This document shows, one piece after another, positions 1 to 64,000 of a stretch of 64,000 bases of DNA. Within the stretch, counting starts at the first letter, position 1. Every line of letters starts with the position of its first letter. The notes below the pieces were generated by a model. The model had not been told where the DNA came from. It saw only the letters and a program-made list of their open reading frames with translations, and did no database searches. The stretch lies in IMG/VR virus record IMGVR_UViG_3300035670_000008, positions 1 to 64,000 of that record. One strand, given 5' to 3'. Made by a program: the position numbers and the translations under genes.

Positions 1-193
1 CGTGGAAGACTTCGTCAGTCTCTTCCTCTTCGTCGTTGTCATGGATAAAGCGGACAGGCTCCCGGTCGGGGTGGAGTTCAAACCACTCCTCTTCTGTAAT
101 CTCTACGGTCTGTCCGTCGCGACGGACAAAGATACCGCTAGAGGGGGGTTTGATGATGGGTGTGTCGGAGATTAAATAGACGTCAAGAGACAT
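1..193 (-). CDS. hypothetical phage protein, truncated by window edge
   Basis: ATG at 193, open frame MSLDVYLISDTPIIKPPSSGIFVRRDGQ... runs to position 1; not in ORF track. Confidence 0.6.
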   Translation of the reverse strand, partial: MSLDVYLISDTPIIKPPSSGIFVRRDGQTVEITEEEWFELHPDREPVRFIHDNDEEEETDEVFH

Positions 194-196
194 AAT

Positions 197-221
197 AAAA
201 GCGGGGGCCTGTACGCCCCCG
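197..221 (-). terminator. intrinsic terminator-like hairpin
   Basis: CGGGGGC-6nt-GCCCCCG followed by CTTTT on the minus strand, just after the stop at 229. Confidence 0.6.
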
Positions 222-228
222 ATGTAGG

Positions 229-846
229 TTATACGGTAGTTAGTGCTTGCGCCTGTCGTTTCTCCAGGTAGGTCAGTTTAGCTAGCGCTTGCGCGAGTTG
301 GGCTTTGGTGGCAGCTAGTTCTGCTTGGGTTTGCTCTAGCTGAATTTGGAGCTGGCGCTTGGTGGGTCCTTCGGTATTGTGATTTTCTATTTCACTCCAA
401 TACGTGTCTAGGGTTAATTCTTCTTCAAGGCGCCCTGCCGCAAGTTGCTCTTTATACCATCGAATCACTTTAAGAGTGCGACACAACCGCATACACTTCT
501 TGACAGTCTCAGCGTCGGTGTCGTCCTGCATCCCTAGCTTAAGGACAATGCCCCAATTTTCAGCTAAGTTTATGTAGTCGTTAGCGGTAGTCTTACTCCA
601 GCCGCATTGCCGTAGATAGTCCTCCCAACCAGTGAAGGTGCCCATATCGGTTTCTACAGGGTTGCTTTTTGTAGCTGGCTTTAGTAAGTTGCGAATTTGG
701 ATAAGAGCGTCCCCGCTATCTTTATAGTGTTGGATAGCCCGCATCTTGGTGCGTTGTGCTAATTCGTACTCTTTCTCTGCTTTAGCTTTTGAAGCCATGG
801 CGCTGTCGTGGAGCTGTGTTATACTTAACATATACCTTTGTGTCAC
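229..846 (-). CDS. DUF3102-like putative DNA-binding protein with C-terminal coiled coil
   Basis: SGDALIQIR...WEDYLRQCGWSKTTANDYINLA resembles the DUF3102 pattern; heptad-rich C-terminus. Confidence 0.5.
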   Translation of the reverse strand: MTQRYMLSITQLHDSAMASKAKAEKEYELAQRTKMRAIQHYKDSGDALIQIRNLLKPATKSNPVETDMGTFTGWEDYLRQCGWSKTTANDYINLAENWGIVLKLGMQDDTDAETVKKCMRLCRTLKVIRWYKEQLAAGRLEEELTLDTYWSEIENHNTEGPTKRQLQIQLEQTQAELAATKAQLAQALAKLTYLEKRQAQALTTV

Positions 847-889
847 TTAAATGAATAAACTTCTGTTGGCTGCTACCAACATAAGCCCT

Positions 890-921
890 AAATAAACGTC
901 CGGAATTCCGGACGTTTATTT
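890..921. repeat. perfect 32-bp palindrome
   Basis: AAATAAACGTCCGGAA|TTCCGGACGTTTATTT, no loop, intergenic. Confidence 0.95.
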
Positions 922-986
922 TATTCTAGTATAAGTTATATTCCTTAAAGCGACAATATAGGTGTATGCAAAAAAGAACAACAAAT

Positions 987-1316
987 CTATACTTGTTTGT
1001 GTTTCTCTACCTCTAGGGAAATAAGGTTCCAGTCCCACAGGAGATTGTAGATAACCTTGTTGACGGTGCCTATCTTCCCGTAGAGGCAGTCTCCTTCTAT
1101 CTTGGCGGTGCGGGGTATGTACCGTTTGATGTTAGGAACGTTCAGTAGGTTGATAGGGGCAGGTAAGCCTTCCCCTACAGCGTAGATATGTAGGAAGCAG
1201 TAGCCGTAGATAGGTCCGTGCTGTATGGTGCAATTCAGTCTGTACATTGTGATAACTCCGCTCGGAAGGTGGACATGTGGGAGACTACGGATGTGGGCGC
1301 GTTGTTTCTGGAACAT
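987..1316 (-). CDS. hypothetical protein (start possibly near 1247)
   Basis: ORF in the co-directional gene run. Confidence 0.5.
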   Translation of the reverse strand: MFQKQRAHIRSLPHVHLPSGVITMYRLNCTIQHGPIYGYCFLHIYAVGEGLPAPINLLNVPNIKRYIPRTAKIEGDCLYGKIGTVNKVIYNLLWDWNLISLEVEKHKQV

Positions 1317-1708
1317 CGACTAGTTACCTCTACCTCAAATTTAGGTTCGTAGGTAAATCGAATCCATCCCCACCACTCTCCACCCCACTTATCAATACAG
1401 TTAGGGTGGTACGTTAGAGTTGCATACTCGATAAACTCCTCTAGTTCTGCGAGGTAGGTTTGCTTTAAGTCGTTACGCTGTGTTTCTCCTACATATATGT
1501 CTACTTTGCTAGAGCACTCTAGTGGGTTAGCGATTAGCTTCAATGCTACAGAAGTGACGCCCTGCTCTACCAACTCGTCGAAGATACGGAGTATCTCGTC
1601 GTGCCGTTTGTAGTAATACTCTGAGGGCTGGTAGAAAACTTTGGATTTGGGTTTGTAGACGTTGGTGAAGTCACGAAACTCCTTGATGTGTCTGATGGAC
1701 TTAAGCAT
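1235..1708 (-). CDS. hypothetical protein
   Basis: ORF with TAATG coupling to the upstream gene. Confidence 0.6.
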   Translation of the reverse strand: MLKSIRHIKEFRDFTNVYKPKSKVFYQPSEYYYKRHDEILRIFDELVEQGVTSVALKLIANPLECSSKVDIYVGETQRNDLKQTYLAELEEFIEYATLTYHPNCIDKWGGEWWGWIRFTYEPKFEVEVTSRCSRNNAPTSVVSHMSTFRAELSQCTD

Positions 1709-2031
1709 TACTGTTGACTCAAATCGTCTAGGGTGTTTTTGTATCGCTCTCTAATTTCTTGCACCGCGGCTTCAAACTTCTTTTGTCGCTTAAAGTGCTC
1801 CCGCCTAATCATACCTTCCAGCCGCGTTAGCTCAGGGCAGATGTTAGTGTAGCTCCGCAGCTCCTCTAACAACTGCTCTGCTTCATCAAGCTTCCGCTCG
1901 TCGATAAAGACGTAGCAGTCGTGGATGGCGCGGCGGAAGGAGTCCTTAAAGATTTCGATGTCGAAGTAGTAACCGAAGACCTTGACGTAGATGCAGCGGT
2001 AGTAGCGGTTGCCGTAGTTGCTAATCTTCAT
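1708..2031 (-). CDS. hypothetical protein
   Basis: tightly packed ORF. Confidence 0.6.
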   Translation of the reverse strand: MKISNYGNRYYRCIYVKVFGYYFDIEIFKDSFRRAIHDCYVFIDERKLDEAEQLLEELRSYTNICPELTRLEGMIRREHFKRQKKFEAAVQEIRERYKNTLDDLSQQ

Positions 2032-2034
2032 ACT

Positions 2035-2385
2035 TTACCCCCGGTCGTTCTCCACCAACTCGTAGTTGATGATGTGGTAATACTCATCTAACATACGGTC
2101 TTTGCTCTCTACGGCGTCGATAAACTCTTGGTAGCTCAAGTACATATAGACAAAGCCGTCTCGGACTCCGAAGCTATCACCTTCCATGTCTTCGTCGTAG
2201 TCGCCGAAGCTGACGTATAGGTTCATCAAATCGTCTTCTTTACCTACCCCAAGGACTTCCGCGCCGCGGTACCTCGGGACTCTTGCAATTACCTTTCCGC
2301 AGGAGCACATAAGGTCGATGTTATCTTCCATGTTAAGGAAGACAGGGACATGGCCTAGGTGGGCTCTTAATTCTTTGTAGTTCAT
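2035..2385 (-). CDS. hypothetical protein
   Basis: tightly packed ORF. Confidence 0.6.
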   Translation of the reverse strand: MNYKELRAHLGHVPVFLNMEDNIDLMCSCGKVIARVPRYRGAEVLGVGKEDDLMNLYVSFGDYDEDMEGDSFGVRDGFVYMYLSYQEFIDAVESKDRMLDEYYHIINYELVENDRG

Positions 2386-2792
2386 AGCTTACTCAGGTCT
2401 AGTAGGTCAGCGTAGCCAAAGCTACCATCCTCAACGGTTATGATATAACGTACTCTTCCATCCCATAGCACTCGGATTGCATCGTAATTAGCTTTGGGCT
2501 TCTCCGTTGCTCTGTAGTAGGGTACCCCTGCTAGGATGAGCAGCTCGGAAAAGAAAACATCTAAGTTTAGGTACGTAATATCTACTGCAGACTTATTACT
2601 CTTTTGTAGGTATTTCCATACGTTGAGGTACAGCTTTACTTTCAAGTCATCCAAATCTGTGAATATTTGGTAGCTTACTTTAGCGGTTTCTTCTGTAGCC
2701 CACGACCAATGCAGCGTTGCTCCTGTTTTTGCGCTGCTCATATCTGCTCCTCGAAGCGTCCGTCTACGAACTCTAAATAGCTTCGTACCCAC
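2382..2792 (-). CDS. hypothetical protein (start likely MSSAK near 2741)
   Basis: ORF with ATGA coupling. Confidence 0.55.
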   Translation of the reverse strand: MGTKLFRVRRRTLRGADMSSAKTGATLHWSWATEETAKVSYQIFTDLDDLKVKLYLNVWKYLQKSNKSAVDITYLNLDVFFSELLILAGVPYYRATEKPKANYDAIRVLWDGRVRYIITVEDGSFGYADLLDLSKL

Positions 2793-2959
2793 ACCACTCC
2801 GTCTTTCAGCGCGGCGTAGGTAACTAAGATTTCTTTGGTATCGACGTGGGTGCCGGCGGTGATAACTCGATACACTCCGCCGGTGCGGAGGTGCTTAAAG
2901 GTCTTACCGATTAGTTCTCTGGGGCTCATTGTTTTAGTCATCAGTATCGTCTTCCTCAA
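2738..2959 (-). CDS. DUF1653 domain protein
   Basis: FKHLRTGGVYRV...THVDTKEILVTY...VWVRSYLEF.DGRF. Confidence 0.8.
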   Translation of the reverse strand: MRKTILMTKTMSPRELIGKTFKHLRTGGVYRVITAGTHVDTKEILVTYAALKDGVVWVRSYLEFVDGRFEEQI

Positions 2960-3170
2960 TTAGAACGACGTTTATGTCTGGGGTGTCGACGTATTCAGCG
3001 TGGGGATTAATGTAGCGGTAGATTAGGTCTTCTACTGCTTCTACTGCTTCTTCTTCGCTATCTGCGTCGACTTCGATATTCATTTCTAGGCGGACTTGGG
3101 CGCTGTATTTAGACATGGTAATTATGAATGATGGAGTATCGTAGTTAAAAGTGACTCCTAACGTATTCAA
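2934..3170 (-). CDS. small acidic hypothetical protein
   Basis: IEVDADSEEEAVE motif common in small phage proteins. Confidence 0.6.
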   Translation of the reverse strand: MNTLGVTFNYDTPSFIITMSKYSAQVRLEMNIEVDADSEEEAVEAVEDLIYRYINPHAEYVDTPDINVVLIEEDDTDD

Positions 3171-3423
3171 GCCAGGCGTGAAGAACTGAGTTAGCTAGGT
3201 CTTTGTCGGTCATTGCGCTTAGCTCTTCTTTGTTGTATGAGCCTTCACCGGCCCAGTCGGCTTCCTGCACACACCATTCTCTTTCTTCAGCGGTCATAGG
3301 GCGCAGGATTTCATTAGAGCAGTATCTGTGTAGCATAGCTTCTTTAAAAGTGCATAAGCACCCGTGTTCGGTCTTGTCATAGCCACATGGACACTTGATA
3401 GGGATGTCTTGAAATAGTGCCAT
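3145..3423 (-). CDS. hypothetical protein
   Basis: packed ORF, Cys-rich N-terminus. Confidence 0.55.
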   Translation of the reverse strand: MALFQDIPIKCPCGYDKTEHGCLCTFKEAMLHRYCSNEILRPMTAEEREWCVQEADWAGEGSYNKEELSAMTDKDLANSVLHAWLEYVRSHF

Positions 3424-3427
3424 ATTC

Positions 3428-3808
3428 TTAGATAAGAGGGTCGCTGTATTGATTCAGTTCTTCTTTATGCTCCCGTAGGTACGTCAAGCACTTCACCAGT
3501 GCCGAACGGGAAAAGTCGGGGCACTCGATGCAGGCCCGGAAGCCTTCGCGGTGGTCACCGTTAAGGATAAAGAAGCACTCCGCGTTGCCTAAGACTAAGG
3601 CAGTGGTATCACAACCGTAGTCCTTACGACTGGAGGGGTGGTTGTTGTAGGAGATATACCAGTGCTTGCTATGGGTATCCACGTCGTCGGTGCGGTTGGG
3701 CACGACCATAGGGATACCGCCCAGCATTTCAAAGTGTCCTGTGTTAGCCATGGAACACCACCTGGGCGCCGTCGCCAATATCATTGTTAGCCCACACTTC
3801 ATTTCCAT
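3428..3808 (-). CDS. hypothetical phage protein
   Basis: YISYN...DYGCDTTALV...FFILNGDHR motif seen in phage hypotheticals. Confidence 0.6.
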   Translation of the reverse strand: MEMKCGLTMILATAPRWCSMANTGHFEMLGGIPMVVPNRTDDVDTHSKHWYISYNNHPSSRKDYGCDTTALVLGNAECFFILNGDHREGFRACIECPDFSRSALVKCLTYLREHKEELNQYSDPLI

Positions 3809-4013
3809 TATTGTCGATGGTCTTGAAGAAGATGTAGACAGCGCCGCTGGGCATAGTAACGTACATTAAGTCTTCCTGCACGGCGGCAACTCGTCCTTCT
3901 GACCTGACAGTGCTGCTACCGCAGCCACGCCAGCCGTTAGAAGTGAGTTCCGCGCCGATGTAGTCTACCTCTACGGTGACTTTTTGGTGGAGTAGTTTAG
4001 CTTTGGCTTCCAT
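3744..4013 (-). CDS. hypothetical protein
   Basis: packed ORF. Confidence 0.5.
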   Translation of the reverse strand: MEAKAKLLHQKVTVEVDYIGAELTSNGWRGCGSSTVRSEGRVAAVQEDLMYVTMPSGAVYIFFKTIDNNGNEVWANNDIGDGAQVVFHG

Positions 4014-4821
4014 ATTGGTCTGGGGTAGTAGCGACAGGGGCAGTAATGGTTTCTTCGCCGTATAGCAGCACAGCTAGCGAGTAGAGCTTATCGATAACGC
4101 CGACCTCTTCAGCATAAGACAAGGCTGACTTACGTTGGTTCTTAGCCCGGGTGACTAGGTCAACGTGGTGGCGGTAGCGGTATTCCCGGTACAAGTCTCC
4201 CCACAGTTTTTGGTAGGACTCCCCGGTACGATACGCGTAGCTACGCAGCAGTTCGTTAAGGCTGGAGCGGATGGACTTTTCGGGTACCTCTTCCATAGCA
4301 GCAGGCAGCGCTAGGATTTCCTTATCCACCCGGTCGAAGCGGCCTTCAATCACCTTCAGGCGGGTGTCTTGTTCTAGCAACGCGCGGGCCTGTTCTTGTT
4401 GACGTTGCTCCACGGCGATGATGGCTTCGGCTTGTAGTCTTAACAGCTCGCCGGGGCTTAGAGGTTGTTGGGTGTAGCTTCCGGTCTTACGAATTGCGGG
4501 TAGTACTTCCGAAGTGACCCAGCGTTTAAATGCTTTGGCTTGCGGCTTGTGGCTGCCTAAAACAGCAGAGTAAAGACCGGACTCATTGATGATAGAGAGC
4601 CTGAAAGTATTGCTGCCAAAGGTTTGTCCCAAAATGGGAGAATCCATTCCGTTGGGGTTAATAGTTTGTTTGTCCTCTTCGTCAACATGCTCTAGCAGTT
4701 TTGCAGGGTTTGAATATTCTAGTACAGCGGCTACTTCTTTAGCCACGAACCAAGGTGTGTCGTCAATAGTGATGACGCTAATGGTTTGGGTGTTGAAATC
4801 GAAAGTATTCAGGTTGCTCAT
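3997..4821 (-). CDS. Bro-N domain (antirepressor-like) DNA-binding protein, Bro-1
   Basis: PWFVAKEVAAVLEY...INESGLYSAVLGSHKPQAKAFKRWVTSEVLPAIRKTGSY. Confidence 0.92.
   Translation of the reverse strand: MSNLNTFDFNTQTISVITIDDTPWFVAKEVAAVLEYSNPAKLLEHVDEEDKQTINPNGMDSPILGQTFGSNTFRLSIINESGLYSAVLGSHKPQAKAFKRWVTSEVLPAIRKTGSYTQQPLSPGELLRLQAEAIIAVEQRQQEQARALLEQDTRLKVIEGRFDRVDKEILALPAAMEEVPEKSIRSSLNELLRSYAYRTGESYQKLWGDLYREYRYRHHVDLVTRAKNQRKSALSYAEEVGVIDKLYSLAVLLYGEETITAPVATTPDQYGSQS
4620..4646. repeat. in-frame quasi-palindrome in Bro-1 (encodes DSPILGQT)
   Basis: aggtttgtccc-aaaat-gggagaatcca, 8 of 11 arm positions pair. Confidence 0.6.
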
Positions 4822-4859
4822 AGTTAGGGTAAAATCCTTAGAAAATTAGGGTGAATAAA

Positions 4860-5054
4860 ATGGCAGACCTTTATGAAAAGACCTACCACGCTGCGTTGGA
4901 TTGGGCGAAGCGGCACTACCCCAACGCGAGTAAATACCACGTGGCTGCGTTTGGAGACTCCGTGGTCTACTTGGTGACCGGAGCCTCAACTTCTTTAGGG
5001 GGAGGGCCTTCGATAAGAGAAGTACTTTCTTTCTTATGGCAGGAGGTAGTTTAA
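4860..5054 (+). pseudogene. 5' half of a gene interrupted by the paralogue+HNH insertion
   Basis: MADLYEKTYHAALDW...GGGPSIRE aligns with the N-terminus of the 5058..5507 product. Confidence 0.75.
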
Positions 5055-5057
5055 GTT

Positions 5058-5507
5058 ATGGACATCATTAAGATGTATCACCGCGCTCATAAATGGGGAT
5101 TAAATCATCACAGCGCGGCTCATCCTCAACACCACCGCTCCTTTGCTGCAGCAGTAGCTCAGCTATGCTGTGACGACCCAAAGGAGCCACTGAACAAAAG
5201 GGAGACGCTACTCCTAGAACTTTTACAGATTAGCGGCGGTCCGACGTGCCGTGAAGGTGCAGCAATATGGGCAGCCTATGGTAAAGGCGACTCGGTTAAG
5301 TCTAAGCATGAAGGTATGACTATCTTTTATGTAGACCCTAAGGTTAAGCGTCCAGGTACCTGGACGTTCGACGAAGCAGTTGAGCATTGTGAGCCTTACT
5401 GCTACGGCGAGCTAACTAAGTTGCACCTCGAAGTTTCCAGAACTGACCCGTGCTTTGATGACCCGCCGGAAGATTTGTTATCCTTGAAGAAACTATTATC
5501 TTCTTAA
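5058..5507 (+). CDS. hypothetical protein, full-length paralogue of the interrupted gene
   Basis: N-half matches 4860..5021 and C-half matches 6142..6396. Confidence 0.8.
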   Translation: MDIIKMYHRAHKWGLNHHSAAHPQHHRSFAAAVAQLCCDDPKEPLNKRETLLLELLQISGGPTCREGAAIWAAYGKGDSVKSKHEGMTIFYVDPKVKRPGTWTFDEAVEHCEPYCYGELTKLHLEVSRTDPCFDDPPEDLLSLKKLLSS

Positions 5508-5509
5508 GG

Positions 5510-6136
5510 ATGTCTAGAAAAGACTTAACGGGACAAAGGTTTGGGCAACTTATAGCGCTGGAGCCCGCAGAAAAACTTAAAGGAAAAAGCACTTGGCTTT
5601 GTCAGTGTGACTGTGGTGAGATGACTATCGTCCAGACTAAGCGTTTAACTACTGGACATACAAAGTCGTGTGGTTGTCTTCAAAGAACCATAACTTTGAA
5701 GCATGGCTTAGCTAGGTCGAAGACCTACCAGGCATGGCGCAATATGAAGTGTCGTTGTTTGTTGAAAACCAGAAAAAGGTGGAAGGACTACGGAGGTCGG
5801 GGAATAACTGTAGACCCAAGTTGGATGGACTTTGAAAACTTCTTAAGAGACATGGGCGAAGCTCCTCCAGGTATGTCCCTTGAGCGTGTCGATAACGATG
5901 GCAACTACTGTAAAGAGAATTGTATATGGGCAAGCTGGGAAGACCAGTATCGTAATCGTAGGACGAGTATTCTTATAACTTTGGAAGGGGAAACCAAAAC
6001 TATATCGGAGTGGTGTAGGCACTACGGCATCAACAGAAGCGTTTACGTGTCTCGAACTAAAAGAGGGTGGAGCATAGAAGCTGCTTTGACTACTCCGGTG
6101 GATAGTCGTTTTCATCCGAAGAAATATTGTGGCTAG
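5510..6136 (+). CDS. HNH-family homing endonuclease
   Basis: DLTGQRFG..WLCQCDCG..KSCGC..YGGRGI..SLERVDNDGNYCKENC.W. Confidence 0.9.
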   Translation: MSRKDLTGQRFGQLIALEPAEKLKGKSTWLCQCDCGEMTIVQTKRLTTGHTKSCGCLQRTITLKHGLARSKTYQAWRNMKCRCLLKTRKRWKDYGGRGITVDPSWMDFENFLRDMGEAPPGMSLERVDNDGNYCKENCIWASWEDQYRNRRTSILITLEGETKTISEWCRHYGINRSVYVSRTKRGWSIEAALTTPVDSRFHPKKYCG

Positions 6137-6141
6137 TAAAC

Positions 6142-6396
6142 GACTTAGTTAGCTGGAGTCTGATGGGGCCTAAGGGTCAGTGGAGTAAAGTCCAAACCGA
6201 CAAGGGGGAGCTGACTGCTCTATTCCCAGATGGGTCGATGACCCCTGCAGGGGAGTGGGAGTTCGATGCTGCCTGCGGTCACGCAGCGGTCATCTGCTTT
6301 GGGGAGCTACCTCCAATAGCAAAGGTCATCTCTCAACAGGAATTCTGCTTTGACGATGACCCTGCAGATATGGATGCGCTAGCGGAGATGGATTAG
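6142..6396 (+). pseudogene. 3' half of the interrupted gene (may be translated from TTG 6127)
   Basis: GEWEFDAACGHAAVICFGEL...CFDDDPAD vs GTWTFDEAVEHCEPYCYGEL...CFDDPPED. Confidence 0.75.
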
Positions 6397-6638
6397 AGTA
6401 CGCTTAACTGTACGTCGTCGATTTGAATAAGTTCTATTTGGGTGGGCTCCCCGTCGGTGCCGTAGTGGACAATCACGCCGGGGGCTACTTCTTCGCTTTC
6501 GACGACTTCGCTGTAGCCAATGCTAAAGGTTGCGGCCTTGTCATTAATATTGACCCGTAGGGTACGTAGGATAGCTTTGGTGCGGGGGTCAATTGGGTTC
6601 GGGGTTGTTGACTTGTAGTCTTGTGGTGATGTTGTCAT
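6393..6638 (-). CDS. DUF2283 domain protein
   Basis: VVESEEVAPGVIVHYGTDGEPTQIEL. Confidence 0.7.
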   Translation of the reverse strand: MTTSPQDYKSTTPNPIDPRTKAILRTLRVNINDKAATFSIGYSEVVESEEVAPGVIVHYGTDGEPTQIELIQIDDVQLSVL

Positions 6639-6650
6639 GTTTGCATGTGC

Positions 6651-6947
6651 TCAAGTTCGCACGTCTAGTAATACGTTTTCAATCTTGTAGCGGCGGACGT
6701 GAAAGCCCTGCTTAGGCAGCTCTTCTACCAGTTTGTACATCCGCTCCAGCAGCGTTTCGTAGTCCTTGTGCCGTCCGGTGATGAAGGAGTCCAGGTTGCT
6801 GGGGATTCCCTTCTGCATAAAGAGCTTAGCTAACCGGAAGTCCTGCGTAGCTATGGTCTGTTTCAATTGGTCTACTTCGGTGGAGTCCAGAACTGGGTCT
6901 ATGGTAATGTGACACTCGAAGTAGTACTCAGTAGTTGGGTTACTCAT
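6651..6947 (-). CDS. hypothetical protein
   Basis: FECHITI...VRRYKIE phage hypothetical pattern. Confidence 0.6.
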   Translation of the reverse strand: MSNPTTEYYFECHITIDPVLDSTEVDQLKQTIATQDFRLAKLFMQKGIPSNLDSFITGRHKDYETLLERMYKLVEELPKQGFHVRRYKIENVLLDVRT

Positions 6948-7255
6948 GCTGTTAGCCAGAATATATCGTCTTCTTCTTCAATCCACTCTGAACCGTCGTA
7001 TTCGCGGATAACGAATCGCTTCCCTATTGATACCCATTCGACCTCTAACGAGTCAGTTCCTCTTAAGTTACTGTACTCGCTGTAGTGTTGTTTACAGTAG
7101 GTATTGATTTCTTCTACTGTAGCGTCGTTGAGAACTAGGGTCGCTAAAGTTGGGTCGAATACTAACCTATCATCACCGTGTCGGGTATACCAACCAACTA
7201 TAGACATAGGAGTATACAACACGGCTACTTTTCCATCTTTGACTAATTTATTCAC
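6944..7255 (-). CDS. conserved phage hypothetical protein
   Basis: KDGKVAVLY..GW.T...LEVEWV..G..F.I.EYDGSE pattern. Confidence 0.7.
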   Translation of the reverse strand: MNKLVKDGKVAVLYTPMSIVGWYTRHGDDRLVFDPTLATLVLNDATVEEINTYCKQHYSEYSNLRGTDSLEVEWVSIGKRFVIREYDGSEWIEEEDDIFWLTA

Positions 7256-7263
7256 TTTGGCTC

Positions 7264-7560
7264 CTAGTAAAAATGTTGTTCGTCGTAATCATCTTCGTAG
7301 GTAACACCATTGAACTCCGCAAGGTCGGGCAGTGCGGGTTTTAGTGCTGCTGCAATAGCGTCATGCAGCTTGGACAGGACTTCTTTCTGTGGGAAGGCTA
7401 CATAGTTCTCGGTGTAGTAGCCGGGGTCTTCGGGAGACTTACTAAGGTCTACTTTCTCCAACCACAGAACTTCTTCAAATCCTTCGTCTTCGTCAAGCCC
7501 GTCGATACGGTAGAAGTGGGTTGGGTATTCCGTTTCGCGAATGATGATTTCAATACTCAT
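7264..7560 (-). CDS. hypothetical protein
   Basis: packed ORF. Confidence 0.55.
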   Translation of the reverse strand: MSIEIIIRETEYPTHFYRIDGLDEDEGFEEVLWLEKVDLSKSPEDPGYYTENYVAFPQKEVLSKLHDAIAAALKPALPDLAEFNGVTYEDDYDEQHFY

Positions 7561-7570
7561 TGTCTATTAC

Positions 7571-8104
7571 CTAAAAGAAGGCTACCCAAGATGCATGGCT
7601 GACATTGCCGGCGTCAATTTGTTTTCTTCCGGGCAGTGTTACGGTGGTGACGCCGCTTACTAGATACACCAGTCCATTGATGTCATCGTAGGAGCTGCCG
7701 TTGGAGTTGCTGTCATGGTAGTAAAGCTCTAGGTTTAGCTTGGTCTTGTAGTAGAAGTCTTTGCAGACTCTTTCCCACGCAGCTACGAGTTCTTTTATTT
7801 TCTCTTTGATTAACTTGTCCAACTTATCATCGGTGAGTTGTTCGTCATCAAGATCACCTACTAGCGCTTCTGCTAGGCTCTCTTCGTCGCCATATTCAAG
7901 CGCGATATAAAGAGTTTCTTCATCGTGATTCGCTAGGTATTTCTGTATGGTATCCCAGCCGTCTAACTGTAGGGACTCCAGCCACTTAGCCTCTGCTACC
8001 CAGCCGGAGCTGGCTCCGTATCCCATTCCCATTAATCTTCCTCCATTACTAAGCTTAATCGAATGTCGTCGGCTCCGTGGAGCTCGTCTGCTTTGACTGA
8101 CCAC
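7571..8104 (-). CDS. hypothetical protein (start likely MGMGY near 8032)
   Basis: packed ORF. Confidence 0.6.
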   Translation of the reverse strand: MVSQSRRAPRSRRHSIKLSNGGRLMGMGYGASSGWVAEAKWLESLQLDGWDTIQKYLANHDEETLYIALEYGDEESLAEALVGDLDDEQLTDDKLDKLIKEKIKELVAAWERVCKDFYYKTKLNLELYYHDSNSNGSSYDDINGLVYLVSGVTTVTLPGRKQIDAGNVSHASWVAFF

Positions 8105-8316
8105 TCCTTCATCCCGTTGGGGGACTGGTGGAGATAGAAGGTGAAGCGGCGGGGGTCTTCTCCGTGTTCTTCGACAGTAACTTTACCGTTACTGAAGTCA
8201 ACTACGCGGGCGGGGATGGAAAAGATGCTTTCGTAGCCACCGCTGACGTAATCCCAGTCGGCGTAGATTAGGTGAACGGTGGCATGTAGATTATTCAAGT
8301 TGACTGTAGTTACCAT
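8032..8316 (-). CDS. hypothetical protein
   Basis: packed ORF. Confidence 0.55.
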   Translation of the reverse strand: MVTTVNLNNLHATVHLIYADWDYVSGGYESIFSIPARVVDFSNGKVTVEEHGEDPRRFTFYLHQSPNGMKEWSVKADELHGADDIRLSLVMEED

Positions 8317-8319
8317 GGT

Positions 8320-8679
8320 TTAAAAGTCTTGTAAAGGTTCTTCTTCTGCTTGCTCTTTGCTTTTTTCTGTCGCTTCGCCGCAAAGGAAGTCTAATACTCC
8401 GTCTGAGAAGCCCACTTTAGTTAGCTGGAAGTATTGTTCTAAGAGCCTCCTCATAGAGGCTTTATCCTTTTCTTCTAACGGGTCAGTTAGAACATTAATG
8501 ATTTCTTCTGAGCCTACCTGCGCTACGGCAGCTTCAATCTCTTCTTTGCTATGGCCTAAGGCTTTGATAAGACACATCAGCTGGGCGCTCAGCACCATAT
8601 TCAGCAGCGCATCTTCGTAATAAGCAGTCTCCACCTGTTTCTGGCGGTGGCTAGCAGCGGTTAGGGTTTGTTTCTTCAC
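8320..8679 (-). CDS. hypothetical protein
   Basis: packed ORF. Confidence 0.55.
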   Translation of the reverse strand: MKKQTLTAASHRQKQVETAYYEDALLNMVLSAQLMCLIKALGHSKEEIEAAVAQVGSEEIINVLTDPLEEKDKASMRRLLEQYFQLTKVGFSDGVLDFLCGEATEKSKEQAEEEPLQDF

Positions 8680-8834
8680 TGTGAGTTTGACTCCTTTAAT
8701 AACCGAATGATTTCATCTAGCTTGTCCGCGCAAGCATCTACGTCGCTACGCAGCCGTCCAAGTTCTTCATGGATGTCTTGGTGGTGGAAGCGTAGCGGCA
8801 CCTGCAGGAGCTTTTTAAGTAGCTTCTTCTTCAT
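8676..8834 (-). CDS. small hypothetical protein (52 aa)
   Basis: MKKKLLKKLLQVPLRFHHQ...; GTGA overlap with the next gene; below ORF-track cutoff. Confidence 0.5.
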   Translation of the reverse strand: MKKKLLKKLLQVPLRFHHQDIHEELGRLRSDVDACADKLDEIIRLLKESNSQ

Positions 8835-8870
8835 TGTTATACTGGGATTGTACTTTCATTGGTTTTTAAC

Positions 8871-9167
8871 ATGGGTCACAAGGTTAAAGTAAGTGCGGTT
8901 CCTCTTGAAGGCTCGGAGATTGCCCAAGGGTTTGATGTTCATTTGTTTGTGGATGACCAGCCGTTTGAAGCTACAAAGCTGACGATTGTAGCTGAAGCAG
9001 GCCGAGCAGTGGTGAAAGCTATTGTAGAGTTTGGGATTAGCGAACTTGAGTTTGACGGCTACCCGGAGACTGCTTTCTTAGCGTTGGGCAGCGAGTCTAA
9101 GTTGACTGCTGAGGAGTATAAGAAAGCTGTGGAAGACCTCCGCCGAGCTGCTTTGGGTTTAGAGTAG
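8871..9167 (+). CDS. hypothetical protein
   Basis: isolated plus-strand ORF from ATG 8871 that fills a gap. Confidence 0.6.
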   Translation: MGHKVKVSAVPLEGSEIAQGFDVHLFVDDQPFEATKLTIVAEAGRAVVKAIVEFGISELEFDGYPETAFLALGSESKLTAEEYKKAVEDLRRAALGLE

Positions 9168-9204
9168 AGCAACTTGAAGTTTTTGCGCATTGCGGCTTCT
9201 CTAT

Positions 9205-9564
9205 CTATTCCCATCGTTTCTGTCTCCATACATCTGTAATCGTTTGCTGGTGGTACCACTCCCAGATTGGTCGGCTGAAGTAGTAATTCCAGTCCAACTC
9301 AAAGCAGTAGCGGTCGTTCCGAATGGTTAGTGCTAAGTAAGATGGGTAGTCCAACCAACTATCAGACCAGCTGACCTTAAAGCAGACCCAACCAATCCAT
9401 AGCTGCGTCCAGGTGTAGCCATTGATAAAGGTCAGAGGGCCTAACTTCAAGGCGATACGGCCATCGCTACTTACTTTTAGAACGTTTTTAGCTTTACCCA
9501 TTGCCGTACTCCCGGGCGCTGCCTTCGCAGTAATCCCATTCGTCTTTATACCCGTCATGCCCAA
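9205..9564 (-). CDS. Trp-rich hypothetical protein
   Basis: ORF. Confidence 0.45.
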   Translation of the reverse strand: MGMTGIKTNGITAKAAPGSTAMGKAKNVLKVSSDGRIALKLGPLTFINGYTWTQLWIGWVCFKVSWSDSWLDYPSYLALTIRNDRYCFELDWNYYFSRPIWEWYHQQTITDVWRQKRWE

Positions 9565-9817
9565 AGTTTTTGGGCTCTGGTCTGTACCGAGCTACCACGT
9601 ATTCCCCAGACTCCGTCCTGAATAGGACTTCGTTTTCAGTGCGGCTGCCGCGGGCATACTCTTCTAAGTCTGCTTCTGCCAGTAGGGTGACGACGTTGTA
9701 AGCAGTCTTTCCTAAGAATTCCCCCCGCAGTAACCAGCTGTAGGGTTTGGAGGAGCCGGGCAGCCCATTGGGGAAGTGGATAAGTTGTTTACCGTTGGCT
9801 AAGTTAATCGTTTCCAT
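9494..9817 (-). CDS. hypothetical protein
   Basis: packed ORF. Confidence 0.55.
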   Translation of the reverse strand: METINLANGKQLIHFPNGLPGSSKPYSWLLRGEFLGKTAYNVVTLLAEADLEEYARGSRTENEVLFRTESGEYVVARYRPEPKNFGHDGYKDEWDYCEGSAREYGNG

Positions 9818-10268
9818 GTTCGTGTTCCTCCAGTTTCTGTAGTAGGTCTTTTACGTTACCTAAGGCTGCCCAAATCTCTTCGTCGCTGTACTTTAGGTGT
9901 ATAACAATTTGAAGGTCACCGTCATCATAGACCTTTAGTGCGGAGCTGCCAATTCGGTACTCTGGCTCGAAGTTCGTTAAAGGCGGGAGTTGATCTTCTT
10001 TCTCTTTGTAGTCTGCATCTTCATCTATGGCCAGTAGCTCCCAACTGACTCCGTATAAGTCTTCGGCCTTGAAGTACTGGACTTCTTTTAAGAACTTGCT
10101 GACTCTTAAGGCTTTTTCTAATGTTGCCCTGGGTAAGTCACACTCAATGTAATCGGGGGTAGAACCCCACTCGATGTTGCTGTAGGTGACGGCTGTAACG
10201 ACGACAGTGTTAATTTTGAATTTGTAGAATTGTTCCATAACTTTACATTTCAACAATTGAAGCGTCAC
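9804..10268 (-). CDS. hypothetical protein
   Basis: packed ORF. Confidence 0.55.
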   Translation of the reverse strand: MTLQLLKCKVMEQFYKFKINTVVVTAVTYSNIEWGSTPDYIECDLPRATLEKALRVSKFLKEVQYFKAEDLYGVSWELLAIDEDADYKEKEDQLPPLTNFEPEYRIGSSALKVYDDGDLQIVIHLKYSDEEIWAALGNVKDLLQKLEEHEHGND

Positions 10269-10977
10269 TGTAGATAATCAAGGCGATGGCATAGAGCTTG
10301 TCAATCACCCCAACCTCTTCAGCGTATTCGCAGACGGTCTTGCCTTGGTTCTTGGCGCGGGCTACCAAATCAACGTGGTGCCGGTAGCGGTACTCTTTAT
10401 ACAGATTTCGCCATAGGTTTTGATAAGACTCGCCGGTGCGGTAAGCGTAGCCACGGATAACTTCGTTTAAGCAGGAGCGAATGGATTTTTCAGGAACTTC
10501 TTCCGTAGCCGGGGGTAACTGTTTGAGTTCTTCATCGACCTTGGCAAAGCGCTGCTCGATGATGGCTAACTTCATGCTGTGTTCGGTCAACCGCTTTTCG
10601 TGGTCTACCAATACCTGTGCTGACTGAAGCACTACTTCTGCTGTTGACAGTGGTTGAATTTGGTAGCTTCCAGTTTTACGGATGGAAGGCAGCACCTCTT
10701 GTACTACCCAGTCTTGAAAAGGCCCAGCTTGGGGTTTGCGTGAAGTAAGGACAAGTCGGTAAAGCCCAGACTCTGAAATGTAGACGGTGTCAGGGTTATC
10801 GACACCCTCGGTATTACCGATGGTCTTTTCGTAATCTTTTAGGCGGCTGTAGGCGTCACTATAATTCTTGATTTCCAGTACACGACAAACGTCTGCTCCT
10901 AGAAACCAAGGCTCGCCGTCAATAGTGATAACGCGTACTTCTTGGGTGTTGAATTGGAAAGTTGTTAGATTTGTCAT
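10243..10977 (-). CDS. Bro-N domain protein Bro-2, paralogue of Bro-1
   Basis: GEPWFLGADVCRVLEI..ISESGLYRLVLTSRKPQA..FQDWV..EVLPSIRKTGSY; C-terminal domain closely matches Bro-1. Confidence 0.92.
   Translation of the reverse strand: MTNLTTFQFNTQEVRVITIDGEPWFLGADVCRVLEIKNYSDAYSRLKDYEKTIGNTEGVDNPDTVYISESGLYRLVLTSRKPQAGPFQDWVVQEVLPSIRKTGSYQIQPLSTAEVVLQSAQVLVDHEKRLTEHSMKLAIIEQRFAKVDEELKQLPPATEEVPEKSIRSCLNEVIRGYAYRTGESYQNLWRNLYKEYRYRHHVDLVARAKNQGKTVCEYAEEVGVIDKLYAIALIIYSDASIVEM
10801..10827. repeat. in-frame 27-bp quasi-palindrome in Bro-2 (encodes KTIGNTEGV)
   Basis: gacaccctcgg-tatta-ccgatggtctt. Confidence 0.8.
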
Positions 10978-11005
10978 AGGATTCCTTAGAAAGGTTTAAT
11001 GGTTC

Positions 11006-11611
11006 TTACGCATAAATTTTTTCAATCAATTGGTTGATTACAGCGCCAATACAGAAACCTTTTTCTTGGGGCTCATACCGAATCCAAGAGCAGCCAAGAA
11101 TACTCGTAATACAATCCTGACGCTCAATGTCTTTTTTGGTTCGATAGCTATGATACGGCTCATCGCACTCAACGGCGATACGGTGCTGAGGGAAGTAAAG
11201 GTCAATTCGATAGCCTGAAACGAAAAACTGTTCAATTGGGTTTAAGTGTTGAAAAGCAGACTTAATAATTCGGAGTGTGTCGGCTTCAATAGAAGAACGA
11301 TGTATGTTTAGGTTTATACCTAGCTGCTCTGCTACCAAACGAGCCTTTGGTTTTCGTGACTTTTGTAGTAATTGTTTTACGCCCGGTTCCCAAATCACAG
11401 TTATAAGTTGGGGTCCACCAAGGGTCTCCACTAACTGGAGACCCTTCCACTCTTCATCAATACTTCGTGCTAGCCGCGATCCATCGCTCTCTGCTTCTAG
11501 TACAGTGGCTAAGTCAGTAGCTACCACACCAAAATCAAATGTGCCCTCTGGGTGTTTAACGAATCGAACTTCTTGTTGGTCAAAGTGTTGAGCGATTAAT
11601 TCAATTGTCAT
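11006..11611 (-). CDS. Bro-N-like domain fused to a DUF559/Vsr-like PD-(D/E)XK endonuclease, Bro-3
   Basis: VVATDLATVL..KGLQLVETLGGPQ..VIWEPG..SRKPKA, then YRIDLYFPQHRIAVECDE..H..D.ER..WIRY. Confidence 0.85.
   Translation of the reverse strand: MTIELIAQHFDQQEVRFVKHPEGTFDFGVVATDLATVLEAESDGSRLARSIDEEWKGLQLVETLGGPQLITVIWEPGVKQLLQKSRKPKARLVAEQLGINLNIHRSSIEADTLRIIKSAFQHLNPIEQFFVSGYRIDLYFPQHRIAVECDEPYHSYRTKKDIERQDCITSILGCSWIRYEPQEKGFCIGAVINQLIEKIYA
11420..11446. repeat. in-frame 27-bp palindrome with perfect 11-bp arms in Bro-3 (encodes KGLQLVETL)
   Basis: aagggtctcca-ctaac-tggagaccctt. Confidence 0.95.
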
Positions 11612-11650
11612 TGAATACCTCCGAAAGGTTTAATGGTTTTCTTCTCTTCA

Positions 11651-11677
11651 AAGGGTGTCCACATTATGGACGTCCTT
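11651..11677. promoter_or_regulatory. intergenic 27-bp quasi-palindrome, putative operator of the Bro-3/Bro-2 unit
   Basis: aagggtgtcca-catta-tggacgtcctt; 19/27 identical to 11420..11446. Confidence 0.65.
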
Positions 11678-11686
11678 AGCTAGTTT

Positions 11687-11706
11687 GCTTTCTTTTTGCT
11701 TTTTTC
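11687..11706 (-). promoter_or_regulatory. conserved 20-bp upstream motif GAAAAAAGC-N5-GAAAGC
   Basis: identical to 32738..32757; one mismatch to 34898..34917. Confidence 0.6.
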
Positions 11707-11720
11707 AGTCGCTTCAATAG

Positions 11721-11748
11721 AAAAAGCTGCCCACCGAAGCGGGCAGCT
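11721..11748 (-). terminator. intrinsic terminator
   Basis: AGCTGCCCGC-TTCG-GTGGGCAGCT followed by a T-run on the minus strand. Confidence 0.8.
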
Positions 11749-11801
11749 ACCATACATACACAATTACCCACCGATATGAGGCCTCGGACGCGGGCCAGCG
11801 A

Positions 11802-12407
11802 TTAGGCTAAGTGCAGCTTGCGAGTCAACCACTTATACGCGGCGAATAGTCGGTAGCCAACTCGGAACTTCGCCGTTTCAGCTTCTATAAGCATGGTTGT
11901 AGCTAACTTCTGCTTGAAGATATCTGTGTACCGATAGACCTTGATGGGGTCTTTGCCACTGTCGTGGGCTGTGGCAGCTTCAGCAAAGGTATCAAACTTC
12001 TGCCGGTGCGTAGCTACACCGTAGATTAACTCCAGCGCGTTGTAGATTCCATAGTCAACTGCGAAGTGTGGTTTTTCACCAGGCCAGTTGAGCCCTTCGT
12101 AGCCCCGCTGCCACAACGGACGGACGCCCAGCTTCTTATTGGTCAACGAAGCCAGCACCCAGTCGAGCAGCACGATATTGGTGTCGGGCCAGTAGTAGCA
12201 GGTGCCTCCGTAGACTTCTGAGTACCACCAGAACCACCGCCCGATCCATAGTTTCTGTAACCACTGTGGCATCCCACCTACGATGTCGGGGTCGTAGATT
12301 AGGGGGCTGACGCTGGCATAAAGGTCGTCTTCAATCTTAACGATGTAGCCTGGGTACTCTGGTTCAATCTTCCCGCAGCACACGACGATTTCTGCTTTAG
12401 TTTCCAT
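11802..12407 (-). CDS. hypothetical protein
   Basis: packed ORF. Confidence 0.6.
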   Translation of the reverse strand: METKAEIVVCCGKIEPEYPGYIVKIEDDLYASVSPLIYDPDIVGGMPQWLQKLWIGRWFWWYSEVYGGTCYYWPDTNIVLLDWVLASLTNKKLGVRPLWQRGYEGLNWPGEKPHFAVDYGIYNALELIYGVATHRQKFDTFAEAATAHDSGKDPIKVYRYTDIFKQKLATTMLIEAETAKFRVGYRLFAAYKWLTRKLHLA

Positions 12408-12816
12408 CTTTTGTTTCCTCCTGGATGCTTTTCTTGCTGTAGCTGCGCAGGCGCTGCTTCAGGGATTTATCCCAGTCGCCTATCTGCTGTTGCTTGTTGT
12501 TGATGATTCTGTTCAGGTGACGTTCGATTGGCTTAGCAACGTTCTCAAAGAACCACTGGCGCATGACCTCAGCAGGTAACAAAGGCGACTTAGCTAATAA
12601 ATCTACTGTCACTGGCTGCAGCCGGATAAAGACTTCTTCATCCAGCTGTAGGTACAGCACGCCGGGATAGACATTGGTAAAGGCAATCTTGCCGCAGACT
12701 TTTTCGTAATCGGCTCCTAAGGCTTCTCTATATTGTTCAAGAAACCTTTTTAGGTATAGCTCCGCTACCTCGGTGAGTTGGCGCTGCTCGATTTCATAAT
12801 CAAATATATCTAGCAT
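12397..12816 (-). CDS. hypothetical protein
   Basis: packed ORF. Confidence 0.6.
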   Translation of the reverse strand: MLDIFDYEIEQRQLTEVAELYLKRFLEQYREALGADYEKVCGKIAFTNVYPGVLYLQLDEEVFIRLQPVTVDLLAKSPLLPAEVMRQWFFENVAKPIERHLNRIINNKQQQIGDWDKSLKQRLRSYSKKSIQEETKDGN

Positions 12817-13145
12817 CAGCTTGCTTTCTGTGATTGGTTTTCATAGACGTAGCGGGCGGCGTACTTGATTTCCAACGCGCCCAAGAAGGGATAGTCGTCC
12901 AACAACGTGCCGAAGCTTTCACCTCGAAGGAGTAGACTGCCAATATGGTGGACGGTAACGCGCGTGTTAGGGAATGTTACCGCCCCGCCCATTACGTCTG
13001 GGTCGGAGCTAAGTGTATCTAACCAGCTGTAGTAGCTCAATCTTTCCGTTCCTTTAGGTATTGTATTTGTTCTAACCATTGCCTTAGCAGTTCTTCTTTC
13101 CACTCCAGGTCGTTTATCCTGTCTTCTAGACTGTCGATGTGGCAT
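12816..13145 (-). CDS. DUF433 domain (antitoxin-like) protein; start likely MVRTN near 13079
   Basis: DPDVMGGAVTFPNTRVTV..I...L..GES...LLDDYPFL. Confidence 0.85.
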   Translation of the reverse strand: MPHRQSRRQDKRPGVERRTAKAMVRTNTIPKGTERLSYYSWLDTLSSDPDVMGGAVTFPNTRVTVHHIGSLLLRGESFGTLLDDYPFLGALEIKYAARYVYENQSQKAS

Positions 13146-13228
13146 ATCAGCTTGAGTAGCACTGCGCCTACGAGTATGACCAGATACAGAAAGATGATGG
13201 TTAGTCTTACTTCAACGGTCATTGCCAC
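13037..13228 (-). CDS. small membrane protein
   Basis: hydrophobic helix followed by coiled coil. Confidence 0.5.
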   Translation of the reverse strand: MAMTVEVRLTIIFLYLVILVGAVLLKLICHIDSLEDRINDLEWKEELLRQWLEQIQYLKERKD

Positions 13229-13491
13229 CCGCCAAATCTATCTTCTAGGTAGCTTACTAGCCGACGGATAAAGTCTTCGTCGAATTGCTTTGTCCAACTG
13301 AATTCGTTGGCTTTAGCAGTTAGGTCATAAGCAGTGATGGAGCTGTTAATCTCTTGTTGTTCCTCTTCGGTGACGTTGCAGCATTCAATATACTTATCCA
13401 CCTTGACGGATAGAATAATCACCAAGTACAGCAGCGAGTAGAGTTCTTCTTCTAGTTCTTCGGTAGTGGTTTTGTCTAGAGCAATAATCAT
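13219..13491 (-). CDS. hypothetical protein
   Basis: packed ORF. Confidence 0.5.
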   Translation of the reverse strand: MIIALDKTTTEELEEELYSLLYLVIILSVKVDKYIECCNVTEEEQQEINSSITAYDLTAKANEFSWTKQFDEDFIRRLVSYLEDRFGGWQ

Positions 13492-13493
13492 AG

Positions 13494-13883
13494 TTAATAA
13501 AGCTGGACAGTCTTCCAGTTGATAGCTTCCATTTCTTCAAATATATCGCGTAGCTGCCGCGCCCATTCTTCTTTAGTGATGTCCCGGCAGGCACCATCGA
13601 ACCAGTCCATAAACCAGTATTCAATCTTACCGTTAGGGAAGAAGCGGATTTGGTCGCTAGGGCCGCCGTAGCTCAGCATATAACTGTAGTAGCCGCACTC
13701 TTGCCATTCAAAGGTTCCAGGTTCGATATACTCAAAGTCCAAACCGTATTCGTGAAAGGGCGGCAGATTGTGTTCCTGGCTCCCTTCCGTTAAGACATCG
13801 ATGTCGTTTAGATACAACTCGATGTCAGCTTTTACTTTGGCTAGTTCATCGTCAATTCTCTGCTCGCAAGTTCGTTCTGACAT
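13494..13883 (-). CDS. conserved phage hypothetical protein
   Basis: EYGLDFEY..GYY.Y.LSYGGPSDQIRFF..YWFMDWFDGA. Confidence 0.7.
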   Translation of the reverse strand: MSERTCEQRIDDELAKVKADIELYLNDIDVLTEGSQEHNLPPFHEYGLDFEYIEPGTFEWQECGYYSYMLSYGGPSDQIRFFPNGKIEYWFMDWFDGACRDITKEEWARQLRDIFEEMEAINWKTVQLY

Positions 13884-14455
13884 AATTCATCTTCGATGCG
13901 GGTGCGTAGTTTTACTTTCTTCTGTAGGGCTAGCCGGACGATATCGTCTAGCTTAGATACGACCTTACCGGTGGCGTCCACACCTACGTCCACCGCTCGG
14001 TATTCATCTAGGGGACTTCTACGTCCATGAAGGTGCCCGAAAAGATGGACTGAGCCATCCATCATGCCATACCAATCTAGGATAGGGTAGTGCATCATGA
14101 CCAGCCGGGTGGGCGGCAGGCCTTCTTTCTTGTAAGTGAACGTATGGTAGTCCACGATATTAACGAAGCAGGCTTTGAACTTGCCCCTGTCTCTAAAGCT
14201 TCGGTCATGGTTGCCAGCCACTAGAAACTTACTGCCGTTGAGGGCGTTCAGGATTTCTACCGTCCTTGGTAGGTTATAGAAGGAAACGTCCCCTAGGATA
14301 TAAACGAAGTCTTCCGGCTGGACGGTAGAGTTCCACTCGGCAATCATACCTACCGTCATACCATCAACGGTGAGGTACTTGCCTCGGGTGTGGGCACAGT
14401 AGTTAAGGATGCTCCGCTGCCCAAAGTGGAGGTCGGAGGTGATGTAGGTTTGCAT
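13841..14455 (-). CDS. calcineurin-like metallophosphoesterase
   Basis: TSDLHFG, LGD, GNHD, HYP and GHLH motifs. Confidence 0.9.
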   Translation of the reverse strand: MQTYITSDLHFGQRSILNYCAHTRGKYLTVDGMTVGMIAEWNSTVQPEDFVYILGDVSFYNLPRTVEILNALNGSKFLVAGNHDRSFRDRGKFKACFVNIVDYHTFTYKKEGLPPTRLVMMHYPILDWYGMMDGSVHLFGHLHGRRSPLDEYRAVDVGVDATGKVVSKLDDIVRLALQKKVKLRTRIEDELCQNELASRELTMN

Positions 14456-14458
14456 AAC

Positions 14459-15196
14459 TTAGCGGAAGTAAGAGTGAATAACTTCGTCTAGCTGCTCATT
14501 AACAGCGTAATGCTTAACATCATACTTGCCAATTCTCTCTTTGAATGCTGGCTCCAAGTAACGAGACACGTATCGTCCTAAAGCACTTCCAGTCCCTATC
14601 CTTTCTACACTGTAACCAAGTTCCTTAGCCCGTACTTTTACAATGGTGTACTCGATCTTCTGCCCACCTAATAGCTTTTGATTTCGCATCAACTCTAGGT
14701 CGTCAGTTAAGGCATCCTCCAACAGAAGTTTAAGGTGCGGTTTAACTTGTAAGGTTGGGATTACGGCGGCGGCATTAATGTAGTCGATTATATCCCGCTG
14801 GGGCAATGCAGGTGGTTGTGCGTCTTCCGGCTTTGTCTTCAGTTTGTTTAGAATCTGCTCTAAACCAAAGGCACCAAAGGTACGCATTAAGGCTTTCGCA
14901 CCAGGGGCTTTGGCTTTTGACTCGTAGGCAAAGTATTCGAGCACTAAGATTGCAGCTACTGGAGTGAAGCCGTTTTCGGATAAGTCTGCGGCTTCAAACC
15001 CATGCTGTACAAGCCTTTCAGCTAATTTTTGTGAGCTAAAGTCTGCACCTCGAATGATAGACATATCATTCACATCAGCCATACGAGCTACGCCACGAAT
15101 GGATAAGTTTCCATTCGGCATAGCTTCATTAGAGATTAGACTGAACAACGCGGCGGGGGTATTAATTAAGCCGAAGCTAGGTAATGAATTAGTCAT
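14459..15196 (-). CDS. antirepressor/KilA-like putative DNA-binding protein
   Basis: LSIRGVARMADV...ILVLEYFAYES..A..LMR.F pattern recalled from cyanobacterial and phage antirepressor-like proteins. Confidence 0.55.
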   Translation of the reverse strand: MTNSLPSFGLINTPAALFSLISNEAMPNGNLSIRGVARMADVNDMSIIRGADFSSQKLAERLVQHGFEAADLSENGFTPVAAILVLEYFAYESKAKAPGAKALMRTFGAFGLEQILNKLKTKPEDAQPPALPQRDIIDYINAAAVIPTLQVKPHLKLLLEDALTDDLELMRNQKLLGGQKIEYTIVKVRAKELGYSVERIGTGSALGRYVSRYLEPAFKERIGKYDVKHYAVNEQLDEVIHSYFR

Positions 15197-15219
15197 ACTG
15201 ATTTAGTTGATGGGTAAAC

Positions 15220-15247
15220 AAAAAAAAGCGGTGGTTAAGACCGCTTT
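15220..15247 (-). terminator. intrinsic terminator
   Basis: GCGGT-8nt-ACCGC followed by T8 on the minus strand. Confidence 0.7.
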
Positions 15248-15264
15248 ATACTAACGTTCGATAA

Positions 15265-15398
15265 ATGGGTGTAAGCATTACTTACATCCTTATTCTTCTT
15301 CTTCTCGGGTGCTTAGAGTTAACTTAAAGGGAACGTATATTACCCGTACCCTAGTTAAAGCTTTCTTACCTATGGGGACAAGCATTGTTTGTCCCCAT
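15265..15398. repeat. array of three 27-bp quasi-palindromes of the Bro-N in-frame type
   Basis: 15265 atgggtgtaag-catta-cttacatcctt; 15327 aagggaacgta-tatta-cccgtacccta; 15372 atggggacaag-cattg-tttgtccccat. Confidence 0.75.
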
Positions 15399-15419
15399 GT
15401 CGGTCGTTTATAGCTAGGT

Positions 15420-15629
15420 TCATTGTTCTGCTGCGTCTTCTATTGTCTCAGTGTCGTAGAATTCCAAGCTGAAGTGTCCAGCATCGACGATGCTCTTCAC
15501 TAGGCTTTTGGCTTCTTTCAGCAATGCGTCTAGTTCTTCTTCAGTTTCCGCGGCGTTGTCGCTATGCACGGGGAAGTTAAGACTAAAGTAGTGCACATAC
15601 TTTGGTACGTAGTTAGGTGCGTTTTTCAT
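15420..15629 (-). CDS. hypothetical protein
   Basis: packed ORF. Confidence 0.55.
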   Translation of the reverse strand: MKNAPNYVPKYVHYFSLNFPVHSDNAAETEEELDALLKEAKSLVKSIVDAGHFSLEFYDTETIEDAAEQ

Positions 15630-15631
15630 GA

Positions 15632-15982
15632 TTAGATTTTACTTACTCGCACAGGGATGCGACCTTTCTTCAGCGGGGCTAAGCGGCGAAAGGCAGCTTT
15701 ACTTAAGTCCAGGCTGCAGTGGCAGCGGTCGGTAACTGTAACTACCACGCTTCGGTTCTTGTAGCGGACGCGGAGCCGCGTGCCCAGGCGGTAGGTTGGG
15801 TGTGCAGCTACCATAGCGGACTGGCTGAAGCGGCGTCCGTTGGCCATGCGCCGTCCATTGTAGTAGTTGCTGTAGTAGGTAGCACTAGCACGAACGGTTC
15901 GTGCGTCCACAGGGGCCTCAGGAATAAGGCAGATACCAGTTAGGGTACATAGCGCAATGGCTAGGGTTTTCTTTAAGCTCAT
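15632..15982 (-). CDS. RlpA-like double-psi beta-barrel protein with signal peptide
   Basis: ATYYS..YNGRRMANG..F...MVAAHPT..LGTRLRV..VTVTDR..LDLSKAAF; start MSLKK at 15982, downstream of a hairpin. Confidence 0.85.
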   Translation of the reverse strand: MSLKKTLAIALCTLTGICLIPEAPVDARTVRASATYYSNYYNGRRMANGRRFSQSAMVAAHPTYRLGTRLRVRYKNRSVVVTVTDRCHCSLDLSKAAFRRLAPLKKGRIPVRVSKI

Positions 15983-16052
15983 GAATGAAAAGCCCGCCGG
16001 AAGCGGGTTGTAAGGGTTAATCGTAGCTAAGATCAATCGATTGACTCTAATC

Positions 16053-16301
16053 TTAGGTGTTGTTCTTGACGCTATAGGTAAGGTCAGTAATTTTGTCCTC
16101 CAACCTTTTGATATACTCCAACATAGCGTCGCACTGAGTGTAGAGCCGTTTGATGTGCCCTTCGTAGTCATCAGTTGACCAATTGGCATACTTAGTGTGA
16201 CCGTTGTAGCTATAGGGATAGTATTCCGGCTTACCAAGTGGGCGCGGAGGAGTAGGGTGCTCGTCAAATCTTAAAGGCATTAGCTCTACTCTCCCAACCA
16301 T
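16053..16301 (-). CDS. small coiled-coil hypothetical protein
   Basis: ORF. Confidence 0.5.
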   Translation of the reverse strand: MVGRVELMPLRFDEHPTPPRPLGKPEYYPYSYNGHTKYANWSTDDYEGHIKRLYTQCDAMLEYIKRLEDKITDLTYSVKNNT

Positions 16302-16465
16302 AGATAAGCGTTTAGGCTAAACTCATCTGGCTTTCCCTCTGCTTTTTTCTCTGCCTTCGTGTCTACAGCAGTGATATTAGGGTCAGTTGTTTCGTCAATA
16401 GCTTTTACGTAGGCAGCCTTTAGAGCGGAGTAGTTCCAGCTGTATTTTGATTGGTTTGGTAGCAT
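16286..16465 (-). CDS. small hypothetical protein (59 aa)
   Basis: MLPNQSKYSWNYSALKAAY... fills a gap; below ORF-track cutoff. Confidence 0.45.
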   Translation of the reverse strand: MLPNQSKYSWNYSALKAAYVKAIDETTDPNITAVDTKAEKKAEGKPDEFSLNAYLWLGE

Positions 16466-16471
16466 AATTCT

Positions 16472-16762
16472 TTAGCGTTGGGGTGGGATGGACTTTTTAA
16501 GTAGTTCGGTTAGCTTCCACTTTAGGTAGCTGTAGTATAGGTAGCTAACAACCATGCCGGGCAGTAAACAGATACGTTCAATGTGCTCCATGAACGTTAG
16601 CTTCCTGTCCGGCTCAAACAACTCCCGGCGGTCGAAGGAGTTGTGGACGACTATTAATGACCCATCTATAGATATCTGTACCTTGGGCCGGCACGGGCAT
16701 AAAACGCTTTCGACATGCTCGTAGTAATCATCCACAGGGACTACATGTAAGGTGGGCTTCAC
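16472..16762 (-). CDS. hypothetical protein
   Basis: HVVPVDD..EH...CPCRP...VVHNSFDRRE pattern. Confidence 0.65.
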   Translation of the reverse strand: MKPTLHVVPVDDYYEHVESVLCPCRPKVQISIDGSLIVVHNSFDRRELFEPDRKLTFMEHIERICLLPGMVVSYLYYSYLKWKLTELLKKSIPPQR

Positions 16763-16992
16763 TCCGTAGCCTCCTTTTCTATCAACTGTTTCTTGCTAGC
16801 TTTAAGTTGCTTCCACAGAGCCTTAATTTGTTTGTAGGCTTCGGCTGACTCAAGCTTGCCCCCGCTCTCCAAACTAACGATAATCGATACCCGATTCTGG
16901 AATTCCTGGAGGTTCGCATCAAAAGCTAGGTTCTGGGGAGTGAACCGACCGTAGTAGCGGGACTGGGGATACAGGAAGCTGTCTTTATCCAT
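16759..16992 (-). CDS. conserved cyanobacterial small protein (host-like)
   Basis: FLYPQSRYYGRFTPQNLAFDANLQEF..RV....LE.GGK....AY.QIK.LWKQLK.SKK, recognised as a cyanobacterial family. Confidence 0.8.
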   Translation of the reverse strand: MDKDSFLYPQSRYYGRFTPQNLAFDANLQEFQNRVSIIVSLESGGKLESAEAYKQIKALWKQLKASKKQLIEKEATE

Positions 16993-16995
16993 TTG

Positions 16996-17265
16996 TTAAA
17001 GCCTCATTAATACTAAAGGACGAATTTCTACTGTGTCGCCGCCGTCTTGGTGCTTCACAAATAACCTGCCATACTCGATGAAGTACTCGTCTGTAGGTGT
17101 GCAGTAGACTACAGTGCAGTTGTTGTACTCGTCGCAATTTACATACCCTAAGCCTAGCTTGCCAGGTTCACTGACTAACTTAGCTACGATATAGCCGTTG
17201 ACGCCGATACACTCAGCTTTGTCTAGGATTCTTAAAAAGTCGTCGTAGCTAAGGGGTGACTTCAT
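16996..17265 (-). CDS. hypothetical protein
   Basis: packed ORF. Confidence 0.55.
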   Translation of the reverse strand: MKSPLSYDDFLRILDKAECIGVNGYIVAKLVSEPGKLGLGYVNCDEYNNCTVVYCTPTDEYFIEYGRLFVKHQDGGDTVEIRPLVLMRL

Positions 17266-17548
17266 TGTTAACCCCCGCTCTTTCCAAAACTAAGTTAGCT
17301 AACTCCACCGCTTTCTCTTTGGTTAGGATAGTTTCCCCGTAAGGGCGGGTTAACTTATCCCCAAAGATATAGCGGAGTCCAATCCGTAGCCGCTGCAGAA
17401 AGCCGCCGTGATTTAGGTGGACTCCAAAGACAATCTCTTCGATGTCCTCTTCATTAGCAGTGAAAGGGCTATCCCAAGTAAACTGACTGACGACGATGTG
17501 GTGTTCAGCGGTGCCACATTCACAAACAAAGAAGTCGTGTCTGATCAT
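17249..17548 (-). CDS. conserved phage hypothetical protein
   Basis: FFVCEC...EH...VHL..GFLQRL..GLRYIFG. Confidence 0.65.
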   Translation of the reverse strand: MIRHDFFVCECGTAEHHIVVSQFTWDSPFTANEEDIEEIVFGVHLNHGGFLQRLRIGLRYIFGDKLTRPYGETILTKEKAVELANLVLERAGVNNEVTP

Positions 17549-18153
17549 AGGGTTTCCTCCAATACAGCGCGTTCTTTACCTAAGTCACGGTTGACTGCCC
17601 GTTCGCTAGAGAATTTATCACCATAGCGGGTATACAGTTTCACCAGGTTCTTTCTGAACACTGGGGAAAGTCCGCTGTTATTGTCGGAAACGATCCAGGG
17701 GATGTGCATATACCAGGTCAAATCGCCCAATTCTTCAATAATGTTAATCCCGTCGAGTTCTTCTTTTTCAACGATAGCTCGGTAAAGAGCGTTGACCAGC
17801 TCGGCAGCTTCCGTGGCTACACCTAAGATGGAGTGAATCAACCGGCGGTCGATTAGCACGTCGTCCCAGCTATCTACTGTTATGTAAGGGTTACCATACT
17901 CACTCCTGTGGTGGTCGGCTTGTTCTTCGACAGTGGTGTATTTGTTATCCCCGTAGAACAAACTCTTCTTCAATTCGTCCAAGCCGTCGCTAATCTCTAG
18001 GAACTGCTCCATAATAGCCATGGCCGTAGCTATGGGGTAGCGGTCGCCATGCCAAGAGTTCGACAAAGTGCAGCTAGCCCCTTCACAGTACTCTTGCCAA
18101 GTGATGTCTTCGCCATTAAGGCACTTTTCAATTACTGGGTGCATGTCTTTCAA
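17545..18153 (-). CDS. mazG: MazG-like nucleotide pyrophosphohydrolase
   Basis: HSILGVATEAAEL...EELGDLTWY...N..KL..RY. Confidence 0.85.
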   Translation of the reverse strand: MKDMHPVIEKCLNGEDITWQEYCEGASCTLSNSWHGDRYPIATAMAIMEQFLEISDGLDELKKSLFYGDNKYTTVEEQADHHRSEYGNPYITVDSWDDVLIDRRLIHSILGVATEAAELVNALYRAIVEKEELDGINIIEELGDLTWYMHIPWIVSDNNSGLSPVFRKNLVKLYTRYGDKFSSERAVNRDLGKERAVLEETL

Positions 18154-18168
18154 GTAGTGGTTATTGGT

Positions 18169-18663
18169 CTATGGTACTTCGCAAACGAATCGGTAGACTG
18201 TTTGCAATAAACTTTGGGGGTACAAGTTGGCGTGGAGGTCTTTGTCAAAGTAGACATCTAGCAGACAGCCTAGGATTTGCTCCTGCAGTTCTTTGACTAA
18301 GAAGTCTGAGAACTGTAGCGCCCGCTTCCAAATGGCTCCCTTCTTATCTTTCTTGCCGAGGAAATACAGCCGTGCGCCGATAGTAAAGAGTTCTTTGGCT
18401 GGGGAGCTAGTTAACTCATATTGCTGTTTGTTGACAACGAAGCGTCGGCTACGCATAGCAGCCCGGACTTGTTTCGTTAACACCTTGTTCAATTCGGTAG
18501 GTTGAGGCTTCCAAGATAACCCGGAGTTCAACAGAGACTGAAGGGCGTTGCTTAGCTCAATGGTCTTGAACATTGCTAGTGCTTTCTTTTCTTCGGGGGA
18601 CATTAGCTCTAGAAGTGTAGTGATGTAATGTCTATCAAAATCGATTGCCTGTATTGTCTGCAT
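18169..18663 (-). CDS. hypothetical protein
   Basis: ORF. Confidence 0.6.
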   Translation of the reverse strand: MQTIQAIDFDRHYITTLLELMSPEEKKALAMFKTIELSNALQSLLNSGLSWKPQPTELNKVLTKQVRAAMRSRRFVVNKQQYELTSSPAKELFTIGARLYFLGKKDKKGAIWKRALQFSDFLVKELQEQILGCLLDVYFDKDLHANLYPQSLLQTVYRFVCEVP

Positions 18664-18665
18664 AA

Positions 18666-18884
18666 TTAGCTTTCTACATGTGGGTGCTCAAACATAATGA
18701 TTTCTCCTAGCGGCGGGATGCCGTTAAAACCAACAACAACGTAGTGTCGGTCGTTGTAGCTATACCGGTCTCCGCGCGTAGGTTTGTCGAAATGTGCCCA
18801 GTCATGAAAGATAGGAACACTCTGATTAGTATCTCGTAAGAAAATACCGTACACTCCGCTTAACATAGGTTTGTTTGCTGCCAT
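18666..18884 (-). CDS. hypothetical protein
   Basis: ORF. Confidence 0.5.
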   Translation of the reverse strand: MAANKPMLSGVYGIFLRDTNQSVPIFHDWAHFDKPTRGDRYSYNDRHYVVVGFNGIPPLGEIIMFEHPHVES

Positions 18885-18915
18885 AGCTTGTACATGGTTG
18901 ACGTCTCGCTTTAAT

Positions 18916-19479
18916 CTAGCTTTCTTTGGTATAGGTTACACCAGCTGGGCTTACTACAATGCCGGTTGTTTCATAATCTGTTACAACTTCTAGTAGTCGG
19001 TTTTGTCTTACTAGAAGTTGGTCTAGTAGACAGGCTAGGTAATAATTGAACTCTAGGCGTGGATTATCCCTGATTAAGATTGAGATGGCTTCTCGCTCGT
19101 TGTAGCCACGTAGCACTAGATACCCCAACGCGTAGGTGTTAGCTACGTCTTCATTATCTACAAAGATAAAATGAGGGGTAAGTTGTTTCTTTAGGCAATA
19201 GGCTACAAAGTCTAAGTAAACACTAAAGCTTTCTAATGCTTGTGACCAGAAGGCTTCCTCTGACTCATCGTCGAAGTCATCCGGCTTAGAGGTCTGCCAG
19301 ACGTTTGCGACATAAGCATTCTCTAGTTTAGACAGCCTTGCTTCCATTCCTGGTGGGTTTATAAGGAATATGGCTAGCCCGTCGGTGGCTACGTCATGCA
19401 GTCTGAGGTGCAGACCAAATAACGCCACGTTCTCTACTTTGACTTTACCTTTGGCGTCAACCTCGGCGGTGGTAAACAT
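18916..19479 (-). CDS. hypothetical protein, possibly a degenerate tyrosine-phosphatase fold
   Basis: C-terminal EAISIL..NP...N....LLDQLL.RQNRL; no CX5R motif. Confidence 0.4.
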   Translation of the reverse strand: MFTTAEVDAKGKVKVENVALFGLHLRLHDVATDGLAIFLINPPGMEARLSKLENAYVANVWQTSKPDDFDDESEEAFWSQALESFSVYLDFVAYCLKKQLTPHFIFVDNEDVANTYALGYLVLRGYNEREAISILIRDNPRLEFNYYLACLLDQLLVRQNRLLEVVTDYETTGIVVSPAGVTYTKES

Positions 19480-19525
19480 ATAGGCAATAAATGAGTTTCT
19501 AGTATTCTACTGGTCATCTTCATTT

Positions 19526-19559
19526 AAAGAAAGAGCTCGTCCTATTAAATAGAACGAGC
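19526..19559 (-). terminator. terminator of the RNR operon
   Basis: GCTCGTTCTATT/AATAGGACGAGC hairpin followed by TCTTTCTTT. Confidence 0.65.
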
Positions 19560-19581
19560 ATCTCCCAACTACGCTATTGCT

Positions 19582-22425
19582 TTATCCGTGACAAGCGAGG
19601 CACTCCTCAGCACCACCTTCCTTTAGCTTACCAATACTTGCCTGAGTTCGGCTAGGTAAATCAGCTTGGCTAGCGGATTCACTGCGGCAGTAGTAGAGGG
19701 TCTTTAGACCTTTCTTCCAGGCTTGGTAATGGACGCGGGTGTAATAGGTTTCATCTACATCCTTGGTAAAGAATAGATTGACGGACTGGGCCTGCCCTTG
19801 CCGGTGCTTGTCCATTAGTTTCTGCCGGTCAGCCGCCTGGTTGATAATCTCCATTTGGTTGATTTCCCGGGCGGTTAAGAAGACTTCTTTCTCTTCGTCG
19901 GTTAGGAAGTCCAGGTGCTGCACACTACCCTTAGCAGCGACGATAGTATCCCAAACCTCTGGGGTGTCTTTGCCACGGTTAGCCAGTAGCTGCTTGAAGA
20001 TAGGGTTGTAGTAAAGGATAACTCCCTTAGCACCCCGCTTCTCAAAGCAGTTAGCTGCTAGTGGCTCGATGCCTGCGGAGACATGACCACAGATTAGAGA
20101 GTTAGATACCGTAGGCGCGCAGGTTAACGTATGAGTATGACGTAACCCTGTGCCTTTACACCACTCCGGCTCGCCATAGATTTTAGCTAAGTCTTTGCTG
20201 GCTAGGTTAGTCTCATCAGCGAGTTTGTTGAAGATGACTTTATTCAGCAGCCGGGCTTGGTAAGACTCGAAGGGAATCATCTTCTGCTGCAGCAGGGTAT
20301 GATAACCCAGTACCCCTAGACCTAACATCCGACTCTTCTCCGCAAAGCGGACAGCATTCTCGAAGCCAACCATTCGGCTAGCCTTATCAATATACTCTTG
20401 AATAACACCTTCCAAGAACCAGATGGCGTAGTAGATAGCCTTGGTATCTTTCCACTCTTCCCAGCGGGCTAGGTTCATGGAAGACAAACAGCAAACAAAG
20501 GTATGAAGCTCGTCAGTGTAGGCGGTTATCTCGCTGCAATTGCCTGTCATACGGCCATCAGCCAAAGCAAACTTATGAGTGCTAGGAACCTCCGTGCAGT
20601 AAGTTGGAACTGGGTCTACGTCTATGATTTCAACTTTTTGTACTTTTCCGTAGGTAGGTTTAGTGTTATAAGCACCTCGTTTCGTTGGACGCTCGAACTT
20701 CGGTAGTCTTGAGAAGCAGCATACGTCAGCTAGTTTATAGGCGCTGGAATTGGAGACAGTCAGACGGTAGCAGGCCGCTGTGCTGTACTCTCCGTAACCA
20801 TCATTAAAATCCGTTTTACCGGCTGCACGCATACAATTAAGGCTGCTATAAATGCCGAGGCTTTTTAGAAGCAGCTGTATTTGTTCTAGAAAACCTTTGT
20901 GGATGCTTGCTAGTTGGTAACAGCGGGCATCCCGACTGTTTACAACTGTTCCATCCCCGTCAAACAATCCTGCTAGGAATTCTACCTTACTAGTAAACGT
21001 CCAATCTAAGTATTCTTCTGGTAGCTGCTTTTTGTATTCCTTGCACCAAGGATAGAGAGATGCTTTTCGCGCTGTTAGCCCTAGAACGTTAACTCGGTTT
21101 TCACCAGCCATCTTAACATTAGCTTCTGTTATGCACGCGTCGTTGCAGTTTTCGTCGATCGATAAGGAGTTTACACCAGAAAGAATCCGCTCCTGGCACA
21201 TATACTTTGTGTCGTATAGCCACAGAATCGGTTTTCCATTGTAGCTAGTTCCATCGGCGGCTAAGAAACCTTTAAGGTAGGCGGCTTCGAGCTCCACGTT
21301 TCCGTTGTATTGGACTGCGTGTGTTTCCACAGTCATACTGTGCTTGAGGTCCTTAGCTTCCACAAAACCAAAGGCTTCGGTAGGAAAGCGGTGGTTTAAA
21401 GTAACACGGGTTTTACTTCCGTCTCGGAATGTAACTTCTACGAGTTGGTTAGTATGCCCCTTATACTCAAAGGAATTGTTTTGTACCCACTGCTCCCCAT
21501 CCCAGATGGTCACAGTTTTTCCTACGAGGTCTTTTATCTGTTTGGGGCCTTCTGATGTAGCCACCAGCTCTTCACCTAACAGACAGATATTACTAGCTGT
21601 TACCTTTAGATTATTGTTTAAGTAACCAAGCGGAAGGATATCGGGGTTGTTGACGTTGTCTGTGAAGAATAGATAAGGCTCGCCTGTCTCCTTCCGAGTC
21701 TTTAGAATTTCGGTATAAAGTTCGACTGCTTCTGGGTCGCCGCTCTCGATAGCGTGCATATCAGCGTCACTAATACACACCGCATGGTGGAGATTCATGC
21801 AGCGTTGGTTCTCATCCCCTTGGGGACGGCGCATCCGCAGGAACTCCCGAATGTCCTTGTGGTTAAAAGGCAGATACATTGCTGTAGCCCCGCGGCGAGT
21901 CTGCCCTTGGGAAGTAGCTATGGTTGCTGAATCAAAGACCTTACACCAAGGGATGACTCCTTCTGAATAGCCCCCACTGTGAATAGGCTCACCTCGGCCT
22001 CGTACATTCCCGATATATACACCTACACCTGCCCCTTTACTAGATAGATGAGACAGCTCTTTAACCGAGCTAAAGATTCCATGCAAAGAGTCAGATACGC
22101 TAATGGTATTGCATGAGATGGGCAACCCACGGTCGGTACCCATATTACTCAACACAGGTGTAGCTGGGCCTAGCCAGCCGTGCCACATCATTGAAAAGAA
22201 GATGGGGGCTAGCTCGGGTTTACTAAGCCTGGCTGCCACGGCGTTAGCCACACGCTTATACATATCCCAAGGGGTTTCCCCTTCTAGTAGATACCCATGT
22301 TTAAGGGTGTGTAGACCCTCTGGAGTCATCCAGTAAGGCTGCTCGTTGACGGGCTTGTGACGAATGAGTGGAATACCGTGAACTTCTTGAGTGGCGGCGG
22401 CAGGGGGGATAGGAAAGATGAACAT
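19582..22425 (-). CDS. nrdA: class Ia ribonucleotide reductase alpha subunit containing an intein
   Basis: PATPVLSN, ISC, SQG..RRGA, TGEPY, SNI|C...N|CSEI, APTVSNS, GLKTLYY, C-terminal CLAC. Confidence 0.95.
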   Translation of the reverse strand: MFIFPIPPAAATQEVHGIPLIRHKPVNEQPYWMTPEGLHTLKHGYLLEGETPWDMYKRVANAVAARLSKPELAPIFFSMMWHGWLGPATPVLSNMGTDRGLPISCNTISVSDSLHGIFSSVKELSHLSSKGAGVGVYIGNVRGRGEPIHSGGYSEGVIPWCKVFDSATIATSQGQTRRGATAMYLPFNHKDIREFLRMRRPQGDENQRCMNLHHAVCISDADMHAIESGDPEAVELYTEILKTRKETGEPYLFFTDNVNNPDILPLGYLNNNLKVTASNICLLGEELVATSEGPKQIKDLVGKTVTIWDGEQWVQNNSFEYKGHTNQLVEVTFRDGSKTRVTLNHRFPTEAFGFVEAKDLKHSMTVETHAVQYNGNVELEAAYLKGFLAADGTSYNGKPILWLYDTKYMCQERILSGVNSLSIDENCNDACITEANVKMAGENRVNVLGLTARKASLYPWCKEYKKQLPEEYLDWTFTSKVEFLAGLFDGDGTVVNSRDARCYQLASIHKGFLEQIQLLLKSLGIYSSLNCMRAAGKTDFNDGYGEYSTAACYRLTVSNSSAYKLADVCCFSRLPKFERPTKRGAYNTKPTYGKVQKVEIIDVDPVPTYCTEVPSTHKFALADGRMTGNCSEITAYTDELHTFVCCLSSMNLARWEEWKDTKAIYYAIWFLEGVIQEYIDKASRMVGFENAVRFAEKSRMLGLGVLGYHTLLQQKMIPFESYQARLLNKVIFNKLADETNLASKDLAKIYGEPEWCKGTGLRHTHTLTCAPTVSNSLICGHVSAGIEPLAANCFEKRGAKGVILYYNPIFKQLLANRGKDTPEVWDTIVAAKGSVQHLDFLTDEEKEVFLTAREINQMEIINQAADRQKLMDKHRQGQAQSVNLFFTKDVDETYYTRVHYQAWKKGLKTLYYCRSESASQADLPSRTQASIGKLKEGGAEECLACHG
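20539..21585 (-). mobile_element. 349-aa intein with LAGLIDADG homing endonuclease
   Basis: starts CLLGEELV; block B VTLNHRF; YLKGFLAADG and FLAGLFDGDG; ends MTGN before C-extein Cys. Confidence 0.93.
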
Positions 22426-22480
22426 ATCTTATTCCTGATTAAAACTAAGGTGGATAAATTTAAGGAGTGCAGCGTAGAGA

Positions 22481-23464
22481 TTAAACTTCAGCCAAGACGG
22501 CGTTCCAGTTGATTAGGTCAGGGTTGAAGTTACCTTTGGCATAGTTAGTGACGCGGGCGGCGAAGAAGTCAGTGGATTGCTCACCAGCGGTCATTAGATA
22601 GAACCAGTCAGCTACACTACGGACGACTTGGTCATCGACTTCATACAGAGCGCTTAGACCTAAGTCAGATAGCTTCAAGTTGGCGCGGTGCTTAATGAAC
22701 TCTTTGACCTGCTCAGCGTTCAACCCCTCCATCTTGTGTTGGTTGAACACCATGTCGATGAAGTTGAACTCTAGCTCTACGGTTAGCTTAGCAGCTTCGA
22801 TAATCTGGTCGTAGAGGTCAGTTTCCTTAGCTAGGTAAGGGTACTCTTCCATCAAAGTACGGAACAGCCAGCAGCCGGCTTCAGTATGTATCAACTCGTC
22901 CCGAACCGAAAAAGTAATGATTTCCCCTACCCCTTTGAGTAAGTTACGGGTAGAGAAGTGAAGTAGGATAGCAAAACTGCTGTAGAGACTAACACCTTCG
23001 CCGAAGCCAGAATAAACAGCTAAAGATAGTGCTTTGTCGTACATAGTGTCATCTGTATGATGAACAAGGTTATCGATCTTAGCCGCGGCGGTTGGCTCTT
23101 GAAGGAAAGCGTCGTATTCCTCTAATCCTAAAGTCTCATTAAGGTAGTTATAGCTCTTAGCGTGAATACCTTCCCACGCTGCAAATGTAGCTGCCATCAT
23201 TCTGACTTCCGGCTTTGGAAACCACTTACTTACCTTTTGCGCCCAGTAGCTACCGATATAGATTTCAACCTGGGTAAAACCTAGTAGCACTCCAGCAATG
23301 ATTTTCTTTTCTTCTTCGGTTAGCTTATGCTCCCAATCGTCTACACAACTGGCCATAGCAATTTCGCTCCACAGCCAATGAGATTGTTGCTGCTTCAACC
23401 AATAGTCGTAGGCAGCATCGTACTCAAAAGGCTGATAAGCACGTCGTTCTTCAATTAACGTCAT
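22481..23464 (-). CDS. nrdB: class Ia ribonucleotide reductase beta subunit
   Basis: E..H..SY, EGVSLYSSF, DE..H di-iron ligands, DFF..RVTNY. Confidence 0.95.
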   Translation of the reverse strand: MTLIEERRAYQPFEYDAAYDYWLKQQQSHWLWSEIAMASCVDDWEHKLTEEEKKIIAGVLLGFTQVEIYIGSYWAQKVSKWFPKPEVRMMAATFAAWEGIHAKSYNYLNETLGLEEYDAFLQEPTAAAKIDNLVHHTDDTMYDKALSLAVYSGFGEGVSLYSSFAILLHFSTRNLLKGVGEIITFSVRDELIHTEAGCWLFRTLMEEYPYLAKETDLYDQIIEAAKLTVELEFNFIDMVFNQHKMEGLNAEQVKEFIKHRANLKLSDLGLSALYEVDDQVVRSVADWFYLMTAGEQSTDFFAARVTNYAKGNFNPDLINWNAVLAEV

Positions 23465-23565
23465 GTGACCGTCCTTACGTCTTCAGGTTTTATTACAGTA
23501 GCTTGTTTTCTAATGTATGACCACCGTCTCTTTAACTTTGTTTTTGGGCTATGCCAAGCACATAG

Positions 23566-23594
23566 AAAAAGGATGACGAACCGTTCGTCATCCT
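23566..23594 (-). terminator. intrinsic terminator
   Basis: AGGATGACGAA-CGG-TTCGTCATCCT followed by TTTT. Confidence 0.8.
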
Positions 23595-23620
23595 CGACAG
23601 TAGTGGCTGTACTTTATCTA

Positions 23621-24343
23621 TTACTTCAGCTTTAAGCCTGTTGGGGCGAGCGCTCTCCCTAAGCCAACTTCGTTGAACCGCTGCATGATTAGATGTGCCT
23701 TCTCAGGTAGAACATCCAGTAGAATCTCTTTGTTGATATGGATAATTTGTTCTATCTTTTGCTGAGCTGTCTGTTTGTTCTGGAATTTCTCCACAACTAC
23801 TGATAGCTGCCGTAGCTCCGAGATGTACTTGACATGATTCTCTGGGTCGTTCTCTAGTCTGGCTAGCATTCGGTAAATCATCGCCCCTAGGTCTTCCCAG
23901 GTACGCTCGTAGTCTAGCGGGGTGGTAGAGCGTACCTTCGCTTGCTCCAGCGGCTTAGATTTGTCATACAGTTCACAGAAGTTCTTAACGGTACTGGCAC
24001 TCAGCTGAAAGCGGGTAGCGATGTCTTTGTAGGACATCTTTGCCTCTCCCCGTAGCCGAATGATTTCTGCCCCAATGCCAAGCTTCTCAATCTTGCTGTG
24101 CCCGATTTGAGTAATCTTAGCAGTCTCCTCTGTGATGCAAAGGACATCATCTTCAGACTCATTTAGGACTTTCAGCAAGGCGTCTGCCCTGGCGCTGATG
24201 GCGGCTACGTCGGCTTTGTTACTTAGAGAGACAATTCCCTCTAAGTCGTGTAGCTGCGAGCAGATAACGTCTAACTGCTCAATAATAGACAGAGCATTGT
24301 TGGCTTTCTGTAAGGCGCCGGCGTCTACATCGTAACTATACAT
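23621..24343 (-). CDS. HTH-containing hypothetical protein
   Basis: MSYKDIATRFQLSASTVKNF. Confidence 0.55.
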   Translation of the reverse strand: MYSYDVDAGALQKANNALSIIEQLDVICSQLHDLEGIVSLSNKADVAAISARADALLKVLNESEDDVLCITEETAKITQIGHSKIEKLGIGAEIIRLRGEAKMSYKDIATRFQLSASTVKNFCELYDKSKPLEQAKVRSTTPLDYERTWEDLGAMIYRMLARLENDPENHVKYISELRQLSVVVEKFQNKQTAQQKIEQIIHINKEILLDVLPEKAHLIMQRFNEVGLGRALAPTGLKLK

Positions 24344-24347
24344 AAGG

Positions 24348-24962
24348 TTATGGTTGATTCATAGCGTTAATTTGGTCTTGCAGGTTAGCTATATCCTGCC
24401 GCAAGTCTAGTATTTGCAGGTCTATGTTACTAAGACTACTCTGCGTGGCAGACGTCCCGCCTTGTAGGCTTGAGATACTATTTAAAGCGCCGTTTAACGA
24501 GCCTTGCAACGACTGCATGTTATTTTGTGTAGACGTTACGTTGTCTTGTAAAGAGCCGATGTTGTTGTTAGCTGTCTCCAAAGCAATCTCTAAGTTTGAG
24601 ATGAGCTGCTGGGCCTCATAGATAAGGTTATCAAGCCCGTCCATTCGGTTGTAGCCATAGATAATAGCTTCCCATAGCTCGTAGATTTCGTACTTGAACA
24701 CATCGATAGCCTGGTTCAGCCGGTCTCTGTTCTCTACTACAGCCGCCGCTAGAGCAGCTAACAGCCCTTCTAACATGCCTACGTTTGAGACAATATATCC
24801 GAACAGATTACCGATGTCTAATGCTTGTCTTCCCTCAATAGAGGCGTAATGCTCCGCGATTCGTGCGTTGGACTGGTCGGTTAACTCTTTAGACCTGGCA
24901 GTTCCACCAAAGTTAACGGGCGGTAACTGTTCTAATTCATGTAGCCTGCTGTAGTGTGTCAT
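24348..24962 (-). CDS. coiled-coil protein
   Basis: long heptad repeat. Confidence 0.6.
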   Translation of the reverse strand: MTHYSRLHELEQLPPVNFGGTARSKELTDQSNARIAEHYASIEGRQALDIGNLFGYIVSNVGMLEGLLAALAAAVVENRDRLNQAIDVFKYEIYELWEAIIYGYNRMDGLDNLIYEAQQLISNLEIALETANNNIGSLQDNVTSTQNNMQSLQGSLNGALNSISSLQGGTSATQSSLSNIDLQILDLRQDIANLQDQINAMNQP

Positions 24963-25642
24963 TTAATAAGGACGCTAAACTCGCTGGGATGTAAGTCTTT
25001 GTGTTTCATAATGAATATTATAGTATCAATAGCTCGCTCCCACTTTGCTCTAAGGGAATACCCGTTCAGACGTAGTTGGTTGGCTATCTCTACGCGGTTA
25101 CCTAAGGACGCCCAAACACTCCAGAGAGTTAGGTACTCTCGCTCGGAGGCTAACGACCGATAGACCTTTACTGCATTCATTACCTCTTGGTTGGAGAACT
25201 TATCCCAAGTAACAGGGTTTCTCCAGTCTCCACCGTAGGGGAACTCCTGCTGTAGATATTTTAAGAAGGATAATCTAATACGATTTATCTCATGCGTGGC
25301 TACAGCGCTTATATCGACTTCTTCGACCGTAGGCTGTGTTTTCTTATCGGCTAATATCTTATAGACTCGGTTCTTGATGTGGCTATTTGTTGTCGGTTTA
25401 CCAGTTGACTTAGCCACCTCGTCCAAGTATTCATAGACTTCTGGGCTAGGTAGGAACTTTACCCTACGCCGCTTACCTACCTCTAAGTTGAAGGAACCCA
25501 GACCTCGTATCGTCAGCCGTCTTGTGTTGGCTAAGGTGAGCACGATATACTCCCTTAGCGCAATCACTATGCTCCCAGTCACTGAGCGAGGTAGGTTAAG
25601 CCGCTCTTCTAAATACTCAGAGAGGCTACCTAAGTTAAGCAT
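24959..25642 (-). CDS. HU/IHF-like domain fused to a C-terminal HTH-like domain
   Basis: LSEYLEERLNL...LTIRGLGSF...RRVKFLPS; C-terminal RVEIANQLRLNGYSL. Confidence 0.6.
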   Translation of the reverse strand: MLNLGSLSEYLEERLNLPRSVTGSIVIALREYIVLTLANTRRLTIRGLGSFNLEVGKRRRVKFLPSPEVYEYLDEVAKSTGKPTTNSHIKNRVYKILADKKTQPTVEEVDISAVATHEINRIRLSFLKYLQQEFPYGGDWRNPVTWDKFSNQEVMNAVKVYRSLASEREYLTLWSVWASLGNRVEIANQLRLNGYSLRAKWERAIDTIIFIMKHKDLHPSEFSVLIK

Positions 25643-26777
25643 CGACTACGTTTGAAGGCACATTTAGGCTTAAGAAGTCAGCTAGCTCTGGTTTTACATA
25701 ATCAACGTAGCGTGGGTGGCACAGCGTTATGTAAGGGCAAACCTGCTTAACTTCTTTGGTCTTCCAATCCCGCTTAACACAGGGGGAGTTGTAATCGGTC
25801 GGCTGCCGTTTAGTGAAGTTATCCTGCTCGGTACTGGAGTTAATCGATTTCTGGACTTCCTCGAAGTGTTTAACAACAGCTAACGCAATTGCTGGGTCGG
25901 TCTTAGCGATTACAATGTCGCCGCTAGGTAAATGGTTAATTGCTAGGTAGTCCGGCCAATCTCCAGTCGCCTCGTACTCTAAGTAAGCATAGAGGTTGAG
26001 CTGGGGGTGAAAGGCTACATCTAATCCTTCTGGCTTGCTGGAGCCTGTCTTGTGATCGCTGATGACCTTAGCTCCCTCTGTAGTGGTGTATTTCAAGTCA
26101 ATGAACCACGCCCACTCTTGGCTACCGTCATTCCAAGGTAGCTTCTCTTCGGAGGTATACTCAATGCCAGTGACTTCTTTAACCCAGTCGGGCAGCTCAA
26201 AGTTATAGAAGCATAATGCAGCTGCAGCGGCGGTGTTAGCTAAACTAATCCGTTTGAACTGAGCATTTAGGAGACAGGCGGTATTATCGATTGTCAGTTT
26301 GAACTCAGCTAGCCCGTAGGCTTGATACATGTCGCTTAGCTCTTTGGGTGGGTAACCGATCGGGTCTTTGGGGATTGAGCCATCTCGGTTACGAATGGCG
26401 TCATTACCTGTATAGTTAGCTGAGCACCGCCGTAGCAGCTTAGCGTAACGAGTTGCATAGGTGACCACTAGGCTAGCGTCTATCCCAACTCCTCTTTGCT
26501 CTTCGTCTAAGTCTCTGGCGACCGGGATAAGACAGTTATCTTGAATCCACTGGGGGATAACCACCTCTAAGATTGATTCCTTTGGAGAGCCTTTTAGGAA
26601 CTCCTCGACGCACCGGTGAGCTAACGTCCCTTTCAGGAAGTAGTCTTCTAGTGGAATTTGTATTCCTTCTGGCTTTACGATGTAGCGGTATTTGAACTTG
26701 CTAGGACATTCTTGGTAACAGCTAAGCCGAGTAAACGAGGTTATCGGCTTCTCTTTTGAGCATGTTGGGGTAGTCAT
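25635..26777 (-). CDS. PD-(D/E)XK Cas4/RecB-like exonuclease
   Basis: SFTRLSCYQECP, GTLAH, IDL..ISDHKTG, QLNLY, C-terminal C..CPY...C. Confidence 0.85.
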   Translation of the reverse strand: MTTPTCSKEKPITSFTRLSCYQECPSKFKYRYIVKPEGIQIPLEDYFLKGTLAHRCVEEFLKGSPKESILEVVIPQWIQDNCLIPVARDLDEEQRGVGIDASLVVTYATRYAKLLRRCSANYTGNDAIRNRDGSIPKDPIGYPPKELSDMYQAYGLAEFKLTIDNTACLLNAQFKRISLANTAAAAALCFYNFELPDWVKEVTGIEYTSEEKLPWNDGSQEWAWFIDLKYTTTEGAKVISDHKTGSSKPEGLDVAFHPQLNLYAYLEYEATGDWPDYLAINHLPSGDIVIAKTDPAIALAVVKHFEEVQKSINSSTEQDNFTKRQPTDYNSPCVKRDWKTKEVKQVCPYITLCHPRYVDYVKPELADFLSLNVPSNVVDA

Positions 26778-27306
26778 TAAATCTGTGGTGTACTATTGGC
26801 AACTTGAAAATGCAGCTTACGTCATCTATTATATCATCTTTAACTAAGCCACCAAATAGTACTCCCAGAGCGTCTAGCTCATGTTCGCTTATTACTTTGG
26901 GTAGCGTTTGACCGTTCTCTAAAAGCCAGAGTCGGACACTGTCCTTTGTGTTTCTAACACCTATCTTTCGTGGCCAACTATCCGCTTGGGTATGATTCGG
27001 GGACATTGTTTCATAAGGGTAGCCGACCCGGAATAAATAGTTGTGAATGGTTGTTTCCACCTTTAGCAGGGCGGTGAAGGCTCGTATTAGCCTCGCTCTG
27101 GAGTAGATTGCTTCGGTATATACTTTGGCTGGCTCTACGGCTTCACAGCAGCTACGGATGAAGTCTTCTATCAGCATCAGCTTCTCTGGCATGCTCAGCT
27201 TAGCTTTTATAATCAAATTTGAAGTTAGAATGACTCGTCCGTTCGTAGCTGCGATACCTGTGTTACTAGAGGATTGGTCTAGTCCTATATACCACTTGTT
27301 AAGCAT
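26722..27306 (-). CDS. RuvC-like Holliday junction resolvase
   Basis: IGLDQSSSNTGIA, VYTE, HELDA. Confidence 0.75.
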   Translation of the reverse strand: MLNKWYIGLDQSSSNTGIAATNGRVILTSNLIIKAKLSMPEKLMLIEDFIRSCCEAVEPAKVYTEAIYSRARLIRAFTALLKVETTIHNYLFRVGYPYETMSPNHTQADSWPRKIGVRNTKDSVRLWLLENGQTLPKVISEHELDALGVLFGGLVKDDIIDDVSCIFKLPIVHHRFNDYPNMLKREADNLVYSA

Positions 27307-27673
27307 GTTCTTTTAATAAGCTAACTAGTTTGTCCAATAGTAACAGACGGTTAGTGATATAGTCGCAGGTCTTAGAATAAATGACCTCCGGGGGGTCAGC
27401 GGGCAGCTTACCTAAAGTAACTAGAATCCAGCAGTTGTGGTATAGCACAGTTGCTTTAAAGCTGGGCTCTAGTGTTATCTTAGGCAGCGCGTTACTATAC
27501 AGACTGTTAAAGACGGCGGATTGGAAGATGAAGGGGGTTAAATCGTAACTAGCCGGGCTTAAACAGACTTTCTTCTTATAGAAGTGGCAGTTGTGCTCGT
27601 CCAGCCAGATGATATCCCCTAACGTGCTGGACTGAGTCTCTTCTATACGTTCATATAATTGTTCTACTAGCAT
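27299..27673 (-). CDS. hypothetical protein
   Basis: packed ORF. Confidence 0.55.
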   Translation of the reverse strand: MLVEQLYERIEETQSSTLGDIIWLDEHNCHFYKKKVCLSPASYDLTPFIFQSAVFNSLYSNALPKITLEPSFKATVLYHNCWILVTLGKLPADPPEVIYSKTCDYITNRLLLLDKLVSLLKEHA

Positions 27674-28418
27674 AAGTTTCCTCCAGGAAGTTTACTGGAC
27701 GTTCGCTGGCTGCATGGAAGTACCGCTGACGTTCTGCGTCACTTAAAGCGTCTAAGAACGTATCTCCGAAGATAACATCCCACCAGTGGTTACGCTGGTT
27801 TAGTAAGTCTTTGGAGACGATTGCTTGGGGATGATTCGTCTCTAAAGCGGCTATCCAAAGCTTGGGGGCTAGTCGTAGCGTGCTCTTGATGCAGTACTTC
27901 AGACTGAACGTGCTGTCCAGTAGCAGAGCGGCGGAGTCTTTGTTTAGCCGCCCAAGGTTTTTATCTAACGCTAGGTCTGGTAGTAAATAGCGGTAGTGTT
28001 TAGTGATTAACCATACTCGTTTCTTCTCACTGATGGCCTCTAGCGCAAATCTAGCCGGGCTTTTGTCGTCGTGGGCGCATCTAATCTCTTTGATATAGGG
28101 GATGTTAACTGAACATAGCGTGAGTGATGGGTTAATCAGCTTCTGCTCATACTCTAACCTTGCGGCGCCGTGGTTAATCTTACGTCTAGCTAACTCGGTG
28201 TAGCCGACCGAGTTTATGTCTTCTGGGTAAAGTACATAGTCCAGGCAAACCACGCCGCTTTCGTCTAGGGTTCTTATATAAGCTTCAAGCCCGCCAACGG
28301 TGCAGTCCCTCAGCTTCTCTGCTGGAGGCGTAGGTATGCCATTAGGAAAGTAAGCAACGGTTACAAAGACCGCTCCAGCGAAGATGAAATCAATGTAGGG
28401 AGCAAAGGCGTAAATCAC
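27651..28418 (-). CDS. hypothetical protein
   Basis: packed ORF. Confidence 0.6.
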   Translation of the reverse strand: MIYAFAPYIDFIFAGAVFVTVAYFPNGIPTPPAEKLRDCTVGGLEAYIRTLDESGVVCLDYVLYPEDINSVGYTELARRKINHGAARLEYEQKLINPSLTLCSVNIPYIKEIRCAHDDKSPARFALEAISEKKRVWLITKHYRYLLPDLALDKNLGRLNKDSAALLLDSTFSLKYCIKSTLRLAPKLWIAALETNHPQAIVSKDLLNQRNHWWDVIFGDTFLDALSDAERQRYFHAASERPVNFLEETYASRTII

Positions 28419-29605
28419 AGCAACGTTTTGAGGTAGCTAGTCCAACTAGGGTAGGCAGCATCGACGAACTGCTTTAGCATTAGCTCCAGCTCTAGATTGT
28501 ACTTAGCTAGCCGCCAGAGCTGGTCGTGCTGTTTAATGTCATTCTTATATAGGTCGAAGGCAAACTTCTCCAAAGGAATACAGTTGTTGGCTAGGTGACG
28601 CCGGTATTCCTTAGGGTCGTATTCGATAGTGATTAGGTAATCGTTAACGTCTTTGACTCCTGACCAGTCCGGCACCATACAACAGAAGATAGGTATCTGT
28701 AGCTCTAGCGAGAGGTTAATTAACCCAGGCATGATATTAGACCAGCTCTTGTACTGGCCAAACTTCTCGGTTCCTAAGGCATACTTATCCCGGTCGAAGA
28801 TAGCGACTAGGTGGGTGATATGCTTTAAAGCCCAAGCGTAATGCACCATGGGGTTGTGAACGCCGAAGCAAGCGACGGCTGGCTCCCCTATCTCTAGGAG
28901 AGATAAGCAATCAGTCACACCTTCAGTAACAACGACATAGTCCTTGTCTTTAGGAATCTGGTCAAGGTTATATAGATAGTTATTGATAGGTGGTTTATGT
29001 TGGGAGTGCATCCACCGCGGCTCGACGGTTGGGTCTACTGCCCGGCTAGTGAAGTGGACGATTGACCCGTTGCAATCTCTTACAGGGAATATCAGCCGGT
29101 CTTGGAAAAAAGGACGACTTGGCTTAGCCTCATACCAAAGGTTGTATCTAACTAGTAGAGCCCTGATATGGTCAGGTACGTCGTTGCCAGGAGGGGCGTA
29201 GCCGACATCCTTCAGCACAGCTAGGCTATAGCCCCTGCTGGTTGCGAAGTCTTTCAGGATATTAGGATTCTTTCTAGCTTGTTCGAGGAAGTATTCATGA
29301 ACATCTGCTAAGCCGGTTGCCTTTTCTCTGTAGATATGTTCACCTGGGGCGGCTAGTTGAGCTAACTCTCGGAAGGCTTCTTGGTTGGTCTTGCAAATCT
29401 CATAGTCAACCAGGAGGTTGAGAATATCTCCCCGCTTACCACACTTGAAACAAACGTAGTGCTCGTTGCGGGTGGTCTTGAAAGCCGTGTGGCTAGAACA
29501 AAAAGGGCAAGGCTGGCGCCCGTCCCCTTTCGTTAGCGGGATGTTAAATTTCTCAGCTACCGTTGTTAGTGTTAGCTGGGCTTTTAGCTGCTGAATAGAG
29601 GTCAT
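28415..29605 (-). CDS. DnaG-type DNA primase
   Basis: CPFC...CFKCG zinc finger, F.DRLIFP, TOPRIM TEGVTD and FDRD, KDVND. Confidence 0.92.
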   Translation of the reverse strand: MTSIQQLKAQLTLTTVAEKFNIPLTKGDGRQPCPFCSSHTAFKTTRNEHYVCFKCGKRGDILNLLVDYEICKTNQEAFRELAQLAAPGEHIYREKATGLADVHEYFLEQARKNPNILKDFATSRGYSLAVLKDVGYAPPGNDVPDHIRALLVRYNLWYEAKPSRPFFQDRLIFPVRDCNGSIVHFTSRAVDPTVEPRWMHSQHKPPINNYLYNLDQIPKDKDYVVVTEGVTDCLSLLEIGEPAVACFGVHNPMVHYAWALKHITHLVAIFDRDKYALGTEKFGQYKSWSNIMPGLINLSLELQIPIFCCMVPDWSGVKDVNDYLITIEYDPKEYRRHLANNCIPLEKFAFDLYKNDIKQHDQLWRLAKYNLELELMLKQFVDAAYPSWTSYLKTLL

Positions 29606-29807
29606 ATACGGACTCTAACTCTTTAACGACGTCGTTTAGGTTGCTTAAGTCGTCTTTAAGCTCTAGCTGTTTACATAATTCTAGTAGGGCTAGTTGCTTA
29701 ACGGTGAGTTTGAGCAGTACCTGACCCCCTAAGTCTAGGTTTGCTAGCGCTTCTTTTGCCTCGAATCTAGTAGGGTTAGGTAGCTTCGTCACAGTTGAAG
29801 TAGTCAT
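29553..29807 (-). CDS. hypothetical protein
   Basis: packed ORF. Confidence 0.5.
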   Translation of the reverse strand: MTTSTVTKLPNPTRFEAKEALANLDLGGQVLLKLTVKQLALLELCKQLELKDDLSNLNDVVKELESVYDLYSAAKSPANTNNGS

Positions 29808-31281
29808 ATACCTCCTCTAAAGTGCAGATGTGAGCAGCGTCTTCGTACCGTTTATTTAGGATGTGCATCCGTTTTCTGGAGTGGGTCTCCAGGTAATGCT
29901 CCTCTACGTCGTAGAAGTCCACGATGATGGAGCGCTTCTTCGTACCTGAGCGGTCGATGCGGAGGACTCTTCCATCCCGCTGAGTATTAATCCGCTCGTT
30001 AGACCGTCCAGCGCAGTTAATAACCAACTCCAGCTTCGGCAGGTCTTCCCCTTCGTTCAGGATGCTAGAGGCAATTAAGCAATCCAAGTCTCCACTACGG
30101 AAGGCATCGAGGATTTCCATCCGTTTCTTACCTTTGGTGCTGCCGTCGATAAACTGGATATCTAACCCTCGCTTCTCAGCCAACTCCTTAAGAATCAGGC
30201 CGTGTTCGATGCGCTCAATAATAACGAGAGCATTTCCGCCCCGCCCCTTACTATTCAAGAAGTTCACTAACACATCGATAGCTAACTTATTGCGGGTAGC
30301 ATTTCTGACGACGGCTTCCATGTAAACCTCGTCCGGGTCTGGCTTGCAGTTGGGTAGGTAAGGGTAGCTAATAAACCGACCGCCGAAGTCGTCTTTGTTG
30401 ACGAAGTGACCATTGTAGAGCTTCTCATCATGTCTAAGACTAATGAAGAAAGCTTTAGGCGCGTGGATGACGTTGAGGTCAACCATAACGGATTCTGGGA
30501 TAGTTAACACCTTCGGTCCGGTTACGCCTTCCAATACCAAGTCGGCCCCATCGGTACGCCAATTTGTAGCGCTAAGTCCTAGTCGATAGCCAGTATTAGG
30601 ACAGGCGTCGCTAATGGTTTGATAACTTTTGCTCGCCCCGGCGTGGGACTCGTCAATGATTAGTACCTGCTGGGCGTCTAACTCTCCTTTAAACTTACCT
30701 TCGGCATGTCTAGCTAGAGAGTTAATAATCCCGACGGTGACCCGTTCCCACTTAGATTTCCCATCTCCGATCTGCCCAATAGATTCTTCTAAGGTCTTCT
30801 CTAAGGTACGTGTCATGTTAGCCAGCAGATTTAGGCTAGGCACGGTAATTAGAATCCGCTCGTTAGGGAACTGTTGAACGAAGAAGGCTGCCGCCCAGCT
30901 CTTTCCCGACGCTGTAGGAGATTGGATTAGACATCTATGGTATGAGAGTGCTGTCTCGACAATCTCTCTCTGGTGTTTAAAGGCCCAGTCAGGTAGCTCC
31001 CAGAGCGTAGGCTTAACGACGTCGTATAGACATTCGTAGTCGAACTCTACTTTATAGGAGTCCAGCAGGTCTACGACTCTAGGTAACAAGCCGGTAGGGA
31101 ACTTGTCTTCGTAAACGTTATAGCAGCAGCGGGTATCGTCTAACCAGGACATACCTCGTTGTTTAATTAGGTAGCTAACGCTTTTGTCCTTCCAGGTCAG
31201 TTCTTGTTTAATAACGTTGCGTAGGTTATTGTCAGCCCCTTCTATCTTCGTCTGAGCTGCGTCGAATATTAGCTTAAGCAT
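29776..31281 (-). CDS. SF2 DExH helicase (UvsW-like)
   Basis: PTASGKS, DESH, LSAT, EGEDLP, QRDGRVLR. Confidence 0.9.
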   Translation of the reverse strand: MLKLIFDAAQTKIEGADNNLRNVIKQELTWKDKSVSYLIKQRGMSWLDDTRCCYNVYEDKFPTGLLPRVVDLLDSYKVEFDYECLYDVVKPTLWELPDWAFKHQREIVETALSYHRCLIQSPTASGKSWAAAFFVQQFPNERILITVPSLNLLANMTRTLEKTLEESIGQIGDGKSKWERVTVGIINSLARHAEGKFKGELDAQQVLIIDESHAGASKSYQTISDACPNTGYRLGLSATNWRTDGADLVLEGVTGPKVLTIPESVMVDLNVIHAPKAFFISLRHDEKLYNGHFVNKDDFGGRFISYPYLPNCKPDPDEVYMEAVVRNATRNKLAIDVLVNFLNSKGRGGNALVIIERIEHGLILKELAEKRGLDIQFIDGSTKGKKRMEILDAFRSGDLDCLIASSILNEGEDLPKLELVINCAGRSNERINTQRDGRVLRIDRSGTKKRSIIVDFYDVEEHYLETHSRKRMHILNKRYEDAAHICTLEEVYDYFNCDEAT

Positions 31282-31286
31282 AAAAG

Positions 31287-31311
31287 AAAAAGCCGGGTAG
31301 TTAACCCGGCT
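31287..31311 (-). terminator. intrinsic terminator
   Basis: AGCCGGGT-TAACT-ACCCGGCT followed by TTTT. Confidence 0.8.
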
Positions 31312-31317
31312 AGTAGT

Positions 31318-32712
31318 TTATTCTTCAGGCGGCATCAGAGCAGAGAACTTCCGTTTAGCTAAGTTGCTCTTCTGCTCCGTGGGTGTAGGTTCTTCAGCTA
31401 CTTCCACCTCAGCTTCTGCCTGCTTCAAAACAGGCGGGTTAGGAGGCGTAGCCACGGCGCTTACGGCAGGGGTTCCGACTGAGCGGCTTTTGCCTTTCGT
31501 GTCGGCAACTTCCTGTTGGTAAGTACCTAAAGCAGCTTTCAGCCAATCCAAGGGGGTAGCGCCCCGACCAGCGGCGATAACTTCGGGGTCCCGCACTGGC
31601 GCAAAGACCGGCATGTGCAGGGTGTTGAACTCCTTCCGAGAGAGTTGACCAACGTACACTTCCGTAACCACGGGGTAGACGGTGTTACCACCCAGGTTGG
31701 CGCGGCGGACGTCGCCGGGGGCAGTGCGCTTGGCGTGGAGGTACTTGCTGAAGTAGTCGCCCCAGCTGTAGATTTCCGGCGGTAGGTAGCAGTGTTTACC
31801 CGCGCGGATAACCGGGCGTTCAAAGTCCCCGTTGCCGATGGGCCAGTGCTGCACTTTGGACATGCCCCGGATTTTAAGGATGAAGGGCTCGGTCATGGGT
31901 TCGAGCTTGCCGGGCTCTACTTCCGTCATGAGTTGGGCATCAGCAATGTCCACCCACTTGACTTTGGAGTTACCTCCGGTTAGCACCGCGCTGTTGTCCA
32001 AGACACCAAGCTGGAAGACCGCGAACAGGACGTAGCCGTCGAGCCGGCAGCTGGGGACTTGGGAGTTCGGGTCAAGGAACTGCTCCAGAGTGCCTTCGTA
32101 GTGCTCCCCGGCTTCAACGCAGCTGCGGCAGGTGCGCCGTTCGCTGGTCTTCACATCGGGGTCAGTACCCACGGGCGGGCGGCTGCCGTAGAGTTCCAGG
32201 TAAGGACGGTCAGCCAACCAACCAGTAAGTTCGTGGGGAGCTTTCTTGCTCTTGTGAATCTGGTTGATAGGCACTTCCAAGCAGTACCGGTCTTTGGTTT
32301 CCAGGGGCGGGTCGTAGGATTTATCGACCAGGCAGGTGGTGCCGCACAGCACTTTGCCTTCGGAGTTCTTCATCTGGAAGCTGTACTTCGGACCGATAAC
32401 GATACCCCGCAAGCCGACGAAGGTGTGCTCTACCGCGCGGGTAACTTCTTCGTAGATTTCAATCTTACTTTCCGTAAGTTCTTCAATCTCTTTCTTGGTC
32501 TTGGGCCAGCTCCAAACGATGCGTTCGCCGTTGATAGTCGTAGCTCGGTGGGCTTTCCAACTCGCGTCGTATTCTTCAACGCCCATCTCCCGCATTGCCA
32601 GGGACTCGGGGGCGTCCTGGGAGTCGGCTAGTAGCTGCTCCAGGTTATCAAGATTGATAGAAGTTAGGTCAGTAGGCGTGGCAGGATTAGTTTTAGCTAA
32701 GTAAGAAGTCAT
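31318..32712 (-). CDS. putative ssDNA-binding/annealing protein
   Basis: stand-alone transcription unit in the replication block, CxxC, low-complexity tail, visibly GC-biased codons; function inferred only. Confidence 0.4.
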   Translation of the reverse strand: MTSYLAKTNPATPTDLTSINLDNLEQLLADSQDAPESLAMREMGVEEYDASWKAHRATTINGERIVWSWPKTKKEIEELTESKIEIYEEVTRAVEHTFVGLRGIVIGPKYSFQMKNSEGKVLCGTTCLVDKSYDPPLETKDRYCLEVPINQIHKSKKAPHELTGWLADRPYLELYGSRPPVGTDPDVKTSERRTCRSCVEAGEHYEGTLEQFLDPNSQVPSCRLDGYVLFAVFQLGVLDNSAVLTGGNSKVKWVDIADAQLMTEVEPGKLEPMTEPFILKIRGMSKVQHWPIGNGDFERPVIRAGKHCYLPPEIYSWGDYFSKYLHAKRTAPGDVRRANLGGNTVYPVVTEVYVGQLSRKEFNTLHMPVFAPVRDPEVIAAGRGATPLDWLKAALGTYQQEVADTKGKSRSVGTPAVSAVATPPNPPVLKQAEAEVEVAEEPTPTEQKSNLAKRKFSALMPPEE

Positions 32713-32737
32713 ACAAATGTAACCAATTGAGTGATTA

Positions 32738-32757
32738 GCTTTCTTTTTGCTTTTTTC
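32738..32757 (-). promoter_or_regulatory. conserved 20-bp upstream motif
   Basis: GAAAAAAGCAAAAAGAAAGC, 25 nt before ATG 32712. Confidence 0.65.
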
Positions 32758-32786
32758 TTCGTGTTCGGGTTTCAACCCCTTATCTT

Positions 32787-33770
32787 CTATTTTAGCTCGG
32801 GGGCTAGGCGGTTTGAGGGTATGTCAAATATACTACTATAGGCAAGTTTGGCTTGGACAGAGGGTTTCAGAACCCAGTACTGTTTCTTCCCTTTTCGTAG
32901 GTAGAACCCTTCTGTACCCGGCGTAGCCAACACAGCCGTCGACAACCATATCCAATGGGCGAACATCCCTAGTAGTTTACCTAAGGACTCACCACGCTCA
33001 ATCCTCTCTAGAACTGGCTTTAGATACAGATTCAAGCAATAAGCGCCTGCTCCTATCAGTAGGATAGGGTATTCCCCGTTGGCATATTGCTTTGTCGGGC
33101 GGATTAGTCGGTAATACAGAGCGGGTTTTATAGACCCCCACACCTTTGTACCTTCTACAGTCGTTAAGGTATTGACTAAATCAAAGCACTCCCGGCTGGT
33201 TATATGCTTAGTCTCGAACGGGTTGTCTTCTTTTTTGTCCTTAAAGGTCATGATGTAGTTAATCCGCCGCATGGAAGTGTAAGGGTATAGCTGGTTAACT
33301 ACCCCAGGGAAGTTATACTCCTCATGCGGCTCAATAAACTCTACCCCGCGTAGGTCTAACTCTCGGTATAGACCACCCTCCAAGGATTTGATAGCAGCGG
33401 ACGGCTTCTTGTCTTCTAGCTCTAGTAGACAGATGAATACATAGGTGTTCTCATCGACGTTGAGCATCTGGTCGTTAGGCAGCAGGTTATTACTATCAGT
33501 TTTGACGCTACCATAGTTAACCGATTTGGGCTTAACGATAATCTCGCCTGTCCCTTTGGTTTCAGCGGGGATAATAATAACCGCCGTTGCCTCCGGGGTG
33601 AAGCGAGTGTCTAACGCTCGCCTGACCTCTTGGGTGGTAGGTTCAATTAACAGCTCTGGGGTCAGCTCTAACAAAGAGCAGATGAACTTGACCTGTTGGA
33701 TAGTTCCTACGGTTAGATAAATAACGCCAGGCTGTAGCTGTGTGACTAGGTCAATTACTTTACGTGACAC
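32787..33770 (-). CDS. hypothetical protein, possible clamp-loader accessory (delta-like) subunit
   Basis: size and overlap with the DnaX-like gene; no clear motif. Confidence 0.35.
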   Translation of the reverse strand: MSRKVIDLVTQLQPGVIYLTVGTIQQVKFICSLLELTPELLIEPTTQEVRRALDTRFTPEATAVIIIPAETKGTGEIIVKPKSVNYGSVKTDSNNLLPNDQMLNVDENTYVFICLLELEDKKPSAAIKSLEGGLYRELDLRGVEFIEPHEEYNFPGVVNQLYPYTSMRRINYIMTFKDKKEDNPFETKHITSRECFDLVNTLTTVEGTKVWGSIKPALYYRLIRPTKQYANGEYPILLIGAGAYCLNLYLKPVLERIERGESLGKLLGMFAHWIWLSTAVLATPGTEGFYLRKGKKQYWVLKPSVQAKLAYSSIFDIPSNRLAPELK

Positions 33771-34878
33771 CTAAGTCTAAGCCTCCAAGTTGTAAGAGAT
33801 AGTCCTTTAGGTCAACCCGGTACTGTAAGTCTATAGACTCATAGAGCCGTCTGAGCGCGAAGAGTTGGTGGTCGTGGTTACCCCGTCGCTCGCGCATAGC
33901 ATTACCGATGTCCTTGGTTAAATCCAGGACAAAGTCCTTAACATTCCGAGGGCCATAGACAGACATGATTCGCTGGATGAGCTCTTCTACCTCGTAATAC
34001 TTACCCCGTTGAAGCGCTTTCCAGATGTCAATTCGGTCTTCCGCATCGGTATACCTTAGAAAGTACTTAACGGTTTCAGGTTGGATGTAGTCGCAGTACG
34101 GGTCATGTACGCCGAGCTGTTGATACTTACAACAAGCCGCCCGAATGGAACCGTGGCTAGCCCGCGCTATCTGGGCGGCGATCTCCTCTGTCAGAAGCGG
34201 ATAACCGCTGTTGGGCGCAATGGTTAGTAAGTAGTCTTTAATAGTCTCGTCTGGGATGTTTCGTAGCTCAATCGGAAAGCCACGCTCTTCGATAGCCCAG
34301 AGTTCCTGCTCAGGGATTTTCTCTGGTTGCATTGTCAACATTATATAAACCGTTAATTGGTCATTCTCCAACTCGGCTTTCAACAACACTTTCTGACGCT
34401 CGTTACTAGGGAATAGTTGCCACTCATCGAAGATGACAAAGCGGAAGTAGGGGCGTCCATAACCCAGGTCTACCGGTGGCTTAGAGCCAAACTCTAACCC
34501 GCGTTTTACCAGCTTACCGGTAGACTCTTCCTCGGTTCCGTAAGCACCAGGCTGCAGGTGCAGAATATTGGTGTATTCGCTGCCTTGTTGTCTAAAGTCG
34601 ATGACCTGCCGGCAGAGCTCACATTCACCACAGGGGTTAACCCCTCGGTAGGTAATGCCGTTGCGCGTATAGTCTTGTGGGTTACTGCAGTTTAAAGACC
34701 GAATTAGTAAGTTAATTAAGGAAGTCTTCCCGGAGCCGGTAGACCCATATATTGTGATAGACCTAGGCATAGTCGTAACGCCGTTGGAAATACAGTTCAA
34801 CAACTGGCGTAGCTCCATGTCATGTCCCCAAAACTCCTCCCAACGGAGCGGAGTTAGTTCTTGTGGTAAATTCAGCAT
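33760..34878 (-). CDS. DnaX (gamma/tau)-like clamp loader AAA+ ATPase
   Basis: P..WEEF.G, GSTGSGKT, LNC...PCGECELC zinc module, VIFDE, GSIR. Confidence 0.85.
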   Translation of the reverse strand: MLNLPQELTPLRWEEFWGHDMELRQLLNCISNGVTTMPRSITIYGSTGSGKTSLINLLIRSLNCSNPQDYTRNGITYRGVNPCGECELCRQVIDFRQQGSEYTNILHLQPGAYGTEEESTGKLVKRGLEFGSKPPVDLGYGRPYFRFVIFDEWQLFPSNERQKVLLKAELENDQLTVYIMLTMQPEKIPEQELWAIEERGFPIELRNIPDETIKDYLLTIAPNSGYPLLTEEIAAQIARASHGSIRAACCKYQQLGVHDPYCDYIQPETVKYFLRYTDAEDRIDIWKALQRGKYYEVEELIQRIMSVYGPRNVKDFVLDLTKDIGNAMRERRGNHDHQLFALRRLYESIDLQYRVDLKDYLLQLGGLDLGVT

Positions 34879-34897
34879 TTCTTGGACCTCTTGATAG

Positions 34898-34917
34898 GCT
34901 TTCTTTTCGCTTTTTTC
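34898..34917 (-). promoter_or_regulatory. conserved 20-bp upstream motif
   Basis: GAAAAAAGCGAAAAGAAAGC, 19 nt before ATG 34878. Confidence 0.65.
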
Positions 34918-34963
34918 ACCGTTTTCACGGACTAGAGTGAAGAATATAGAGCTTTACTTATTT

Positions 34964-36670
34964 ATGTCTAATGATACTAATCGCTCGCTCCGTGCTCTCC
35001 GTCAAGCTAAGGTAATTAATACCTCAGCTGAGGTAGCTGGAGTCAGCCAGTCAGCAGTGACGGCGGTTAGGAATCCGAACAGGCAGAAGCCTCCTAGAGA
35101 GACTAATTATATTAACGAGGCTGCTCAGACGGAACCTTTAGTCAACACGAACTTGGTTCGTTTGGCCAGACCTATTCAGTCAGTCGGTGCCGAGCTTAAC
35201 AGTAATGAATCTCCTAACTCGAAGGCCACGCTGTCTGCATCCCAACGTGAGTTTAGCCGACGGGTAGCTGAGCCAGAGCTCCCTTCTACTCCACCATTAA
35301 TACCAGACTTAGCAGTTGCTTTTGTCCCACGCCTGCTGCGGCAGCCTCTAACTATCGAGCCTACTTCAGAGACGGCAAGTTCTGACCTAGGTACCTCGAC
35401 TAGCTATAGTCTACTTAGAGACGAGCCAGTAGTTGTTTTAGATTCTTATACAGATGAAGTTGTCTTTAAAGCGGCTGAGCCTCCAACGGATTGGGAGTTA
35501 TATCAAAGGGAGTTTGGTTACACTGCGCCGCATGTCTACTTAGGGCAGGGGCTTACCTTTGACCCCCAAACTGGGAGTCTTAAGGTCACCTACGACCCAC
35601 CAACTCAGGAAGGTGGAGTTTCTAGCGTTGTAGGAGTTACCGGAGACGTCACAGTAGAAGACATCATAAATGCTCTACTAGATGTACCTGATTTAGAGTT
35701 AGGTAGCGCGGTTGATAGCGTCGTAGGGTTAGAGGGCGACATCACCGCTAGTCAGATTGCTGCGGCGTTGAATCTACTGACAGGTGAAGAAAGACTTAGC
35801 TACCTCAGCCTTAAAGACACTCCGGTTATCCCTGTATTACCAACGACCGTCGAGCTAGCCACAGCTCTTAATTCTTTAACTGGCGCCAGCCGGATTAGCT
35901 ACCTCAGCCTTAAAGACACTCCTACCATTCCGGTGCTGCCGACAGCGGCGGAGTTAGCGGCGTCTCTTAACGCCCTAACCGGTACCGACCGGATTAGTTA
36001 CTTAAGTCTTAAAGATACTCCTACTATTCCAGTTATTCCGGCATCGTTACCGCCAAGCGGGCCTGCTGGTGGAGACCTAACTGGAACCTACCCCGACCCT
36101 ACGTTAGCTACGGTAGGTGTAGCAGCAGGCACGTACACTAACGCAACGATTACCGTTGATGCTAAGGGCCGGGTGTTAAGCGCAGCTAGCAATGTCATTG
36201 ATATTCCTACTAGTGGAATTTTAGCTAGGACAGGTTCAACTGCTGCCTTAGCGCCTAACGCCTCAGCGGAGCTGTCTTTCGACTGCGGGACTAACGGGGT
36301 CATTTTTAAAGTCACTACTAACGTTAACTGTTTGATTAGGCTTTACTCAAATCCTACCGCTAGGGCGGCAGACAGCCGGGCTCTAGGGGTGTTGCCTACG
36401 GTTTACGTGGCTGGGCTAGTACTAGAGGTAGAAACGCAGAGTGATTCTCCAGTGTGGTTGGGGGCCCAACCGTTTGTTAATACACAAACGCCCCAACTTA
36501 CTTATTTATATGCCACAGTATTTAACCTTTCTGGTATGACTAATTCTTTAAGTATTGAACTACAGACAATGTCCAGCGTCCTGGCCCCTGACTTTACAGA
36601 CTACGACCTAGACGACGATGGCTATATTGACGAAGACTTTTTACCTGATGCTGATGGAGGTAGCTTCTAA
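34964..36670 (+). CDS. tail fibre-related structural protein
   Basis: three SYLSLKDTP repeats, [12 protein letters not shown] and ITVDAKGR fibre motifs. Confidence 0.75.
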
Positions 36671-37746
36671 TGGCTAACACAATACGAATTAAACGCCGGG
36701 TAACTGGCAACGCGGGCGCTCCAACTGGACTATCCAATGCAGAGCTAGCCTATAACGAGGTAGATGATGTCCTTTACTATGGTAAGGGCCTGTCTGGAGT
36801 TGGGGTTGAAGCAGCGGCAGTGGTTCCGATCGCAGGGCCGGGTCATGCGGTTACTTTAAACACAACTCAAACGATTTCAGGTAACAAGACCTTCAGCGGC
36901 ACGGTTGTGTTAGGCTCTAACGCAACTGCTACCACGCCGGCTACGAATGATAACTCGACCGCAGTAGCCACAACCGCCTGGGTGAAGCTCCAGGGTTACG
37001 GCTCTGGTTCTGGTAGTCTGACTAGCGTTGGGTTAGCCCTTAGTACCGAAGCGAACGCTTTCTTAGCTGTCAGTGATACTCCATTAATTGCCAACGGCAA
37101 CATTACACTTGACTTAGATTCGCAAACTGCGAACCATGTCTTCGCTGCTCCAAACGGGTCTGCTGGCAAGCCTGGCTTCCGTGCATTGGTTGCTGATGAC
37201 ATCCCTAGTTTAAGCACACTCTATCTGCCACTGTCCGGGGGGACGTTAACCGGGGGCTTAACTGTCGGCGGTGACTTGGTTGTTAACGGTACTACTACCA
37301 CCATTAACAGCACCACGTTGGATGTAGACGACATTAACATCACGTTGGGTACAGTTGGCAGCCCCACAGATAGCACCGCCAACACTGGTGGGATTACGCT
37401 TAAGGGGGCCTCTGATAAACTCTTCCGTTGGCTTAGCTCGACGGCGGCTTGGACTAGCTCAGAGCATATTGACTTAGCAACTGGTAAGGCTTACTACATT
37501 AACGGGACTTCGGCGCTGTCTGCTACTGCACTGGGTTCTGCGGTTACCTCCAGCTCGTTGACTTCCGTAGGTACGCTTACGACAGGTACTTGGAACGCCA
37601 CAACCATCGGCGTGGCTTACGGTGGTACTGGTGTTACTACTTTGACTGGTATAGTAAAAGGGAACGGCACTGGTGCGTTTAGCGCAGCTGTCGCTGGTAG
37701 CGATTATTTGAATAACGACAGCGTCATTGACTGCGGAACTTTCTAG
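36670..37746 (+). CDS. tail fibre protein
   Basis: MANTIRIKR...ELA.N, QTISGNKTF, ATTAWV, LTSVGTL, IDCGTF. Confidence 0.8.
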   Translation: MANTIRIKRRVTGNAGAPTGLSNAELAYNEVDDVLYYGKGLSGVGVEAAAVVPIAGPGHAVTLNTTQTISGNKTFSGTVVLGSNATATTPATNDNSTAVATTAWVKLQGYGSGSGSLTSVGLALSTEANAFLAVSDTPLIANGNITLDLDSQTANHVFAAPNGSAGKPGFRALVADDIPSLSTLYLPLSGGTLTGGLTVGGDLVVNGTTTTINSTTLDVDDINITLGTVGSPTDSTANTGGITLKGASDKLFRWLSSTAAWTSSEHIDLATGKAYYINGTSALSATALGSAVTSSSLTSVGTLTTGTWNATTIGVAYGGTGVTTLTGIVKGNGTGAFSAAVAGSDYLNNDSVIDCGTF

Positions 37747-37766
37747 TATTATACCTGTAACATCTA

Positions 37767-39533
37767 ATGCCTAACAAAGTAAAGCTAAAACGGTCGGCTA
37801 CTCCTAGCTCAGCACCTACTACAGGTCAGCTGGAACTAGGGGAGCTCGCCATGAATACCTATGACGGTAAGCTTTTCTTTAAAAAAGATGACGGGGCAGA
37901 GTCTATTGTTACGATTGCTCCAGCTTCCGGGACTTTTACTGCTCAAACAACTGCACCGTCTAATGCAGCCACAGGGGACCGGTGGCTAGAAACCAGCACC
38001 GGAGTCCTATACACTTATTTTGATGGCGCTTGGATTGAGTTCGGAGCTAAAGGGCTAGACGACCTACAGACCGTATTCAGTGACCCGGTGGTCACGCGAG
38101 TAGGGACAGCTACTGGAGATACTTCAGCCACGTTACCTGCTCATCAAGCTGGAGATATTATTATTGGTTGGGCGTTTAGGGATGGTTCGACCACTAATCC
38201 TACATTGCCGGCGGGTTGGATAAGTTTAACCTCCAGGGACGGGACAAGCTGTTCTGCTCGGATGGGTTATAAGATTGCTGCTTCCGCTGCTGAGACCACA
38301 GGGACTTGGACGAACGCCAGCGTCGTGGCATTTGCGGTTTATCGTGGCGCTCGTTCCGATGGCGCTGTTGACCCTGTAGCCGACTGGGCATTTGATACTG
38401 GGACAAGCAGCACGGTCAACTACGACGGGAACAATATAACGCTCAACTCAGACCGTACATGGGTTGCCGCATTTGTCGGGCATCGTTCTACCGACACGAC
38501 AATTGAAACCGCGCCGTCAAATCTGACTAATGTTACTAGCTACGCGAATGCGACTGCTGAAGTAGCAATACATGATACTAACGGCGGGGTAAGCTCTTTT
38601 GTTGACGATTCAGTCTCCATCACGGGGACGAACAGTGGATGGATCACTGAGACCGTGACTATTGAGCCGCTGCTCAACCCTTCGACGTATCTGGACTTTC
38701 CATCTAGCCCTAGCGTTGATGATACTTATAGCTACTCTAATCTGACCTGGAAGTGGAACGGGGTTGGTTGGAGATTGCAATCAGCACGTGATGTTCAAAC
38801 GTTTAGCTCTAGCGGAACTTGGATAAAACCAACCCCAGTTCCCTCTGAAGCGTTCGTACTCGTCGAGTTATGGGGAGCTGGAGGCGGGGGTGGTTCCGGT
38901 GGACTAAGCACAGCAAGCGTAGTGTATGGAGGAGGAGCAGGTGGAGGGGGCGAGTATATAAAAATTCTTATACCAGCTAGTGACTTGCCTAATTCTGTTT
39001 CTGTAACGATTGGAGCTGGTGGTACTGGAGGGGCCAATAGTGATGTTAATGCTGGTTCATCCGGGGGAAGCACTTCATTTGGATTTTTGGTCGCCAACGG
39101 TGGAGCAGGAGGCCCTAGTAGCACAAGTGGTACATTATTGCAGGGCAACGGAGGGTCATCATCAATTTCCTTTGAGCCGGGCGCAGACGGGAATGGAAGT
39201 ACAGTGTTATCCGGAGCTGGGGGAGGCCCTGGTGGATCTTATGCCTTTCAAGTCGGTTACGACGGAGGCGAGTGCGCATCCAAAAGCACTGGCGCGGCCG
39301 CAGGAGGCAGTGGCGTTGGCGTAAATGGGAGCAACGCAACAACGTTTGGTAACGGCGGTGGTGGTGGTTGGACTGCCGTGGCTGACAACACAAATGCAAC
39401 CAATGGTGGAAATGGAGCAACCGCCGGAGGGGGAGGGGGAGGAGGTAGTGTCAAGTATACTACAACTGCTGGTACTAGAGGAGCTGGCGGTAACGGCGGA
39501 AATGGTTACGCAATAATCACAAGTTACTTTTAA
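37767..39533 (+). CDS. tail fibre protein with glycine-rich C-terminal domain
   Basis: GELAMNTYDGKLF, FPSSP..WKWNG, VELWGAGGGG... Confidence 0.8.
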   Translation: MPNKVKLKRSATPSSAPTTGQLELGELAMNTYDGKLFFKKDDGAESIVTIAPASGTFTAQTTAPSNAATGDRWLETSTGVLYTYFDGAWIEFGAKGLDDLQTVFSDPVVTRVGTATGDTSATLPAHQAGDIIIGWAFRDGSTTNPTLPAGWISLTSRDGTSCSARMGYKIAASAAETTGTWTNASVVAFAVYRGARSDGAVDPVADWAFDTGTSSTVNYDGNNITLNSDRTWVAAFVGHRSTDTTIETAPSNLTNVTSYANATAEVAIHDTNGGVSSFVDDSVSITGTNSGWITETVTIEPLLNPSTYLDFPSSPSVDDTYSYSNLTWKWNGVGWRLQSARDVQTFSSSGTWIKPTPVPSEAFVLVELWGAGGGGGSGGLSTASVVYGGGAGGGGEYIKILIPASDLPNSVSVTIGAGGTGGANSDVNAGSSGGSTSFGFLVANGGAGGPSSTSGTLLQGNGGSSSISFEPGADGNGSTVLSGAGGGPGGSYAFQVGYDGGECASKSTGAAAGGSGVGVNGSNATTFGNGGGGGWTAVADNTNATNGGNGATAGGGGGGGSVKYTTTAGTRGAGGNGGNGYAIITSYF

Positions 39534-39537
39534 CCTT

Positions 39538-39984
39538 ATGAGATACGCAGTTATTAAGAATGGTGTGGTGGACAATATCATCGTTGCCGAAGAGACTATC
39601 TTGGCAGCACTCTTTCCAGAGGGGAATTATGCGATTTGTCCTGATGGTGTGAACATCGGCTACAGCTATAGCAACGGAGAGTTTACAAGTTCTCCCATCC
39701 AAGAGTTTCCTCCCGACTGGCCAGGCTTCAACATGGCTATTGCACTGGACACCAATATGATTCAGTACGAAGTGGTAGCTAACCAAGCCCATCCATCTAT
39801 TGTTACAAAGAAAGACTTAGCCTACTCCATTATTACGGATAAAGGGTTAGACAACTTTGCCGCTATCTTCCCAATGTTCTGTCAGTTGGCTGGGGTTTCG
39901 CCGGAGCACCGGGAAGAGTGGGCAACGATGGCAGAGTCATTCCACTTGCCGGCGGACTTCGTAAGTATCGTCAGAGGCAGCTAA
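39538..39984 (+). CDS. tail fibre assembly/chaperone-like protein
   Basis: [23 protein letters not shown] directly follows the Gly-rich fibre. Confidence 0.6.
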
Positions 39985-39985
39985 T

Positions 39986-42900
39986 GTGGTTAAGCAGAAC
40001 TACCCCGGTGTAATTGATAACGCAGCGACGACAGCAGTCACTTATCTAAGTGAATTGCTGGACGTTTCTGTCGACTACAACACAATTACACCTGGGCAAG
40101 TTCTAACCTACGACAGCGTCCTCCAGAAGTGGAAACCGGCTACCTTCAGTGCGGTGGTATCCGTTAACGGACTGACAGGCGTAGTTAGTTTAAGCACCAC
40201 CAACATCGGGGAAGGATCTAACCTTTACTTCACCAACAGCCGAGTAGACAGTCGGGTGGCTCAACTCCCGTTGAACCAACTGTCGGATGTCAATACTCTT
40301 GGGCAGGCTATTAACGACGTTCTAACCTACAACGGCTCGGCGTGGGTACCAGCTCCCGTAGCTACGGTACTAACTGTCCGGCTCGATGATTTAACCGATG
40401 TTACTATCTCTAATCCTGCTAACGGACAGGTCTTAACTTACAACTCAACTACTCAGCAGTGGGGGCCTGGAGCAGCGGTTACGTTAACTAACACAGACCA
40501 GCTACCAGAGGGCTCTAGTAATCTCTACTACACGACTGGGAGGGTTGACACACGCATCGGCCAGACGTCTATCAACGCGTTGTCTGATGTTAATACCAGT
40601 GGGAGTGTCAACGGGCAAGTCCTAGTTAAACAGTCTGGAATATGGCAGGGCGCTGATTTAGTTCTACCTACGACAACGGATGACCTACCGCAAGGGTCAA
40701 CCAATCTGTATTACAGCGACAGTCTGTTTGATACCCGGCTGGGTCAATCATCTCTTAACGCGTTGTCGGACGTAAACACCGTCGGTAGCGTTAACGGACA
40801 GGTACTGGTCAAGCAGTCTGATGTTTGGCAGGGGGCAGATTTAGTCTTACCGACGACAACGGACGATTTACCCCAAGGCACAACTAACAAGTATTATTCC
40901 AACTCCTTAGTAGACGCCCGGCTGGGACAGGTGTCTATAGATGCCTTTGTTGATGTCAGTCTAGCTGGTATTACTACCGGTCAGGTGTTGGCTTGGAACG
41001 GTAGTTTGCTCTCGCCTGTTACGGTATTAACGACGGCGAGCACGACAGACTCTATCAACCAAGGGACTAACCCAGACCGGCGGTATCTTAGTAATAGCAA
41101 CCTAACCACAGCGTTGGGCGTTCAGAGTATCAACGCGCTGTCGGACGTTACAATTGCTTCTCCGAAGGCTGGTCAGGCCCTAATCTATAACTCTTCGATT
41201 GGACAGTGGCAGGCTGGAGACGTTACCACGCTGTCTTATTCCTTTACCTGGCAGTCTAACGGAGACACTAGGGGCGTCCTTTACTGGTTAGGTACGGAGG
41301 CTTTAAAGGTTCCCCATACTAGCCCAGCGCTTAAATCTCAACCTTACGGATTGACAGTAACGTTATCGTCTAACCTCCCAGGCACGCCTACGTCTTATGC
41401 AGCAGACCGCAACGTTAATACCTTGGTTAGCACGGCTAGCGAACCAGGGGCTTGGATTATGTTCGACTTTGGGTCGAATAAACTTCTTAGCCCGAAGGAA
41501 TACACCATCCGGGGTCGTAATGACTCTGATACTAGGCACCTTCGTAACTGGAAGATACAGGTTAGTCAGGACGGGCTTAGCAACTGGATTGATGTTGACA
41601 CCCAAACGAATAATCCTAGTATCATTCAGGGTGGTTATTTCTATGGAGCTACTACAGCTGTAGATTCTTACCGCTACGTCCGTGTGCTGCAGACTGGGTT
41701 GGACTCTGACGGAACGGAGTATCTAACCTTATCAGAGGTTGAGTTCTACGGTGACTTAGTGATGTCTGGGGTCAGCGCCCCAACGACGACGGATGACTTA
41801 CCAGAAGGCACGACGAACCTCTACTACACCAACACCCGGGTTTCTAGCTATCTATCCTCCGCTACTAACTACGTCGGCACAAATGCGTTAACGAACAACG
41901 CTGTCACGTTCTCTAAGATTCAGCAGGTAGCCACCAACTCGTTGCTAGGTCGCTATACCGCCGGTACTGGGGTCGTAGAGGTAATTACTCTAGGGCCGGG
42001 GTTGGTACTTAACCAAGGGATTCTGTCTGCCCCAGGGAATAACCTAGTCACCTCCGTCGTGGGGGCGGTAGGGGATGTTACTGCTACTCAAGTTTCTACA
42101 GCGCTTAACGCTTTAACCGGCGCTAATCGAGTTAACTACAACTCCCTACAGAACACACCGACTGCGCTGCCTCCAAGCGGAGCTGCCAGCGGGGACTTAA
42201 CTGGAACCTACCCCAATCCAACGTTGGGTGCTAACGTAGTAACCTTCTCGAAGTTCCAGCAAATTAGCGCAAGCAAACTTCTAGGACGGTCTACAGCTGG
42301 CACCGGGAATGTCGAAGAACTTAGCTTAGGTACCGGCTTTACTTTAGTAGATGGAACGCTATCTGCAGTAGGAGAAAGCTCCCCACTGGAAGTCAAATAC
42401 AATGGTGTTGCCCAAGGCTACGCCTATACGGTGGATTTAATTGGGCTGCCTGATGGGTTAGTTTATGACGCAGGTACGAATACCTCTACTGTTTACTTAG
42501 CCCCGGTTACAGCAGCACAGCGGACGTTGAGCTTGTTAACCAACGCTGGTTTTGAGAGTCCAGCGGTTAGCAACTGGCAGAGCGTCACGGCTCCTGGCTG
42601 GGGTTCTATCTTACTGGGTAATAACGGGAATGCCTATGGGAACCCTAACGCCCCAGAAGGTACGCAGGTTTGGATTGGTCAAGTAACGATAGCAGGCGAT
42701 ACCCGCACGATTAGCCAAACAGTAACTATACCTGCGGGCTGTTACTCCCTGCGGGTTAGTCTTTGGTTGGCTAGTAGAAATGCTTCCAACAACATCACCG
42801 TCGAGATTCTTTTCAACGGTTCGGTGGTGTGGACGAAGACCCCAGTTACCCATACCAGTTGGCAGCAATATACAACTAGCTGGATTAGCGTAGTTGGTGG

Positions 42901-44581
42901 GTCTTCTTTGACCTTTGCTATCCGGCTTACTCAAGCGGTCAGCTCTGACCAAACTACGTTTGTAGACGGCATCACCTTTGAAGGCAAGCTCGCCGAGCTG
43001 CTGGCGTCTAACGTAGCCTTCACTCCATCAGGGACAATTGCAGCGTCTAGTGTACAGGCCGCTATCGCCGAGTTAGACACCGAAGTCAACTCGTCTTTGA
43101 CGACGATTAACACGGCTATCAATACGACGCTTCCTGGTTTAATTAACGCTAAAGAGCCTACGATTACTGCTGGTACACCCTTACAGTATTGGCGTGGCGA
43201 CAAGTCTTGGCAGACGTTACCCACGTCGTTACCCCCAGAGGGAGCTGCAGGTGGTGACTTAGCGGGCCAGTATCCTAACCCCAGTCTGGCTTCTACTGGT
43301 GTGCTGGCTGGCACCTACAGTAACCCAACTCTTACTGTTGACGCTAAAGGACGTATCACTTCTGCGGCAAATGGCGTAGGCGGCGGTGGTGGAGGAGTTT
43401 CCTTTACTAGTAACGTAGAAAGTCTACTGGCGACCAAGGAGCTAACCTCTGAAGACGCTTACTTCCAGTTCCTAACGCCTAGCGGGGCTAACCGCTCGGT
43501 CGTACTGACCCCTGGTTGGACAGGGCAAATCATTAACGACAGCGACGGCACTTATAGCATTGACATCAAAGAGACCGCTCTAGGGGATGTTGTCTATAGT
43601 CTGAATGCAGCTACGAACGTTCAGAGCGTGTTGGCTTGGTATAACGGCAGTGAATATGTTCTGCAAGAGACTGGGGTCTATATCCCCGATCCAGATAGCC
43701 TAAACGACCCTATCTATAACCGGGAGGCTATTTCAGCTACCAAGACGTTGACCTTACAGAGTCCTAAAGTCCAGCTGCTTACTCCAGTGGGAGTTGACCG
43801 GAACGTGGTGCTGGCAGTCGGCTGGCGTGGGTATGTCGTTAACTTAAGCGAAGGCGCTTATGGACTTCAACTACAAGAGACTGCCGGCGGACCAGTTGTT
43901 TATACACTTAGCGCTGTAACAAACACCCAAGCTGTCGAAGTGTGGCACGACGGTGTTGAGTTCTGGATTCGGGAAGTTGGGGTCTTTGAAGACTTAGGCA
44001 CGGTCATTGACTACAACACTCTAGCTAACAAGCCAACTATCCCTACAACTCTACCCCCTAACGGGGCTGCGGGTGGGTCTTTAGCTGGAACTTATCCTAA
44101 TCCAACGTTGGCGGCTACAGCGGTGACTCCAGGGTCGTACACCAACGCGAATATTACTGTTGGGGCAGACGGGCGTATTACTGCAGCTGCTAATGGTACC
44201 GGTGGTGGCGGAGGTTCTGTTAACTTTACCTGTAACCTTGAGACATTGGCAGGAACCAAAACTCTAGCGGCTGACAGCCCCTACTTCCAACTGCTTAACC
44301 CCAACGGGGCAGCCCGTAGCGTTGAGCTGCACATCGGTTGGACGGGTCAGATTATTAATGACAGTGATGGTACCTACCCAATTAACTTAACCAGCGGGGC
44401 TACCCAGATTGCGGAGCTGTCGGCGGCTACGAATCTAAAGAGCGTCCTCGTTTGGTACGCCGGGACAGAGTATGTTGTACAGCAGACCGGTATATTTCAG
44501 CAGGAGTCTAACTACTCCGCCGGTGGGCTGACTAACACACAGCAAACCATGCTTAAGCTAGCACTACGGAGGGGGTTGTAG
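39986..44581 (+). CDS. long tail fibre with repeats, discoidin-like and carbohydrate-binding-like domains
   Basis: L..LSDV...GQVL.Y and TTDDLP.G..NLYY repeats, F5/8-like domain, NAGFE.P domain, three GGDL.G.YP motifs. Confidence 0.85.
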
Positions 44582-44584
44582 AGT

Positions 44585-45328
44585 ATGCCTACTGAGCTTA
44601 AATACCCATTCTCTAAAACTGTCTTAAGGGCTGACCCTTACGCTAAGAATGTAATACTTTATTTAAAAGGAGACGGGGTTGATAACAGCACTTCTATTTT
44701 AGACAGCTCTCTAGTTTATCCAAAGACTCCTAGCTCAAATACCGGTGTAGTAACAAGTACTTCAGAAGCTAAATATGGCAGCTCCAGTCTTTACTTTGCT
44801 GGCTCGAATAATAGTAGGTTACTGTATGCCGACCAGTCTGATTGGGATTTTGATGCAGGTGATTATACAATAGAATGGTGGGGAAAGAGTATAACTGCGG
44901 CTAATGCTGGTGCTACATACACCGCTGTGTTAGGTAATGCTCCAGATGTGGGTGCCTCTCAGGCTGGTTGGATAATCACGCATACCCCTAGTATCAACGC
45001 TATTGGTTTACATGTTAGTACTGGCGGCGGCTCTTGGAATGTTGTTAATCATTCCGCTAACACTGGAGCACCTGTTTCAGGGTGGGTGCATTATGCTTTT
45101 GTAAGAGAAGGTAATAATAGTCTTGTTTTTATTGGCGGCACTTTAATGAGCACAACACCATTTTTATCTAGTAACATGCCTTATTCTTCTCTTTCTTTTT
45201 GGGTTGGTAGAACTTCCAGCGGTTATTTTAACTTGACGGGCTATTTAGACTCCATTCGTATAACAAAACGAGTGGCCCGCTACACTTCCAACTTTAACCC
45301 AGAGAGTGATACCTATCTTGCTTACTAA
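44585..45328 (+). CDS. LamG/concanavalin A-like domain tail protein
   Basis: KYGSSSLYF, DYTIEWW, WVHYAFVR, GYLDSIRITKRVARY..NF. Confidence 0.85.
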   Translation: MPTELKYPFSKTVLRADPYAKNVILYLKGDGVDNSTSILDSSLVYPKTPSSNTGVVTSTSEAKYGSSSLYFAGSNNSRLLYADQSDWDFDAGDYTIEWWGKSITAANAGATYTAVLGNAPDVGASQAGWIITHTPSINAIGLHVSTGGGSWNVVNHSANTGAPVSGWVHYAFVREGNNSLVFIGGTLMSTTPFLSSNMPYSSLSFWVGRTSSGYFNLTGYLDSIRITKRVARYTSNFNPESDTYLAY

Positions 45329-45333
45329 CTGCT

Positions 45334-45762
45334 ATGGCTAAATCAGACGTTCTTTACATTCCCAAGCAATACCAAGCCTTTGGCAACTCCTTTGCCAGTG
45401 CTGACGGCACGAACCTCAAGACGTTATACACCGCGCCGACGGACGATGCTAACCTTATCTTGCTCAGCATTACTAGCTCTGATACAGCGGCAACGGACGT
45501 GTTGCTGTACCTAACCATCGGCGGCACCGACCGGCTGATTGGTCACATCGACGTACCCATCGGCGCTGGCACCAATGGCACAGCCAACGCTGTTGACGGG
45601 CTAAATGCTACTAATCTCCCCTTTATCTTGGTCGATGACACAGGGATTAATCACTTTTTACCTCTGAAGGGTGGGGTGATTCTGAAAGCTGGTATGCGCG
45701 CGGCTGTGACCTCTGGTTGCACCGTTACAATTACTGGTATCGTAGCTGACTACACAGCTTAG
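45334..45762 (+). CDS. small tail-associated protein
   Basis: TLYTAP..VPIGAGTNGT; paralogue of 47638..48006. Confidence 0.6.
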   Translation: MAKSDVLYIPKQYQAFGNSFASADGTNLKTLYTAPTDDANLILLSITSSDTAATDVLLYLTIGGTDRLIGHIDVPIGAGTNGTANAVDGLNATNLPFILVDDTGINHFLPLKGGVILKAGMRAAVTSGCTVTITGIVADYTA

Positions 45763-45770
45763 GGGGAGTT

Positions 45771-46412
45771 ATGTTGAAGGGTGGTGTAGGGCGTAGTGGT
45801 TTAACATTACCTGCAAAAAGCGGCTCTAGTAATGTAGTCACTAGAATCGTCAATATACCTTTTGTTAACAACAATTTGTATGAAGGTGTTTTTTATTATA
45901 TTGGCACTAAATTTGGCACTCAACCTTATACCAACGCCGCTCTTATATCTGATGAAAATTATAGAGTTAAATTTCATCATGGGCAGTTATATCAAGACTC
46001 TGCGGGCTTAGGCCCTTTTTTACTTCTAAATAGACCTGCCAGTCTCACTCAAGCTAGGGCTCCTTTCCACACAGCCCAATATGCTGACTACGCTCTTATT
46101 GTTATACTCCCACCAAGGCTTAAACTAAAGCTAACAGGTTTTTCTATTCAAGGTAGAACTGATTATGAAGGGGGATACGTAACTCAACTACGGGTGACCG
46201 GTTGTAAAAACACACCAGTCTTAGCCCCTATGTTTCAAGACTTCGGCACTTTTAACACAAATATAACAACGCAAGGGGTGATGTATACACAGTCAAACCT
46301 TGTTTCTAATGACTACTACACTTCGTTTAACTTTACCCGCTTGGCTGACGGATACAATGGTTACTTTATATGCCCCTTCTTAGAGATATATGGCGAGTTA
46401 TCTATAGGTTAG
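45771..46412 (+). CDS. discoidin-like receptor-binding protein
   Basis: GVFYYIGT...SIQGR...LEIYGEL parallels the discoidin-like domain in 39986..44581. Confidence 0.55.
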   Translation: MLKGGVGRSGLTLPAKSGSSNVVTRIVNIPFVNNNLYEGVFYYIGTKFGTQPYTNAALISDENYRVKFHHGQLYQDSAGLGPFLLLNRPASLTQARAPFHTAQYADYALIVILPPRLKLKLTGFSIQGRTDYEGGYVTQLRVTGCKNTPVLAPMFQDFGTFNTNITTQGVMYTQSNLVSNDYYTSFNFTRLADGYNGYFICPFLEIYGELSIG

Positions 46413-46414
46413 TT

Positions 46415-47629
46415 ATGACCAAGTTTATTTACTCTGCTAAGAACCCTGGCGCTACCGCTGCTGTTGCAGCTACAGTTGCTACCTTTACCGCTACTACTTC
46501 TTCCCTAGCGACCAATGCCAGCGAGGATATTAACTATGCTGTTGCTGAGTCAGGTATCTTAGTAAGCTTCACTGCTAACCGAGCCTGTCTAGTCCGAGTC
46601 TATGACTCTGCTACCACCCGCGCAGCAGATACTCGTACCTACAATCAAGCAGTCCCGGCGGCGGGCGTGACCGGACTTATCGTAGAGCTAGAGATTGACC
46701 CAGCTATTGCAGCTAACTTAGATGTCAACGTTATCTTTGCTAACGACGATGCACCGCAGAGTGAGTCGTTATACGTTAGGGTGTTTAACTTAGATGTACC
46801 GGCGGCTATTACTTTAACTCTGAAAGCTGTCAGGTTTGTTGAAGTTGTTCCTGCATTATCCAGAGAGGTCTTGACTGCTAACCGTACTTACTACGTTAAC
46901 ACCACCACAGGGTCTAATAGCAACGACGGACTGAGCCTAGAAAGTCCTTTTCTGTCTGCAACTTATGCAAGCCAGCTCATAAGTAAAAGCTTAGATTGCA
47001 GCCTTTTTGACGTCACTATTGAACAGGTGGGTAACGAGACGGCAGGCGTAGTATTAACGCCTATTTTTGGTAGCGGCAAGCTTCTGTTTAAAGGTAGTGT
47101 TCCCGGCACCCAAATAGATAATGTAGGCGGGCTTAGTGCAGTAGAAATATGGGGTAACGGTGGGGGTGTATTTGAGTTACAAAATCTGGTGCTTGGAAAT
47201 ACCTGTGACCAATGCCTTAGTCTTAATAACGGGGCCACTATTAACACATTGGATAATATTGAATACAAAAATGGTAAGTTTGGGATTTTGTGTTTGACAG
47301 GCTGCCGTTTGTCCGCCAAAAAGAACTTTTCTTTTTCTGGAAACCGCTGGATATACCCGGTCTACTGTATTGATGCTGACATTACTTTTCACACCATTAA
47401 CCCGGCTCCAGGGGCTATAACCCTAGCTTCAGGTAGTGCTTGGAGCGGTTACTATTTTATCTACTGCGAGCGTGGATATGTACGTCTGTACAACTCAGCT
47501 TATGTAACCTTTTCTGGTAGTGGTACCGGAGGTCGTATTCGATGTGATTATGATGGAAAGGTTATTAGAGGGAACGTGGCTGTTCCAGGCAGCGGAGACT
47601 TGCTGCAAAATGGTGGTGCTGTTTATTAA
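46415..47629 (+). CDS. tail spike-like protein with beta-helix C-terminus
   Basis: RTYYVN..GSNSNDGLS..SPF motif; N-terminal module shared with 34964..36670. Confidence 0.7.
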   Translation: MTKFIYSAKNPGATAAVAATVATFTATTSSLATNASEDINYAVAESGILVSFTANRACLVRVYDSATTRAADTRTYNQAVPAAGVTGLIVELEIDPAIAANLDVNVIFANDDAPQSESLYVRVFNLDVPAAITLTLKAVRFVEVVPALSREVLTANRTYYVNTTTGSNSNDGLSLESPFLSATYASQLISKSLDCSLFDVTIEQVGNETAGVVLTPIFGSGKLLFKGSVPGTQIDNVGGLSAVEIWGNGGGVFELQNLVLGNTCDQCLSLNNGATINTLDNIEYKNGKFGILCLTGCRLSAKKNFSFSGNRWIYPVYCIDADITFHTINPAPGAITLASGSAWSGYYFIYCERGYVRLYNSAYVTFSGSGTGGRIRCDYDGKVIRGNVAVPGSGDLLQNGGAVY

Positions 47630-47637
47630 TTAAACTT

Positions 47638-48006
47638 ATGTCCCAAGTCATCTATTCTTCTCATTACCCTGGACACAATACACCTTTGGCGGTGGTTGTT
47701 AGCGAATACTCTCGTCTAACCAATACCTTAGACGACACATTAGGGAACAAGCTGTTCTTTGCTATCCGTAAAGACGGCGTCGACTACCCTATTTCCTGGG
47801 TGGCTTTACCAGTTGGGTCGGGAACAAACGGTACGCAAGACTCTGTAGAGGCAATCATAGCTACGACCTTTTTACACCGGCAGATAGATAATAATGCCAA
47901 TCCTTACTTTGAGCTCCAAGCTGGAACTATGTTAACTATGAAGCCGGAGAACCCTGCTTCTCCAAATAAAACAATTTGGGTTCTTACCACACAAGAGGAT
48001 TACTAA
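47638..48006 (+). CDS. small tail-associated protein
   Basis: LPVGSGTNGT; paralogue of 45334..45762. Confidence 0.55.
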   Translation: MSQVIYSSHYPGHNTPLAVVVSEYSRLTNTLDDTLGNKLFFAIRKDGVDYPISWVALPVGSGTNGTQDSVEAIIATTFLHRQIDNNANPYFELQAGTMLTMKPENPASPNKTIWVLTTQEDY

Positions 48007-48009
48007 GCC

Positions 48010-48282
48010 GTGACTCAAATTATTAAGCTGCGGAACATCCCCACCCCGGTCGTTGATGTTGTCTACGTCAACGTTAACTACCCTGGGATGCTGCTCTACG
48101 GTGATGTTACCCAGGTCGTACCTAACTACTATGCTTATAATAACCCGCTGTTGTTGCTTACCGAACTAGAGCGGGACACGGGGGAGATTATCTACGCGCC
48201 AACTAGTTTCCAAACGACTGGTAGCGCAGAGTATGCAGCTCCGGCGCTGGGGTCGCTGACGGTTAACGCAAGGGGGTTCTAA
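48010..48282 (+). CDS. hypothetical structural protein
   Basis: packed ORF. Confidence 0.55.
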   Translation: MTQIIKLRNIPTPVVDVVYVNVNYPGMLLYGDVTQVVPNYYAYNNPLLLLTELERDTGEIIYAPTSFQTTGSAEYAAPALGSLTVNARGF

Positions 48283-49200
48283 GTGCCACTTATCTTTCTT
48301 AACGGCGGGGCACCCGACTACATGGGGTATGTCTTTACGACTACCTCTGACTTGATTAACACAATAGAGAATACCCTTCAGACAGCAGGCTGGCAGACGG
48401 TAGAGAAAGCCGGCGACGGGCTGACCTTATTCATGAAGGGTATTACCAGTCAGAACTCCCATGAGTGCTTCATGGAGTTTAAGGTATCCGCTAATGGGAG
48501 TGTTACCAACGGCTTTTTCTTAGACCAACGTGGCTTTCATGATGCTGCTCGCAGTGCTGGTTCTCCAGCAAATATCCTACGACATAGCTACGTGGTCGGG
48601 CACCCCAACCGGCTGTGGCTGACTGCTGATAACGACTCAGGCTGTATGGCTATTCTGGATGCGACTAATACAATGCGCGGCTCTCATTTCGGCTATCTAA
48701 ACCGGGTGGACACCACCGACCAATGGGCTTGGATGATAGGTTGGATACATCCTCTAGGTTACGCATACGCTTACACAGCTAAGTCCAAGTTTAATAACAC
48801 TAACTGGCGGCTGTTGAGTGATGATTACAATTCTTATGCAAACCGAGCCCAAAGTACTAATCCTACTATCCCGACGTCTACATTTGACTTCATGCAACGA
48901 GGGTTTGGTTTGTATAATTTTTATGCTTATGGCCACGTTAACAATCCATTCTACAACGGTCATTACGGTCGGTTGAATTACACAGGTCGTCCAGTTATAG
49001 ACCCGTACTGCTATCAGGAAGGCCGTGGCTCGACGACTGCTTATGGGGGTTATCAACTACTTTACTTCCGGGGTTATGTTAAACACGCTTACTGCGGGGT
49101 AGCGACGTTACCTGCAGCAGCTCAAGTTGTGGACACAACGGGCTACCGGATATTATCTGCGGGTGCGGCTGGTAACTGGCAAGGAATGAGGATAGCATAA
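48283..49200 (+). CDS. virion-associated paralogue 1 of 4
   Basis: MPL.F.NG...NRLWLTAD...TDQWAWM...WQGMRI. Confidence 0.75.
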   Translation: MPLIFLNGGAPDYMGYVFTTTSDLINTIENTLQTAGWQTVEKAGDGLTLFMKGITSQNSHECFMEFKVSANGSVTNGFFLDQRGFHDAARSAGSPANILRHSYVVGHPNRLWLTADNDSGCMAILDATNTMRGSHFGYLNRVDTTDQWAWMIGWIHPLGYAYAYTAKSKFNNTNWRLLSDDYNSYANRAQSTNPTIPTSTFDFMQRGFGLYNFYAYGHVNNPFYNGHYGRLNYTGRPVIDPYCYQEGRGSTTAYGGYQLLYFRGYVKHAYCGVATLPAAAQVVDTTGYRILSAGAAGNWQGMRIA

Positions 49201-50135
49201 TGCCTTTAGTATTTGTAAACGGGCAAGCACCGGACTACAGCGGGTTTATCTTTACGACATCCACTGGGGTTATTGATAAAGTCCAAGAGACGTTGGTTGC
49301 CGCGGGCTGGACGACTTATTACAAAGCTCCAGACGGGCTGTCGCTAACGATGGTGGGTACGACGGCGGCGGGGGTCCATACCTGCAGCATGGAGTTTAAC
49401 GTCGGAACCTACGGGTCGGTAACCAATGGGAAGTACTTAAACCTCCGGGCTTGGCATGAACCTACTAAAGTTACCGGAAGTCCTATTAATATCCACCGAT
49501 TGATTTTTGTTGAAGGTAAAATCAATCGGCTGTGGCTGACGGCTGACCAAGACTCAGGTTGTATTTCTATCTGGGGGGCTGAAGGCAGCATGACCGGCTG
49601 GCACTTTGGGTTTCTAGATCGGATAGATACTACCGACCAATGGGCTTGGATGATCGGACAGTTGGCTACTAGTAGCTATCCAACGGCTTACGTCGCTAAG
49701 TCTAAGCACGCCAATACCAACTGGTATCGATTAAGCAATGACTTTGGGTCTGGCACCAGTGCCAACAGCGCCGAGTTTAACTCGGACTATGCTACCTACC
49801 CGCAGACGACGTTAGACTTTACGATGCGGGGGCAGTGGTATGAAAATTCTTTAACTTATGGTGACACCCGTAATGCTTTCTTCAACCCCTGGCAGGGGCG
49901 GTTGAATTACAACGGACAAGCCATTATAGACCCATACTGTTACATGGAAGGTCGAGGGTCTATGGCTGCTTATACGGTCGGTAGTTATCTGCCATTGTAT
50001 TACCGAGGCTACGTCAAGAATGCTTACTGCGGGGTGGCTAGTTTACCGGCGGCTGCCCAGTTAGTAGACGCAGCTACAGGCTACCGGATTCTGTCGGTTG
50101 GTGGTGCTTGGTGGCAAGGAATGAGGATTTTGTGA
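49200..50135 (+). CDS. virion-associated paralogue 2 of 4
   Basis: same scaffold motifs. Confidence 0.75.
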   Translation: MPLVFVNGQAPDYSGFIFTTSTGVIDKVQETLVAAGWTTYYKAPDGLSLTMVGTTAAGVHTCSMEFNVGTYGSVTNGKYLNLRAWHEPTKVTGSPINIHRLIFVEGKINRLWLTADQDSGCISIWGAEGSMTGWHFGFLDRIDTTDQWAWMIGQLATSSYPTAYVAKSKHANTNWYRLSNDFGSGTSANSAEFNSDYATYPQTTLDFTMRGQWYENSLTYGDTRNAFFNPWQGRLNYNGQAIIDPYCYMEGRGSMAAYTVGSYLPLYYRGYVKNAYCGVASLPAAAQLVDAATGYRILSVGGAWWQGMRIL

Positions 50136-50136
50136 T

Positions 50137-51051
50137 ATGCCTTTAACTTTTATTAACGGCGGCGGGCCTGCTTACCGAGGGGATATCTTTACTACTGGGG
50201 CGGAGTTAATCGACAAGCTAGATACTTATCTAACTACGGCTGGTTGGACGACTATTACTAAAGTCGCAGGTACAAGTCTGTTGGTGCAAGGCAATAGTCT
50301 GAACGATCATAAGTGTTACGTCCAGTTTGTCATTAAAGTGAACAGTGGGGTAGCCGACGGACGGTTTTTAGTCGTGCGGGGATTTCACGCTCAGGATTTA
50401 GTCACCGGCTCCCCAGATGACTACCACCGGGTTACCTTTCGGGAAAACGGTATTAATCGGATGTGGTTGACAGCGGATGAAGACTCTGGCTGTTTGTGTA
50501 TTTGGGGGTCTACTGCTTCCTGTGCAGGTATGCACTTTGGATTTCTAGACCGAATCGAACCAACTGACCAATGGGCTTGGATGGTAGGTTGGATTCACTC
50601 CTTAGGTATTCTCTACTCATTTGTAGCTAAGTCCAAACACGGCGGCACGGACTGGCATAATATTAAGTCGGTCTATGACTATACAGCTAGTGACAACCCT
50701 TGGAGCCGATATTCCGTTCTACCCACTTCTACTTTTGACGCCGTTGCTAGAGGGAAGCCTTATAACGGCTACTCTGATGGAACCAACCTAAACGCCTTTT
50801 ACGCTCCAAACGAAGGTAAAAATAACTACACTGGCAACCCTTTAATTGACAGGTATCACTACTTAGAGGGCCGGGCTTCCACAACGGATTACGCAGCTGC
50901 CCAAGCAACTTTATACTTCCGGGGCTACGTCAAGAATGCTTACTGCGGGGTGTCTCAACATGCGGCCACCCGGATAACGACTAATCCACTTAACAACGAA
51001 GTTATTTTGTCAGTAGGTGGGGCTAGCTGGCAGGGGATGAGGATAGTATAA
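50137..51051 (+). CDS. virion-associated paralogue 3 of 4
   Basis: same scaffold motifs. Confidence 0.75.
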   Translation: MPLTFINGGGPAYRGDIFTTGAELIDKLDTYLTTAGWTTITKVAGTSLLVQGNSLNDHKCYVQFVIKVNSGVADGRFLVVRGFHAQDLVTGSPDDYHRVTFRENGINRMWLTADEDSGCLCIWGSTASCAGMHFGFLDRIEPTDQWAWMVGWIHSLGILYSFVAKSKHGGTDWHNIKSVYDYTASDNPWSRYSVLPTSTFDAVARGKPYNGYSDGTNLNAFYAPNEGKNNYTGNPLIDRYHYLEGRASTTDYAAAQATLYFRGYVKNAYCGVSQHAATRITTNPLNNEVILSVGGASWQGMRIV

Positions 51052-51971
51052 TGCCTTTAGTGTTTTTAAATGGGGCATCGCCGGACTACACTGGCTTCAC
51101 TTTTACAGATGGGGCGGTGCTGTTAAATACCATTCGGGATACCTTGGTATCGGCGGGTTGGACAATGTTAACAGAGACCGCTGGCTCTACGGTGTATCTA
51201 CAAGGAACTAGTGTCACGAATAGTCACCCGTGTTACATGCAGTTCTCGGTGAAGACTAACGGCGGCAAGACCAACGGGCGATACTTAGTTATCCGGGGCT
51301 GGCAGACTTACAACGCTCCTACTACGTTTACTACGGCGTCGCCAGACGATACCCTCCGGTTAGAGTTTATCCAGACGGGTACGAATCGGCTGTGGCTGAC
51401 TGCTGACCAAGAAGCTGGGGCAGTGTGTATCTTTGCTAGTGATGGTACGTCCGGCGGGATGCACTTTGGTTTCTTAGACCGGATTAGTCAGACTGACCAG
51501 TGGGCTTGGATGGTAGGCTTTATCCATGCCCGTGGCTACGAGTGGGCTTACGTTGCTAAGTCTGGTTTTAACTCAACCAACTGGCGGCTGCTGGTTAGTG
51601 ATTACAATGTGGGCACTAACTATAGTGATTACTTAATGTCCTTACCCGTCAGCACCTTTGATTTAACGATGCGGGGTAAGCCTAGAGACCACTACAACGA
51701 TACAACTAATACCAACGCGTTCAGGAGTGCCCCCAACGGAAGGCTTAACTACGACGGCAAAGCAGTCGTTGACCCCTACTATTACTTAGAGGGCCGGGGC
51801 TCCACAACGGCTTACGCTATTCTATCGGCTCTTTACTTCCGTGGGTTAGTTAAGTTTGCTTATTGTGGCCTGGCGTCCCAGAACGCTTGTCTGTTCTGCA
51901 CTGACCCAACGACGAACTACCGAATTCTGTCCGTCGGGGGCTTGCAGTGGCAGGGTATGCGCATTCTCTAA
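51051..51971 (+). CDS. virion-associated paralogue 4 of 4
   Basis: same scaffold motifs. Confidence 0.75.
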   Translation: MPLVFLNGASPDYTGFTFTDGAVLLNTIRDTLVSAGWTMLTETAGSTVYLQGTSVTNSHPCYMQFSVKTNGGKTNGRYLVIRGWQTYNAPTTFTTASPDDTLRLEFIQTGTNRLWLTADQEAGAVCIFASDGTSGGMHFGFLDRISQTDQWAWMVGFIHARGYEWAYVAKSGFNSTNWRLLVSDYNVGTNYSDYLMSLPVSTFDLTMRGKPRDHYNDTTNTNAFRSAPNGRLNYDGKAVVDPYYYLEGRGSTTAYAILSALYFRGLVKFAYCGLASQNACLFCTDPTTNYRILSVGGLQWQGMRIL

Positions 51972-51972
51972 C

Positions 51973-52449
51973 CTACTGAAGTAAATGGCTCTCCAGGAAG
52001 TAGATATATTTGTTGACCTTCGCTTGCGCAGTCATCAAATCGTTCTGGGTGGTCAAGTCTAGCGTAGCCGTCTGACCGATGGCTTCAATCAGATAGGCGC
52101 TGACCGCAGCTAACCGTTTAACGACCTCCGTAATTAATCCCTTCGGTTCCGTTTGGTCTAACGGGAACAACGGCAGCCGGCTTTCCTGAGCAGCGTACTC
52201 TACTGTACCGTAGGCTTGCCCGCCAAGACTAATAACAGCTTCCGCGAAGGCATCAGTCAGTTCACTGGCTAGGTCGTAGACTTCATCAAACAGCCGATGG
52301 ACAGAGATGAACTCTGCGCCTTTGACATTCCAGTGGGCTTGTTTAGCTGCGTAGGTCAGGCTGATACAGTCGGCAACCAATTGGTTTAGGATAACTACTA
52401 TCTGTCGGCGGTCACCTTCAGGTAGGGGGTTGAAGGTTGGGTGCATCAT
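51973..52449 (-). CDS. dps: Dps ferritin-like DNA protection protein
   Basis: KQAHWNVKG..F..VH.LFDE.Y...D..AE...LGG. Confidence 0.92.
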   Translation of the reverse strand: MMHPTFNPLPEGDRRQIVVILNQLVADCISLTYAAKQAHWNVKGAEFISVHRLFDEVYDLASELTDAFAEAVISLGGQAYGTVEYAAQESRLPLFPLDQTEPKGLITEVVKRLAAVSAYLIEAIGQTATLDLTTQNDLMTAQAKVNKYIYFLESHLLQ

Positions 52450-52451
52450 CT

Positions 52452-53066
52452 CTAATCTTCTCCGCGGTAAAATTCTTCTTCATCAGCTTCGCTGTCAGGC
52501 CCCCCGTCGAGCATCTCTACTAGCTCTTCTTCGTGTTGGCTATACAGCCGTTGGATTTTATCCAATAGATTAGTTTTAGTCTCTAGCTGTAGCTTCTCTA
52601 GTAGCTGCTGAGTATACCCGGCAGTTAGTTTTGACCAAGTAAACGGGATTGTAATCTCGATGACTTCGGTGTTGTCGCTGATAGCGGAGATAGTAGCGGA
52701 ACCCATGCCGCAGTTCTCATTTAGTAAGGAACAAAGTTCCGAGGCAGCTACGCCGCTGGGCATACCTGGGTGGGTCATTGTAGTTAATGTCCCAACAGGG
52801 ATAAACATCAGTAGAAACTCACCGTAGCTACGAATACAGAACATATACTCGTCTTCAAAATACACGCTTAGGTTGTATTTCCCACTGGAGTCCTCTACTT
52901 TGCAGCTTATAGCACCGTCGATATTAAACTTCGACACCATGAACTGTAGGAAATTCTGACTGCTCTCGATTTCCCGCTTGAAGAAATAGACCCGAAGCTG
53001 CTTATAGATGTCGTTGGCGAGCTCTAACATAACATTTGCCTGTTTTATCCTTAATGTAGTTCTCAA
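52452..53066 (-). CDS. hypothetical protein
   Basis: packed ORF. Confidence 0.55.
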   Translation of the reverse strand: MRTTLRIKQANVMLELANDIYKQLRVYFFKREIESSQNFLQFMVSKFNIDGAISCKVEDSSGKYNLSVYFEDEYMFCIRSYGEFLLMFIPVGTLTTMTHPGMPSGVAASELCSLLNENCGMGSATISAISDNTEVIEITIPFTWSKLTAGYTQQLLEKLQLETKTNLLDKIQRLYSQHEEELVEMLDGGPDSEADEEEFYRGED

Positions 53067-53374
53067 GAGCCATACTTGCGAAATAGTTCTTTAATTGGCA
53101 GACGATAATAGTCTAACTCACTATTGCGCTCGATTTTATCGATGACGTCTGCCCAGACAACAGTGCCATCTTTTCGCCTTGCTTTAAAGATTTTCCCCTC
53201 AAGTTGTAGACGGGCAATATGCTTTGTCAGCCTCAAGCGGACGTTATCTAGCTGTTTGTTAGAAAGAGCTGAGACATCGTGCCTAACAGCGAGAATCTCC
53301 TCCAAGCTAAGGGGCTGCTCAGACTCTTTCAATATGGTGTTAATACTAATTGGCTTCTTGTTGTCGATATTCAT
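53063..53374 (-). CDS. putative winged-helix protein
   Basis: ILKESEQPLSLEEI...LTKHIARLQLEGKI. Confidence 0.5.
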   Translation of the reverse strand: MNIDNKKPISINTILKESEQPLSLEEILAVRHDVSALSNKQLDNVRLRLTKHIARLQLEGKIFKARRKDGTVVWADVIDKIERNSELDYYRLPIKELFRKYGS

Positions 53375-53537
53375 TTGTAGACAGGGCCTTCTCTAGTATT
53401 TTCTTAGCTCGGAAAATCGTCCAAGGGTGACGCAGGAGACTATCGATGTCACTCTTGGTGTAGCTTTGGACTCTTTGAAAAATCTCATCGTCCGTTAACC
53501 GCAGAAGCGTGTGCTGCTCGTACAGTACATTAAACAT
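53346..53537 (-). CDS. hypothetical protein
   Basis: packed ORF. Confidence 0.45.
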   Translation of the reverse strand: MFNVLYEQHTLLRLTDDEIFQRVQSYTKSDIDSLLRHPWTIFRAKKILEKALSTNEYRQQEAN

Positions 53538-53541
53538 GTGG

Positions 53542-55230
53542 TTATCCTGCTAGTAGTTTCTTGATGGCTTCGGCGGGGCTTAGGTCTTGGATTGAGGCTT
53601 CAGTCACATCGTCTCCTAGGTCATAATCCATAAGTAGTCGGCTGCCTTTAATCTTTTCCGTAGCTAACATGACTTGGTGTTGGTCAATTAAGCCACTGGT
53701 ATAAATATAGTGGGTGTTTACTATTTCGTTCTTATTGCCCGGGCGGACGGCTCGGCTTAGCGATTGTTGAATCTTAATGCTGCTCCAGGGGATGCAGTAG
53801 TAGATAACATCAGAGGCCGCAGTTAGGTCAATCGACTCTGCAGTTAAGTTAATACTGAATACCCCGACCTTAACGGTAGGGTCGTGCTGGAAGCGGGCGA
53901 TTAAATCAACCCTAGCGTCTTGACTTAAAACCGCCGGTGTCTCTTCTGGGTCTTGAGCATACAACCGAATAACCCGTTCAGCGCCGATGGTCTGTTGGAG
54001 CTTTCTAGCTGCGATACGGGCTGACAATACATAGGAGCAGAACACAATAACCTTACCGGATGCCTTCTGTACAAGGTCGACCAGTTTGTTTAGCTTGTTC
54101 GAGCCATGGGTAGGACAGTTAGCTACTTGAATGAGCGGTACTAGGAGTCTTAATGCTTCAGCATTCCGGCGGTCTGCGCTAAGCCGAAGAGCGTTCCGGT
54201 GTGCGTCTAGATAGGCGGTGTGTAGCTCTAACTGCTCTGGTGTGGGTGGGACGCCCACTAGGTTCAACTCGTTCTTAGGGATTGTAATACAGCTAACGAC
54301 TTCTGGGTCGTCAATCCGAACTCGGTGGACGAACCGCCGCATTAGCTCGTAGTACTCAGGTGCCTTCATTGGGTCTAGCTTCTGAATGTACCGCTCCGGG
54401 GCATTCTCTCCAGTCTGTCCGGTATAGTTAGTGTATAGCTTAGTTTTAGTGCTGTATCGCTTGGAGAATACACCAAGGTCTCTGAACGGGAAGTACTTGC
54501 CGTAAATCAACCGGCATAGGTGAAAGACATGGGGTAGCTCGGTTAACGTTCCAGTCAGAGCTACTCGCCGTTTAGCCCGGCTGATGACGTAACGTAGGTG
54601 CTCCATCCGGCTGCTGCCTTGCTGAAGATTATGAGCCTCATCGATGACGATGTAAGAGGGTTTGAATCGCTTAACTAACAATCTACTGATGAAGTTCCTG
54701 CTGCCGGTTAGACTTCTAGCCCGCCGTTTCGGGAAGTCGTGGTTGTAGATGATGATGCCAGCTCCTGGCGGTAGCCCAAGTAGTTCCTTTTCGGTGCCGA
54801 CGACGGCGTAGGATAAACGAACATCTTCGACCCGGTTTAGCCGTTCAATCTCTTCTACCCATCGCTGAGCAGAGAGAATGTTAGGCACGATGATATGTAC
54901 CTGAGCTCGACGTTGTAGCTGTCGACCATAGATAGCTACCATCGCTAGCAGCGCCGTGTTAGTCTTTCCAGAACCTAGTGCGTGGGTGAGAATGTGCCGG
55001 CGCCGCACACACACCGCCGCGGCGTTCTTAGCTTGATAAGGTCGGTAGGTCAGCTCCGGGTAGATTTGGGAGACTAAGTCCGTATAAATAGTGTCAACCT
55101 TATAAAAATAATGCTTGAAGGACTCCGTTTGGGTCAGAAGGCTATCTTCTACCAGCTCGTAGTTGAGGAGGCTCAAAGGGTCATTAATAATGATTTGGTC
55201 AGTCATCGTTTCATGAATCTCGCTAAGCAT
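53542..55230 (-). CDS. SNF2-family helicase/ATPase
   Basis: YQ, LGSGKT, DEAH, ALTGT, IDLTAA, Q..SRAVRPG. Confidence 0.9.
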   Translation of the reverse strand: MLSEIHETMTDQIIINDPLSLLNYELVEDSLLTQTESFKHYFYKVDTIYTDLVSQIYPELTYRPYQAKNAAAVCVRRRHILTHALGSGKTNTALLAMVAIYGRQLQRRAQVHIIVPNILSAQRWVEEIERLNRVEDVRLSYAVVGTEKELLGLPPGAGIIIYNHDFPKRRARSLTGSRNFISRLLVKRFKPSYIVIDEAHNLQQGSSRMEHLRYVISRAKRRVALTGTLTELPHVFHLCRLIYGKYFPFRDLGVFSKRYSTKTKLYTNYTGQTGENAPERYIQKLDPMKAPEYYELMRRFVHRVRIDDPEVVSCITIPKNELNLVGVPPTPEQLELHTAYLDAHRNALRLSADRRNAEALRLLVPLIQVANCPTHGSNKLNKLVDLVQKASGKVIVFCSYVLSARIAARKLQQTIGAERVIRLYAQDPEETPAVLSQDARVDLIARFQHDPTVKVGVFSINLTAESIDLTAASDVIYYCIPWSSIKIQQSLSRAVRPGNKNEIVNTHYIYTSGLIDQHQVMLATEKIKGSRLLMDYDLGDDVTEASIQDLSPAEAIKKLLAG

Positions 55231-56009
55231 TTAATATCTTCGATATAGCTATACAAGGGGGAGCCTGGTAGCGGCGGATATAGCCAGTCGTTACTAGTAA
55301 CGTGTATACGTCCTTTCCTGAACTTGTATCCGGTTTCGATTCTGGGCTCGCATCTTGCAGCTCGGCTCGGGTTCAAGGTAAAGATTGCTGGGTGGTTAGC
55401 CAACGTTAAGTCTTTACGTCTCCGACAACCATTGAGTTTTAGTTCTTTCAGCATGGGGCCTTCTTCCGGGAATAGCAGGCAGACGGCATCAAAGGCAGTC
55501 GAGCCCGCCACTAGAACAGGCACCTGGGGAACGTAGTTATCTAGGACGCTAAACTCGTTGCACAGCCAACGTAGGGCGCACTTTTTCACTTGAGTATTGA
55601 ACAGTGGTTTGTTTTTACCAGGGTTGCACTTCAAGGCGTTGGTCATCCACACCTCGTTGTAAGTGTCCAGGTTATACATGGCTTCTAGTATCATGCGGAG
55701 GAAGCCGCCCGCGTTATTCGGACGCAGCAGTCCACTCTTTTGATACTCTCCCTGTTCCTCCCTGGTAGAGACGAAAGGGTAACCATTAGTGGCTTCATAC
55801 GGACCGCAGAAGTCACTTATCACAATCAGACGTACCTTAGATAGGTCATCCGGGCCTGCTCCACCGACAGCAGTTTCTTTTGGGTCTTTCTCTTCTTTCT
55901 TGGCGTTATGATACTCTCGTCTATCTCCAACATCGCAGGCTCGGCAGGTTGGGTCGAAGGGGATTAGTGGGTGGGGGCTTCTTAGATAAGAAGGAGGTCG
56001 TTCAGCCAT
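55203..56009 (-). CDS. uracil-DNA glycosylase family 4-like protein
   Basis: CRAC, G.PFV, AG..L, TNALKCNP, C..WL..E, TLNPS. Confidence 0.8.
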   Translation of the reverse strand: MAERPPSYLRSPHPLIPFDPTCRACDVGDRREYHNAKKEEKDPKETAVGGAGPDDLSKVRLIVISDFCGPYEATNGYPFVSTREEQGEYQKSGLLRPNNAGGFLRMILEAMYNLDTYNEVWMTNALKCNPGKNKPLFNTQVKKCALRWLCNEFSVLDNYVPQVPVLVAGSTAFDAVCLLFPEEGPMLKELKLNGCRRRKDLTLANHPAIFTLNPSRAARCEPRIETGYKFRKGRIHVTSNDWLYPPLPGSPLYSYIEDIKCLARFMKR

Positions 56010-56193
56010 CGATGGCCTCCAATAAAAGGCGTGGGTTTTCTCCTTGGATGGGGGAGCGTATAATCTGCTTAACCAAGTAGAGGCGACCTGTTTTATCTTT
56101 AACAGTCGCCCCTTCTTTTAAGACATGAATACGCCTCCCCCAGCTTAAGTGATGTGGGTACTTAAGCTGGTAGCGGGAAGGCTCTTTAGACAT
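56002..56193 (-). CDS. hypothetical protein
   Basis: packed ORF. Confidence 0.5.
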   Translation of the reverse strand: MSKEPSRYQLKYPHHLSWGRRIHVLKEGATVKDKTGRLYLVKQIIRSPIQGENPRLLLEAIDG

Positions 56194-56195
56194 TG

Positions 56196-57542
56196 TTACT
56201 CGCCGGTTAACCGGTCGGATACATCTTTAGGTATCTTAGCAGCTACGAAGGTGCGGCACTGCTGGGAATAAGGCACAGGGTCAATAAATAAACACCAGCG
56301 CCGGTCTAGGGTTGAGTAGGCTTGGGTTAACGTCACCAGTGACTTGGGAGCGTCCTTAGACGGCAGTGCCCACTCATCTTCCAAATCATCCTCGTAGTCA
56401 TCGGACTCGTAAATACTCTGAGCTTCGCTGTCTTTGCTATGCTTGAGCATCGTGGACAGGGCCTGCTTTAAGTATTGATAGTTGACGACGATAGGCTGCC
56501 AAGGATCGTCTAAACCGTCCGGGGCTGCGTAGGTACTGAACGACCGCTCGCGCCCCAATATATCAGCCTGTTTGGTAATCAACAGCCGGGTGTTATCCAT
56601 ATCTTTCAGAAGGAGGTCTTCTGAGTTAGCCTTCTTCTTAGGCGTCTGGATGATGATTGCTTCGTAGAGCTGCTTTAGGTCAAAGACCCGTGTCGCTTCG
56701 TTCTCTAAAGGCGGGCTAGCTAGGATAACCGGAGCTACTTTGCTGACAGCTGGGTAGATATAGGACTCCATGACTGGGAGCGTAATCCCTCCGAGGTCTC
56801 CCTGAAAACGGATTTGAGTTGGCTGCTCTAAGTCGTTTACTAATATCACAACTGTGGGGTCGTCCTTGAATACTGAAGATACCCGAGGCAGATGACGGGC
56901 ACTAATCCCTAGGTTAATCTCTACGTCCTCTGGATGTAGCCGAGGTACCATCCCTTTGATATAGCTAATGCCGCTCTTACCAGTGAACTCAGTGCAGTAT
57001 AAGCTTAACGAATCATAGGTCTCGTCTTTTAACCAGACGGCTCGGTCGCTGGTGTCACCCTTACATTTGGAGAAGGTGTTGATGTAGTTGCAAGCCTTAC
57101 GGAATGCCCAGCCGTCAGTAAGCGCGCTTAACTTAACCCAATCGTATGTAGGCTCCTCGAAGGTTTCGATGTCTCCGCTATAAGTGTTGGACTCCAGGTT
57201 CGGCGGGTTGGCTGTATCCGTCATACATTGAACGGAGATAACATTCCGATTTGTACCTTTAAGCCGCAGACCGTGACGCTTCCACACATCATTAGAAAGT
57301 CGGCTCTTTAGGTCGTCTCCGTCTAATAAGAACTTAGTGCCGACCACACCGAATCCAGTGATGTAGCGGCTATACCAAGCCCCACCGATTAAATAGCTGG
57401 TGAGTTTACACCGCTCCGAATCGACCTGTTCTAGTAAGATATAGCGAAGGATATTACCCGGCTCTCGAGTCGTGTCCGGGTCGTACAGATAACTTAGCGC
57501 GGTGATTAACTCTTGCGCGTTACCGAAATCAATATAATTCAT
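56196..57542 (-). CDS. putative divergent beta sliding clamp (DnaN-like)
   Basis: ELITAL...ILRYILLE....KLT...FLLDGDDL and IVVNYQYLKQAL resemble DnaN domains I and III. Confidence 0.45.
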   Translation of the reverse strand: MNYIDFGNAQELITALSYLYDPDTTREPGNILRYILLEQVDSERCKLTSYLIGGAWYSRYITGFGVVGTKFLLDGDDLKSRLSNDVWKRHGLRLKGTNRNVISVQCMTDTANPPNLESNTYSGDIETFEEPTYDWVKLSALTDGWAFRKACNYINTFSKCKGDTSDRAVWLKDETYDSLSLYCTEFTGKSGISYIKGMVPRLHPEDVEINLGISARHLPRVSSVFKDDPTVVILVNDLEQPTQIRFQGDLGGITLPVMESYIYPAVSKVAPVILASPPLENEATRVFDLKQLYEAIIIQTPKKKANSEDLLLKDMDNTRLLITKQADILGRERSFSTYAAPDGLDDPWQPIVVNYQYLKQALSTMLKHSKDSEAQSIYESDDYEDDLEDEWALPSKDAPKSLVTLTQAYSTLDRRWCLFIDPVPYSQQCRTFVAAKIPKDVSDRLTGE

Positions 57543-57567
57543 TTTGTTTAATAGGGTTTTGAGCTTT

Positions 57568-57996
57568 CTATCGGCTCTTTTCTTCGTCTTCTAGTTCTCT
57601 GCTGAGTTTTTCTATTAAATTCTGGAGCCGGCAGCTGTCATCCCCCGGGACTCTAGGGAGTGGCAGCTCGGTATTAGGCCATAGGTAGATATCCCCGCAG
57701 ATGCAATGCAGCTCCGTTAAGCCGGCTATCTTAACAGCGGAGGGCATTCGACAGTTAGCACAATGCTTAATCTCCCATTCCTCAGCTTCCAATTCCCCAA
57801 TGGAGCAGTCAGTCAGCGATAGATACACAAACCACCGCTGTTCCCAGATAGACTCCCAGAACTGGTTAAACTCGGTAGAATAACCGTTTAACCCTCGGAC
57901 GGCAGGTGTGTCTAATAACTTACCACCGGACTCCAGACGCTTACCGGCCTGTAGCCACAACCCAACGTAGTGTTTTAACTCTTGTTTGGTAGCCAT
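57568..57996 (-). CDS. conserved cyanobacterial hypothetical protein (host-like)
   Basis: MAT..ELK.Y...W.Q.GK...YS.EF..W...YL..TD..I.EL...WE...CA.C.MP...WPNTELP.PR.P. Confidence 0.75.
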   Translation of the reverse strand: MATKQELKHYVGLWLQAGKRLESGGKLLDTPAVRGLNGYSTEFNQFWESIWEQRWFVYLSLTDCSIGELEAEEWEIKHCANCRMPSAVKIAGLTELHCICGDIYLWPNTELPLPRVPGDDSCRLQNLIEKLSRELEDEEKSR

Positions 57997-57999
57997 AGT

Positions 58000-58665
58000 C
58001 TAGTAGTTCCAACGGATGCGACCAGGTCTAAGATCCAAATGGCAAAAGCCTTTTTTAGCTCCATACCCTAATGCTTTATCCCACTTGCCGTCCAACCACT
58101 TCTGGAATTGATAGATGTCCTTTCCGACTGGGTAGATGTCAGCAGCACTGCCGTTGATGTGCTGGCTGTTGGACACACCACCAACGGCTCGGTTGACTGC
58201 AGGCGGGCGGTACCAGCTAGTTACGCCAATAGGGCCTCCCCAAGCTTCACGAACTTCGTCCAATTCCTTAGCTAACCGTAGGATGTTGTTAATTACATTT
58301 GCATCTCTGGGTATCCGGCGAGGGTCACCTTTGGTCACGTCGTTGACGGTGAAGTATTTGCAAATCCGTTGAGCAGGATTCTTCCAATTGATTTCATCTG
58401 CGCTAGGTATTTTACCAACCTGCTCAGCTAAGTCTATCAGCAGCTTTGCGGAGCCGGGGCCTAGTAATTTAGGCTCGCCTTGGTTCGTAGCCAGCTTAAA
58501 GCGAATGAACGCTGCCTTTGTTTTAGGCCCGCAGACCCCATCTACGTGGTCTAGGTAACCTGCTTTAGTAAGGGCCGCTTGGAAGTCCTTACAGAGCTCC
58601 TCGTCAGCATTTAATTCATCTAGGGAGATGACTTTTTTACCATTGGCGAAGGTAGCTAACTTCAT
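58000..58665 (-). CDS. endolysin: peptidoglycan-binding domain + peptidase M15
   Basis: Q.AL...GY...VDG.CGPKT; TSWYRP...N..VGG..NSQH..G.AADI, HLDLR. Confidence 0.9.
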   Translation of the reverse strand: MKLATFANGKKVISLDELNADEELCKDFQAALTKAGYLDHVDGVCGPKTKAAFIRFKLATNQGEPKLLGPGSAKLLIDLAEQVGKIPSADEINWKNPAQRICKYFTVNDVTKGDPRRIPRDANVINNILRLAKELDEVREAWGGPIGVTSWYRPPAVNRAVGGVSNSQHINGSAADIYPVGKDIYQFQKWLDGKWDKALGYGAKKGFCHLDLRPGRIRWNY

Positions 58666-58868
58666 GGTTGAGGGCCTTTAGTAGGAGGTTTACGTTGAGT
58701 TCTGTTAACAGCTCTTAAGTCAGGGCTTAAGACGGCTAAGCCTGAAGACATAAAGGTATAGAAGGCGTTGTTCCACACATCCTTTACTCGGTCGGGCACG
58801 TAGATTGAGGATACTAACAATGCTATAGATACTCCTAGCAGGCTAGCCCCCAGGGCAGTTTGGTTCAA
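58662..58868 (-). CDS. putative holin-like membrane protein
   Basis: two hydrophobic segments, basic tail, overlaps the endolysin start. Confidence 0.45.
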   Translation of the reverse strand: MNQTALGASLLGVSIALLVSSIYVPDRVKDVWNNAFYTFMSSGLAVLSPDLRAVNRTQRKPPTKGPQP

Positions 58869-58903
58869 TGGTGTAGCTCCGAAGCTCTACACCATCAACC
58901 TAG

Positions 58904-59122
58904 TTAATACTGGGCGATTTCTAGTAGGTGCTTGGCTTCCTCTACGGATCGGTACATCATATCGTAGACGTTCTCACAAGGCGTGCCTGCTTGGATGTGG
59001 GCGCAGTAAATCCTTAGGGAAGCGTCCTCTAATTTATTCAGCGGGGCATCGGGGTCTAGTGAATACCCGTAAACTCTAGCCCCACTGCGTTGGGCGAATA
59101 GGTCTCTCGTCAAAGCATCCAT
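58904..59122 (-). CDS. hypothetical protein
   Basis: packed ORF. Confidence 0.5.
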   Translation of the reverse strand: MDALTRDLFAQRSGARVYGYSLDPDAPLNKLEDASLRIYCAHIQAGTPCENVYDMMYRSVEEAKHLLEIAQY

Positions 59123-59124
59123 AT

Positions 59125-59307
59125 TTAGTCATTGTGATAAGGGATAGCCCCGATATCTACTTCGTGGGTGTCTAAGAGCTCTACAGGCTCTTCAGGCAAC
59201 AACTTTTCCTGAGCTACTATGTCGATAGCTTCCTGGAGGTTGCTCGCCTTGATTTTAACGATACCGGCGCATTCGTAGATAACGGGGATTTTGAAGACTC
59301 GCTTCAT
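59125..59307 (-). CDS. small hypothetical protein
   Basis: IKASNLQEAI pattern. Confidence 0.5.
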   Translation of the reverse strand: MKRVFKIPVIYECAGIVKIKASNLQEAIDIVAQEKLLPEEPVELLDTHEVDIGAIPYHND

Positions 59308-59340
59308 AGGTGAAATGGCTACACTATACTATTCTTTAGC

Positions 59341-60348
59341 TTAGTGTGCCCAGACAGGGGCGATAGCGAACTCGGCTTTGCCTTTAATCTCAGAGCCCAT
59401 TCGTTGGAACATCTTCGTCTGAGTATCTTCCATGACTTGTTTGCACAGCTTCGCCCAATGTAAAGCCTCTTCGTCGTAGCCAAACTTAATCTTGGTGACG
59501 ACGCCGTCCTCGATTTTGCATCCATCCCAATCAACCCAGACTTTGCCGGGGGCTTGAATGAGTACTTCATCGTGACATTGACCTATTAGGGCAGGCGGGG
59601 TTTCTAGGTGGGCGTATGGCTCGAAAGTTTCATCCAACGTAATCATTGATTCTTTTGTTTGTATGCTTGAGAGTCCCTGCACTTGGAAATTAACGGCAGC
59701 TCGTTCTGCGGATTCACCCTCTTTTCCGCCTGCTCTTTCTTCTGCTACCCAGCGATTTACGTTATAACCATAAGGTAGAACGGCGTAGCCGCGGGCTGCT
59801 GCAATCCGACCTACCTCCTCCGCCCACTCATAGTAGCCAGTGTAGGTATTACGGTGGTTCTTAACCCATCCTTCCGCAATCTCTAACTTAACATGGTTTC
59901 GTTCGCTAATAGATTGAACGGTTGATAGGTATAGCATCGCAAAATTCAAAGTTTTTGCTGTGTCTCTGGGGCATCTCTTATCTCCAAAGAGAAAAGCGCG
60001 GGCGATGGCTTCCCACTCGTCTTCAGTTTTACCTACGAATCTTTCAGGAGCTATACAGTTAACGGCTGTTAACGTGTGGTAGTCAGAACGAGGGTTGTTA
60101 TATACTTTCCCTTCAGGAGTAGTTAGTTTTTCTGGAACTAGGAAAGACTCACACATAATTGGGTCTTTCGAGACGACCGCAGCCACACGGATTTCCTGGC
60201 TAGCAAAATCACAGCTAATGATGACCCCACGTTGTGTGCAGAAGCCGTTGCGGGGGTTACTGACAAACTCTAGCTGCTCTACAGTAGGTGCCTGGGCTAC
60301 GCCGGCTGTGGTGCCATTAGATTTAGGTCTGGTTAGTAGTTTACGCAT
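59341..60348 (-). CDS. polA: family A DNA polymerase, C-terminal catalytic part
   Basis: motif A DFASQEIRV, motif B RDTAKTLNFAMLY, N.QVQG, motif C HDE; start MRKLL at a TAATG overlap. Confidence 0.9.
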   Translation of the reverse strand: MRKLLTRPKSNGTTAGVAQAPTVEQLEFVSNPRNGFCTQRGVIISCDFASQEIRVAAVVSKDPIMCESFLVPEKLTTPEGKVYNNPRSDYHTLTAVNCIAPERFVGKTEDEWEAIARAFLFGDKRCPRDTAKTLNFAMLYLSTVQSISERNHVKLEIAEGWVKNHRNTYTGYYEWAEEVGRIAAARGYAVLPYGYNVNRWVAEERAGGKEGESAERAAVNFQVQGLSSIQTKESMITLDETFEPYAHLETPPALIGQCHDEVLIQAPGKVWVDWDGCKIEDGVVTKIKFGYDEEALHWAKLCKQVMEDTQTKMFQRMGSEIKGKAEFAIAPVWAH

Positions 60349-60548
60349 TAAACAAAGATATATCGGTGGTCTGGGATTTGACGGATGAGCTCCACGCATT
60401 CGTGGGCAGCTTCCTCGTCTACAAAGATTTTAGCCTTTGAGCGGTCGAATGTTAGCACTGGGCTGATGAACCCACGATTCTTCACAGCACCAATGATAAA
60501 CGCGGCGGCTCCCTGATAAAAAAACGATGGACGAAAATATTTGAACAT
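60348..60548 (-). CDS. small hypothetical protein
   Basis: coupled to the polA C-terminal gene by TAATG. Confidence 0.5.
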   Translation of the reverse strand: MFKYFRPSFFYQGAAAFIIGAVKNRGFISPVLTFDRSKAKIFVDEEAAHECVELIRQIPDHRYIFV

Positions 60549-60587
60549 AGGCTAGCTTGGGTAATAGAACAGTTTTCTAAGTTTGCT

Positions 60588-60920
60588 ATGGTTTCTTTTT
60601 TCTCTTTTCTTTTAGGTATAGGGGTTTCACTTTTAGTACTAGGTCTTACTGAAGCAGTTATTAAACCACTTGCGACAAAGACGACTAAATACTATATCAA
60701 GGCTTATGTGCCTAAATTATTAGACTATTTAGATGAGTTCTTGCCGGTATGGTTTGGTAACCTGTCGGAGGAAGAAATTAGACAAGAACTTATCCGATTC
60801 CTTTGGACAGAGGCTACAGAACAAGGCGAGCGTATTGAAGAAACTCAAGTAGAGGAGATAATCAACACTGCAGAATCAACTTACTCTTTCTTTAAGAACG
60901 CGTCTAAACTATTAAGCTAA
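60588..60920 (+). CDS. membrane-anchored hypothetical protein
   Basis: N-terminal transmembrane helix; TAATG-coupled to the next gene. Confidence 0.6.
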   Translation: MVSFFSFLLGIGVSLLVLGLTEAVIKPLATKTTKYYIKAYVPKLLDYLDEFLPVWFGNLSEEEIRQELIRFLWTEATEQGERIEETQVEEIINTAESTYSFFKNASKLLS

Positions 60921-61984
60921 TGTACGAACAACTATCTTTATCTTTGGAAGAAGTCGACCTCGATATTATATTAGACGATGCCGCCCTCCAGAAGGAAAAA
61001 GAAAAGTATAACTTACTCCAACGTAAATATAAGACTGCTTTACGGGAGTTAAGCGATACAAAGCAGAGTCTAGAGATTGCTTTAAGCCTTAAAGCCCAAA
61101 GAGAAAAACTGTCGGTGTGCGCCATTCAAACTAGCGCCTCCGAGACCGAATTACCAGAAGCTATTCCCATCATTATGTGGAGCGACTGGCACGTCGGTGA
61201 GCGGGTAGCCCCCGAGACCGTCGAGCACGTTAACTACTATAGTCCAGAGGTGTGTAGCCGTCGAGCAGACATCCTTTTTGAGAACACCGTCAATACGTTG
61301 CTGATGCTTAAGCATAGCTATACCATCCGTAACGTTATCATCTGGCTTGGCGGGGACTTTATCTCGGGGCATATCCACGAAGAGCTAATGGAGTCTAATT
61401 ATCTATCTCCTCCACAGGAGATACTCTACGTAGCTAACATCCTCAAGCGGGGTATTAACAAGGTCTGTGAGCAAGCTGGAATAGAGGTGGTTCACATCCC
61501 TTGTAACTTTGGTAATCACGGGCGGTTGACCCATAAGACGAGAGCTAGCACAGGGCATATTAACAACCTTGAGTGGATGATGTACTCTTTTCTAGCTCAA
61601 GATTTTGAGGATAACCCAAAGGTCACGTTTATGATTGCTGATGGGCCGATGATTCACTATGAAGTGTTTGACAAGCGCCTACGGTTTACCCATGGAGATG
61701 CAGTTAGCTACAGCGGTAGTGGGATGGGCGGGCCTTCTAATTCCATTCTCCGCTGGATCAACAAGCAGGACGCTAGTTCAATCGACTTTAAAGCCGACAT
61801 GACCTTTCTAGGGCATTTTCATACGACTATATTCGACCGCCGCTTTACTGTAAATAACTGTTTAATTGGAGCTACGCCGTACTCTATCCGGTGCGGCTTC
61901 CCGATTGAGCCAGCAGACCAGGCATTGGTACTTCTAGAGAAAGCTAAGGGGTTTACTTTACGTTATACTGTTGCTGCGGAGTGA
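60920..61984 (+). CDS. calcineurin-like metallophosphoesterase/nuclease with N-terminal coiled coil
   Basis: SDWHVGE, GGD, GNHGR, HGD, GHFH. Confidence 0.88.
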   Translation: MYEQLSLSLEEVDLDIILDDAALQKEKEKYNLLQRKYKTALRELSDTKQSLEIALSLKAQREKLSVCAIQTSASETELPEAIPIIMWSDWHVGERVAPETVEHVNYYSPEVCSRRADILFENTVNTLLMLKHSYTIRNVIIWLGGDFISGHIHEELMESNYLSPPQEILYVANILKRGINKVCEQAGIEVVHIPCNFGNHGRLTHKTRASTGHINNLEWMMYSFLAQDFEDNPKVTFMIADGPMIHYEVFDKRLRFTHGDAVSYSGSGMGGPSNSILRWINKQDASSIDFKADMTFLGHFHTTIFDRRFTVNNCLIGATPYSIRCGFPIEPADQALVLLEKAKGFTLRYTVAAE

Positions 61985-62185
61985 GTTCAAAGCCTGTCTC
62001 CCTTTTTTGGTTAGTTTATACGGGGCCTTACCGAAAATAAGGCCCTTGTTTTTTAGGGTTATAAGGGCCTGAGCGATGTCCGAGCTATCCGTTAGGCAAT
62101 CGACTGGATAGGCAATGCTATCATTTACGCCGAAAGCCAAGAGGACTTCAGTCTCCGCCGGGTTGAGTTGGTTGAATGACTTCAC
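61958..62185 (-). CDS. small winged-helix protein
   Basis: AL.TLKNKGLI....YKLTKKGRQAL. Confidence 0.55.
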   Translation of the reverse strand: MKSFNQLNPAETEVLLAFGVNDSIAYPVDCLTDSSDIAQALITLKNKGLIFGKAPYKLTKKGRQALNSLRSNSIT

Positions 62186-63530
62186 TAGGGAAAAACTCTT
62201 CTTTAGGCATGGTTATCTTACAAGTAGTTCTGCCAGATTGTTGCTGCATGTTGGGAGTTGCGGCCGACATCCGTGACGTAGCGGCGCCCAGCTGGTCATA
62301 AGAGCAATGGATTCGCCCCGTTGCTACGTTGATATACTTCCGTAAGTCCATACCATCCTGTTTAGTGAGCTTTTTGAACTTTAAGATGGCTTTTACTACC
62401 GGGGTTAGTTGTAGCAAGGCGGATTCTTCCAACTCCAGGAACTCGCTGTAGAGTTCAGCCTCTTCTACGTCGACGAATACCTCCTGAGCCGTCTGCTGTC
62501 GGTTCTCGGAGGCGGCGAAGATATCTAAGAGTTCGCAGGCTCGGCGTAGACCCTCTGCCTGGGTGGAGTCAAACTTTTCAAGTTTCAACCCAACGTTAAT
62601 GAGTTTTAGCAGCTCGGTGCTAGACCGAAGGGTGCTAAGCGCTCGACGTGTGGGTTGTTCTTTACCGTTACCTAAATCAATCGGCTGGTCGAGGTTGAAC
62701 TCGTAGCTAAGATAGACTGCGACTTCCTCCATCTCTTGTCTAATTCCTTCCTGGAAGTAACCCATCATCTTCCGGTCGGCTGGCATACCAATGTATTCCA
62801 TTTTGGCGATGACGGAGACTAGGCGCATCTCTCTATCTAAGGACTCCTGCATCCCTAGACCCCAATCGTCGCTGTGGTTACCAGTTTGATTCAGGTCGGT
62901 ATGCGGCATGGGAGTAACTAACGTCTTAGTTTGTATCTCCCGGATGGGAAACAAATACTGTACGTCGTTAGCCGCGTAGGTTAACTTACCCAACCAGTAT
63001 TCGTTCTCCAGGTTTCTACCGCTTAAGTCTAGCGCCCAGCTACTGACTCGCTCTTCTTTCTTCCCGGTGATACGGACGTTGAGTAGCTCTCGACAGATGT
63101 CAGCGTAGCCGTGACCTAACTGTCTAGCGACTTTAGAACCAGTAGCATTACCGATAAGCTTACTAGCCACAACAACATCAAAGACATTCTTGAACCATAC
63201 TCCAAACTCGTTATATAAGAACTTGAGGTCGAATCTCAGGTTTGCTCCCAGGATTCGGTCGGTCTTTAGTAGTAAATCTCGTAGCGGGGCTCTATCGTAA
63301 TCTAGAGCCCGTAGCCACGCTAAGTCAAAAATAAGGGGCTGCCCTTCCGCCCGCTTGAGGATTAGAAGGCTAATCTCAGCTGTATGGGCGTCTAAAGCAG
63401 ACCCTACGGTTTTATACGTCCCGCGAACGGAAGTCTCTACGTCGAGGGCCAGTGCCGCTGTGGAGCTGCTGAGCATTTCAACAGCGGCTTGGTAGTCCTC
63501 TAGGGTGGTGATGTATTTAAAGGAACTCAT
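62148..63530 (-). CDS. polA: family A DNA polymerase, N-terminal part (3'-5' exonuclease + thumb)
   Basis: ExoI DVET, ExoII N.RFD, ExoIII YAAND, ME..G, GRIH.SY.Q..AATSRMS...PNMQQ. Confidence 0.9.
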   Translation of the reverse strand: MSSFKYITTLEDYQAAVEMLSSSTAALALDVETSVRGTYKTVGSALDAHTAEISLLILKRAEGQPLIFDLAWLRALDYDRAPLRDLLLKTDRILGANLRFDLKFLYNEFGVWFKNVFDVVVASKLIGNATGSKVARQLGHGYADICRELLNVRITGKKEERVSSWALDLSGRNLENEYWLGKLTYAANDVQYLFPIREIQTKTLVTPMPHTDLNQTGNHSDDWGLGMQESLDREMRLVSVIAKMEYIGMPADRKMMGYFQEGIRQEMEEVAVYLSYEFNLDQPIDLGNGKEQPTRRALSTLRSSTELLKLINVGLKLEKFDSTQAEGLRRACELLDIFAASENRQQTAQEVFVDVEEAELYSEFLELEESALLQLTPVVKAILKFKKLTKQDGMDLRKYINVATGRIHCSYDQLGAATSRMSAATPNMQQQSGRTTCKITMPKEEFFPSEVIQPTQPGGD

Positions 63531-64000
63531 CGAGCTCAGGGATAGGGTACAGTTGGGAAGAAGCCCGCCCGAGGGTTTTGTAGGGTTTCTTCTTCAGGAA
63601 TTTGTCGAGAGCCCACATAGACCGTAGATACAAATCTTGGCTGGTGGCGAACTCACGGTGATGGCGGCGGTTAAGAATATGCCCACGGAGCAGGATAGCA
63701 ACGGACTCTTCGTCTCCCGAGTATAACCCAGTATCAACGACTTCCATGAAGCGAGCTAGGACAGCTTTATCCTCTCCTAATACTAGAGCCCGAACGATAA
63801 TCGAACGGTAGGGGGCATAGGAGATATTAGACGTCCCGAAGCGCTGTGCTGCAAAAGCAATCTCTTCGCTGTATTTCTCGTAGGTCTCGATGATTTTAAC
63901 CCGGCTGACCTTCTTCATATCCCGGATGTTACTGCCGTAGGTGAAGTACAGGTACTTAGCAATGGACAGCTGGTGTTTATTGGTCTCCACCCCGATAATC
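63517..64000 (-). CDS. hypothetical protein, N-terminus outside the window
   Basis: frame stays open to the window edge. Confidence 0.55.
   Translation of the reverse strand, partial: IIGVETNKHQLSIAKYLYFTYGSNIRDMKKVSRVKIIETYEKYSEEIAFAAQRFGTSNISYAPYRSIIVRALVLGEDKAVLARFMEVVDTGLYSGDEESVAILLRGHILNRRHHREFATSQDLYLRSMWALDKFLKKKPYKTLGRASSQLYPIPELDEFL

What the first reader, a model, noticed from the sequence alone, without database searches (positions are those of the whole stretch)
4620..15398. Family of 27-bp co-varying palindromes that are both in-frame coding segments of Bro-N genes and free intergenic elements
Seen in sequence: all three Bro-N genes carry a quasi-palindrome at the homologous protein position, just before the I.ESG / W.EPG helix. 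Bro-3 at 11420 is aagggtctcca-ctaac-tggagaccctt (KGLQLVETL, perfect arms). Bro-2 at 10801 is gacaccctcgg-tatta-ccgatggtctt (KTIGNTEGV). Bro-1 at 4620 is weaker and offset by 1 nt (DSPILGQT). Four intergenic copies share the 11-5-11 geometry GGG-N6-(C/T)ATT(A/G)-N6-(T/C)CC at 11651, 15265, 15327 and 15372. Read on the minus strand in the same register they give KDVHNVDTL, KDVSNAYTH, *GTGNIRSL and MGTNNACPH, which look like alternative Bro-N segments. Inner arm sequence differs between copies (tcca/tgga, taag/ctta, tcgg/ccga, caag/tttg) while symmetry is kept. Inference: either (a) Bro proteins bind a dyad that is also embedded in their own gene, so site and protein segment co-evolve through template-switch mutagenesis, or (b) the intergenic copies are donor cassettes that diversify this segment by gene conversion, with no reverse transcriptase needed. 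I am not aware of a description of either, but could not search the literature.
Basis: partly seen in the sequence, partly recalled or inferred. Interest (0 to 1): 0.85.

Follow-up and report, generated by a model that had tools for sequence, protein, structure and literature searches.

The report
Conserved palindrome inside Bro-N genes
A 27-base DNA palindrome sits in frame at one fixed spot of Bro-N ("antirepressor") genes in many unrelated phages, its two arms changing together so that the DNA symmetry dictates the amino acids, and this phage also carries four free copies just upstream of two Bro-family genes; its function is unknown and I found no description of it.

Summary
Bro-3 (11006-11611, minus strand) holds a perfect 11-5-11 palindrome at 11420-11446.

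At the same codons, 15 homologues are palindromic with different, compensating inner arms. They have 117 Watson-Crick pairs against 74±4.6 in synonymous-codon controls.

An unbiased scan of 85 non-redundant Bro-N genes found this site as the only outlier among 325 positions. Allowing small register shifts, 75% of 71 unrelated Bro-N genes have at least 8 of 11 pairs, against 3.5-9% in controls. Named phages with the palindrome include PAJU2, TL-2011b, phiP27, BK5-T and Henu2.

A covariance model built only from other contigs' in-gene palindromes picks out exactly five sites in the 64-kb window: the Bro-3 site and the intergenic copies at 11651, 15265, 15327 and 15372. Bro-2 (8/11) fits a flipped class. 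Bro-1 is unproven.

The intergenic copies lie upstream of Bro-3 and of a fourth Bro-like gene (14459-15196). None was found near about 95 other Bro-N genes checked.

My best reading is a selected cis-acting hairpin or palindrome that evolves by arm-to-arm templated change. A neutral template-switch "attractor" with relic copies is the main rival.

The parts
11420..11446 (-). In-frame perfect 27-bp palindrome (11-5-11) in Bro-3, codons 56-64 (KGLQLVETL). In the model these codons form the first strand of the beta-hairpin 56-63/66-74.
   Evidence: 23.6 bits; codon-control P 0.00025
11006..11611 (-). Bro-3 gene: a Bro-N domain fused to a Vsr / I-Bth0305I-like (DUF559) nuclease domain.
11651..11677 (.). 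Intergenic copy 40-66 nt upstream of the Bro-3 start codon. It is 25/27 identical to the in-gene palindrome of the unrelated contig L107.
   Evidence: (26.5 bits, E 1.3e-5)
11635..11681 (.). 47-nt indel that carries the 11651 copy. It is absent from the otherwise roughly 90% identical leader of the syntenic relative L037. Which lineage gained or lost it is unknown.
15265..15291 (.). Intergenic copy of the V..Y type, and the best model hit in the window.
   Evidence: 28.4 bits, E 3e-6; 23/27 to L062
15327..15353 (.). Weaker intergenic copy of the T..R type, with 7/11 pairs.
   Evidence: (20.1 bits, E 1.5e-3)
15372..15398 (.). Intergenic copy of the T..C type. The second outer pair is T-A where the gene family has A-T, which looks like a compensated change.
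   Evidence: 24.1 bits; 23/27 to L030, 22/27 to L044
14459..15196 (-). Fourth Bro-like gene with no Pfam hit. Its C-terminal 155 aa are homologous to the C-terminal part of the Bro-N protein P0021. The three copies at 15265-15398 and a terminator lie in its leader.
10801..10827 (-). Bro-2 quasi-palindrome (KTIGNTEGV, 8/11 pairs). It lies at the same alignment column and belongs to the class with the outer pair flipped (T..G instead of G..T).
   Evidence: (z 2.4)
4620..4646 (-). Bro-1 candidate (8/11 pairs, out of frame by 1 nt, inside a lineage-specific insertion). Membership is not established.
   Evidence: no hit; P 0.09
11725..11748 (-). Intrinsic-terminator-like hairpin with a T run, upstream of the 11651 copy on the coding strand.
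15225..15247 (-). Intrinsic-terminator-like hairpin with a T run, between the three copies and the start of gene 14459-15196.

Best explanation
The 27-bp elements are copies of one conserved nucleic-acid palindrome that is an intrinsic feature of Bro-N genes. It occupies the codons for the first strand of the domain's beta-hairpin, where the residues are free to vary.

I think it is kept self-complementary at the nucleotide level by selection for a hairpin or cruciform. Arm-to-arm templated (template-switch) changes are probably how it drifts in sequence without losing symmetry. As a result the DNA symmetry, not protein chemistry, sets the amino-acid pairs: V with D/Y/H, T with C/S/R/G, L with E/Q, R with P/T.

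I infer that it acts in cis on the Bro genes themselves, as a structure in the DNA or the mRNA that limits or times expression of these antirepressor-type genes. In this phage, four extra copies sit in the leaders of Bro-3 and of the Bro-like gene 14459-15196, which has no in-gene copy.

- **Shown:** the palindrome, its family-wide position, the covariation, the codon bias, the membership of the intergenic copies, and the 47-nt indel.
- **Inferred:** selection rather than mutation bias alone, the cis-regulatory role, and which molecule and strand folds.
For: - **Cyanophage-type clade (15 genes).** 75% of cells are paired against 62.5±1.9 in shuffles (0/500) and 31-50% in slid controls. There are 117 Watson-Crick pairs against 74±4.6 under synonymous resampling (0/5000). 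The inner pairs score 59/90 against 33±4 when arms are swapped among genes.
- **Unbiased scan.** Over 325 positions of 85 genes, this is the single outlier (mean z 1.66; background 0.05±0.19). It holds without the clade (z 1.47).
- **71 unrelated genes.** 399/781 pairs against 251±13 (arms swapped) and 279±10 (synonymous). With register shifts, 75% have at least 8/11 pairs against 9.2% and 3.5% in controls.
- **Different outer stems and registers.** Staphylococcus, Streptococcus, Lactococcus and phiP27 phages carry a palindrome at the same gene position. Conserved K-G/T-L codons are therefore not the cause.
- **Composition.** Stem GC stays at about 0.5-0.58 while gene GC ranges from 0.37 to 0.63, and the centre is AT-rich.
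- **Intergenic copies.** They score 20-28 bits with a model trained elsewhere. All lie within about 200 nt upstream of two Bro-family genes.
- **Literature.** Template switching is reported to create and maintain hairpins with compensatory changes and loop inversions (PMC8794818, title and abstract as listed; I did not read the full text).
Against: - No functional data exist, and no Rfam family matches.
- Symmetry runs into the 5-nt 'loop' (66/142 pairs against 44-46±5). A folded RNA hairpin does not need that, so it points to duplex DNA symmetry or to a mutational origin.
- There is no excess of sense-strand G-U over A-C mismatches inside the stems.
- The intergenic copies pair better on the plus strand, which is antisense to the local genes.
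- About a quarter of Bro-N genes lack the palindrome.
- No extragenic copies turned up near other Bro-N genes or in 70 kb of PAJU2 and Ab105-2phi. The leader copies are therefore not a general part of any regulatory scheme.
Confidence: 0.45

Rival explanations
1. The palindrome is a neutral, self-perpetuating quasi-palindrome. Once present in a protein segment that tolerates almost any residue, every new mismatch is quickly copied to, or erased from, the other arm by template switching during replication. Symmetry then persists with no function. The intergenic copies would be relics of lost or replaced Bro-N modules that outlive their genes because they keep re-symmetrising.
For: - Symmetry extends into the loop, which suits a DNA-level copying process.
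- L056 and L058 are 87% identical in the flanks. One whole arm differs between them, and complementarity goes from 4 to 9 of 11.
- The inner residues are variable (2.3-3.3 bits) between invariant flanks.
- The 15372 copy is of the T..C type, as in P0021, whose C-terminal domain is homologous to the gene just downstream.
- The 15265 copy keeps a GAAGAAT stretch like the codons that precede the palindrome in L044 and L027.
- There is no extragenic copy in other phages.
- The mechanism is documented (PMC8794818; quasi-palindrome hotspots in E. coli, from my own knowledge).
Against: - The palindrome persists at one gene position through complete turnover of sequence, register and outer stems across phages of Gram-negative, Gram-positive and cyanobacterial hosts.
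- No other position of the domain shows anything similar.
- Three relics of three different types within 134 nt, with no other coding remnant, would need repeated precise erosion.
Confidence: 0.3
2. Self-embedded operator. Bro-N proteins would bind, as dimers or in a structure-specific way, to the palindrome inside their own gene and to the leader copies, so regulating themselves. The lambda O protein, which binds ori iterons lying inside gene O, is a precedent (my own knowledge).
For: - Bro-N is regarded as a DNA-binding domain (Pfam family description, from my own knowledge).
- The element is a full duplex palindrome with an AT-rich centre.
- The 11651 copy differs from the Bro-3 palindrome at only 1 of 11 positions in its left arm, and its centre lies 231 bp (22 helical turns) from it.
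Against: - If the variable inner bases were read by the residues they encode, each mutation would have to change site and reader compatibly, and no mechanism for that is known.
- If they are not read, their complementarity goes unexplained.
- Three of the four intergenic copies have inner arms unlike any resident Bro-N gene.
- No structure of a Bro-N/DNA complex is available.
Confidence: 0.1
3. Donor cassettes. The intergenic copies would be silent alternative versions of the segment, copied into a Bro-N gene by microhomology-mediated template switching at the shared outer stems. That would diversify the beta-hairpin strand without a reverse transcriptase.
For: - Each intergenic copy is 19-25/27 identical to an allele used by some other phage's Bro-N gene.
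- Three different types lie in tandem.
- Between the window and L037, the segment's differences cluster in the loop, with 5 of 6 nt changed against roughly 10% in the flanks.
Against: - Only 5-6 nt of homology bound donor and target.
- Bro-3's allele (L..E type, loop GTTAG) matches no cassette.
- There are no cassettes near other Bro-N genes.
- In mosaic pairs the divergence is not confined to the 27 nt.
- No variant of Bro-3 is on record (its cluster has a single member).
Confidence: 0.08
4. Chance, or a by-product of amino-acid and codon usage. On this view the palindromes simply reflect conserved K-G and T-L codons, which happen to be reverse complements.
For: - AAGGGT and ACCCTT are reverse complements and encode the conserved K-G and T-L.
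- The synonymous-control expectation at this site (about 4 pairs) is above the random 2.75.
- Bro-1 and Bro-2 taken alone are at chance level.
Against: - Synonymous resampling is exceeded by 9-12 standard deviations.
- The inner arms co-vary.
- Palindromes with quite different outer stems occupy the same site in other phages.
- The intergenic copies have no coding constraint.
Confidence: 0.01

Closest known systems
Template-switch (quasi-palindrome) mutagenesis that creates and maintains hairpins (PMC8794818; Ripley/Lovett quasi-palindrome hotspots, from my own knowledge)
   Same: Perfect or near-perfect stems, compensatory changes on both arms, clustered multi-nucleotide changes in one arm, and loops that occur in both orientations.
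   Different: It was described mainly for RNA genes and non-coding DNA. Here the palindrome lies in frame at one fixed codon position of a protein-domain family, so each templated change rewrites amino acids. Detached copies also exist.
Binding sites or origins embedded in the gene of the protein that uses them (lambda ori iterons inside gene O; phiX174 and P2 origins inside gene A; my own knowledge)
   Same: A dyad-symmetric element lies inside a phage gene, in a protein segment that tolerates it, and its specificity differs between related phages.
   Different: No binding or replication role is known for Bro-N. There is a single 27-bp palindrome rather than iterons. The inner arms vary freely while pairing is kept.
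Rickettsia palindromic elements (RPE), which insert in frame into protein genes and also occur between genes (my own knowledge)
   Same: The same palindromic element is found both as an in-frame coding segment and as a free intergenic element.
   Different: RPEs are 100-150 bp mobile insertions that add a new peptide at many unrelated sites. Here the segment is 27 bp, has native length, sits at one homologous position of one domain, and is not dispersed.
Small dispersed palindromic repeats: REP/REPIN and the 21-27-nt cyanobacterial SDRs (Elhai et al. 2008, cited in PMC3116915; that paper is not held and was not read)
   Same: Size (about 27 nt), hairpin potential, intergenic location, and appearance as a small indel relative to an orthologous sequence.
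   Different: These elements are not repeated elsewhere in the 216-kb contig, in IMG/VR or in 185,579 genomes, for the two sequence types searched. There are only four copies, all next to Bro-family genes. No RAYT-type transposase gene was noticed, and none was searched for.
Silent-cassette gene conversion (pilS/pilE, vls) and diversity-generating retroelements
   Same: A short variable protein segment with several non-expressed look-alike copies nearby.
   Different: There is no flanking homology beyond 5-6 nt, no evidence of transfer, and no adenine-specific pattern. No search for a reverse transcriptase was made.
Baculovirus hr palindromes near bro genes, and PeSL stem-loops that flank shuffled genes in T4-type phages (my own knowledge; one search lists only baculovirus genome papers)
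   Same: Imperfect palindromes or stem-loops associated with a gene family known for shuffling.
   Different: Those repeats are intergenic, with enhancer, origin or promoter roles. None is reported inside the Bro-N coding sequence.

Membership tests
Bro-N domain genes (Pfam PF02498) | HMM match above the gathering score | tested here: met
   Bro-1 scores 83.6 bits, Bro-2 83.2 bits and Bro-3 26.3 bits, against a cut-off of 25.6. PHROG antirepressor families also match. Gene 14459-15196 has no Pfam hit and is Bro-like only through its C-terminal domain.
Bro-N internal palindrome (family defined here; covariance model R1 built from 13 in-gene sites of other contigs) | Significant score with a model that was not trained on the window | tested here: met
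15265 scores 28.4 bits, 11651 scores 26.5, 15372 scores 24.1, 11420 scores 23.6 and 15327 scores 20.1, with E from 3e-6 to 1.5e-3. The next hit scores 15.1 bits.
Bro-N internal palindrome (family defined here) | Located at the homologous codon column of the Bro-N domain, in frame | tested here: met
   This holds for Bro-3 and Bro-2 (same alignment column, offset 0). Bro-1 does not meet it: it lies 22 nt away and 1 nt out of frame. The feature does not apply to the intergenic copies.
Conserved secondary structure (covariation) | Pairs kept through changes on both sides, beyond shuffled and slid controls | tested here: met
   There are 24 double-sided cells against 8.8±2.2, and four pairs with 3-4 pair types each. 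The arm-swap controls agree. Caveat: the sequences are related, and no tree-aware test was run.
Intrinsic (Rho-independent) terminator | GC-rich hairpin directly followed by a T run on the transcribed strand | tested here: not met
   In the genes the palindrome is followed by GGNGGN codons. On the coding (minus) strand none of the intergenic copies has a T run. Only 15267-15289 scores on the plus strand. True terminator-like sites lie beside them, at 11725-11748 and 15225-15247.
Dispersed mini-repeats (REP/REPIN, SDR, MITE-like) | Many copies scattered through the genome or its host's genome | tested here: not met
   The window holds five sites only. The two sequence types searched have no further copy in the 216-kb contig, and the T..C type has none in IMG/VR. 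The other IMG/VR matches of the first pattern were not examined. The T..C type has one unrelated match in 185,579 genomes.
Silent-cassette gene conversion system | Donor copies share flanking homology with the expressed site, and recombinant variants exist | tested here: not met
   The flanks of the four copies do not resemble Bro-N flanks. No Bro-3 variant is on record. Population data were not available.
Diversity-generating retroelement | A reverse transcriptase gene with a template/variable repeat pair that differs at adenines | not tested
   No search for a reverse transcriptase was made. The differences between copies are not confined to adenines.
Known RNA families (Rfam 15) and tRNA | Match at the gathering score, or an ARAGORN call | tested here: not met
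   No Rfam match and no tRNA in the whole window.
Template-switch mutation signature | Clustered substitutions in one arm that raise complementarity to the other arm between close relatives | tested here: inconclusive
   L056 and L058 differ at 9 of the 27 positions, 7 of them in one arm and none in the other, and pairs go from 4 to 9 at 87% flank identity. No ancestral reconstruction was done, and neighbouring codons also differ in some pairs.
Vsr / EDxHD (I-Bth0305I-type) homing endonucleases (Bro-3 C-terminal domain) | Fold and motif of the catalytic domain | tested here: inconclusive
   Pfam matches: PvuRts1I-like_N at 28.6 bits (cut-off 27) and DUF559 at 22.9 bits (cut-off 20.6). Foldseek matches: 3r3p with target TM-score 0.68 and Vsr 1cw0 with 0.46, but all E-values are above 0.001. 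Mobility was not tested.

The most novel reading that the evidence does not exclude
The palindrome is a functional element common to Bro-N genes of phages of many bacterial phyla. It would be a hairpin or cruciform (or the operator of the protein it helps to encode) that forces a protein segment to obey reverse-complement codon pairing. Detached copies such as the four in this phage would act either as extra cis sites or as microhomology-bounded templates that rewrite the DNA-facing strand of the Bro-N beta-hairpin. That would be a diversification or regulation device needing no reverse transcriptase or recombinase of its own.
Probability: 0.2. Interest if true: 0.9.

Novelty: new variant of a known kind. 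Interest (0 to 1): 0.8.

Why it matters
- Bro-N ("antirepressor", BRO) genes are among the commonest accessory genes of phages and prophages: more than 1000 of 50,697 GenBank phage records matched one query. What they do is mostly unknown.
- A nucleic-acid element conserved at one codon position through complete sequence turnover would be a new handle on how these genes are controlled or diversified.
- It would also be an unusually clear case of DNA symmetry overriding protein chemistry, with pairs such as V-D, T-C, L-E, R-P and M-H.
- If it turns out to be neutral, it would be a textbook natural example of a template-switch "attractor" inside a coding sequence.
- Pipelines that look for structured elements only between genes would miss it.

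Tried and rejected
- **tRNA or known RNA.** None was found.
- **Host-type dispersed repeat (SDR/REP).** Pattern scans of IMG/VR and of 185,579 genomes found no family. The one genome hit (L046) is not in a Bro-N gene. The Elhai 2008 SDR paper could not be read.
- **Decayed Bro-N genes.** Sensitive tblastn of seven Bro proteins found no coding remnant at 15197-15419 or 11612-11801. The gene at the syntenic spot in L037 is unrelated.
- **Polarity of the 47-nt indel.** L026 is too divergent to serve as an outgroup.
- **Recombination breakpoint at the palindrome.** Between the window and L037, identity falls about 40-80 nt downstream, at the GV.QLL/SRKPKA codons, not at the palindrome.
- **Exact 27-nt cassette replacement.** In mosaic gene pairs the neighbouring codons also differ.
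- **RNA versus DNA from wobble asymmetry.** Uninformative: 12 G-T (11 of them at the loop-closing pair) against 7 A-C.
- **Stem GC as evidence of selection.** Weak members share the same composition, so part of it comes from the amino acids.
- **Microevolution in E. coli genomes.** There was no match for the query tried.
- **Solved Bro-N/DNA complex.** None by sequence or fold.
- **Genome-collection search for Bro-3 relatives.** It found none.
- **A wider Bro-N alignment (A9).** It was too divergent for a locus search.

Full report
**Setting.** The window is the first 64 kb of IMGVR_UViG_3300035670_000008, a 216,563-bp contig with the same coordinates. No cultured phage resembles it at the DNA level.
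- Its genes include ribonucleotide reductase with an intein, a primase and helicases.
- Neighbours of homologues in related contigs (XisA/C-like recombinase, IS605 OrfB, EAL) suggest filamentous cyanobacteria as hosts. This is not established.
- Three minus-strand genes carry Bro-N domains: Bro-1 at 3997-4821, Bro-2 at 10243-10977 and Bro-3 at 11006-11611.
- Bro-3 is a Bro-N domain fused to a Vsr / I-Bth0305I-like nuclease domain.

**The observation.**
- 11420-11446 is a perfect 11-5-11 palindrome, in frame (KGLQLVETL).
- 11651, 15265 and 15372 have 9-10 Watson-Crick pairs plus G-T pairs. 15327 has 7.
- Bro-2 (10801) and Bro-1 (4620) have 8/11. The window holds 102 such sites against about 76 expected, and their codon-control P values are 0.19 and 0.09.
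- Long perfect hairpins as a class are enriched: 9 against 0.3.

**Homologues show covariation.**
- Bro-3's N-domain has relatives with various C-terminal domains.
- I fetched the DNA of 14 of them. At the same nine codons about 11 of the 15 genes are palindromic, but with different inner arms: CTCC/GGAG, GTGC/GCAC, ACAA/TTGT, GTAA/TTAC, GTCG/CGAC and AGTA/TACG.
- 75.2% of cells pair, against 62.5±1.9 in shuffles (0/500) and 31-50% when partners are slid. Double-sided changes number 24 against 8.8±2.2.
- Resampling synonymous codons gives 74±4.6 Watson-Crick pairs against 117 observed (0/5000). Swapping arms among genes gives 33±4 inner pairs against 59.
- The symmetry therefore belongs to the nucleotides, not to the peptide.

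**The feature is family-wide.**
- I fetched 80 further Bro-N genes from IMG/VR, using motifs far from this segment.
- I scanned all 325 window positions of the aligned domain in 85 non-redundant genes against synonymous controls. The only outlier is the column of Bro-3 K56, offset 0 (mean z 1.66; background 0.05±0.19). It remains the outlier without the Bro-3 clade (z 1.47).
- In 71 unrelated genes, 399/781 pairs form, against 251±13 with arms swapped and 279±10 with synonymous resampling. Pairing extends into the 'loop' (66/142 against 44-46±5), whose consensus YAWTR is itself self-complementary.
- With register shifts of ±9 nt, 75% of genes have at least 8/11 pairs, against 9.2% in synonymous controls and 3.5% at other positions of the same genes. 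For at least 10/11 the figures are 27%, 0.2% and 0%.
- Residues 3 and 7 of the segment pair as V-D/Y/H, I-D/Y, T-C/S/R/G, L-E/Q, R-P/T, A-R and M-H. These are exactly reverse-complement codons.
- A second class has the outer GGT/ACC pair flipped (T..G). It includes Bro-2.
- Among cultured phages, the best 11-5-11 site of the first 330 nt lies here in PAJU2 Ant gp25, TL-2011b, phiP27 L15, Staphylococcus Henu2, Streptococcus Javan330, Lactococcus BK5-T ORF38 and Ab105-2phi ORF77. Several of these have quite different outer stems. Mycobacterium phage BodEinwohner17 lacks it.
- In the AlphaFold model (pLDDT 89) the segment is the first strand of a beta-hairpin. Its five inner residues are variable between invariant flanks.

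**The intergenic copies.**
- Model R1, built from 13 in-gene sites of other contigs, was run over the whole window without filters. It returns five sites and then noise: 15265 (28.4 bits), 11651 (26.5), 15372 (24.1), 11420 (23.6) and 15327 (20.1). The next hit scores 15.1 bits.
- Each copy is 19-25/27 identical to the in-gene palindrome of some unrelated phage. That is as close as in-gene members are to one another.
- The 11651 copy lies in a 47-nt indel (11635-11681) relative to the otherwise roughly 90% identical leader of the syntenic relative L037. Which lineage gained or lost it is unknown.
- The three copies at 15265-15398 precede a terminator and gene 14459-15196. The C-terminal 155 aa of that gene are homologous to the Bro protein P0021 (E 4e-32).
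- No extragenic copy exists in 84 kb of related loci, in the ±400-nt flanks of 80 other Bro-N genes, or in 70 kb of PAJU2 and Ab105-2phi.
- The two sequence types searched are not dispersed repeats.

**Interpretation.** The element persists at one gene position through turnover of its sequence, register and outer stems. Nothing comparable occurs elsewhere in the domain. Together these make selection on a nucleic-acid structure or dyad the best reading, with templated arm-to-arm change as the way it evolves (PMC8794818; the L056/L058 example). I infer a cis role on Bro-gene expression. The leader copies would supply the same element to Bro-3 and to a Bro-like gene that lacks it.

Four things weaken this reading:
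- Symmetry runs through the centre.
- There is no wobble asymmetry.
- The intergenic copies pair better on the antisense strand.
- Leader copies are absent elsewhere.

These points favour the neutral 'attractor plus relics' rival, to which I give 0.3. The self-operator and donor-cassette models remain possible but unsupported. I found no paper linking Bro-N to an internal palindrome. That search covers open-access text only.

Noticed in passing
window 10243-11640; L037 7640-8753: The syntenic relative L037 has a single Bro gene (P0008). Its N-domain is 84% identical to Bro-3's, and its C-terminal part is about 71% identical to Bro-2. In the window the equivalent gene appears split by a nuclease domain plus a second Bro-N domain. 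An exact 16-mer (AACCATTAAACCTTTC) precedes both the Bro-3 and the Bro-2 start codons. This looks like insertion or loss of a homing-endonuclease-type module.
   Followed up: partly
window 11612-11664 (minus strand): The loop of the 11651 copy contains an ATG preceded by AAGGA at Shine-Dalgarno distance. It opens an 18-codon ORF whose TGA stop overlaps the Bro-3 ATG (ATGA). The relative L037, which lacks the 47-nt stretch, has no such upstream ORF.
   Followed up: no
window 14459-15196: This 245-aa protein has no Pfam or PHROG hit, yet its last 155 residues are 41% identical to the C-terminal part of the Bro-N protein P0021. It looks like a Bro-family gene with a replaced N-terminal domain.
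   Followed up: partly
window 19582-22425: The ribonucleotide reductase large subunit is interrupted by a LAGLIDADG/Hom_end domain (residues about 480-566), which is presumably an intein. The homologue in L038 is 731 aa and lacks it.
   Followed up: no
window 890-921: A perfect 32-bp palindrome (14-bp arms around AATT, with an EcoRI-like GAATTC at the centre) lies mostly in the gap between minus-strand ORFs 229-846 and 987-1316; its 3' end overlaps a 40-aa ORF (916-1038). It is unrelated in sequence to the Bro palindromes.
   Followed up: no
window 23569-23595; 56140-56170; 36902-36928; 27430-27455: Other long near-perfect hairpins occur in the window. One lies about 105 nt upstream of the RNR small-subunit gene. 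None scores significantly with model R1: only 23569-23595 appears, at 11 bits, E about 1.
   Followed up: no
window 11433 and 11664: The centres of the Bro-3 in-gene palindrome and of the leader copy are 231 bp apart, about 22 helical turns. This could be coincidence.
   Followed up: no
L039-L041 (JGI contigs): The closest nuclease-fused homologue of Bro-3 (P0002, 68% identity) sits in what look like cyanobacterial chromosomal contigs, next to EAL and IS605 OrfB/TnpB genes. There the palindrome is degraded, with 4/11 pairs.
   Followed up: no

What the first reader, a model, noticed from the sequence alone, without database searches (positions are those of the whole stretch)
4860..6396. Homing endonuclease cassette that splits a gene and brings an intact paralogue of the same gene
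ORF 4860..5021 (YHAALDWAKRH...AAF...GGPSIRE) and ORF 6142..6396 (DLVSW...GEWEFDAACGH...CFGEL...CFDDDPAD) are the two halves of one gene. Joining 5021 to 6142 is in frame and collinear with the inserted 149-aa protein (YHRAHKWGLNH...SF...GGPTCRE-GAAIW...GTWTFDEAVEH...CYGEL...CFDDPPED). The 1120-bp insert is a short leader with AGGAGG, the divergent paralogue and an HNH gene. It leaves no room for a ribozyme and has no intein motifs. Inference: a self-complementing selfish element that offsets disruption by supplying a cleavage-resistant replacement gene instead of splicing. This implies the unknown protein matters for phage fitness.
Basis: partly seen in the sequence, partly recalled or inferred. 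Interest (0 to 1): 0.78.

Follow-up and report, generated by a model that had tools for sequence, protein, structure and literature searches.

The report
Mobile nuclease cassette carrying a paralogue
A small phage gene of unknown function is cut exactly in two by a 1,120-base mobile insert that carries a homing-type nuclease gene plus a whole distant relative of the broken gene; related phages still have the gene uninterrupted.

Summary
Window 4860..5021 and 6142..6396 are the two halves of one gene (X'). A collinear related phage (L015) has the uninterrupted 138-aa allele at the same position, 86-88% identical to both halves. The insert is exactly 5022..6141, with no bases lost or duplicated. 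It holds a 36-nt leader with AGGAGG, a 149-aa distant paralogue (X) and a 208-aa HNH-annotated nuclease. No Rfam family matches, and there is no room for an intein.

A second phage lineage has the same layout. Partial contigs from drinking-water and biofilm samples fit it; freshwater and soil samples hold short cassette fragments. Between lineages the leader, X and the nuclease C-part are 97-100% identical (X dS 0.05). The flanking halves are only 77-89% identical (dS 0.4-1.2). The switch falls within 3-9 nt of the left junction, which is the signature of an element spreading by homing.

Not shown: that X functionally replaces X'. X belongs to a separate clade (26-32% identity). Both halves stay open, so they may still work as a two-piece protein. 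Cleavage was not tested, and the nuclease has Arg where HNH enzymes have the catalytic His. This is a new variant of a known kind.

The parts
3997..4821 (-). Upstream neighbour, a Bro-N/antirepressor gene. It is not part of the element. L010 and L015 have a different gene here.
   Evidence: Pfam Bro-N 1.5e-23 and phrog_130 4e-46. Similarity to L010 and L015 starts only at 4825.
4860..5021 (+). N', the 5' half of the split gene X' (54 codons, ending ..GGPSIRE). The ORF may start at GTG 4851. It runs on to TAA 5052-5054, adding 10 cassette-encoded residues (VLSFLWQEVV).
   Evidence: 88% identical to intact P0250 in L015. dN/dS is 0.04 against L010.
5022..6141 (+). The 1120-bp insert (cassette). 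It is absent from the syntenic phage L015 and from L013.
   Evidence: BLASTN breakpoints at 5021 and 6154 and the codon alignment. The same insert, 1122 bp, is in L010/L011/L012. A drinking-water contig spans most of it and a biofilm sample holds broken contigs; freshwater and soil samples hold short fragments.
5022..5057 (+). Cassette leader. It holds the N' tail and stop, and AGGAGG at 5041-5046, 11 nt before the ATG of X.
   Evidence: It is 100% identical to L010 from 5013 to 5057.
5058..5507 (+). X, an intact 149-aa distant paralogue of the split gene, carried inside the insert.
   Evidence: Stand-alone homologues P0002-P0007 (64-78% identity) lie without a nuclease gene or N'/C' flanks. 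X forms a separate clade with 100/99 support. It is 98.4% identical to L010, with dS 0.054.
5510..6136 (+). Nuclease gene, annotated HNH and of homing-endonuclease type. Its ATG lies 2 nt after the stop of X (TAAGGATG), which suggests translational coupling.
   Evidence: phrog_374 at 6e-67. AFDB clusters named 'HNH endonuclease' or 'AP2' at 1e-20. The AF2 model (pLDDT 93.6) has strand-strand-helix elements at residues 122-148. There is a weak PacI match, Z 5.5. No Pfam, NCBIfam or PDB sequence hit.
6142..6396 (+). C', the 3' half of X'. The first 7 codons (6142-6162) are divergent. The probable independent start is ATG 6163, giving 77 aa, with GGAG at 6155-6158.
   Evidence: 86% identical to intact P0250. 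dN/dS is 0.03 from ATG 6163. The +1/-1 indels at 6143 and 6149 in another lineage lie before the ATG.
6393..6638 (-). Downstream convergent neighbour, a DUF2283 gene. It is conserved next to X' in L010 and L013, and a DUF2283-like gene lies one gene further along in L015.
   Evidence: Pfam DUF2283 2.5e-5. Synteny.

Best explanation
The segment 5022..6141 is a composite homing-endonuclease cassette. It consists of a short leader with a ribosome-binding site, an intact gene X, and a nuclease gene translationally coupled to X. It sits inside X', a distant paralogue of X, between the codons for ..RE and HL.. of the family's most conserved motif.

Inferred mechanism:
1. The nuclease, made at a low level from the X' transcript, cuts uninterrupted X' alleles of co-infecting phages at or near that motif.
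2. The break is repaired from the cassette-bearing genome, using N' and C' as homology arms. This copies leader, X and nuclease as one unit, which is homing.
3. The insertion destroys the site, so carriers are immune. X differs at 23 of 42 nt around the equivalent site, so it is probably not a target.

X is therefore co-mobilised cargo.

Shown here: the exact insertion, the empty site, the same layout in a second complete lineage with partial contigs that fit it and short cassette fragments in other environments, and a cassette much younger than its flanks.

Inferred: cleavage, its site, expression, and any compensation.
For: Exact insertion and empty site:
- Intact alleles P0250/L015 and P0131/L013 sit in the same neighbourhood, and the junction lies between two codons.
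- L015 is collinear with the window over more than 15 kb.

Same layout elsewhere:
- L010, L011 and L012 are one lineage found in three samples.
- A drinking-water contig spans 4893-6392.
- A biofilm sample holds separate N', cassette and C' contigs.
- Freshwater and soil samples hold short cassette fragments only.

Cassette younger than its flanks (window against L010):
- 5013-5529 is 98.5-100% identical, and the nuclease C-part is 99% identical.
- N' is 81% and C' 89% identical.
- dS is 0.054 for X against 1.21 for N' and 0.44 for C'.
- In the drinking-water lineage the last flank mismatch is at 5019 and the next at 5051. Over the positions listed (4925-5019), the N' flank of that lineage is roughly 77% identical, against about 97% over X. 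The biofilm contigs give about 84% and 99%.
- N' of the window, of L010 and of intact L015 are about equally distant from one another, at 78-82%. Carriers are therefore not a clade for this flank.

Other points:
- The nuclease is under purifying selection (C-part dN/dS 0.08; N-part dN 0.16 with dS saturated).
- The target motif is the most conserved stretch of a family with 120 representative clusters.
- The packing is tight, with an AGGAGG leader and a TAAGGATG overlap. This resembles the translational coupling described for T4 mobE (PMC2988022).
Against: - No cleavage data exist.
- No Pfam, NCBIfam or PDB sequence match supports the nuclease label.
- The position where HNH enzymes carry the catalytic His is an invariant Arg, R126. 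The best structural match, PacI, scores only Z 5.5.
- The cassette is not uniformly young. The nuclease N-part is 71.5% identical and its tail with the right junction 43% between lineages. These parts reassort (P0253, P0255). General recombination clearly also shapes the locus.
- No X-nuclease pair was found outside X', and no sample was shown to hold both filled and empty sites.
- Only two full-length carrier lineages were available.
Confidence: 0.7

Rival explanations
1. Genes in pieces. The insertion is as described, but X' is not lost. N' (64-67 aa) and C' (77 aa, from ATG 6163) are made separately and reassemble into a working protein, as the split NrdA of Aeromonas phage Aeh1 does. X is then an additional paralogue, not a substitute. 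This can be true together with homing.
For: - In the two fully sequenced carrier lineages and in further protein variants of each half (P0166, P0247, P0248, P0249), the halves are open ORFs of unchanged length.
- dN/dS is 0.04 for N' and 0.03 for C'.
- Nonsynonymous changes and +1/-1 indels are concentrated in the 21 nt between the junction and ATG 6163. This is what is expected if translation restarts at 6163.
- There is a GGAG 4 nt upstream of the ATG.
- Working HEG-split phage genes are documented (PMC2988022).
Against: - The break lies inside helix 3 (residues 51-59) of a compact single-domain model with pLDDT 95.9. It is not at a domain boundary.
- The low dN/dS may date from before each invasion, when the alleles were intact.
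- The internal Met is also present in the intact allele P0250, so it is not an adaptation to the split.
Confidence: 0.35
2. Hitch-hiker. The nuclease gene first lived as a free-standing homing endonuclease next to X, as in classical intronless homing where the linked allele is resistant. A single illegitimate event placed the X-nuclease pair into the paralogue X'. X is there by ancestry, X' is dispensable, and no compensation was ever selected.
For: - X-type genes normally stand alone as single plus-strand genes.
- Free-standing HEGs sit beside the gene they target, and 'transposition-like' HEG insertions into genes are known (PMC2988022).
- The family is accessory, of unknown function and highly variable in content between phages.
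- X and X' are too different (26-32% identity) to be assumed equivalent.
Against: - None of the six stand-alone X loci recovered has a nuclease gene next to X.
- The junctions are exact to the codon, which is unusual for illegitimate capture.
- X shows no special substitutions at the motif compared with nuclease-free X alleles.
Confidence: 0.35
3. A frozen rearrangement. The insertion is old and no longer mobile, the nuclease-like protein is inactive or has another role, and the identity mosaic comes from ordinary homologous recombination between phages.
For: - There are several recombination tracts unrelated to the junctions. The nuclease N-part is 71.5% identical, 6331-6560 is 99%, and the nuclease N-part and tail reassort.
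- The catalytic His is not evident.
Against: - In two independent comparisons the switch from diverged to near-identical sequence falls 3-9 nt from the left junction.
- The nuclease ORF is intact and constrained in all variants.
- The N' flanks of carriers are as far from each other as from an intact allele.
- Logan contigs break at the junction in two samples (X9 at 5027/5035, X10 at 5023). This fits several flank-cassette combinations within a sample.
Confidence: 0.1
4. A splicing or recoding element. The insert is removed at the RNA level (group I/II intron), at the protein level (intein or split intein), or skipped by ribosomes, so that an intact X' protein is made.
For: The insertion lies between codons at a conserved site, as intron and intein insertions do.
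Against: - The Rfam E-value scan of 4600-6700 on both strands gave no match.
- Only 36 + 2 + 5 nt of the insert are non-coding.
- The N' frame stops after 10 codons, and the C' frame is open for only 12 codons before the junction. No intein or split-intein halves fit.
- The 1120-nt gap is far beyond the 50-nt T4 gene 60 bypass.
Confidence: 0.03

Closest known systems
Free-standing HNH/GIY-YIG homing endonucleases that split phage genes: mobE in nrdA of Aeromonas phage Aeh1, mobA in T4 topoisomerase genes 39/60, seg in gene 43 of phage 25 (review PMC2988022)
   Same: - A nuclease gene without an intron or intein is inserted in a conserved part of a phage gene and turns it into two ORFs.
- It is tightly packed against, or translationally coupled to, the upstream ORF.
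- Related phages have the uninterrupted gene.
   Different: - Here the insert also carries a complete, separately translated paralogue of the gene it splits.
- The target is a small accessory gene of unknown function.
- The split falls inside a helix of a single small domain.
Fungal mitochondrial mobile ORFs (mORFs) that bring a foreign C-terminal gene segment: Allomyces macrogynus atp6; Glomus atp6, atp9, cox2 and nad3 hybrids (PMC3630166)
   Same: - The endonuclease cassette carries coding sequence homologous to its target, and this takes over from the displaced native part.
- The native remnant stays downstream.
- The inserted copy is much more divergent than the native one.
   Different: - In fungi the carried piece is only the C-terminus, fused in frame to the host gene to give a hybrid gene.
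- Here it is a whole gene with its own ribosome-binding site, a stop codon ends N' first, and both native halves stay as ORFs.
- The setting is a phage, not an organelle, and the nuclease is of a different family.
T4 mobA plus 50-nt ribosomal bypass cassette (bioRxiv 10.1101/2022.08.31.505936; Bonocora et al. 2011, cited from my own knowledge)
   Same: A homing-endonuclease cassette travels with a second feature that limits the damage of its insertion.
   Different: The accessory feature there is a translational bypass signal that keeps the host protein whole. Here it is a separate paralogous gene.
HEG-bounded exchange tracts or 'HEG islands' in phages (PMC10448857)
   Same: A nuclease gene lies at the boundary between near-identical and diverged sequence in related phages. 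Domain-level reassortment is seen within the nuclease gene.
   Different: The scale is 1.1 kb inside one gene rather than more than 10 kb between essential genes. The boundary coincides with an exact insertion junction.

Membership tests
Homing endonuclease gene (mobile by homing) | Presence/absence polymorphism with a precise empty site in related genomes | tested here: met
   L015 (collinear over more than 15 kb) and L013 carry uninterrupted X'. The insert is exactly 1120 bp with nothing lost or duplicated.
Homing endonuclease gene (mobile by homing) | The element is more conserved than its flanks, and the change falls at the insertion junction | tested here: met
   X has dS 0.054 against 1.21 for N' and 0.44 for C'. 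Identity switches at 5012/5013 (against L010) and at 5019/5051 (against the drinking-water lineage). The right side is less clean: the tail and right junction are 43% identical.
Homing endonuclease gene (mobile by homing) | Site-specific cleavage of the element-free allele and super-Mendelian inheritance | not testable with these tools
   This needs protein and DNA assays or phage crosses. The host is unknown.
HNH (beta-beta-alpha-metal) nuclease | Sequence or structure match to the HNH fold | tested here: inconclusive
   - For: phrog_374 'HNH endonuclease' at 6e-67; AFDB clusters auto-named HNH or AP2 at 1e-20; the model has strand 122-126, strand 138-142 and helix 143-148; PacI match at Z 5.5 over 96 residues.
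- Against: no Pfam, NCBIfam or PDB sequence hit, and no Foldseek PDB hit.
HNH (beta-beta-alpha-metal) nuclease | Catalytic His at the end of the first strand, plus Asn and Asn/His | tested here: inconclusive
   The invariant residues are R126, N137 and N149, and also H65. Arg stands where, on my reading of the model, the His is expected. No structural superposition on a solved HNH active site was made.
Group I / group II intron | Ribozyme core detectable in the insert | tested here: not met
   The Rfam 15 E-value scan of 4600-6700 gave 0 matches at E<=1. Only 43 nt of the insert are non-coding.
Intein / split intein ('fractured genes', PMC2677866) | An in-frame Hint domain, or N- and C-intein halves at the ends of the two gene pieces | tested here: not met
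   N' has 10 extra residues and then a stop. The C' frame is open for only 12 codons upstream of the junction. No Pfam hit on either piece.
Fungal mORF-type hybrid gene | The cassette-borne gene segment is fused in frame to the upstream host part | tested here: not met
   TAA at 5052-5054 ends N'. X starts at its own ATG 5058 behind AGGAGG.
Protein family of X and X' (unnamed) | Both halves and X match one profile collinearly | tested here: met
   Profile A3 finds 120 representative clusters. Alignments A3 and A5 are collinear. The AF2 model has pLDDT 95.9. No PDB fold match was found (best Foldseek E 0.49; best VIA Z 4.4).

The most novel reading that the evidence does not exclude
The cassette may be a paralogue-replacement drive. 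The nuclease does not merely tolerate X as cargo. It spreads X by destroying the rival paralogue X' in every phage it meets. Selection on an accessory gene family (X against X') would then be played out through a homing endonuclease. Carrying a whole gene would be a third, splicing-free way, beside introns/inteins and in-frame C-terminal swaps, for such elements to invade coding sequence. The N' tail encoded by the cassette and the C' restart may further keep a two-piece X' alive.
Probability: 0.25. Interest if true: 0.8.

Novelty: new variant of a known kind. Interest (0 to 1): 0.6.

Why it matters
Homing endonucleases are known to enter coding sequence in three ways. They hide in introns or inteins, they split genes whose pieces still assemble, or (in fungal mitochondria) they bring a replacement C-terminus. 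A phage cassette that carries a complete paralogue of its own target would be a further solution.

It would also be a concrete example of a nuclease driving the replacement of one accessory-gene variant by another across phage populations in groundwater, drinking water, biofilm, freshwater and soil.

The system is small (1.1 kb), and natural filled and empty alleles are in hand, so it is directly testable. It also flags an uncharacterised phage protein family of 120 clusters, with a confidently predicted fold that matches no solved structure, as a target of genetic conflict.

Tried and rejected
- **Intron, intein, bypass.** Rejected on the Rfam scan and the ORF geometry.
- **Terminal repeats or target-site duplication.** None found at the junctions.
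- **Promoters and terminators.** Nothing useful.
- **ATG 6163 as an adaptation to the split.** Rejected, because the intact allele P0250 already has this Met.
- **Other split family members.** P0243 and P0211 begin at the same motif, but these are mis-called starts of full-length ORFs.
- **X-nuclease pair outside X'.** Not found. The six stand-alone X loci have no nuclease gene. Exact-pattern scans of viral and metagenome contigs found nothing. Protein-pattern scans returned only L003 again or nothing.
- **Resistance-type substitutions in X at the motif.** No signal.
- **Function of the family.** No Pfam, PHROG, NCBIfam or PDB sequence hit, no PDB fold match, and ESM Atlas scores of 0.62 or less.
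- **Searching the rest of the L015 record for X.** Not possible, as the record is not held.
- **RNA evidence on splicing.** None of the 14 listed runs was an RNA run.
Full report
**Setting.** The window is the first 64 kb of a 216,563-bp IMG/VR virus record, 96% complete by CheckV. It encodes a ribonucleotide reductase, helicases, a DNA polymerase and tail proteins. The locus lies in a run of small genes:
- Bro-N antirepressor, 3997..4821 (-)
- four plus-strand ORFs: N' 4851/4860..5054, X 5058..5507, nuclease 5510..6136, C' 6127/6163..6396
- a convergent DUF2283 gene, 6393..6638 (-)

N' and C' each resemble X weakly but collinearly. N' gives E 4e-5 at 26% identity over X residues 5-66. C' gives E 5e-12 at 32% over X residues 75-139.

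A profile of the family found 120 representative clusters among 1.84 billion proteins. The best match for both halves is the same intact 138-aa protein, P0131. N' residues 8-59 match its residues 4-55 at 67% identity. C' residues 7-75 match its residues 55-124 at 59%. The alignment puts the break inside the family's most conserved motif, GGPS[IV]RE|HL.SW.

The 90%-identity cluster of C' contains a full-length allele, P0250, which reads ..GGPSIRE-HLNSWSLMGP... Its contig (L015) is collinear with the window over more than 15 kb at 75-89% nucleotide identity. BLASTN runs to window 5021, skips, and resumes at 6154. L015 has 12 nt between these points where the window has 1132. A second uninterrupted allele (L013) also sits head-to-tail against a DUF2283 gene.

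The insert is therefore 5022..6141, which is 1120 bp. It lies between two codons, with nothing lost or duplicated and no terminal repeats.

**What the insert contains.**
- A 36-nt leader. It supplies ten extra residues and the stop of N', and holds AGGAGG at 5041-5046.
- X, 149 aa.
- The nuclease gene, two bases after the stop of X (TAAGGATG). Its own stop lies five bases before the right junction.
- Only 43 nt are non-coding.

An Rfam scan at E<=1 found nothing on either strand. The frames leave no room for an intein or split intein.

X belongs to a well-supported clade (100/99) far from X' in the family tree. Its six closest homologues (64-78% identity) are stand-alone genes with no nuclease gene and no N'/C' flanks. 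One relative (L004) carries an X-type gene and a divergent X'-like gene side by side. The window genome has no other copy of X, X' or the nuclease.

**The nuclease.** The HNH label rests on the following:
- phrog_374 at 6e-67
- AlphaFold-DB clusters auto-named 'HNH endonuclease' or 'AP2' at 1e-20
- a confident model (pLDDT 93.6) with a strand-strand-helix element at residues 122-148, an N-terminal small barrel and a C-terminal helical domain
- a weak match of residues 58-175 to the HNH restriction enzyme PacI, Z 5.5

Pfam, NCBIfam, PDB sequence searches and Foldseek against the PDB gave nothing. The invariant residues are R126, N137, N149 and H65. An Arg stands where I would expect the catalytic His. 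Activity is plausible but unproven.

**Evidence that the cassette moves.** The nearest nuclease homologue (85% aa identity) lies in a second phage lineage with the identical layout N'-X-nuclease-C'-DUF2283. This lineage was recovered from three samples as L010, L011 and L012. Outside this block the two phages differ.

Within the block, identity between the window and L010 is a mosaic:

| Segment | Coordinates | Identity |
|---|---|---|
| N' body | 4860-5012 | 81% |
| last 9 nt of N', leader, X, nuclease start | 5013-5529 | 98.5-100% |
| nuclease N-part | 5530-5810 | 71.5% |
| nuclease C-part | 5811-6098 | 99% |
| nuclease tail and right junction | 6099-6154 | 43% |
| C' body | 6155-6330 | 89% |
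| C' end and DUF2283 3' part | 6331-6560 | 99% |

Synonymous divergence is 0.054 in X, against 1.21 in N' and 0.44 in C'. This is an 8- to 20-fold difference between adjacent genes.

Logan contigs from other environments add to this:
- **Drinking-water sample.** One contig spans 4893-6392. Over the positions listed, its N' flank is roughly 77% identical, with the last mismatch at 5019. The cassette is about 97% identical, with the next mismatch at 5051.
- **Biofilm sample.** The flanks are about 84-86% identical and the cassette about 99%.
- **Freshwater and soil samples.** These hold cassette fragments.
- **Contig breaks.** Contigs end at 5023 and at 5027/5035 in two samples. This fits several flank-cassette combinations within a sample.

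N' of the window, of L010 and of the intact allele L015 are about equidistant, at 78-82%. Carriers are therefore not a clade for that flank.

A young, near-uniform element in old, diverged flanks, with the switch at the insertion junction and an empty site in a syntenic relative, is what homing produces. Leader, X and nuclease share one history on the left side. X is part of the mobile unit.

The picture is not perfectly clean. The nuclease N-part and its tail each exist in two diverged forms, and these reassort (P0253, P0255). Ordinary recombination also acts here.

**Are the halves dead?** The AlphaFold model of the intact protein is compact (pLDDT 95.9, pTM 0.90). The break at E53|H54 lies inside helix 3, not between domains. 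This argues against easy reassembly.

Several points argue the other way:
- In the two fully sequenced carrier lineages and in further protein variants, both halves are open ORFs of constant length.
- dN/dS is 0.03-0.04.
- The only indels and the excess of amino-acid changes fall in the 21 nt between the junction and ATG 6163. Translation of C' would restart there, behind a GGAG.

The low dN/dS may simply date from before each invasion. The Met is ancestral. The question stays open.

**Does X compensate?** Nothing tested here bears on it directly. X shares 19 of 42 nt with X' around the site, so it is probably not a target. X shows no unusual substitutions there compared with nuclease-free X alleles.

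The family has no known function. There was no match in Pfam, PHROG, NCBIfam or the PDB by sequence or by fold. Only unnamed relatives turned up in AFDB and BFVD. A few members are fused to HTH or Cys-rich tails.

**Comparison with what is known.**
- Free-standing endonucleases that split phage genes are known: mobE in Aeh1 nrdA, mobA in T4 genes 39/60, and seg in gene 43. Translational coupling to the upstream gene is also described (PMC2988022).
- Endonuclease cassettes that carry a foreign C-terminal copy of their target, leaving the native remnant downstream, are known in fungal mitochondria (PMC3630166).
- Nuclease genes at boundaries of exchange, and domain shuffling in them, are described for phages (PMC10448857).
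- My literature searches found no description of a phage cassette carrying a complete, separately translated paralogue nested inside its homologous target. These searches cover only open-access papers, so this is not proof of absence.

**Verdict.** The finding is real and precise. It is best read as a composite homing cassette of paralogue plus nuclease inserted in X'. The 'self-complementing' reading remains an attractive but untested hypothesis, alongside the 'two-piece protein' and 'hitch-hiker' readings. I rate it a new variant of a known kind.

Noticed in passing
window 19582..22425 (-): The 947-aa ribonucleotide reductase large subunit matches RNR profiles in two blocks (about aa 28-230 and 625-946). 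Between them is an insert of about 390 aa that weakly matches an endonuclease PHROG (6e-6). It is probably an intein with a homing-endonuclease domain, which would be a second kind of selfish element in this phage.
   Followed up: no
window 5530..5810 and 6099..6141; P0253, P0255: The nuclease N-terminal part (a barrel with Cys-rich motifs) exists in two forms only 71.5% identical (30 of 93 aa differ). Its last ~12 residues also come in two forms. All four combinations occur in public data, so modules within the nuclease gene reassort.
   Followed up: partly
L003-L008, L013, L015 and window 4851..6396: Members of this family usually sit as a lone plus-strand gene between arrays of minus-strand genes in otherwise dissimilar phages. 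This is a moron-like placement and suggests the genes themselves move between genomes.
   Followed up: no
window 3997..4821 (-), compared with L010 979..1557 and L015 7341..7967: The gene just upstream of X' differs between relatives. The window has a Bro-N antirepressor, while L010 and L015 share an unrelated gene of about 200 aa. Similarity to both begins at window 4825, right at the intergenic border.
   Followed up: no
window 6392..6426 (drinking-water run X5): In the drinking-water lineage, 459 extra letters lie between the stop of C' and the DUF2283 gene. This is another small insertion or replacement next to the element (table 5).
   Followed up: no
family of X/X' (P0129-P0246): The family has 120 representative clusters, mostly of 110-210 aa. 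The fold is confidently predicted (pLDDT 95.9) and matches nothing in the PDB. A few members carry Cro/C1-type HTH domains or Cys/His-rich basic tails, hinting at a nucleic-acid-related or regulatory role.
   Followed up: partly
L015 874..1524 (-): The phage with the intact X' carries an unrelated HNH_3-type gene about 7 kb away. It is not similar to the window's nuclease at E<0.01.
   Followed up: no

What the first reader, a model, noticed from the sequence alone, without database searches (positions are those of the whole stretch)
11611..11706. Bro-3 promoter region holds a near-copy of its own coding palindrome in operator position
Order on the minus strand: terminator, 20-bp motif (11706-11687), 9 nt, palindrome 11677-11651, leader, ATG 11611. 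The palindrome is 19/27 identical to the in-gene copy 231 bp away. The layout suggests autoregulation through paired sites, possibly with DNA looping (inference).
Basis: partly seen in the sequence, partly recalled or inferred. Interest (0 to 1): 0.6.

Follow-up and report, generated by a model that had tools for sequence, protein, structure and literature searches.

The report
Recurrent Bro-N hairpin in nuclease-gene leader
The palindrome ahead of this phage's Bro-nuclease gene is real, but it is one copy of a small stem-loop found inside Bro genes of many phages and loose between genes, so it looks more like an RNA-level control element or a recombination leftover than a pair of DNA operators.

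Summary
The order on the minus strand is terminator, 20-bp A-rich motif, 9 nt, 27-nt imperfect palindrome (11677-11651), 39-nt leader, ATG 11611. The palindrome is 19/27 identical to a perfect palindrome 231 bp inside the gene. The paired-operator and DNA-looping reading is poorly supported.

- The palindrome lies on a 47-nt indel. The only close relative (L008) lacks it, although it keeps the same terminator, motif, leader and Bro-N 5' end.
- Nine homologous genes have no upstream near-copy.
- The element belongs to a 27-nt stem-loop family, AAGGAYGT-NNN-YAATG-NNN-ACACCCTT. The ends and loop are conserved and the inner stem covaries.
- The family sits at the same codons of Bro-N genes in diverse phages. 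One such copy is 25/27 identical to the upstream element.
- It also occurs free between genes: a second copy in this window at 15265-15291, and copies in two unrelated phages with no Bro gene nearby.

Bro-3 is a Bro-N domain fused to a Vsr-like nuclease. It looks like a homing endonuclease gene.

My best reading is a leader stem-loop that masks an AAGGA Shine-Dalgarno-like sequence and an AUG. That AUG opens an 18-codon frame ending in ATGA on the Bro-3 start. Function is inferred, not shown.

The parts
11725..11748 (-). Intrinsic terminator of the upstream gene (stem AGCTGCCCGC / GTGGGCAGCT, then a T-run). Conserved in L008 through G.U-compatible changes.
11687..11706 (-). 20-bp A-rich motif. 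It is one of 21 co-oriented copies in the genome (extended consensus GAA-N6-GAAAAAAGCAAAnnGAAAGC). It is a candidate phage promoter or upstream control motif; this is inferred, not shown.
11635..11681 (-). 47-nt segment present here and absent from the relative L008. It is bounded by AAACTA / AAACCA microhomology. It raises the motif-to-ATG distance from 28 to 75 nt.
   Evidence: (alignment A1)
11651..11677 (-). RNA fold -11.3 kcal/mol, z -3.4.
11608..11664 (-). 18-codon frame MWTPFEEKKTIKPFGGIQ. Its ATG lies in the stem-loop's loop, AAGGA sits 8 nt upstream, and its TGA overlaps the Bro-3 ATG (ATGA). Hypothetical leader ORF.
11623..11638 (-). Leader block AACCATTAAACCTTTC, repeated exactly ahead of Bro-2 (10989-11004) and shared from ATTAAACC onward with L008.
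11618..11622 (-). Bro-3 Shine-Dalgarno GGAGG, predicted to pair with ACCUU of the leader. The start codon lies in a 7-bp palindrome ATTCAAT-GACA-ATTGAAT (11598-11615).
11006..11611 (-). Bro-3: Bro-N domain (residues 1-91) fused to a Vsr-like / PvuRts1I-N / DUF559 nuclease domain.
11420..11446 (-). In-gene stem-loop copy at codons 56-64 (KGLQLVETL): perfect 11-bp arms, -20.2 kcal/mol. It is far more stable than synonymous recodings (z -6).
10243..10977 (-). Bro-2. It has a different Bro-N allele and a C-terminal half about 97% identical to L008's single Bro protein. It carries a weaker palindrome at the homologous codons (10783-10809).
15265..15291 (-). Stem-loop copy 3 (free, intergenic): AAGGATGTAAGTAATGCTTACACCCAT. 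It matches copy 1 at the ends and loop, and its three inner pairs are all changed compensatorily.
15220..15246 (-). Intrinsic terminator after copy 3. The 10-codon frame that starts in copy 3's loop stops (15248-15246) at its base.

Best explanation
What it is (high confidence). The 27-mer is a copy of a discrete stem-loop module, AAGGAYGT-NNN-YAATG-NNN-ACACCCTT.
- The module normally lies inside Bro-N coding sequences, at the codons K-D/G-V/L-x-N-V-x-T-L.
- It also occurs as free copies between genes.
- Here it sits on a lineage-specific 47-nt indel in the 5' leader of Bro-3, a Bro-N + Vsr-like nuclease gene of homing-endonuclease type.
- Its likeness to Bro-3's own coding palindrome is common descent within this family. 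It is not a purpose-built second operator.

How it most likely works (inferred, moderate confidence). It acts as a folded strand in the mRNA leader.
- The stem pairs an SD-like AAGGA with an anti-SD-like ACACCCUU and holds an AUG in the loop.
- That AUG opens an 18-codon frame. The frame runs through the two small hairpins that hold Bro-3's own GGAGG and AUG, and it ends in AUGA on the Bro-3 start.
- Opening or closing the stem-loop would therefore set how many ribosomes reach the nuclease start (translational coupling).
- If transcripts instead start inside the element, the remaining stem would be a 5'-terminal stabilising hairpin.
For: - Family membership. A matrix from alleles of other loci ranks the element first genome-wide. 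It is 25/27 identical to the in-gene allele of L030, 20/27 to L008 with the central TAATG 5/5, and 19/27 to L020.
- Strict 18-base IMG/VR scan. Four of five hits have all three unconstrained inner pairs complementary, and three of those lie at the homologous Bro-N codons. This counts as about three independent hits of four, because L029 and L033 are the same allele. Chance per hit is about 0.05.
- Covariation on 11 copies. 86% of cells pair against 74% in shuffles (0/500). The score is 0.33 against 0.10, and against 0.05-0.13 when the partners are slid.
- In-gene copies fold better than synonymous recodings, and the site ranks 1-4 of about 95 windows in five of ten genes.
- Inner stems show G.T wobbles and no A.C.
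- Free copies exist at 15265-15291, in L032 and in L136. The last two have no Bro-N gene within 8-12 kb.
- The 47-nt indel is shown.
- Leader ORF geometry.
- Leader fold: -20.4 kcal/mol, z -2.1, with SD and AUG in small hairpins.
- Other nuclease homologues also carry leader hairpins. L003 and L007 show a compensatory change, and L013 sequesters its AAGGA.
- Hairpin control of translation is the documented norm for phage homing endonuclease genes (PMC2988022).
Against: - There are no expression data. If transcription starts just after the A-rich motif, the AAGGA may not be in the RNA.
- The leader ORF is not conserved as a peptide beyond M-x-T-P. Short frames with such stop positions are not rare by chance.
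- The relative L008 expresses a near-identical Bro-N from the same leader without the element, so it is not essential.
- Covariation between the two free copies may have arisen while their ancestors were coding alleles. It does not prove selection in the intergenic state.
- Part of alignment A5 was picked for hairpin-forming hits, which inflates. The unbiased evidence is.
- G.T against A.C counts are too few to fix the strand.
Confidence: 0.4

Rival explanations
1. Protein-bound operator, in the manner of I-TevI (a refined form of the reader's idea). Bro-3, or another Bro-N protein, binds the palindrome as a dimer. The in-gene copy is its recognition or homing site in Bro-N genes. The upstream copy overlaps the start of transcription and gives autorepression of a potentially harmful nuclease. 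The two sites, 231 bp apart (22.0 helical turns), might loop. A variant has the protein bind the RNA hairpins.
For: - Bro-N is a DNA-binding domain, and the nuclease fold matches AbaSI, PvuRts1I, Vsr and the homing endonuclease I-Bth0305I.
- The family behaves like a mobile nuclease cassette. N-terminal Bro-N domains vary, while the nuclease is conserved and joined at SRKPxA.
- The cassette is present here and absent at the same locus in L008.
- It lies directly upstream of another Bro gene in three of seven independent gene contexts.
- In L015 a 44-nt direct repeat bounding the cassette starts exactly at the hairpin's right arm.
- The element lies 9 nt after the A-rich motif, over a TAGCTA -10-like hexamer.
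- I-TevI represses its own late promoter through a 15/20 copy of its homing site (PMC2988022).
- Bro-N/KilA-N nuclease fusions and a domesticated repressor, CapR, are known in ICP1/PLE (PMC8096241).
Against: - No upstream near-copy exists in nine homologues.
- The element is absent from L008.
- Copy 3 is not at a promoter motif and precedes an unrelated gene.
- Free copies occur in phages with no Bro gene nearby.
- Inner-stem positions vary freely as long as they pair, which a sequence-reading dimer would not need.
- The half-site is not enriched elsewhere in the genome.
- The gene's own perfect site would be a self-target.
Confidence: 0.2
2. Recombination scar without function. The 47-nt segment is debris from the shuffling of Bro modules: gene conversion, template switching at a hairpin, or repair after nuclease cutting. 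It is tolerated in a leader.
For: - It is lineage-specific, bounded by 6-nt microhomology AAACTA / AAACCA.
- The region is mosaic. Bro-3 + Bro-2 here correspond to one chimeric gene in L008, and the Bro locus is 88-95% identical while the flanks are 55-70%.
- Both free copies lie within 4 kb of the Bro genes in a 216-kb genome, and no others exist.
- In L015 a rearrangement joint lies at the hairpin.
- The stem has two mismatches.
Against: - In both free copies homology stops exactly at the base of the stem, and no Bro-N remnant is detectable around copy 3.
- The same discrete 27-mer stands alone in two unrelated phages, one of them AT-rich.
- Ends and loop are conserved across hosts.
Confidence: 0.28
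3. Chance resemblance between two unrelated palindromes.
For: 19/27 matches occur about 0.5 times per genome in shuffles, and one unrelated 19/27 hit exists.
Against: - The local test gives 0/300.
- The element ranks first genome-wide for a matrix built from foreign alleles.
- It is 25/27 identical to L030.
- The covariance model gives E = 3e-8, with the caveat that this copy was in the training set.
Confidence: 0.03

Closest known systems
I-TevI (phage T4 td intron endonuclease): operator that copies the homing site
   Same: Both have a nuclease gene preceded by a near-copy of a site that also lies in a coding sequence. For I-TevI the match is 15/20 and here it is 19/27. Both copies are placed over the proximal promoter region, and both proteins are modular: a DNA-binding domain plus a nuclease (PMC2988022).
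   Different: - The nuclease here is Vsr-like, not GIY-YIG.
- The site lies in the gene's own Bro-N part.
- No binding, cleavage or promoter has been shown.
- The copy is not conserved in homologues.
- A further copy lies away from any promoter.
RNA hairpins that limit translation of phage homing endonuclease genes (I-TevI/II/III, segB, mobE, seg43(25))
   Same: Both are stable stem-loops in the leader of a free-standing nuclease gene. An SD-like sequence sits in the stem, and one T4-family case has a hairpin just upstream of the RBS rather than over it (PMC2988022).
   Different: Here the masked SD and AUG belong to a short upstream frame, not to the nuclease itself. The hairpin is also a member of a sequence family that occurs inside coding regions.
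EDxHD / Vsr-like homing endonucleases (I-Bth0305I) and PvuRts1I/AbaSI nuclease domains
   Same: The fold and motif of the Bro-3 C-terminal half match: D137...E148-x-D150-E151...H154. Pfam PvuRts1I-like_N and DUF559 score above their cut-offs, and Foldseek finds 4par, 4oq2, 3r3p and 1cw0 (PMC3384342).
   Different: The nuclease is fused to Bro-N, not to the I-Bth0305I binding region. It is free-standing, with no intron or intein. The Foldseek E-values are weak (0.003-0.04).
Bro-N/KilA-N nuclease fusions of ICP1 and the PLE repressor CapR
   Same: Both join a Bro-N-type DNA-binding module to a nuclease in phage homing-type genes, and a relative in that system is used as a transcriptional repressor (PMC8096241).
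   Different: Those nucleases are T5orf172/GIY-YIG. No shared sequence with them was found here.
REP-like or other dispersed structured palindromes
   Same: Both are short imperfect palindromes with conserved ends, a conserved mismatch and a covarying stem, found at several intergenic places.
   Different: There are only three copies per genome. Most members are embedded in frame in one protein domain. No RAYT/TnpA partner was seen. This comparison rests on my own knowledge and was not tested.

Membership tests
Autoregulatory operator pair (I-TevI-type or looping repressor) | A near-copy of the protein's other binding site overlaps the gene's own promoter. | tested here: inconclusive
   The near-copy is real. 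It lies 9 nt after a 21-copy upstream motif, but no consensus sigma-70 promoter is found there and no transcription start could be mapped.
Autoregulatory operator pair (I-TevI-type or looping repressor) | The arrangement is kept in relatives that carry the gene. | tested here: not met
   L008 lacks the 47-nt segment. Nine homologous genes have no upstream near-copy of their coding segment.
Autoregulatory operator pair (I-TevI-type or looping repressor) | The protein binds both sites and represses transcription. | not testable with these tools
   This needs EMSA and reporter assays.
Structured cis-acting RNA/ssDNA stem-loop | Base pairs are kept through compensatory changes across copies. | tested here: met
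   Pairs 9-19, 10-18, 11-17 and 7-21 change on both sides. The covariation score is 0.33 against 0.10 in shuffles (0/500) and at most 0.13 when slid. The unbiased check is. In-gene folding exceeds synonymous recodings.
Structured cis-acting RNA/ssDNA stem-loop | The element is transcribed and is on the sense strand. | not testable with these tools
   All copies are co-oriented with the genes, and the covariance model scores the sense strand higher. No reads were available.
Any described RNA family (Rfam 15) | A match to a curated covariance model. | tested here: not met
   No match up to E = 1 in 10800-12000, both strands.
Intrinsic terminator | A GC-rich stem followed by a T-run. | tested here: not met
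   The palindrome is followed by TTTGAAGAG and is not listed by the scan. The true terminator is at 11748-11725.
Vsr-like (EDxHD/PvuRts1I-N/DUF559) nuclease, for Bro-3 | Catalytic acidic and histidine residues, and the fold. | tested here: met
   Pfam scores are above cut-off. D137, E148, D150, E151 and H154 are invariant or nearly so in 14 sequences. The motif aligns to AbaSI. The AF2 model has pLDDT 86.8, with Foldseek hits 4par, 4oq2, 3r3p and 1cw0.
Free-standing homing endonuclease gene, for Bro-3 | Patchy presence at one locus among related genomes, with flanking conversion. | tested here: inconclusive
   It is present here and absent in L008 at the same locus, with high local identity. 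L015 shows an insertion bounded by a 44-nt repeat. Only one close genome pair is available.
Free-standing homing endonuclease gene, for Bro-3 | Site-specific cleavage of the nuclease-less allele. | not testable with these tools
   This needs a biochemical assay.

The most novel reading that the evidence does not exclude
The 27-nt module AAGGAYGT-NNN-YAATG-NNN-ACACCCTT is an undescribed, functionally selected phage element. It lives both inside the Bro-N reading frame and free between genes. It would be read by one factor, either the ribosome (a self-masked start site used as a translational coupling or anti-termination switch) or Bro-N proteins and their fused Vsr-like nucleases (a recognition or homing site with operator copies). 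In the second case the Bro-3 leader copy would be a new instance of the I-TevI logic in a new endonuclease family.
Probability: 0.25. Interest if true: 0.7.

Novelty: new variant of a known kind. Interest (0 to 1): 0.5.

Why it matters
Bro-N (antirepressor-type) genes are among the commonest and least understood phage genes, and they are notoriously mosaic.

- A conserved nucleic-acid stem-loop written into the same nine codons of the domain, and reused outside genes, would point to one of two things. It could be a shared control device, or it could be the site at which Bro modules and their attached nucleases recombine.
- The Bro-N + Vsr-like nuclease family seen here behaves like a homing cassette that lands in or beside Bro genes. 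That would add a family to the known phage homing endonucleases and give a concrete candidate target site.
- For the finding as stated, the practical lesson is that a near-copy of a coding palindrome in 'operator position' can be explained by descent from a recurrent module. It should not be read as an operator without comparative or experimental support.

Tried and rejected
- Close relatives were sought in IMG/VR with Bro-3, with the upstream ORF and with a leader pattern. None was found.
- The JGI metagenome scan returned only the L008 contig again.
- Known phages showed only a 75% match of Bro-2 to Microcystis phages. Nothing matched the intergenic region.
- Rfam and tRNA scans were empty.
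- Public sequencing runs could not be used to map a transcript start or indel polymorphism.
No conclusion is drawn from this.
- The L008 contig could not be extended to look for a copy-3 homologue, because the record is not held.
- The other five contigs carrying identical Bro-3 were not shown, being collapsed as similar places.
- Half-site enrichment: AAGGGTSTCCA is not enriched elsewhere in the genome.
- Homology of the window leader to the L003/L007 leaders was not supported by alignment.
- G.U against A.C counts across all 11 pairs of the broad Bro-N set are confounded by Lys and Pro codons, so they are uninformative.
- One IMG/VR scan used a pattern mis-spaced by one base. It returned 36 ordinary RBS-ATG gene starts and no hairpin. 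It is useful only as a reminder that AAGGAGGT-N-ATG is a generic start site.
- The idea that flanking TGAAGAG shows a permuted duplication was dropped as not significant.
- The covariance model found no further copies in the genome beyond the three.

Full report
**Setting.** The window is the first 64 kb of a 216,563-bp IMG/VR virus record (49% GC, CheckV 96% complete). Its genes run almost entirely on the minus strand. The nearest named phages are Microcystis phages, and only through a 75% match in Bro-2.
- Residues 1-91 form a Bro-N domain.
- The rest is a Vsr-like nuclease. Pfam PvuRts1I-like_N, DUF559 and Bro-N all score above their cut-offs.
- The catalytic stretch aligns to AbaSI.
- An AlphaFold model (pLDDT 86.8) retrieves AbaSI, PvuRts1I, the catalytic domain of the homing endonuclease I-Bth0305I, and Vsr. 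The E-values are weak (0.003-0.04) but probabilities are 0.98-1.00.
- Bro-2 (10243-10977) follows 28 nt downstream. A third Bro gene lies at 3997-4821.

**Observation.**
- The upstream 27-mer pairs at 9 of 11 arm positions. The in-gene 27-mer (11446-11420) pairs at 11 of 11. Identity is 19/27 and the offset is 231 bp.
- Genome-wide, 19/27 is unremarkable. Shuffled genomes give 0.47 hits, and one unrelated hit exists.
- Locally, no shuffle of the 300 nt upstream reaches 19 (0/300).
- A weight matrix made only from alleles of other loci ranks the upstream element first in the genome.
- The resemblance is therefore real.

**The comparative test.** One close relative exists, a 104-kb contig (L008).
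- It is syntenic but has a single Bro gene. That gene's first 91 residues are 84% identical to Bro-3, and its C-terminal half is about 97% identical to Bro-2.
- Its upstream region keeps the GGCCCGCG box, the terminator (with G.U-compatible changes), the A-rich motif (18/20), the leader ATTAAACCTTTCGGAG and the start.
- It lacks 47 nt, window 11635-11681, and these contain the whole palindrome.
- The gap is bounded by AAACTA / AAACCA, so the direction (deletion or insertion) cannot be told.
- With the segment, the motif-to-ATG distance is 75 nt. Without it the distance is 28 nt, as at the other copies of the motif (16-42 nt).
- The Bro locus is 88-95% identical between the two phages while flanking genes are 55-70%. 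The indel is therefore a discrete recent event in an exchanged module.

**The in-gene palindrome is not incidental.** At the codons homologous to K56-L64, other Bro-N genes carry palindromes of different sequence.
- Against synonymous recodings that keep the protein and the gene's codon usage, the native 39-mers fold better:
  - Bro-3, z -6.0
  - L008, z -5.4
  - L003, z -2.9
  - Bro-2, z -2.8
  - L018, z -2.3
  - L015, z -1.7
- L007a, L007b, L013 and L019 do not fold significantly better.
- In sliding windows the homologous site ranks 1-4 of about 95 in five of ten genes. It ranks first of 270 in L020.
- Combining the eight genes other than Bro-3 and L008 by Fisher's method, computed by hand, gives p of about 0.003.
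- A fixed 11-pair structure shows more pairing and covariation than shuffled or slid controls.
- In the model these codons form one beta-strand.

**A family with free copies.** The foreign-allele matrix also exposed a third copy at 15265-15291(-), AAGGATGTAAGTAATGCTTACACCCAT.
- It lies between the ORF at 15420-15629 and a terminator (15246-15220), ahead of an unrelated 245-residue ORF.
- Copies 1 and 3 agree at AAGGA.GT...TAATG...ACACCC. At the three inner pairs they differ on both sides, CCA/TGG against AAG/CTT.
- An IMG/VR scan with those 18 fixed bases gave five hits:
  - three at the homologous codons of Bro-N genes (L030, KDVRNVDTLGG, 25/27 identical to the upstream element; L029 and L033, KDVYNVYTLGG, with L033 23/27 to copy 3);
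  - one free-standing (L032);
  - one ordinary RBS-ATG (L031).
- All four family hits have the three unconstrained pairs complementary. Chance is about 0.05 each.
- A looser scan added L072 (in-gene, KDVHNVHTPGG) and L136 (free, in an AT-rich intergenic stretch).
- L032 and L136 have no Bro-N gene within 8-12 kb.
- On 11 copies, 86% of cells pair against 74% in shuffles. The covariation score is 0.33 against 0.10 (0/500) and at most 0.13 when slid. Part of that set was chosen for pairing, so searches are the unbiased evidence.
- A covariance model finds only the three copies in this genome. It also finds, untrained, the homologous site of L018.
- Rfam has nothing.

**What the gene is.** Full-length homologues (36-68% identity) share a well conserved nuclease half joined at SRKPxA to very different Bro-N halves.
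- Seven independent gene contexts were seen: the window, L003, L007, L013, L015-17, L018 and L019. In three of them (the window, L007, L015-17) the nuclease gene lies directly upstream of another Bro gene.
- In L015 the cassette is bounded by a 44-nt direct repeat that begins exactly at the right arm of the in-gene hairpin. The downstream Bro gene lacks its first 55 or so codons.
- This is the behaviour of a homing-type cassette. Cleavage and mobility are inferred, not shown.

**Mechanism.** The stem pairs AAGGA(Y)GU with ACACCCUU and leaves YAAUG in the loop. In effect an SD-like sequence is paired with an anti-SD-like sequence, with a start codon 8 nt after the SD.
- In the Bro-3 leader that AUG (11664) opens 18 codons that end in ATGA on the Bro-3 start.
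- The frame crosses a 5-bp hairpin holding Bro-3's GGAGG and a 7-bp hairpin holding its AUG.
- At copy 3 the loop AUG opens 10 codons that stop at the base of the terminator. In L032, 17 codons stop one base before a 10-bp hairpin.
- I therefore favour a translational device that gates ribosome flow, or a 5'-terminal stabilising stem if transcription starts inside it.
- This is inference. The peptides are not conserved and such frames can arise by chance.

**Rivals.** The I-TevI precedent is an operator that copies the homing site (PMC2988022). Bro-N nuclease relatives used as repressors are also known (PMC8096241). These keep a protein-bound operator alive at about 0.2. A neutral recombination scar stands at about 0.28.
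- Against the operator: no conservation in L008 or in nine homologues; a free copy away from any promoter motif; free copies in Bro-less neighbourhoods; and inner positions that vary as long as they pair.

**Limits.** No transcript data were available and no complex prediction could be run. Only one close genome is available, and the promoter role of the A-rich motif is unproven.

Noticed in passing
genome-wide; in the window at 8348-8367, 11687-11706, 16330-16349, 32738-32757, 34898-34917, 57563-57582, 60590-60609 (all minus strand): An A-rich motif, GAA-N6-GAAAAAAGCAAAnnGAAAGC, gives 21 matrix hits. All are on the coding strand and none on the other. Almost all lie 16-42 nt before a start codon, and the motif is conserved in L008 against diverged flanks. 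It is a candidate phage-specific promoter or upstream element.
   Followed up: partly
window 11781-11796 (-); genome 213165-213180 (-); L008 3866-3881: The box GGCCCGCGTCCGAGGC followed by ATATCGG is repeated near the two ends of the record and in the relative. A similar hairpin plus ATATCGG precedes the Bro gene of L020. The whole intergenic cassette is conserved while the upstream genes differ, which suggests a portable regulatory linker.
   Followed up: partly
window 10243-11611 (-) against L008 4001-4753: Two genes here (Bro-N(A)-nuclease, then Bro-N(B)-C-terminal domain) correspond to one chimeric gene in the relative (Bro-N(A)-C-terminal domain). The left break lies after EPGV and the right near QIQPLS. 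The Bro locus is much more similar between the two phages than its flanks.
   Followed up: yes
L015 374-460 and 830-880 (also L016, L017): A nuclease cassette lies inside a Bro gene, bounded by a 44-nt direct repeat (43/44 identical). The repeat starts exactly at the right arm of the in-gene hairpin. The downstream gene starts at the repeated ATG-GCA-ACA-CCC and keeps only the last part of Bro-N.
   Followed up: partly
L003 776-802; L007 148-174: The two closest full-length nuclease homologues share a leader hairpin 37 nt before the start, with a compensatory stem change (CCTCTG/CAGAGG against CCTCCCTG/CAGGGAGG). L013 has 9-bp arms that sequester its AAGGA. None resembles its own coding segment.
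   Followed up: partly
window 15362-15388 (-): A second hairpin, ATGGGGACAA-ACAATGC-TTGTCCCCAT (10-bp arms), lies 70 nt upstream of copy 3. Its centre matches the family (AAACAATG.TT). The ATG in its loop opens 31 codons whose TAA overlaps the first bases of copy 3. It may be a diverged fourth member. The covariance model did not report it.
   Followed up: partly
window 11598-11615 (-): The Bro-3 start codon lies in a perfect 7-bp palindrome, ATTCAAT-GACA-ATTGAAT. The GGAGG can pair with ACCTT of the conserved leader.
   Followed up: no
window 11420-11446 and 11651-11677: The centre-to-centre spacing of 231 bp equals 22.0 turns at 10.5 bp per turn. The in-gene copy holds two inverted GGTCTC sites, and the upstream copy holds a GACGTC site. 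These are noted only as curiosities.
   Followed up: no
genome about 104-113 kb (outside the window): There is an open frame of about 4,239 codons on the minus strand. Two motif-like hits lie within or just ahead of it.
   Followed up: no
window 4851-6136 (+): A short block of plus-strand ORFs sits just upstream of Bro-1 in an otherwise minus-strand genome. The Bro-1 and Bro-2 leaders share TTTCTAAGGA.
   Followed up: no
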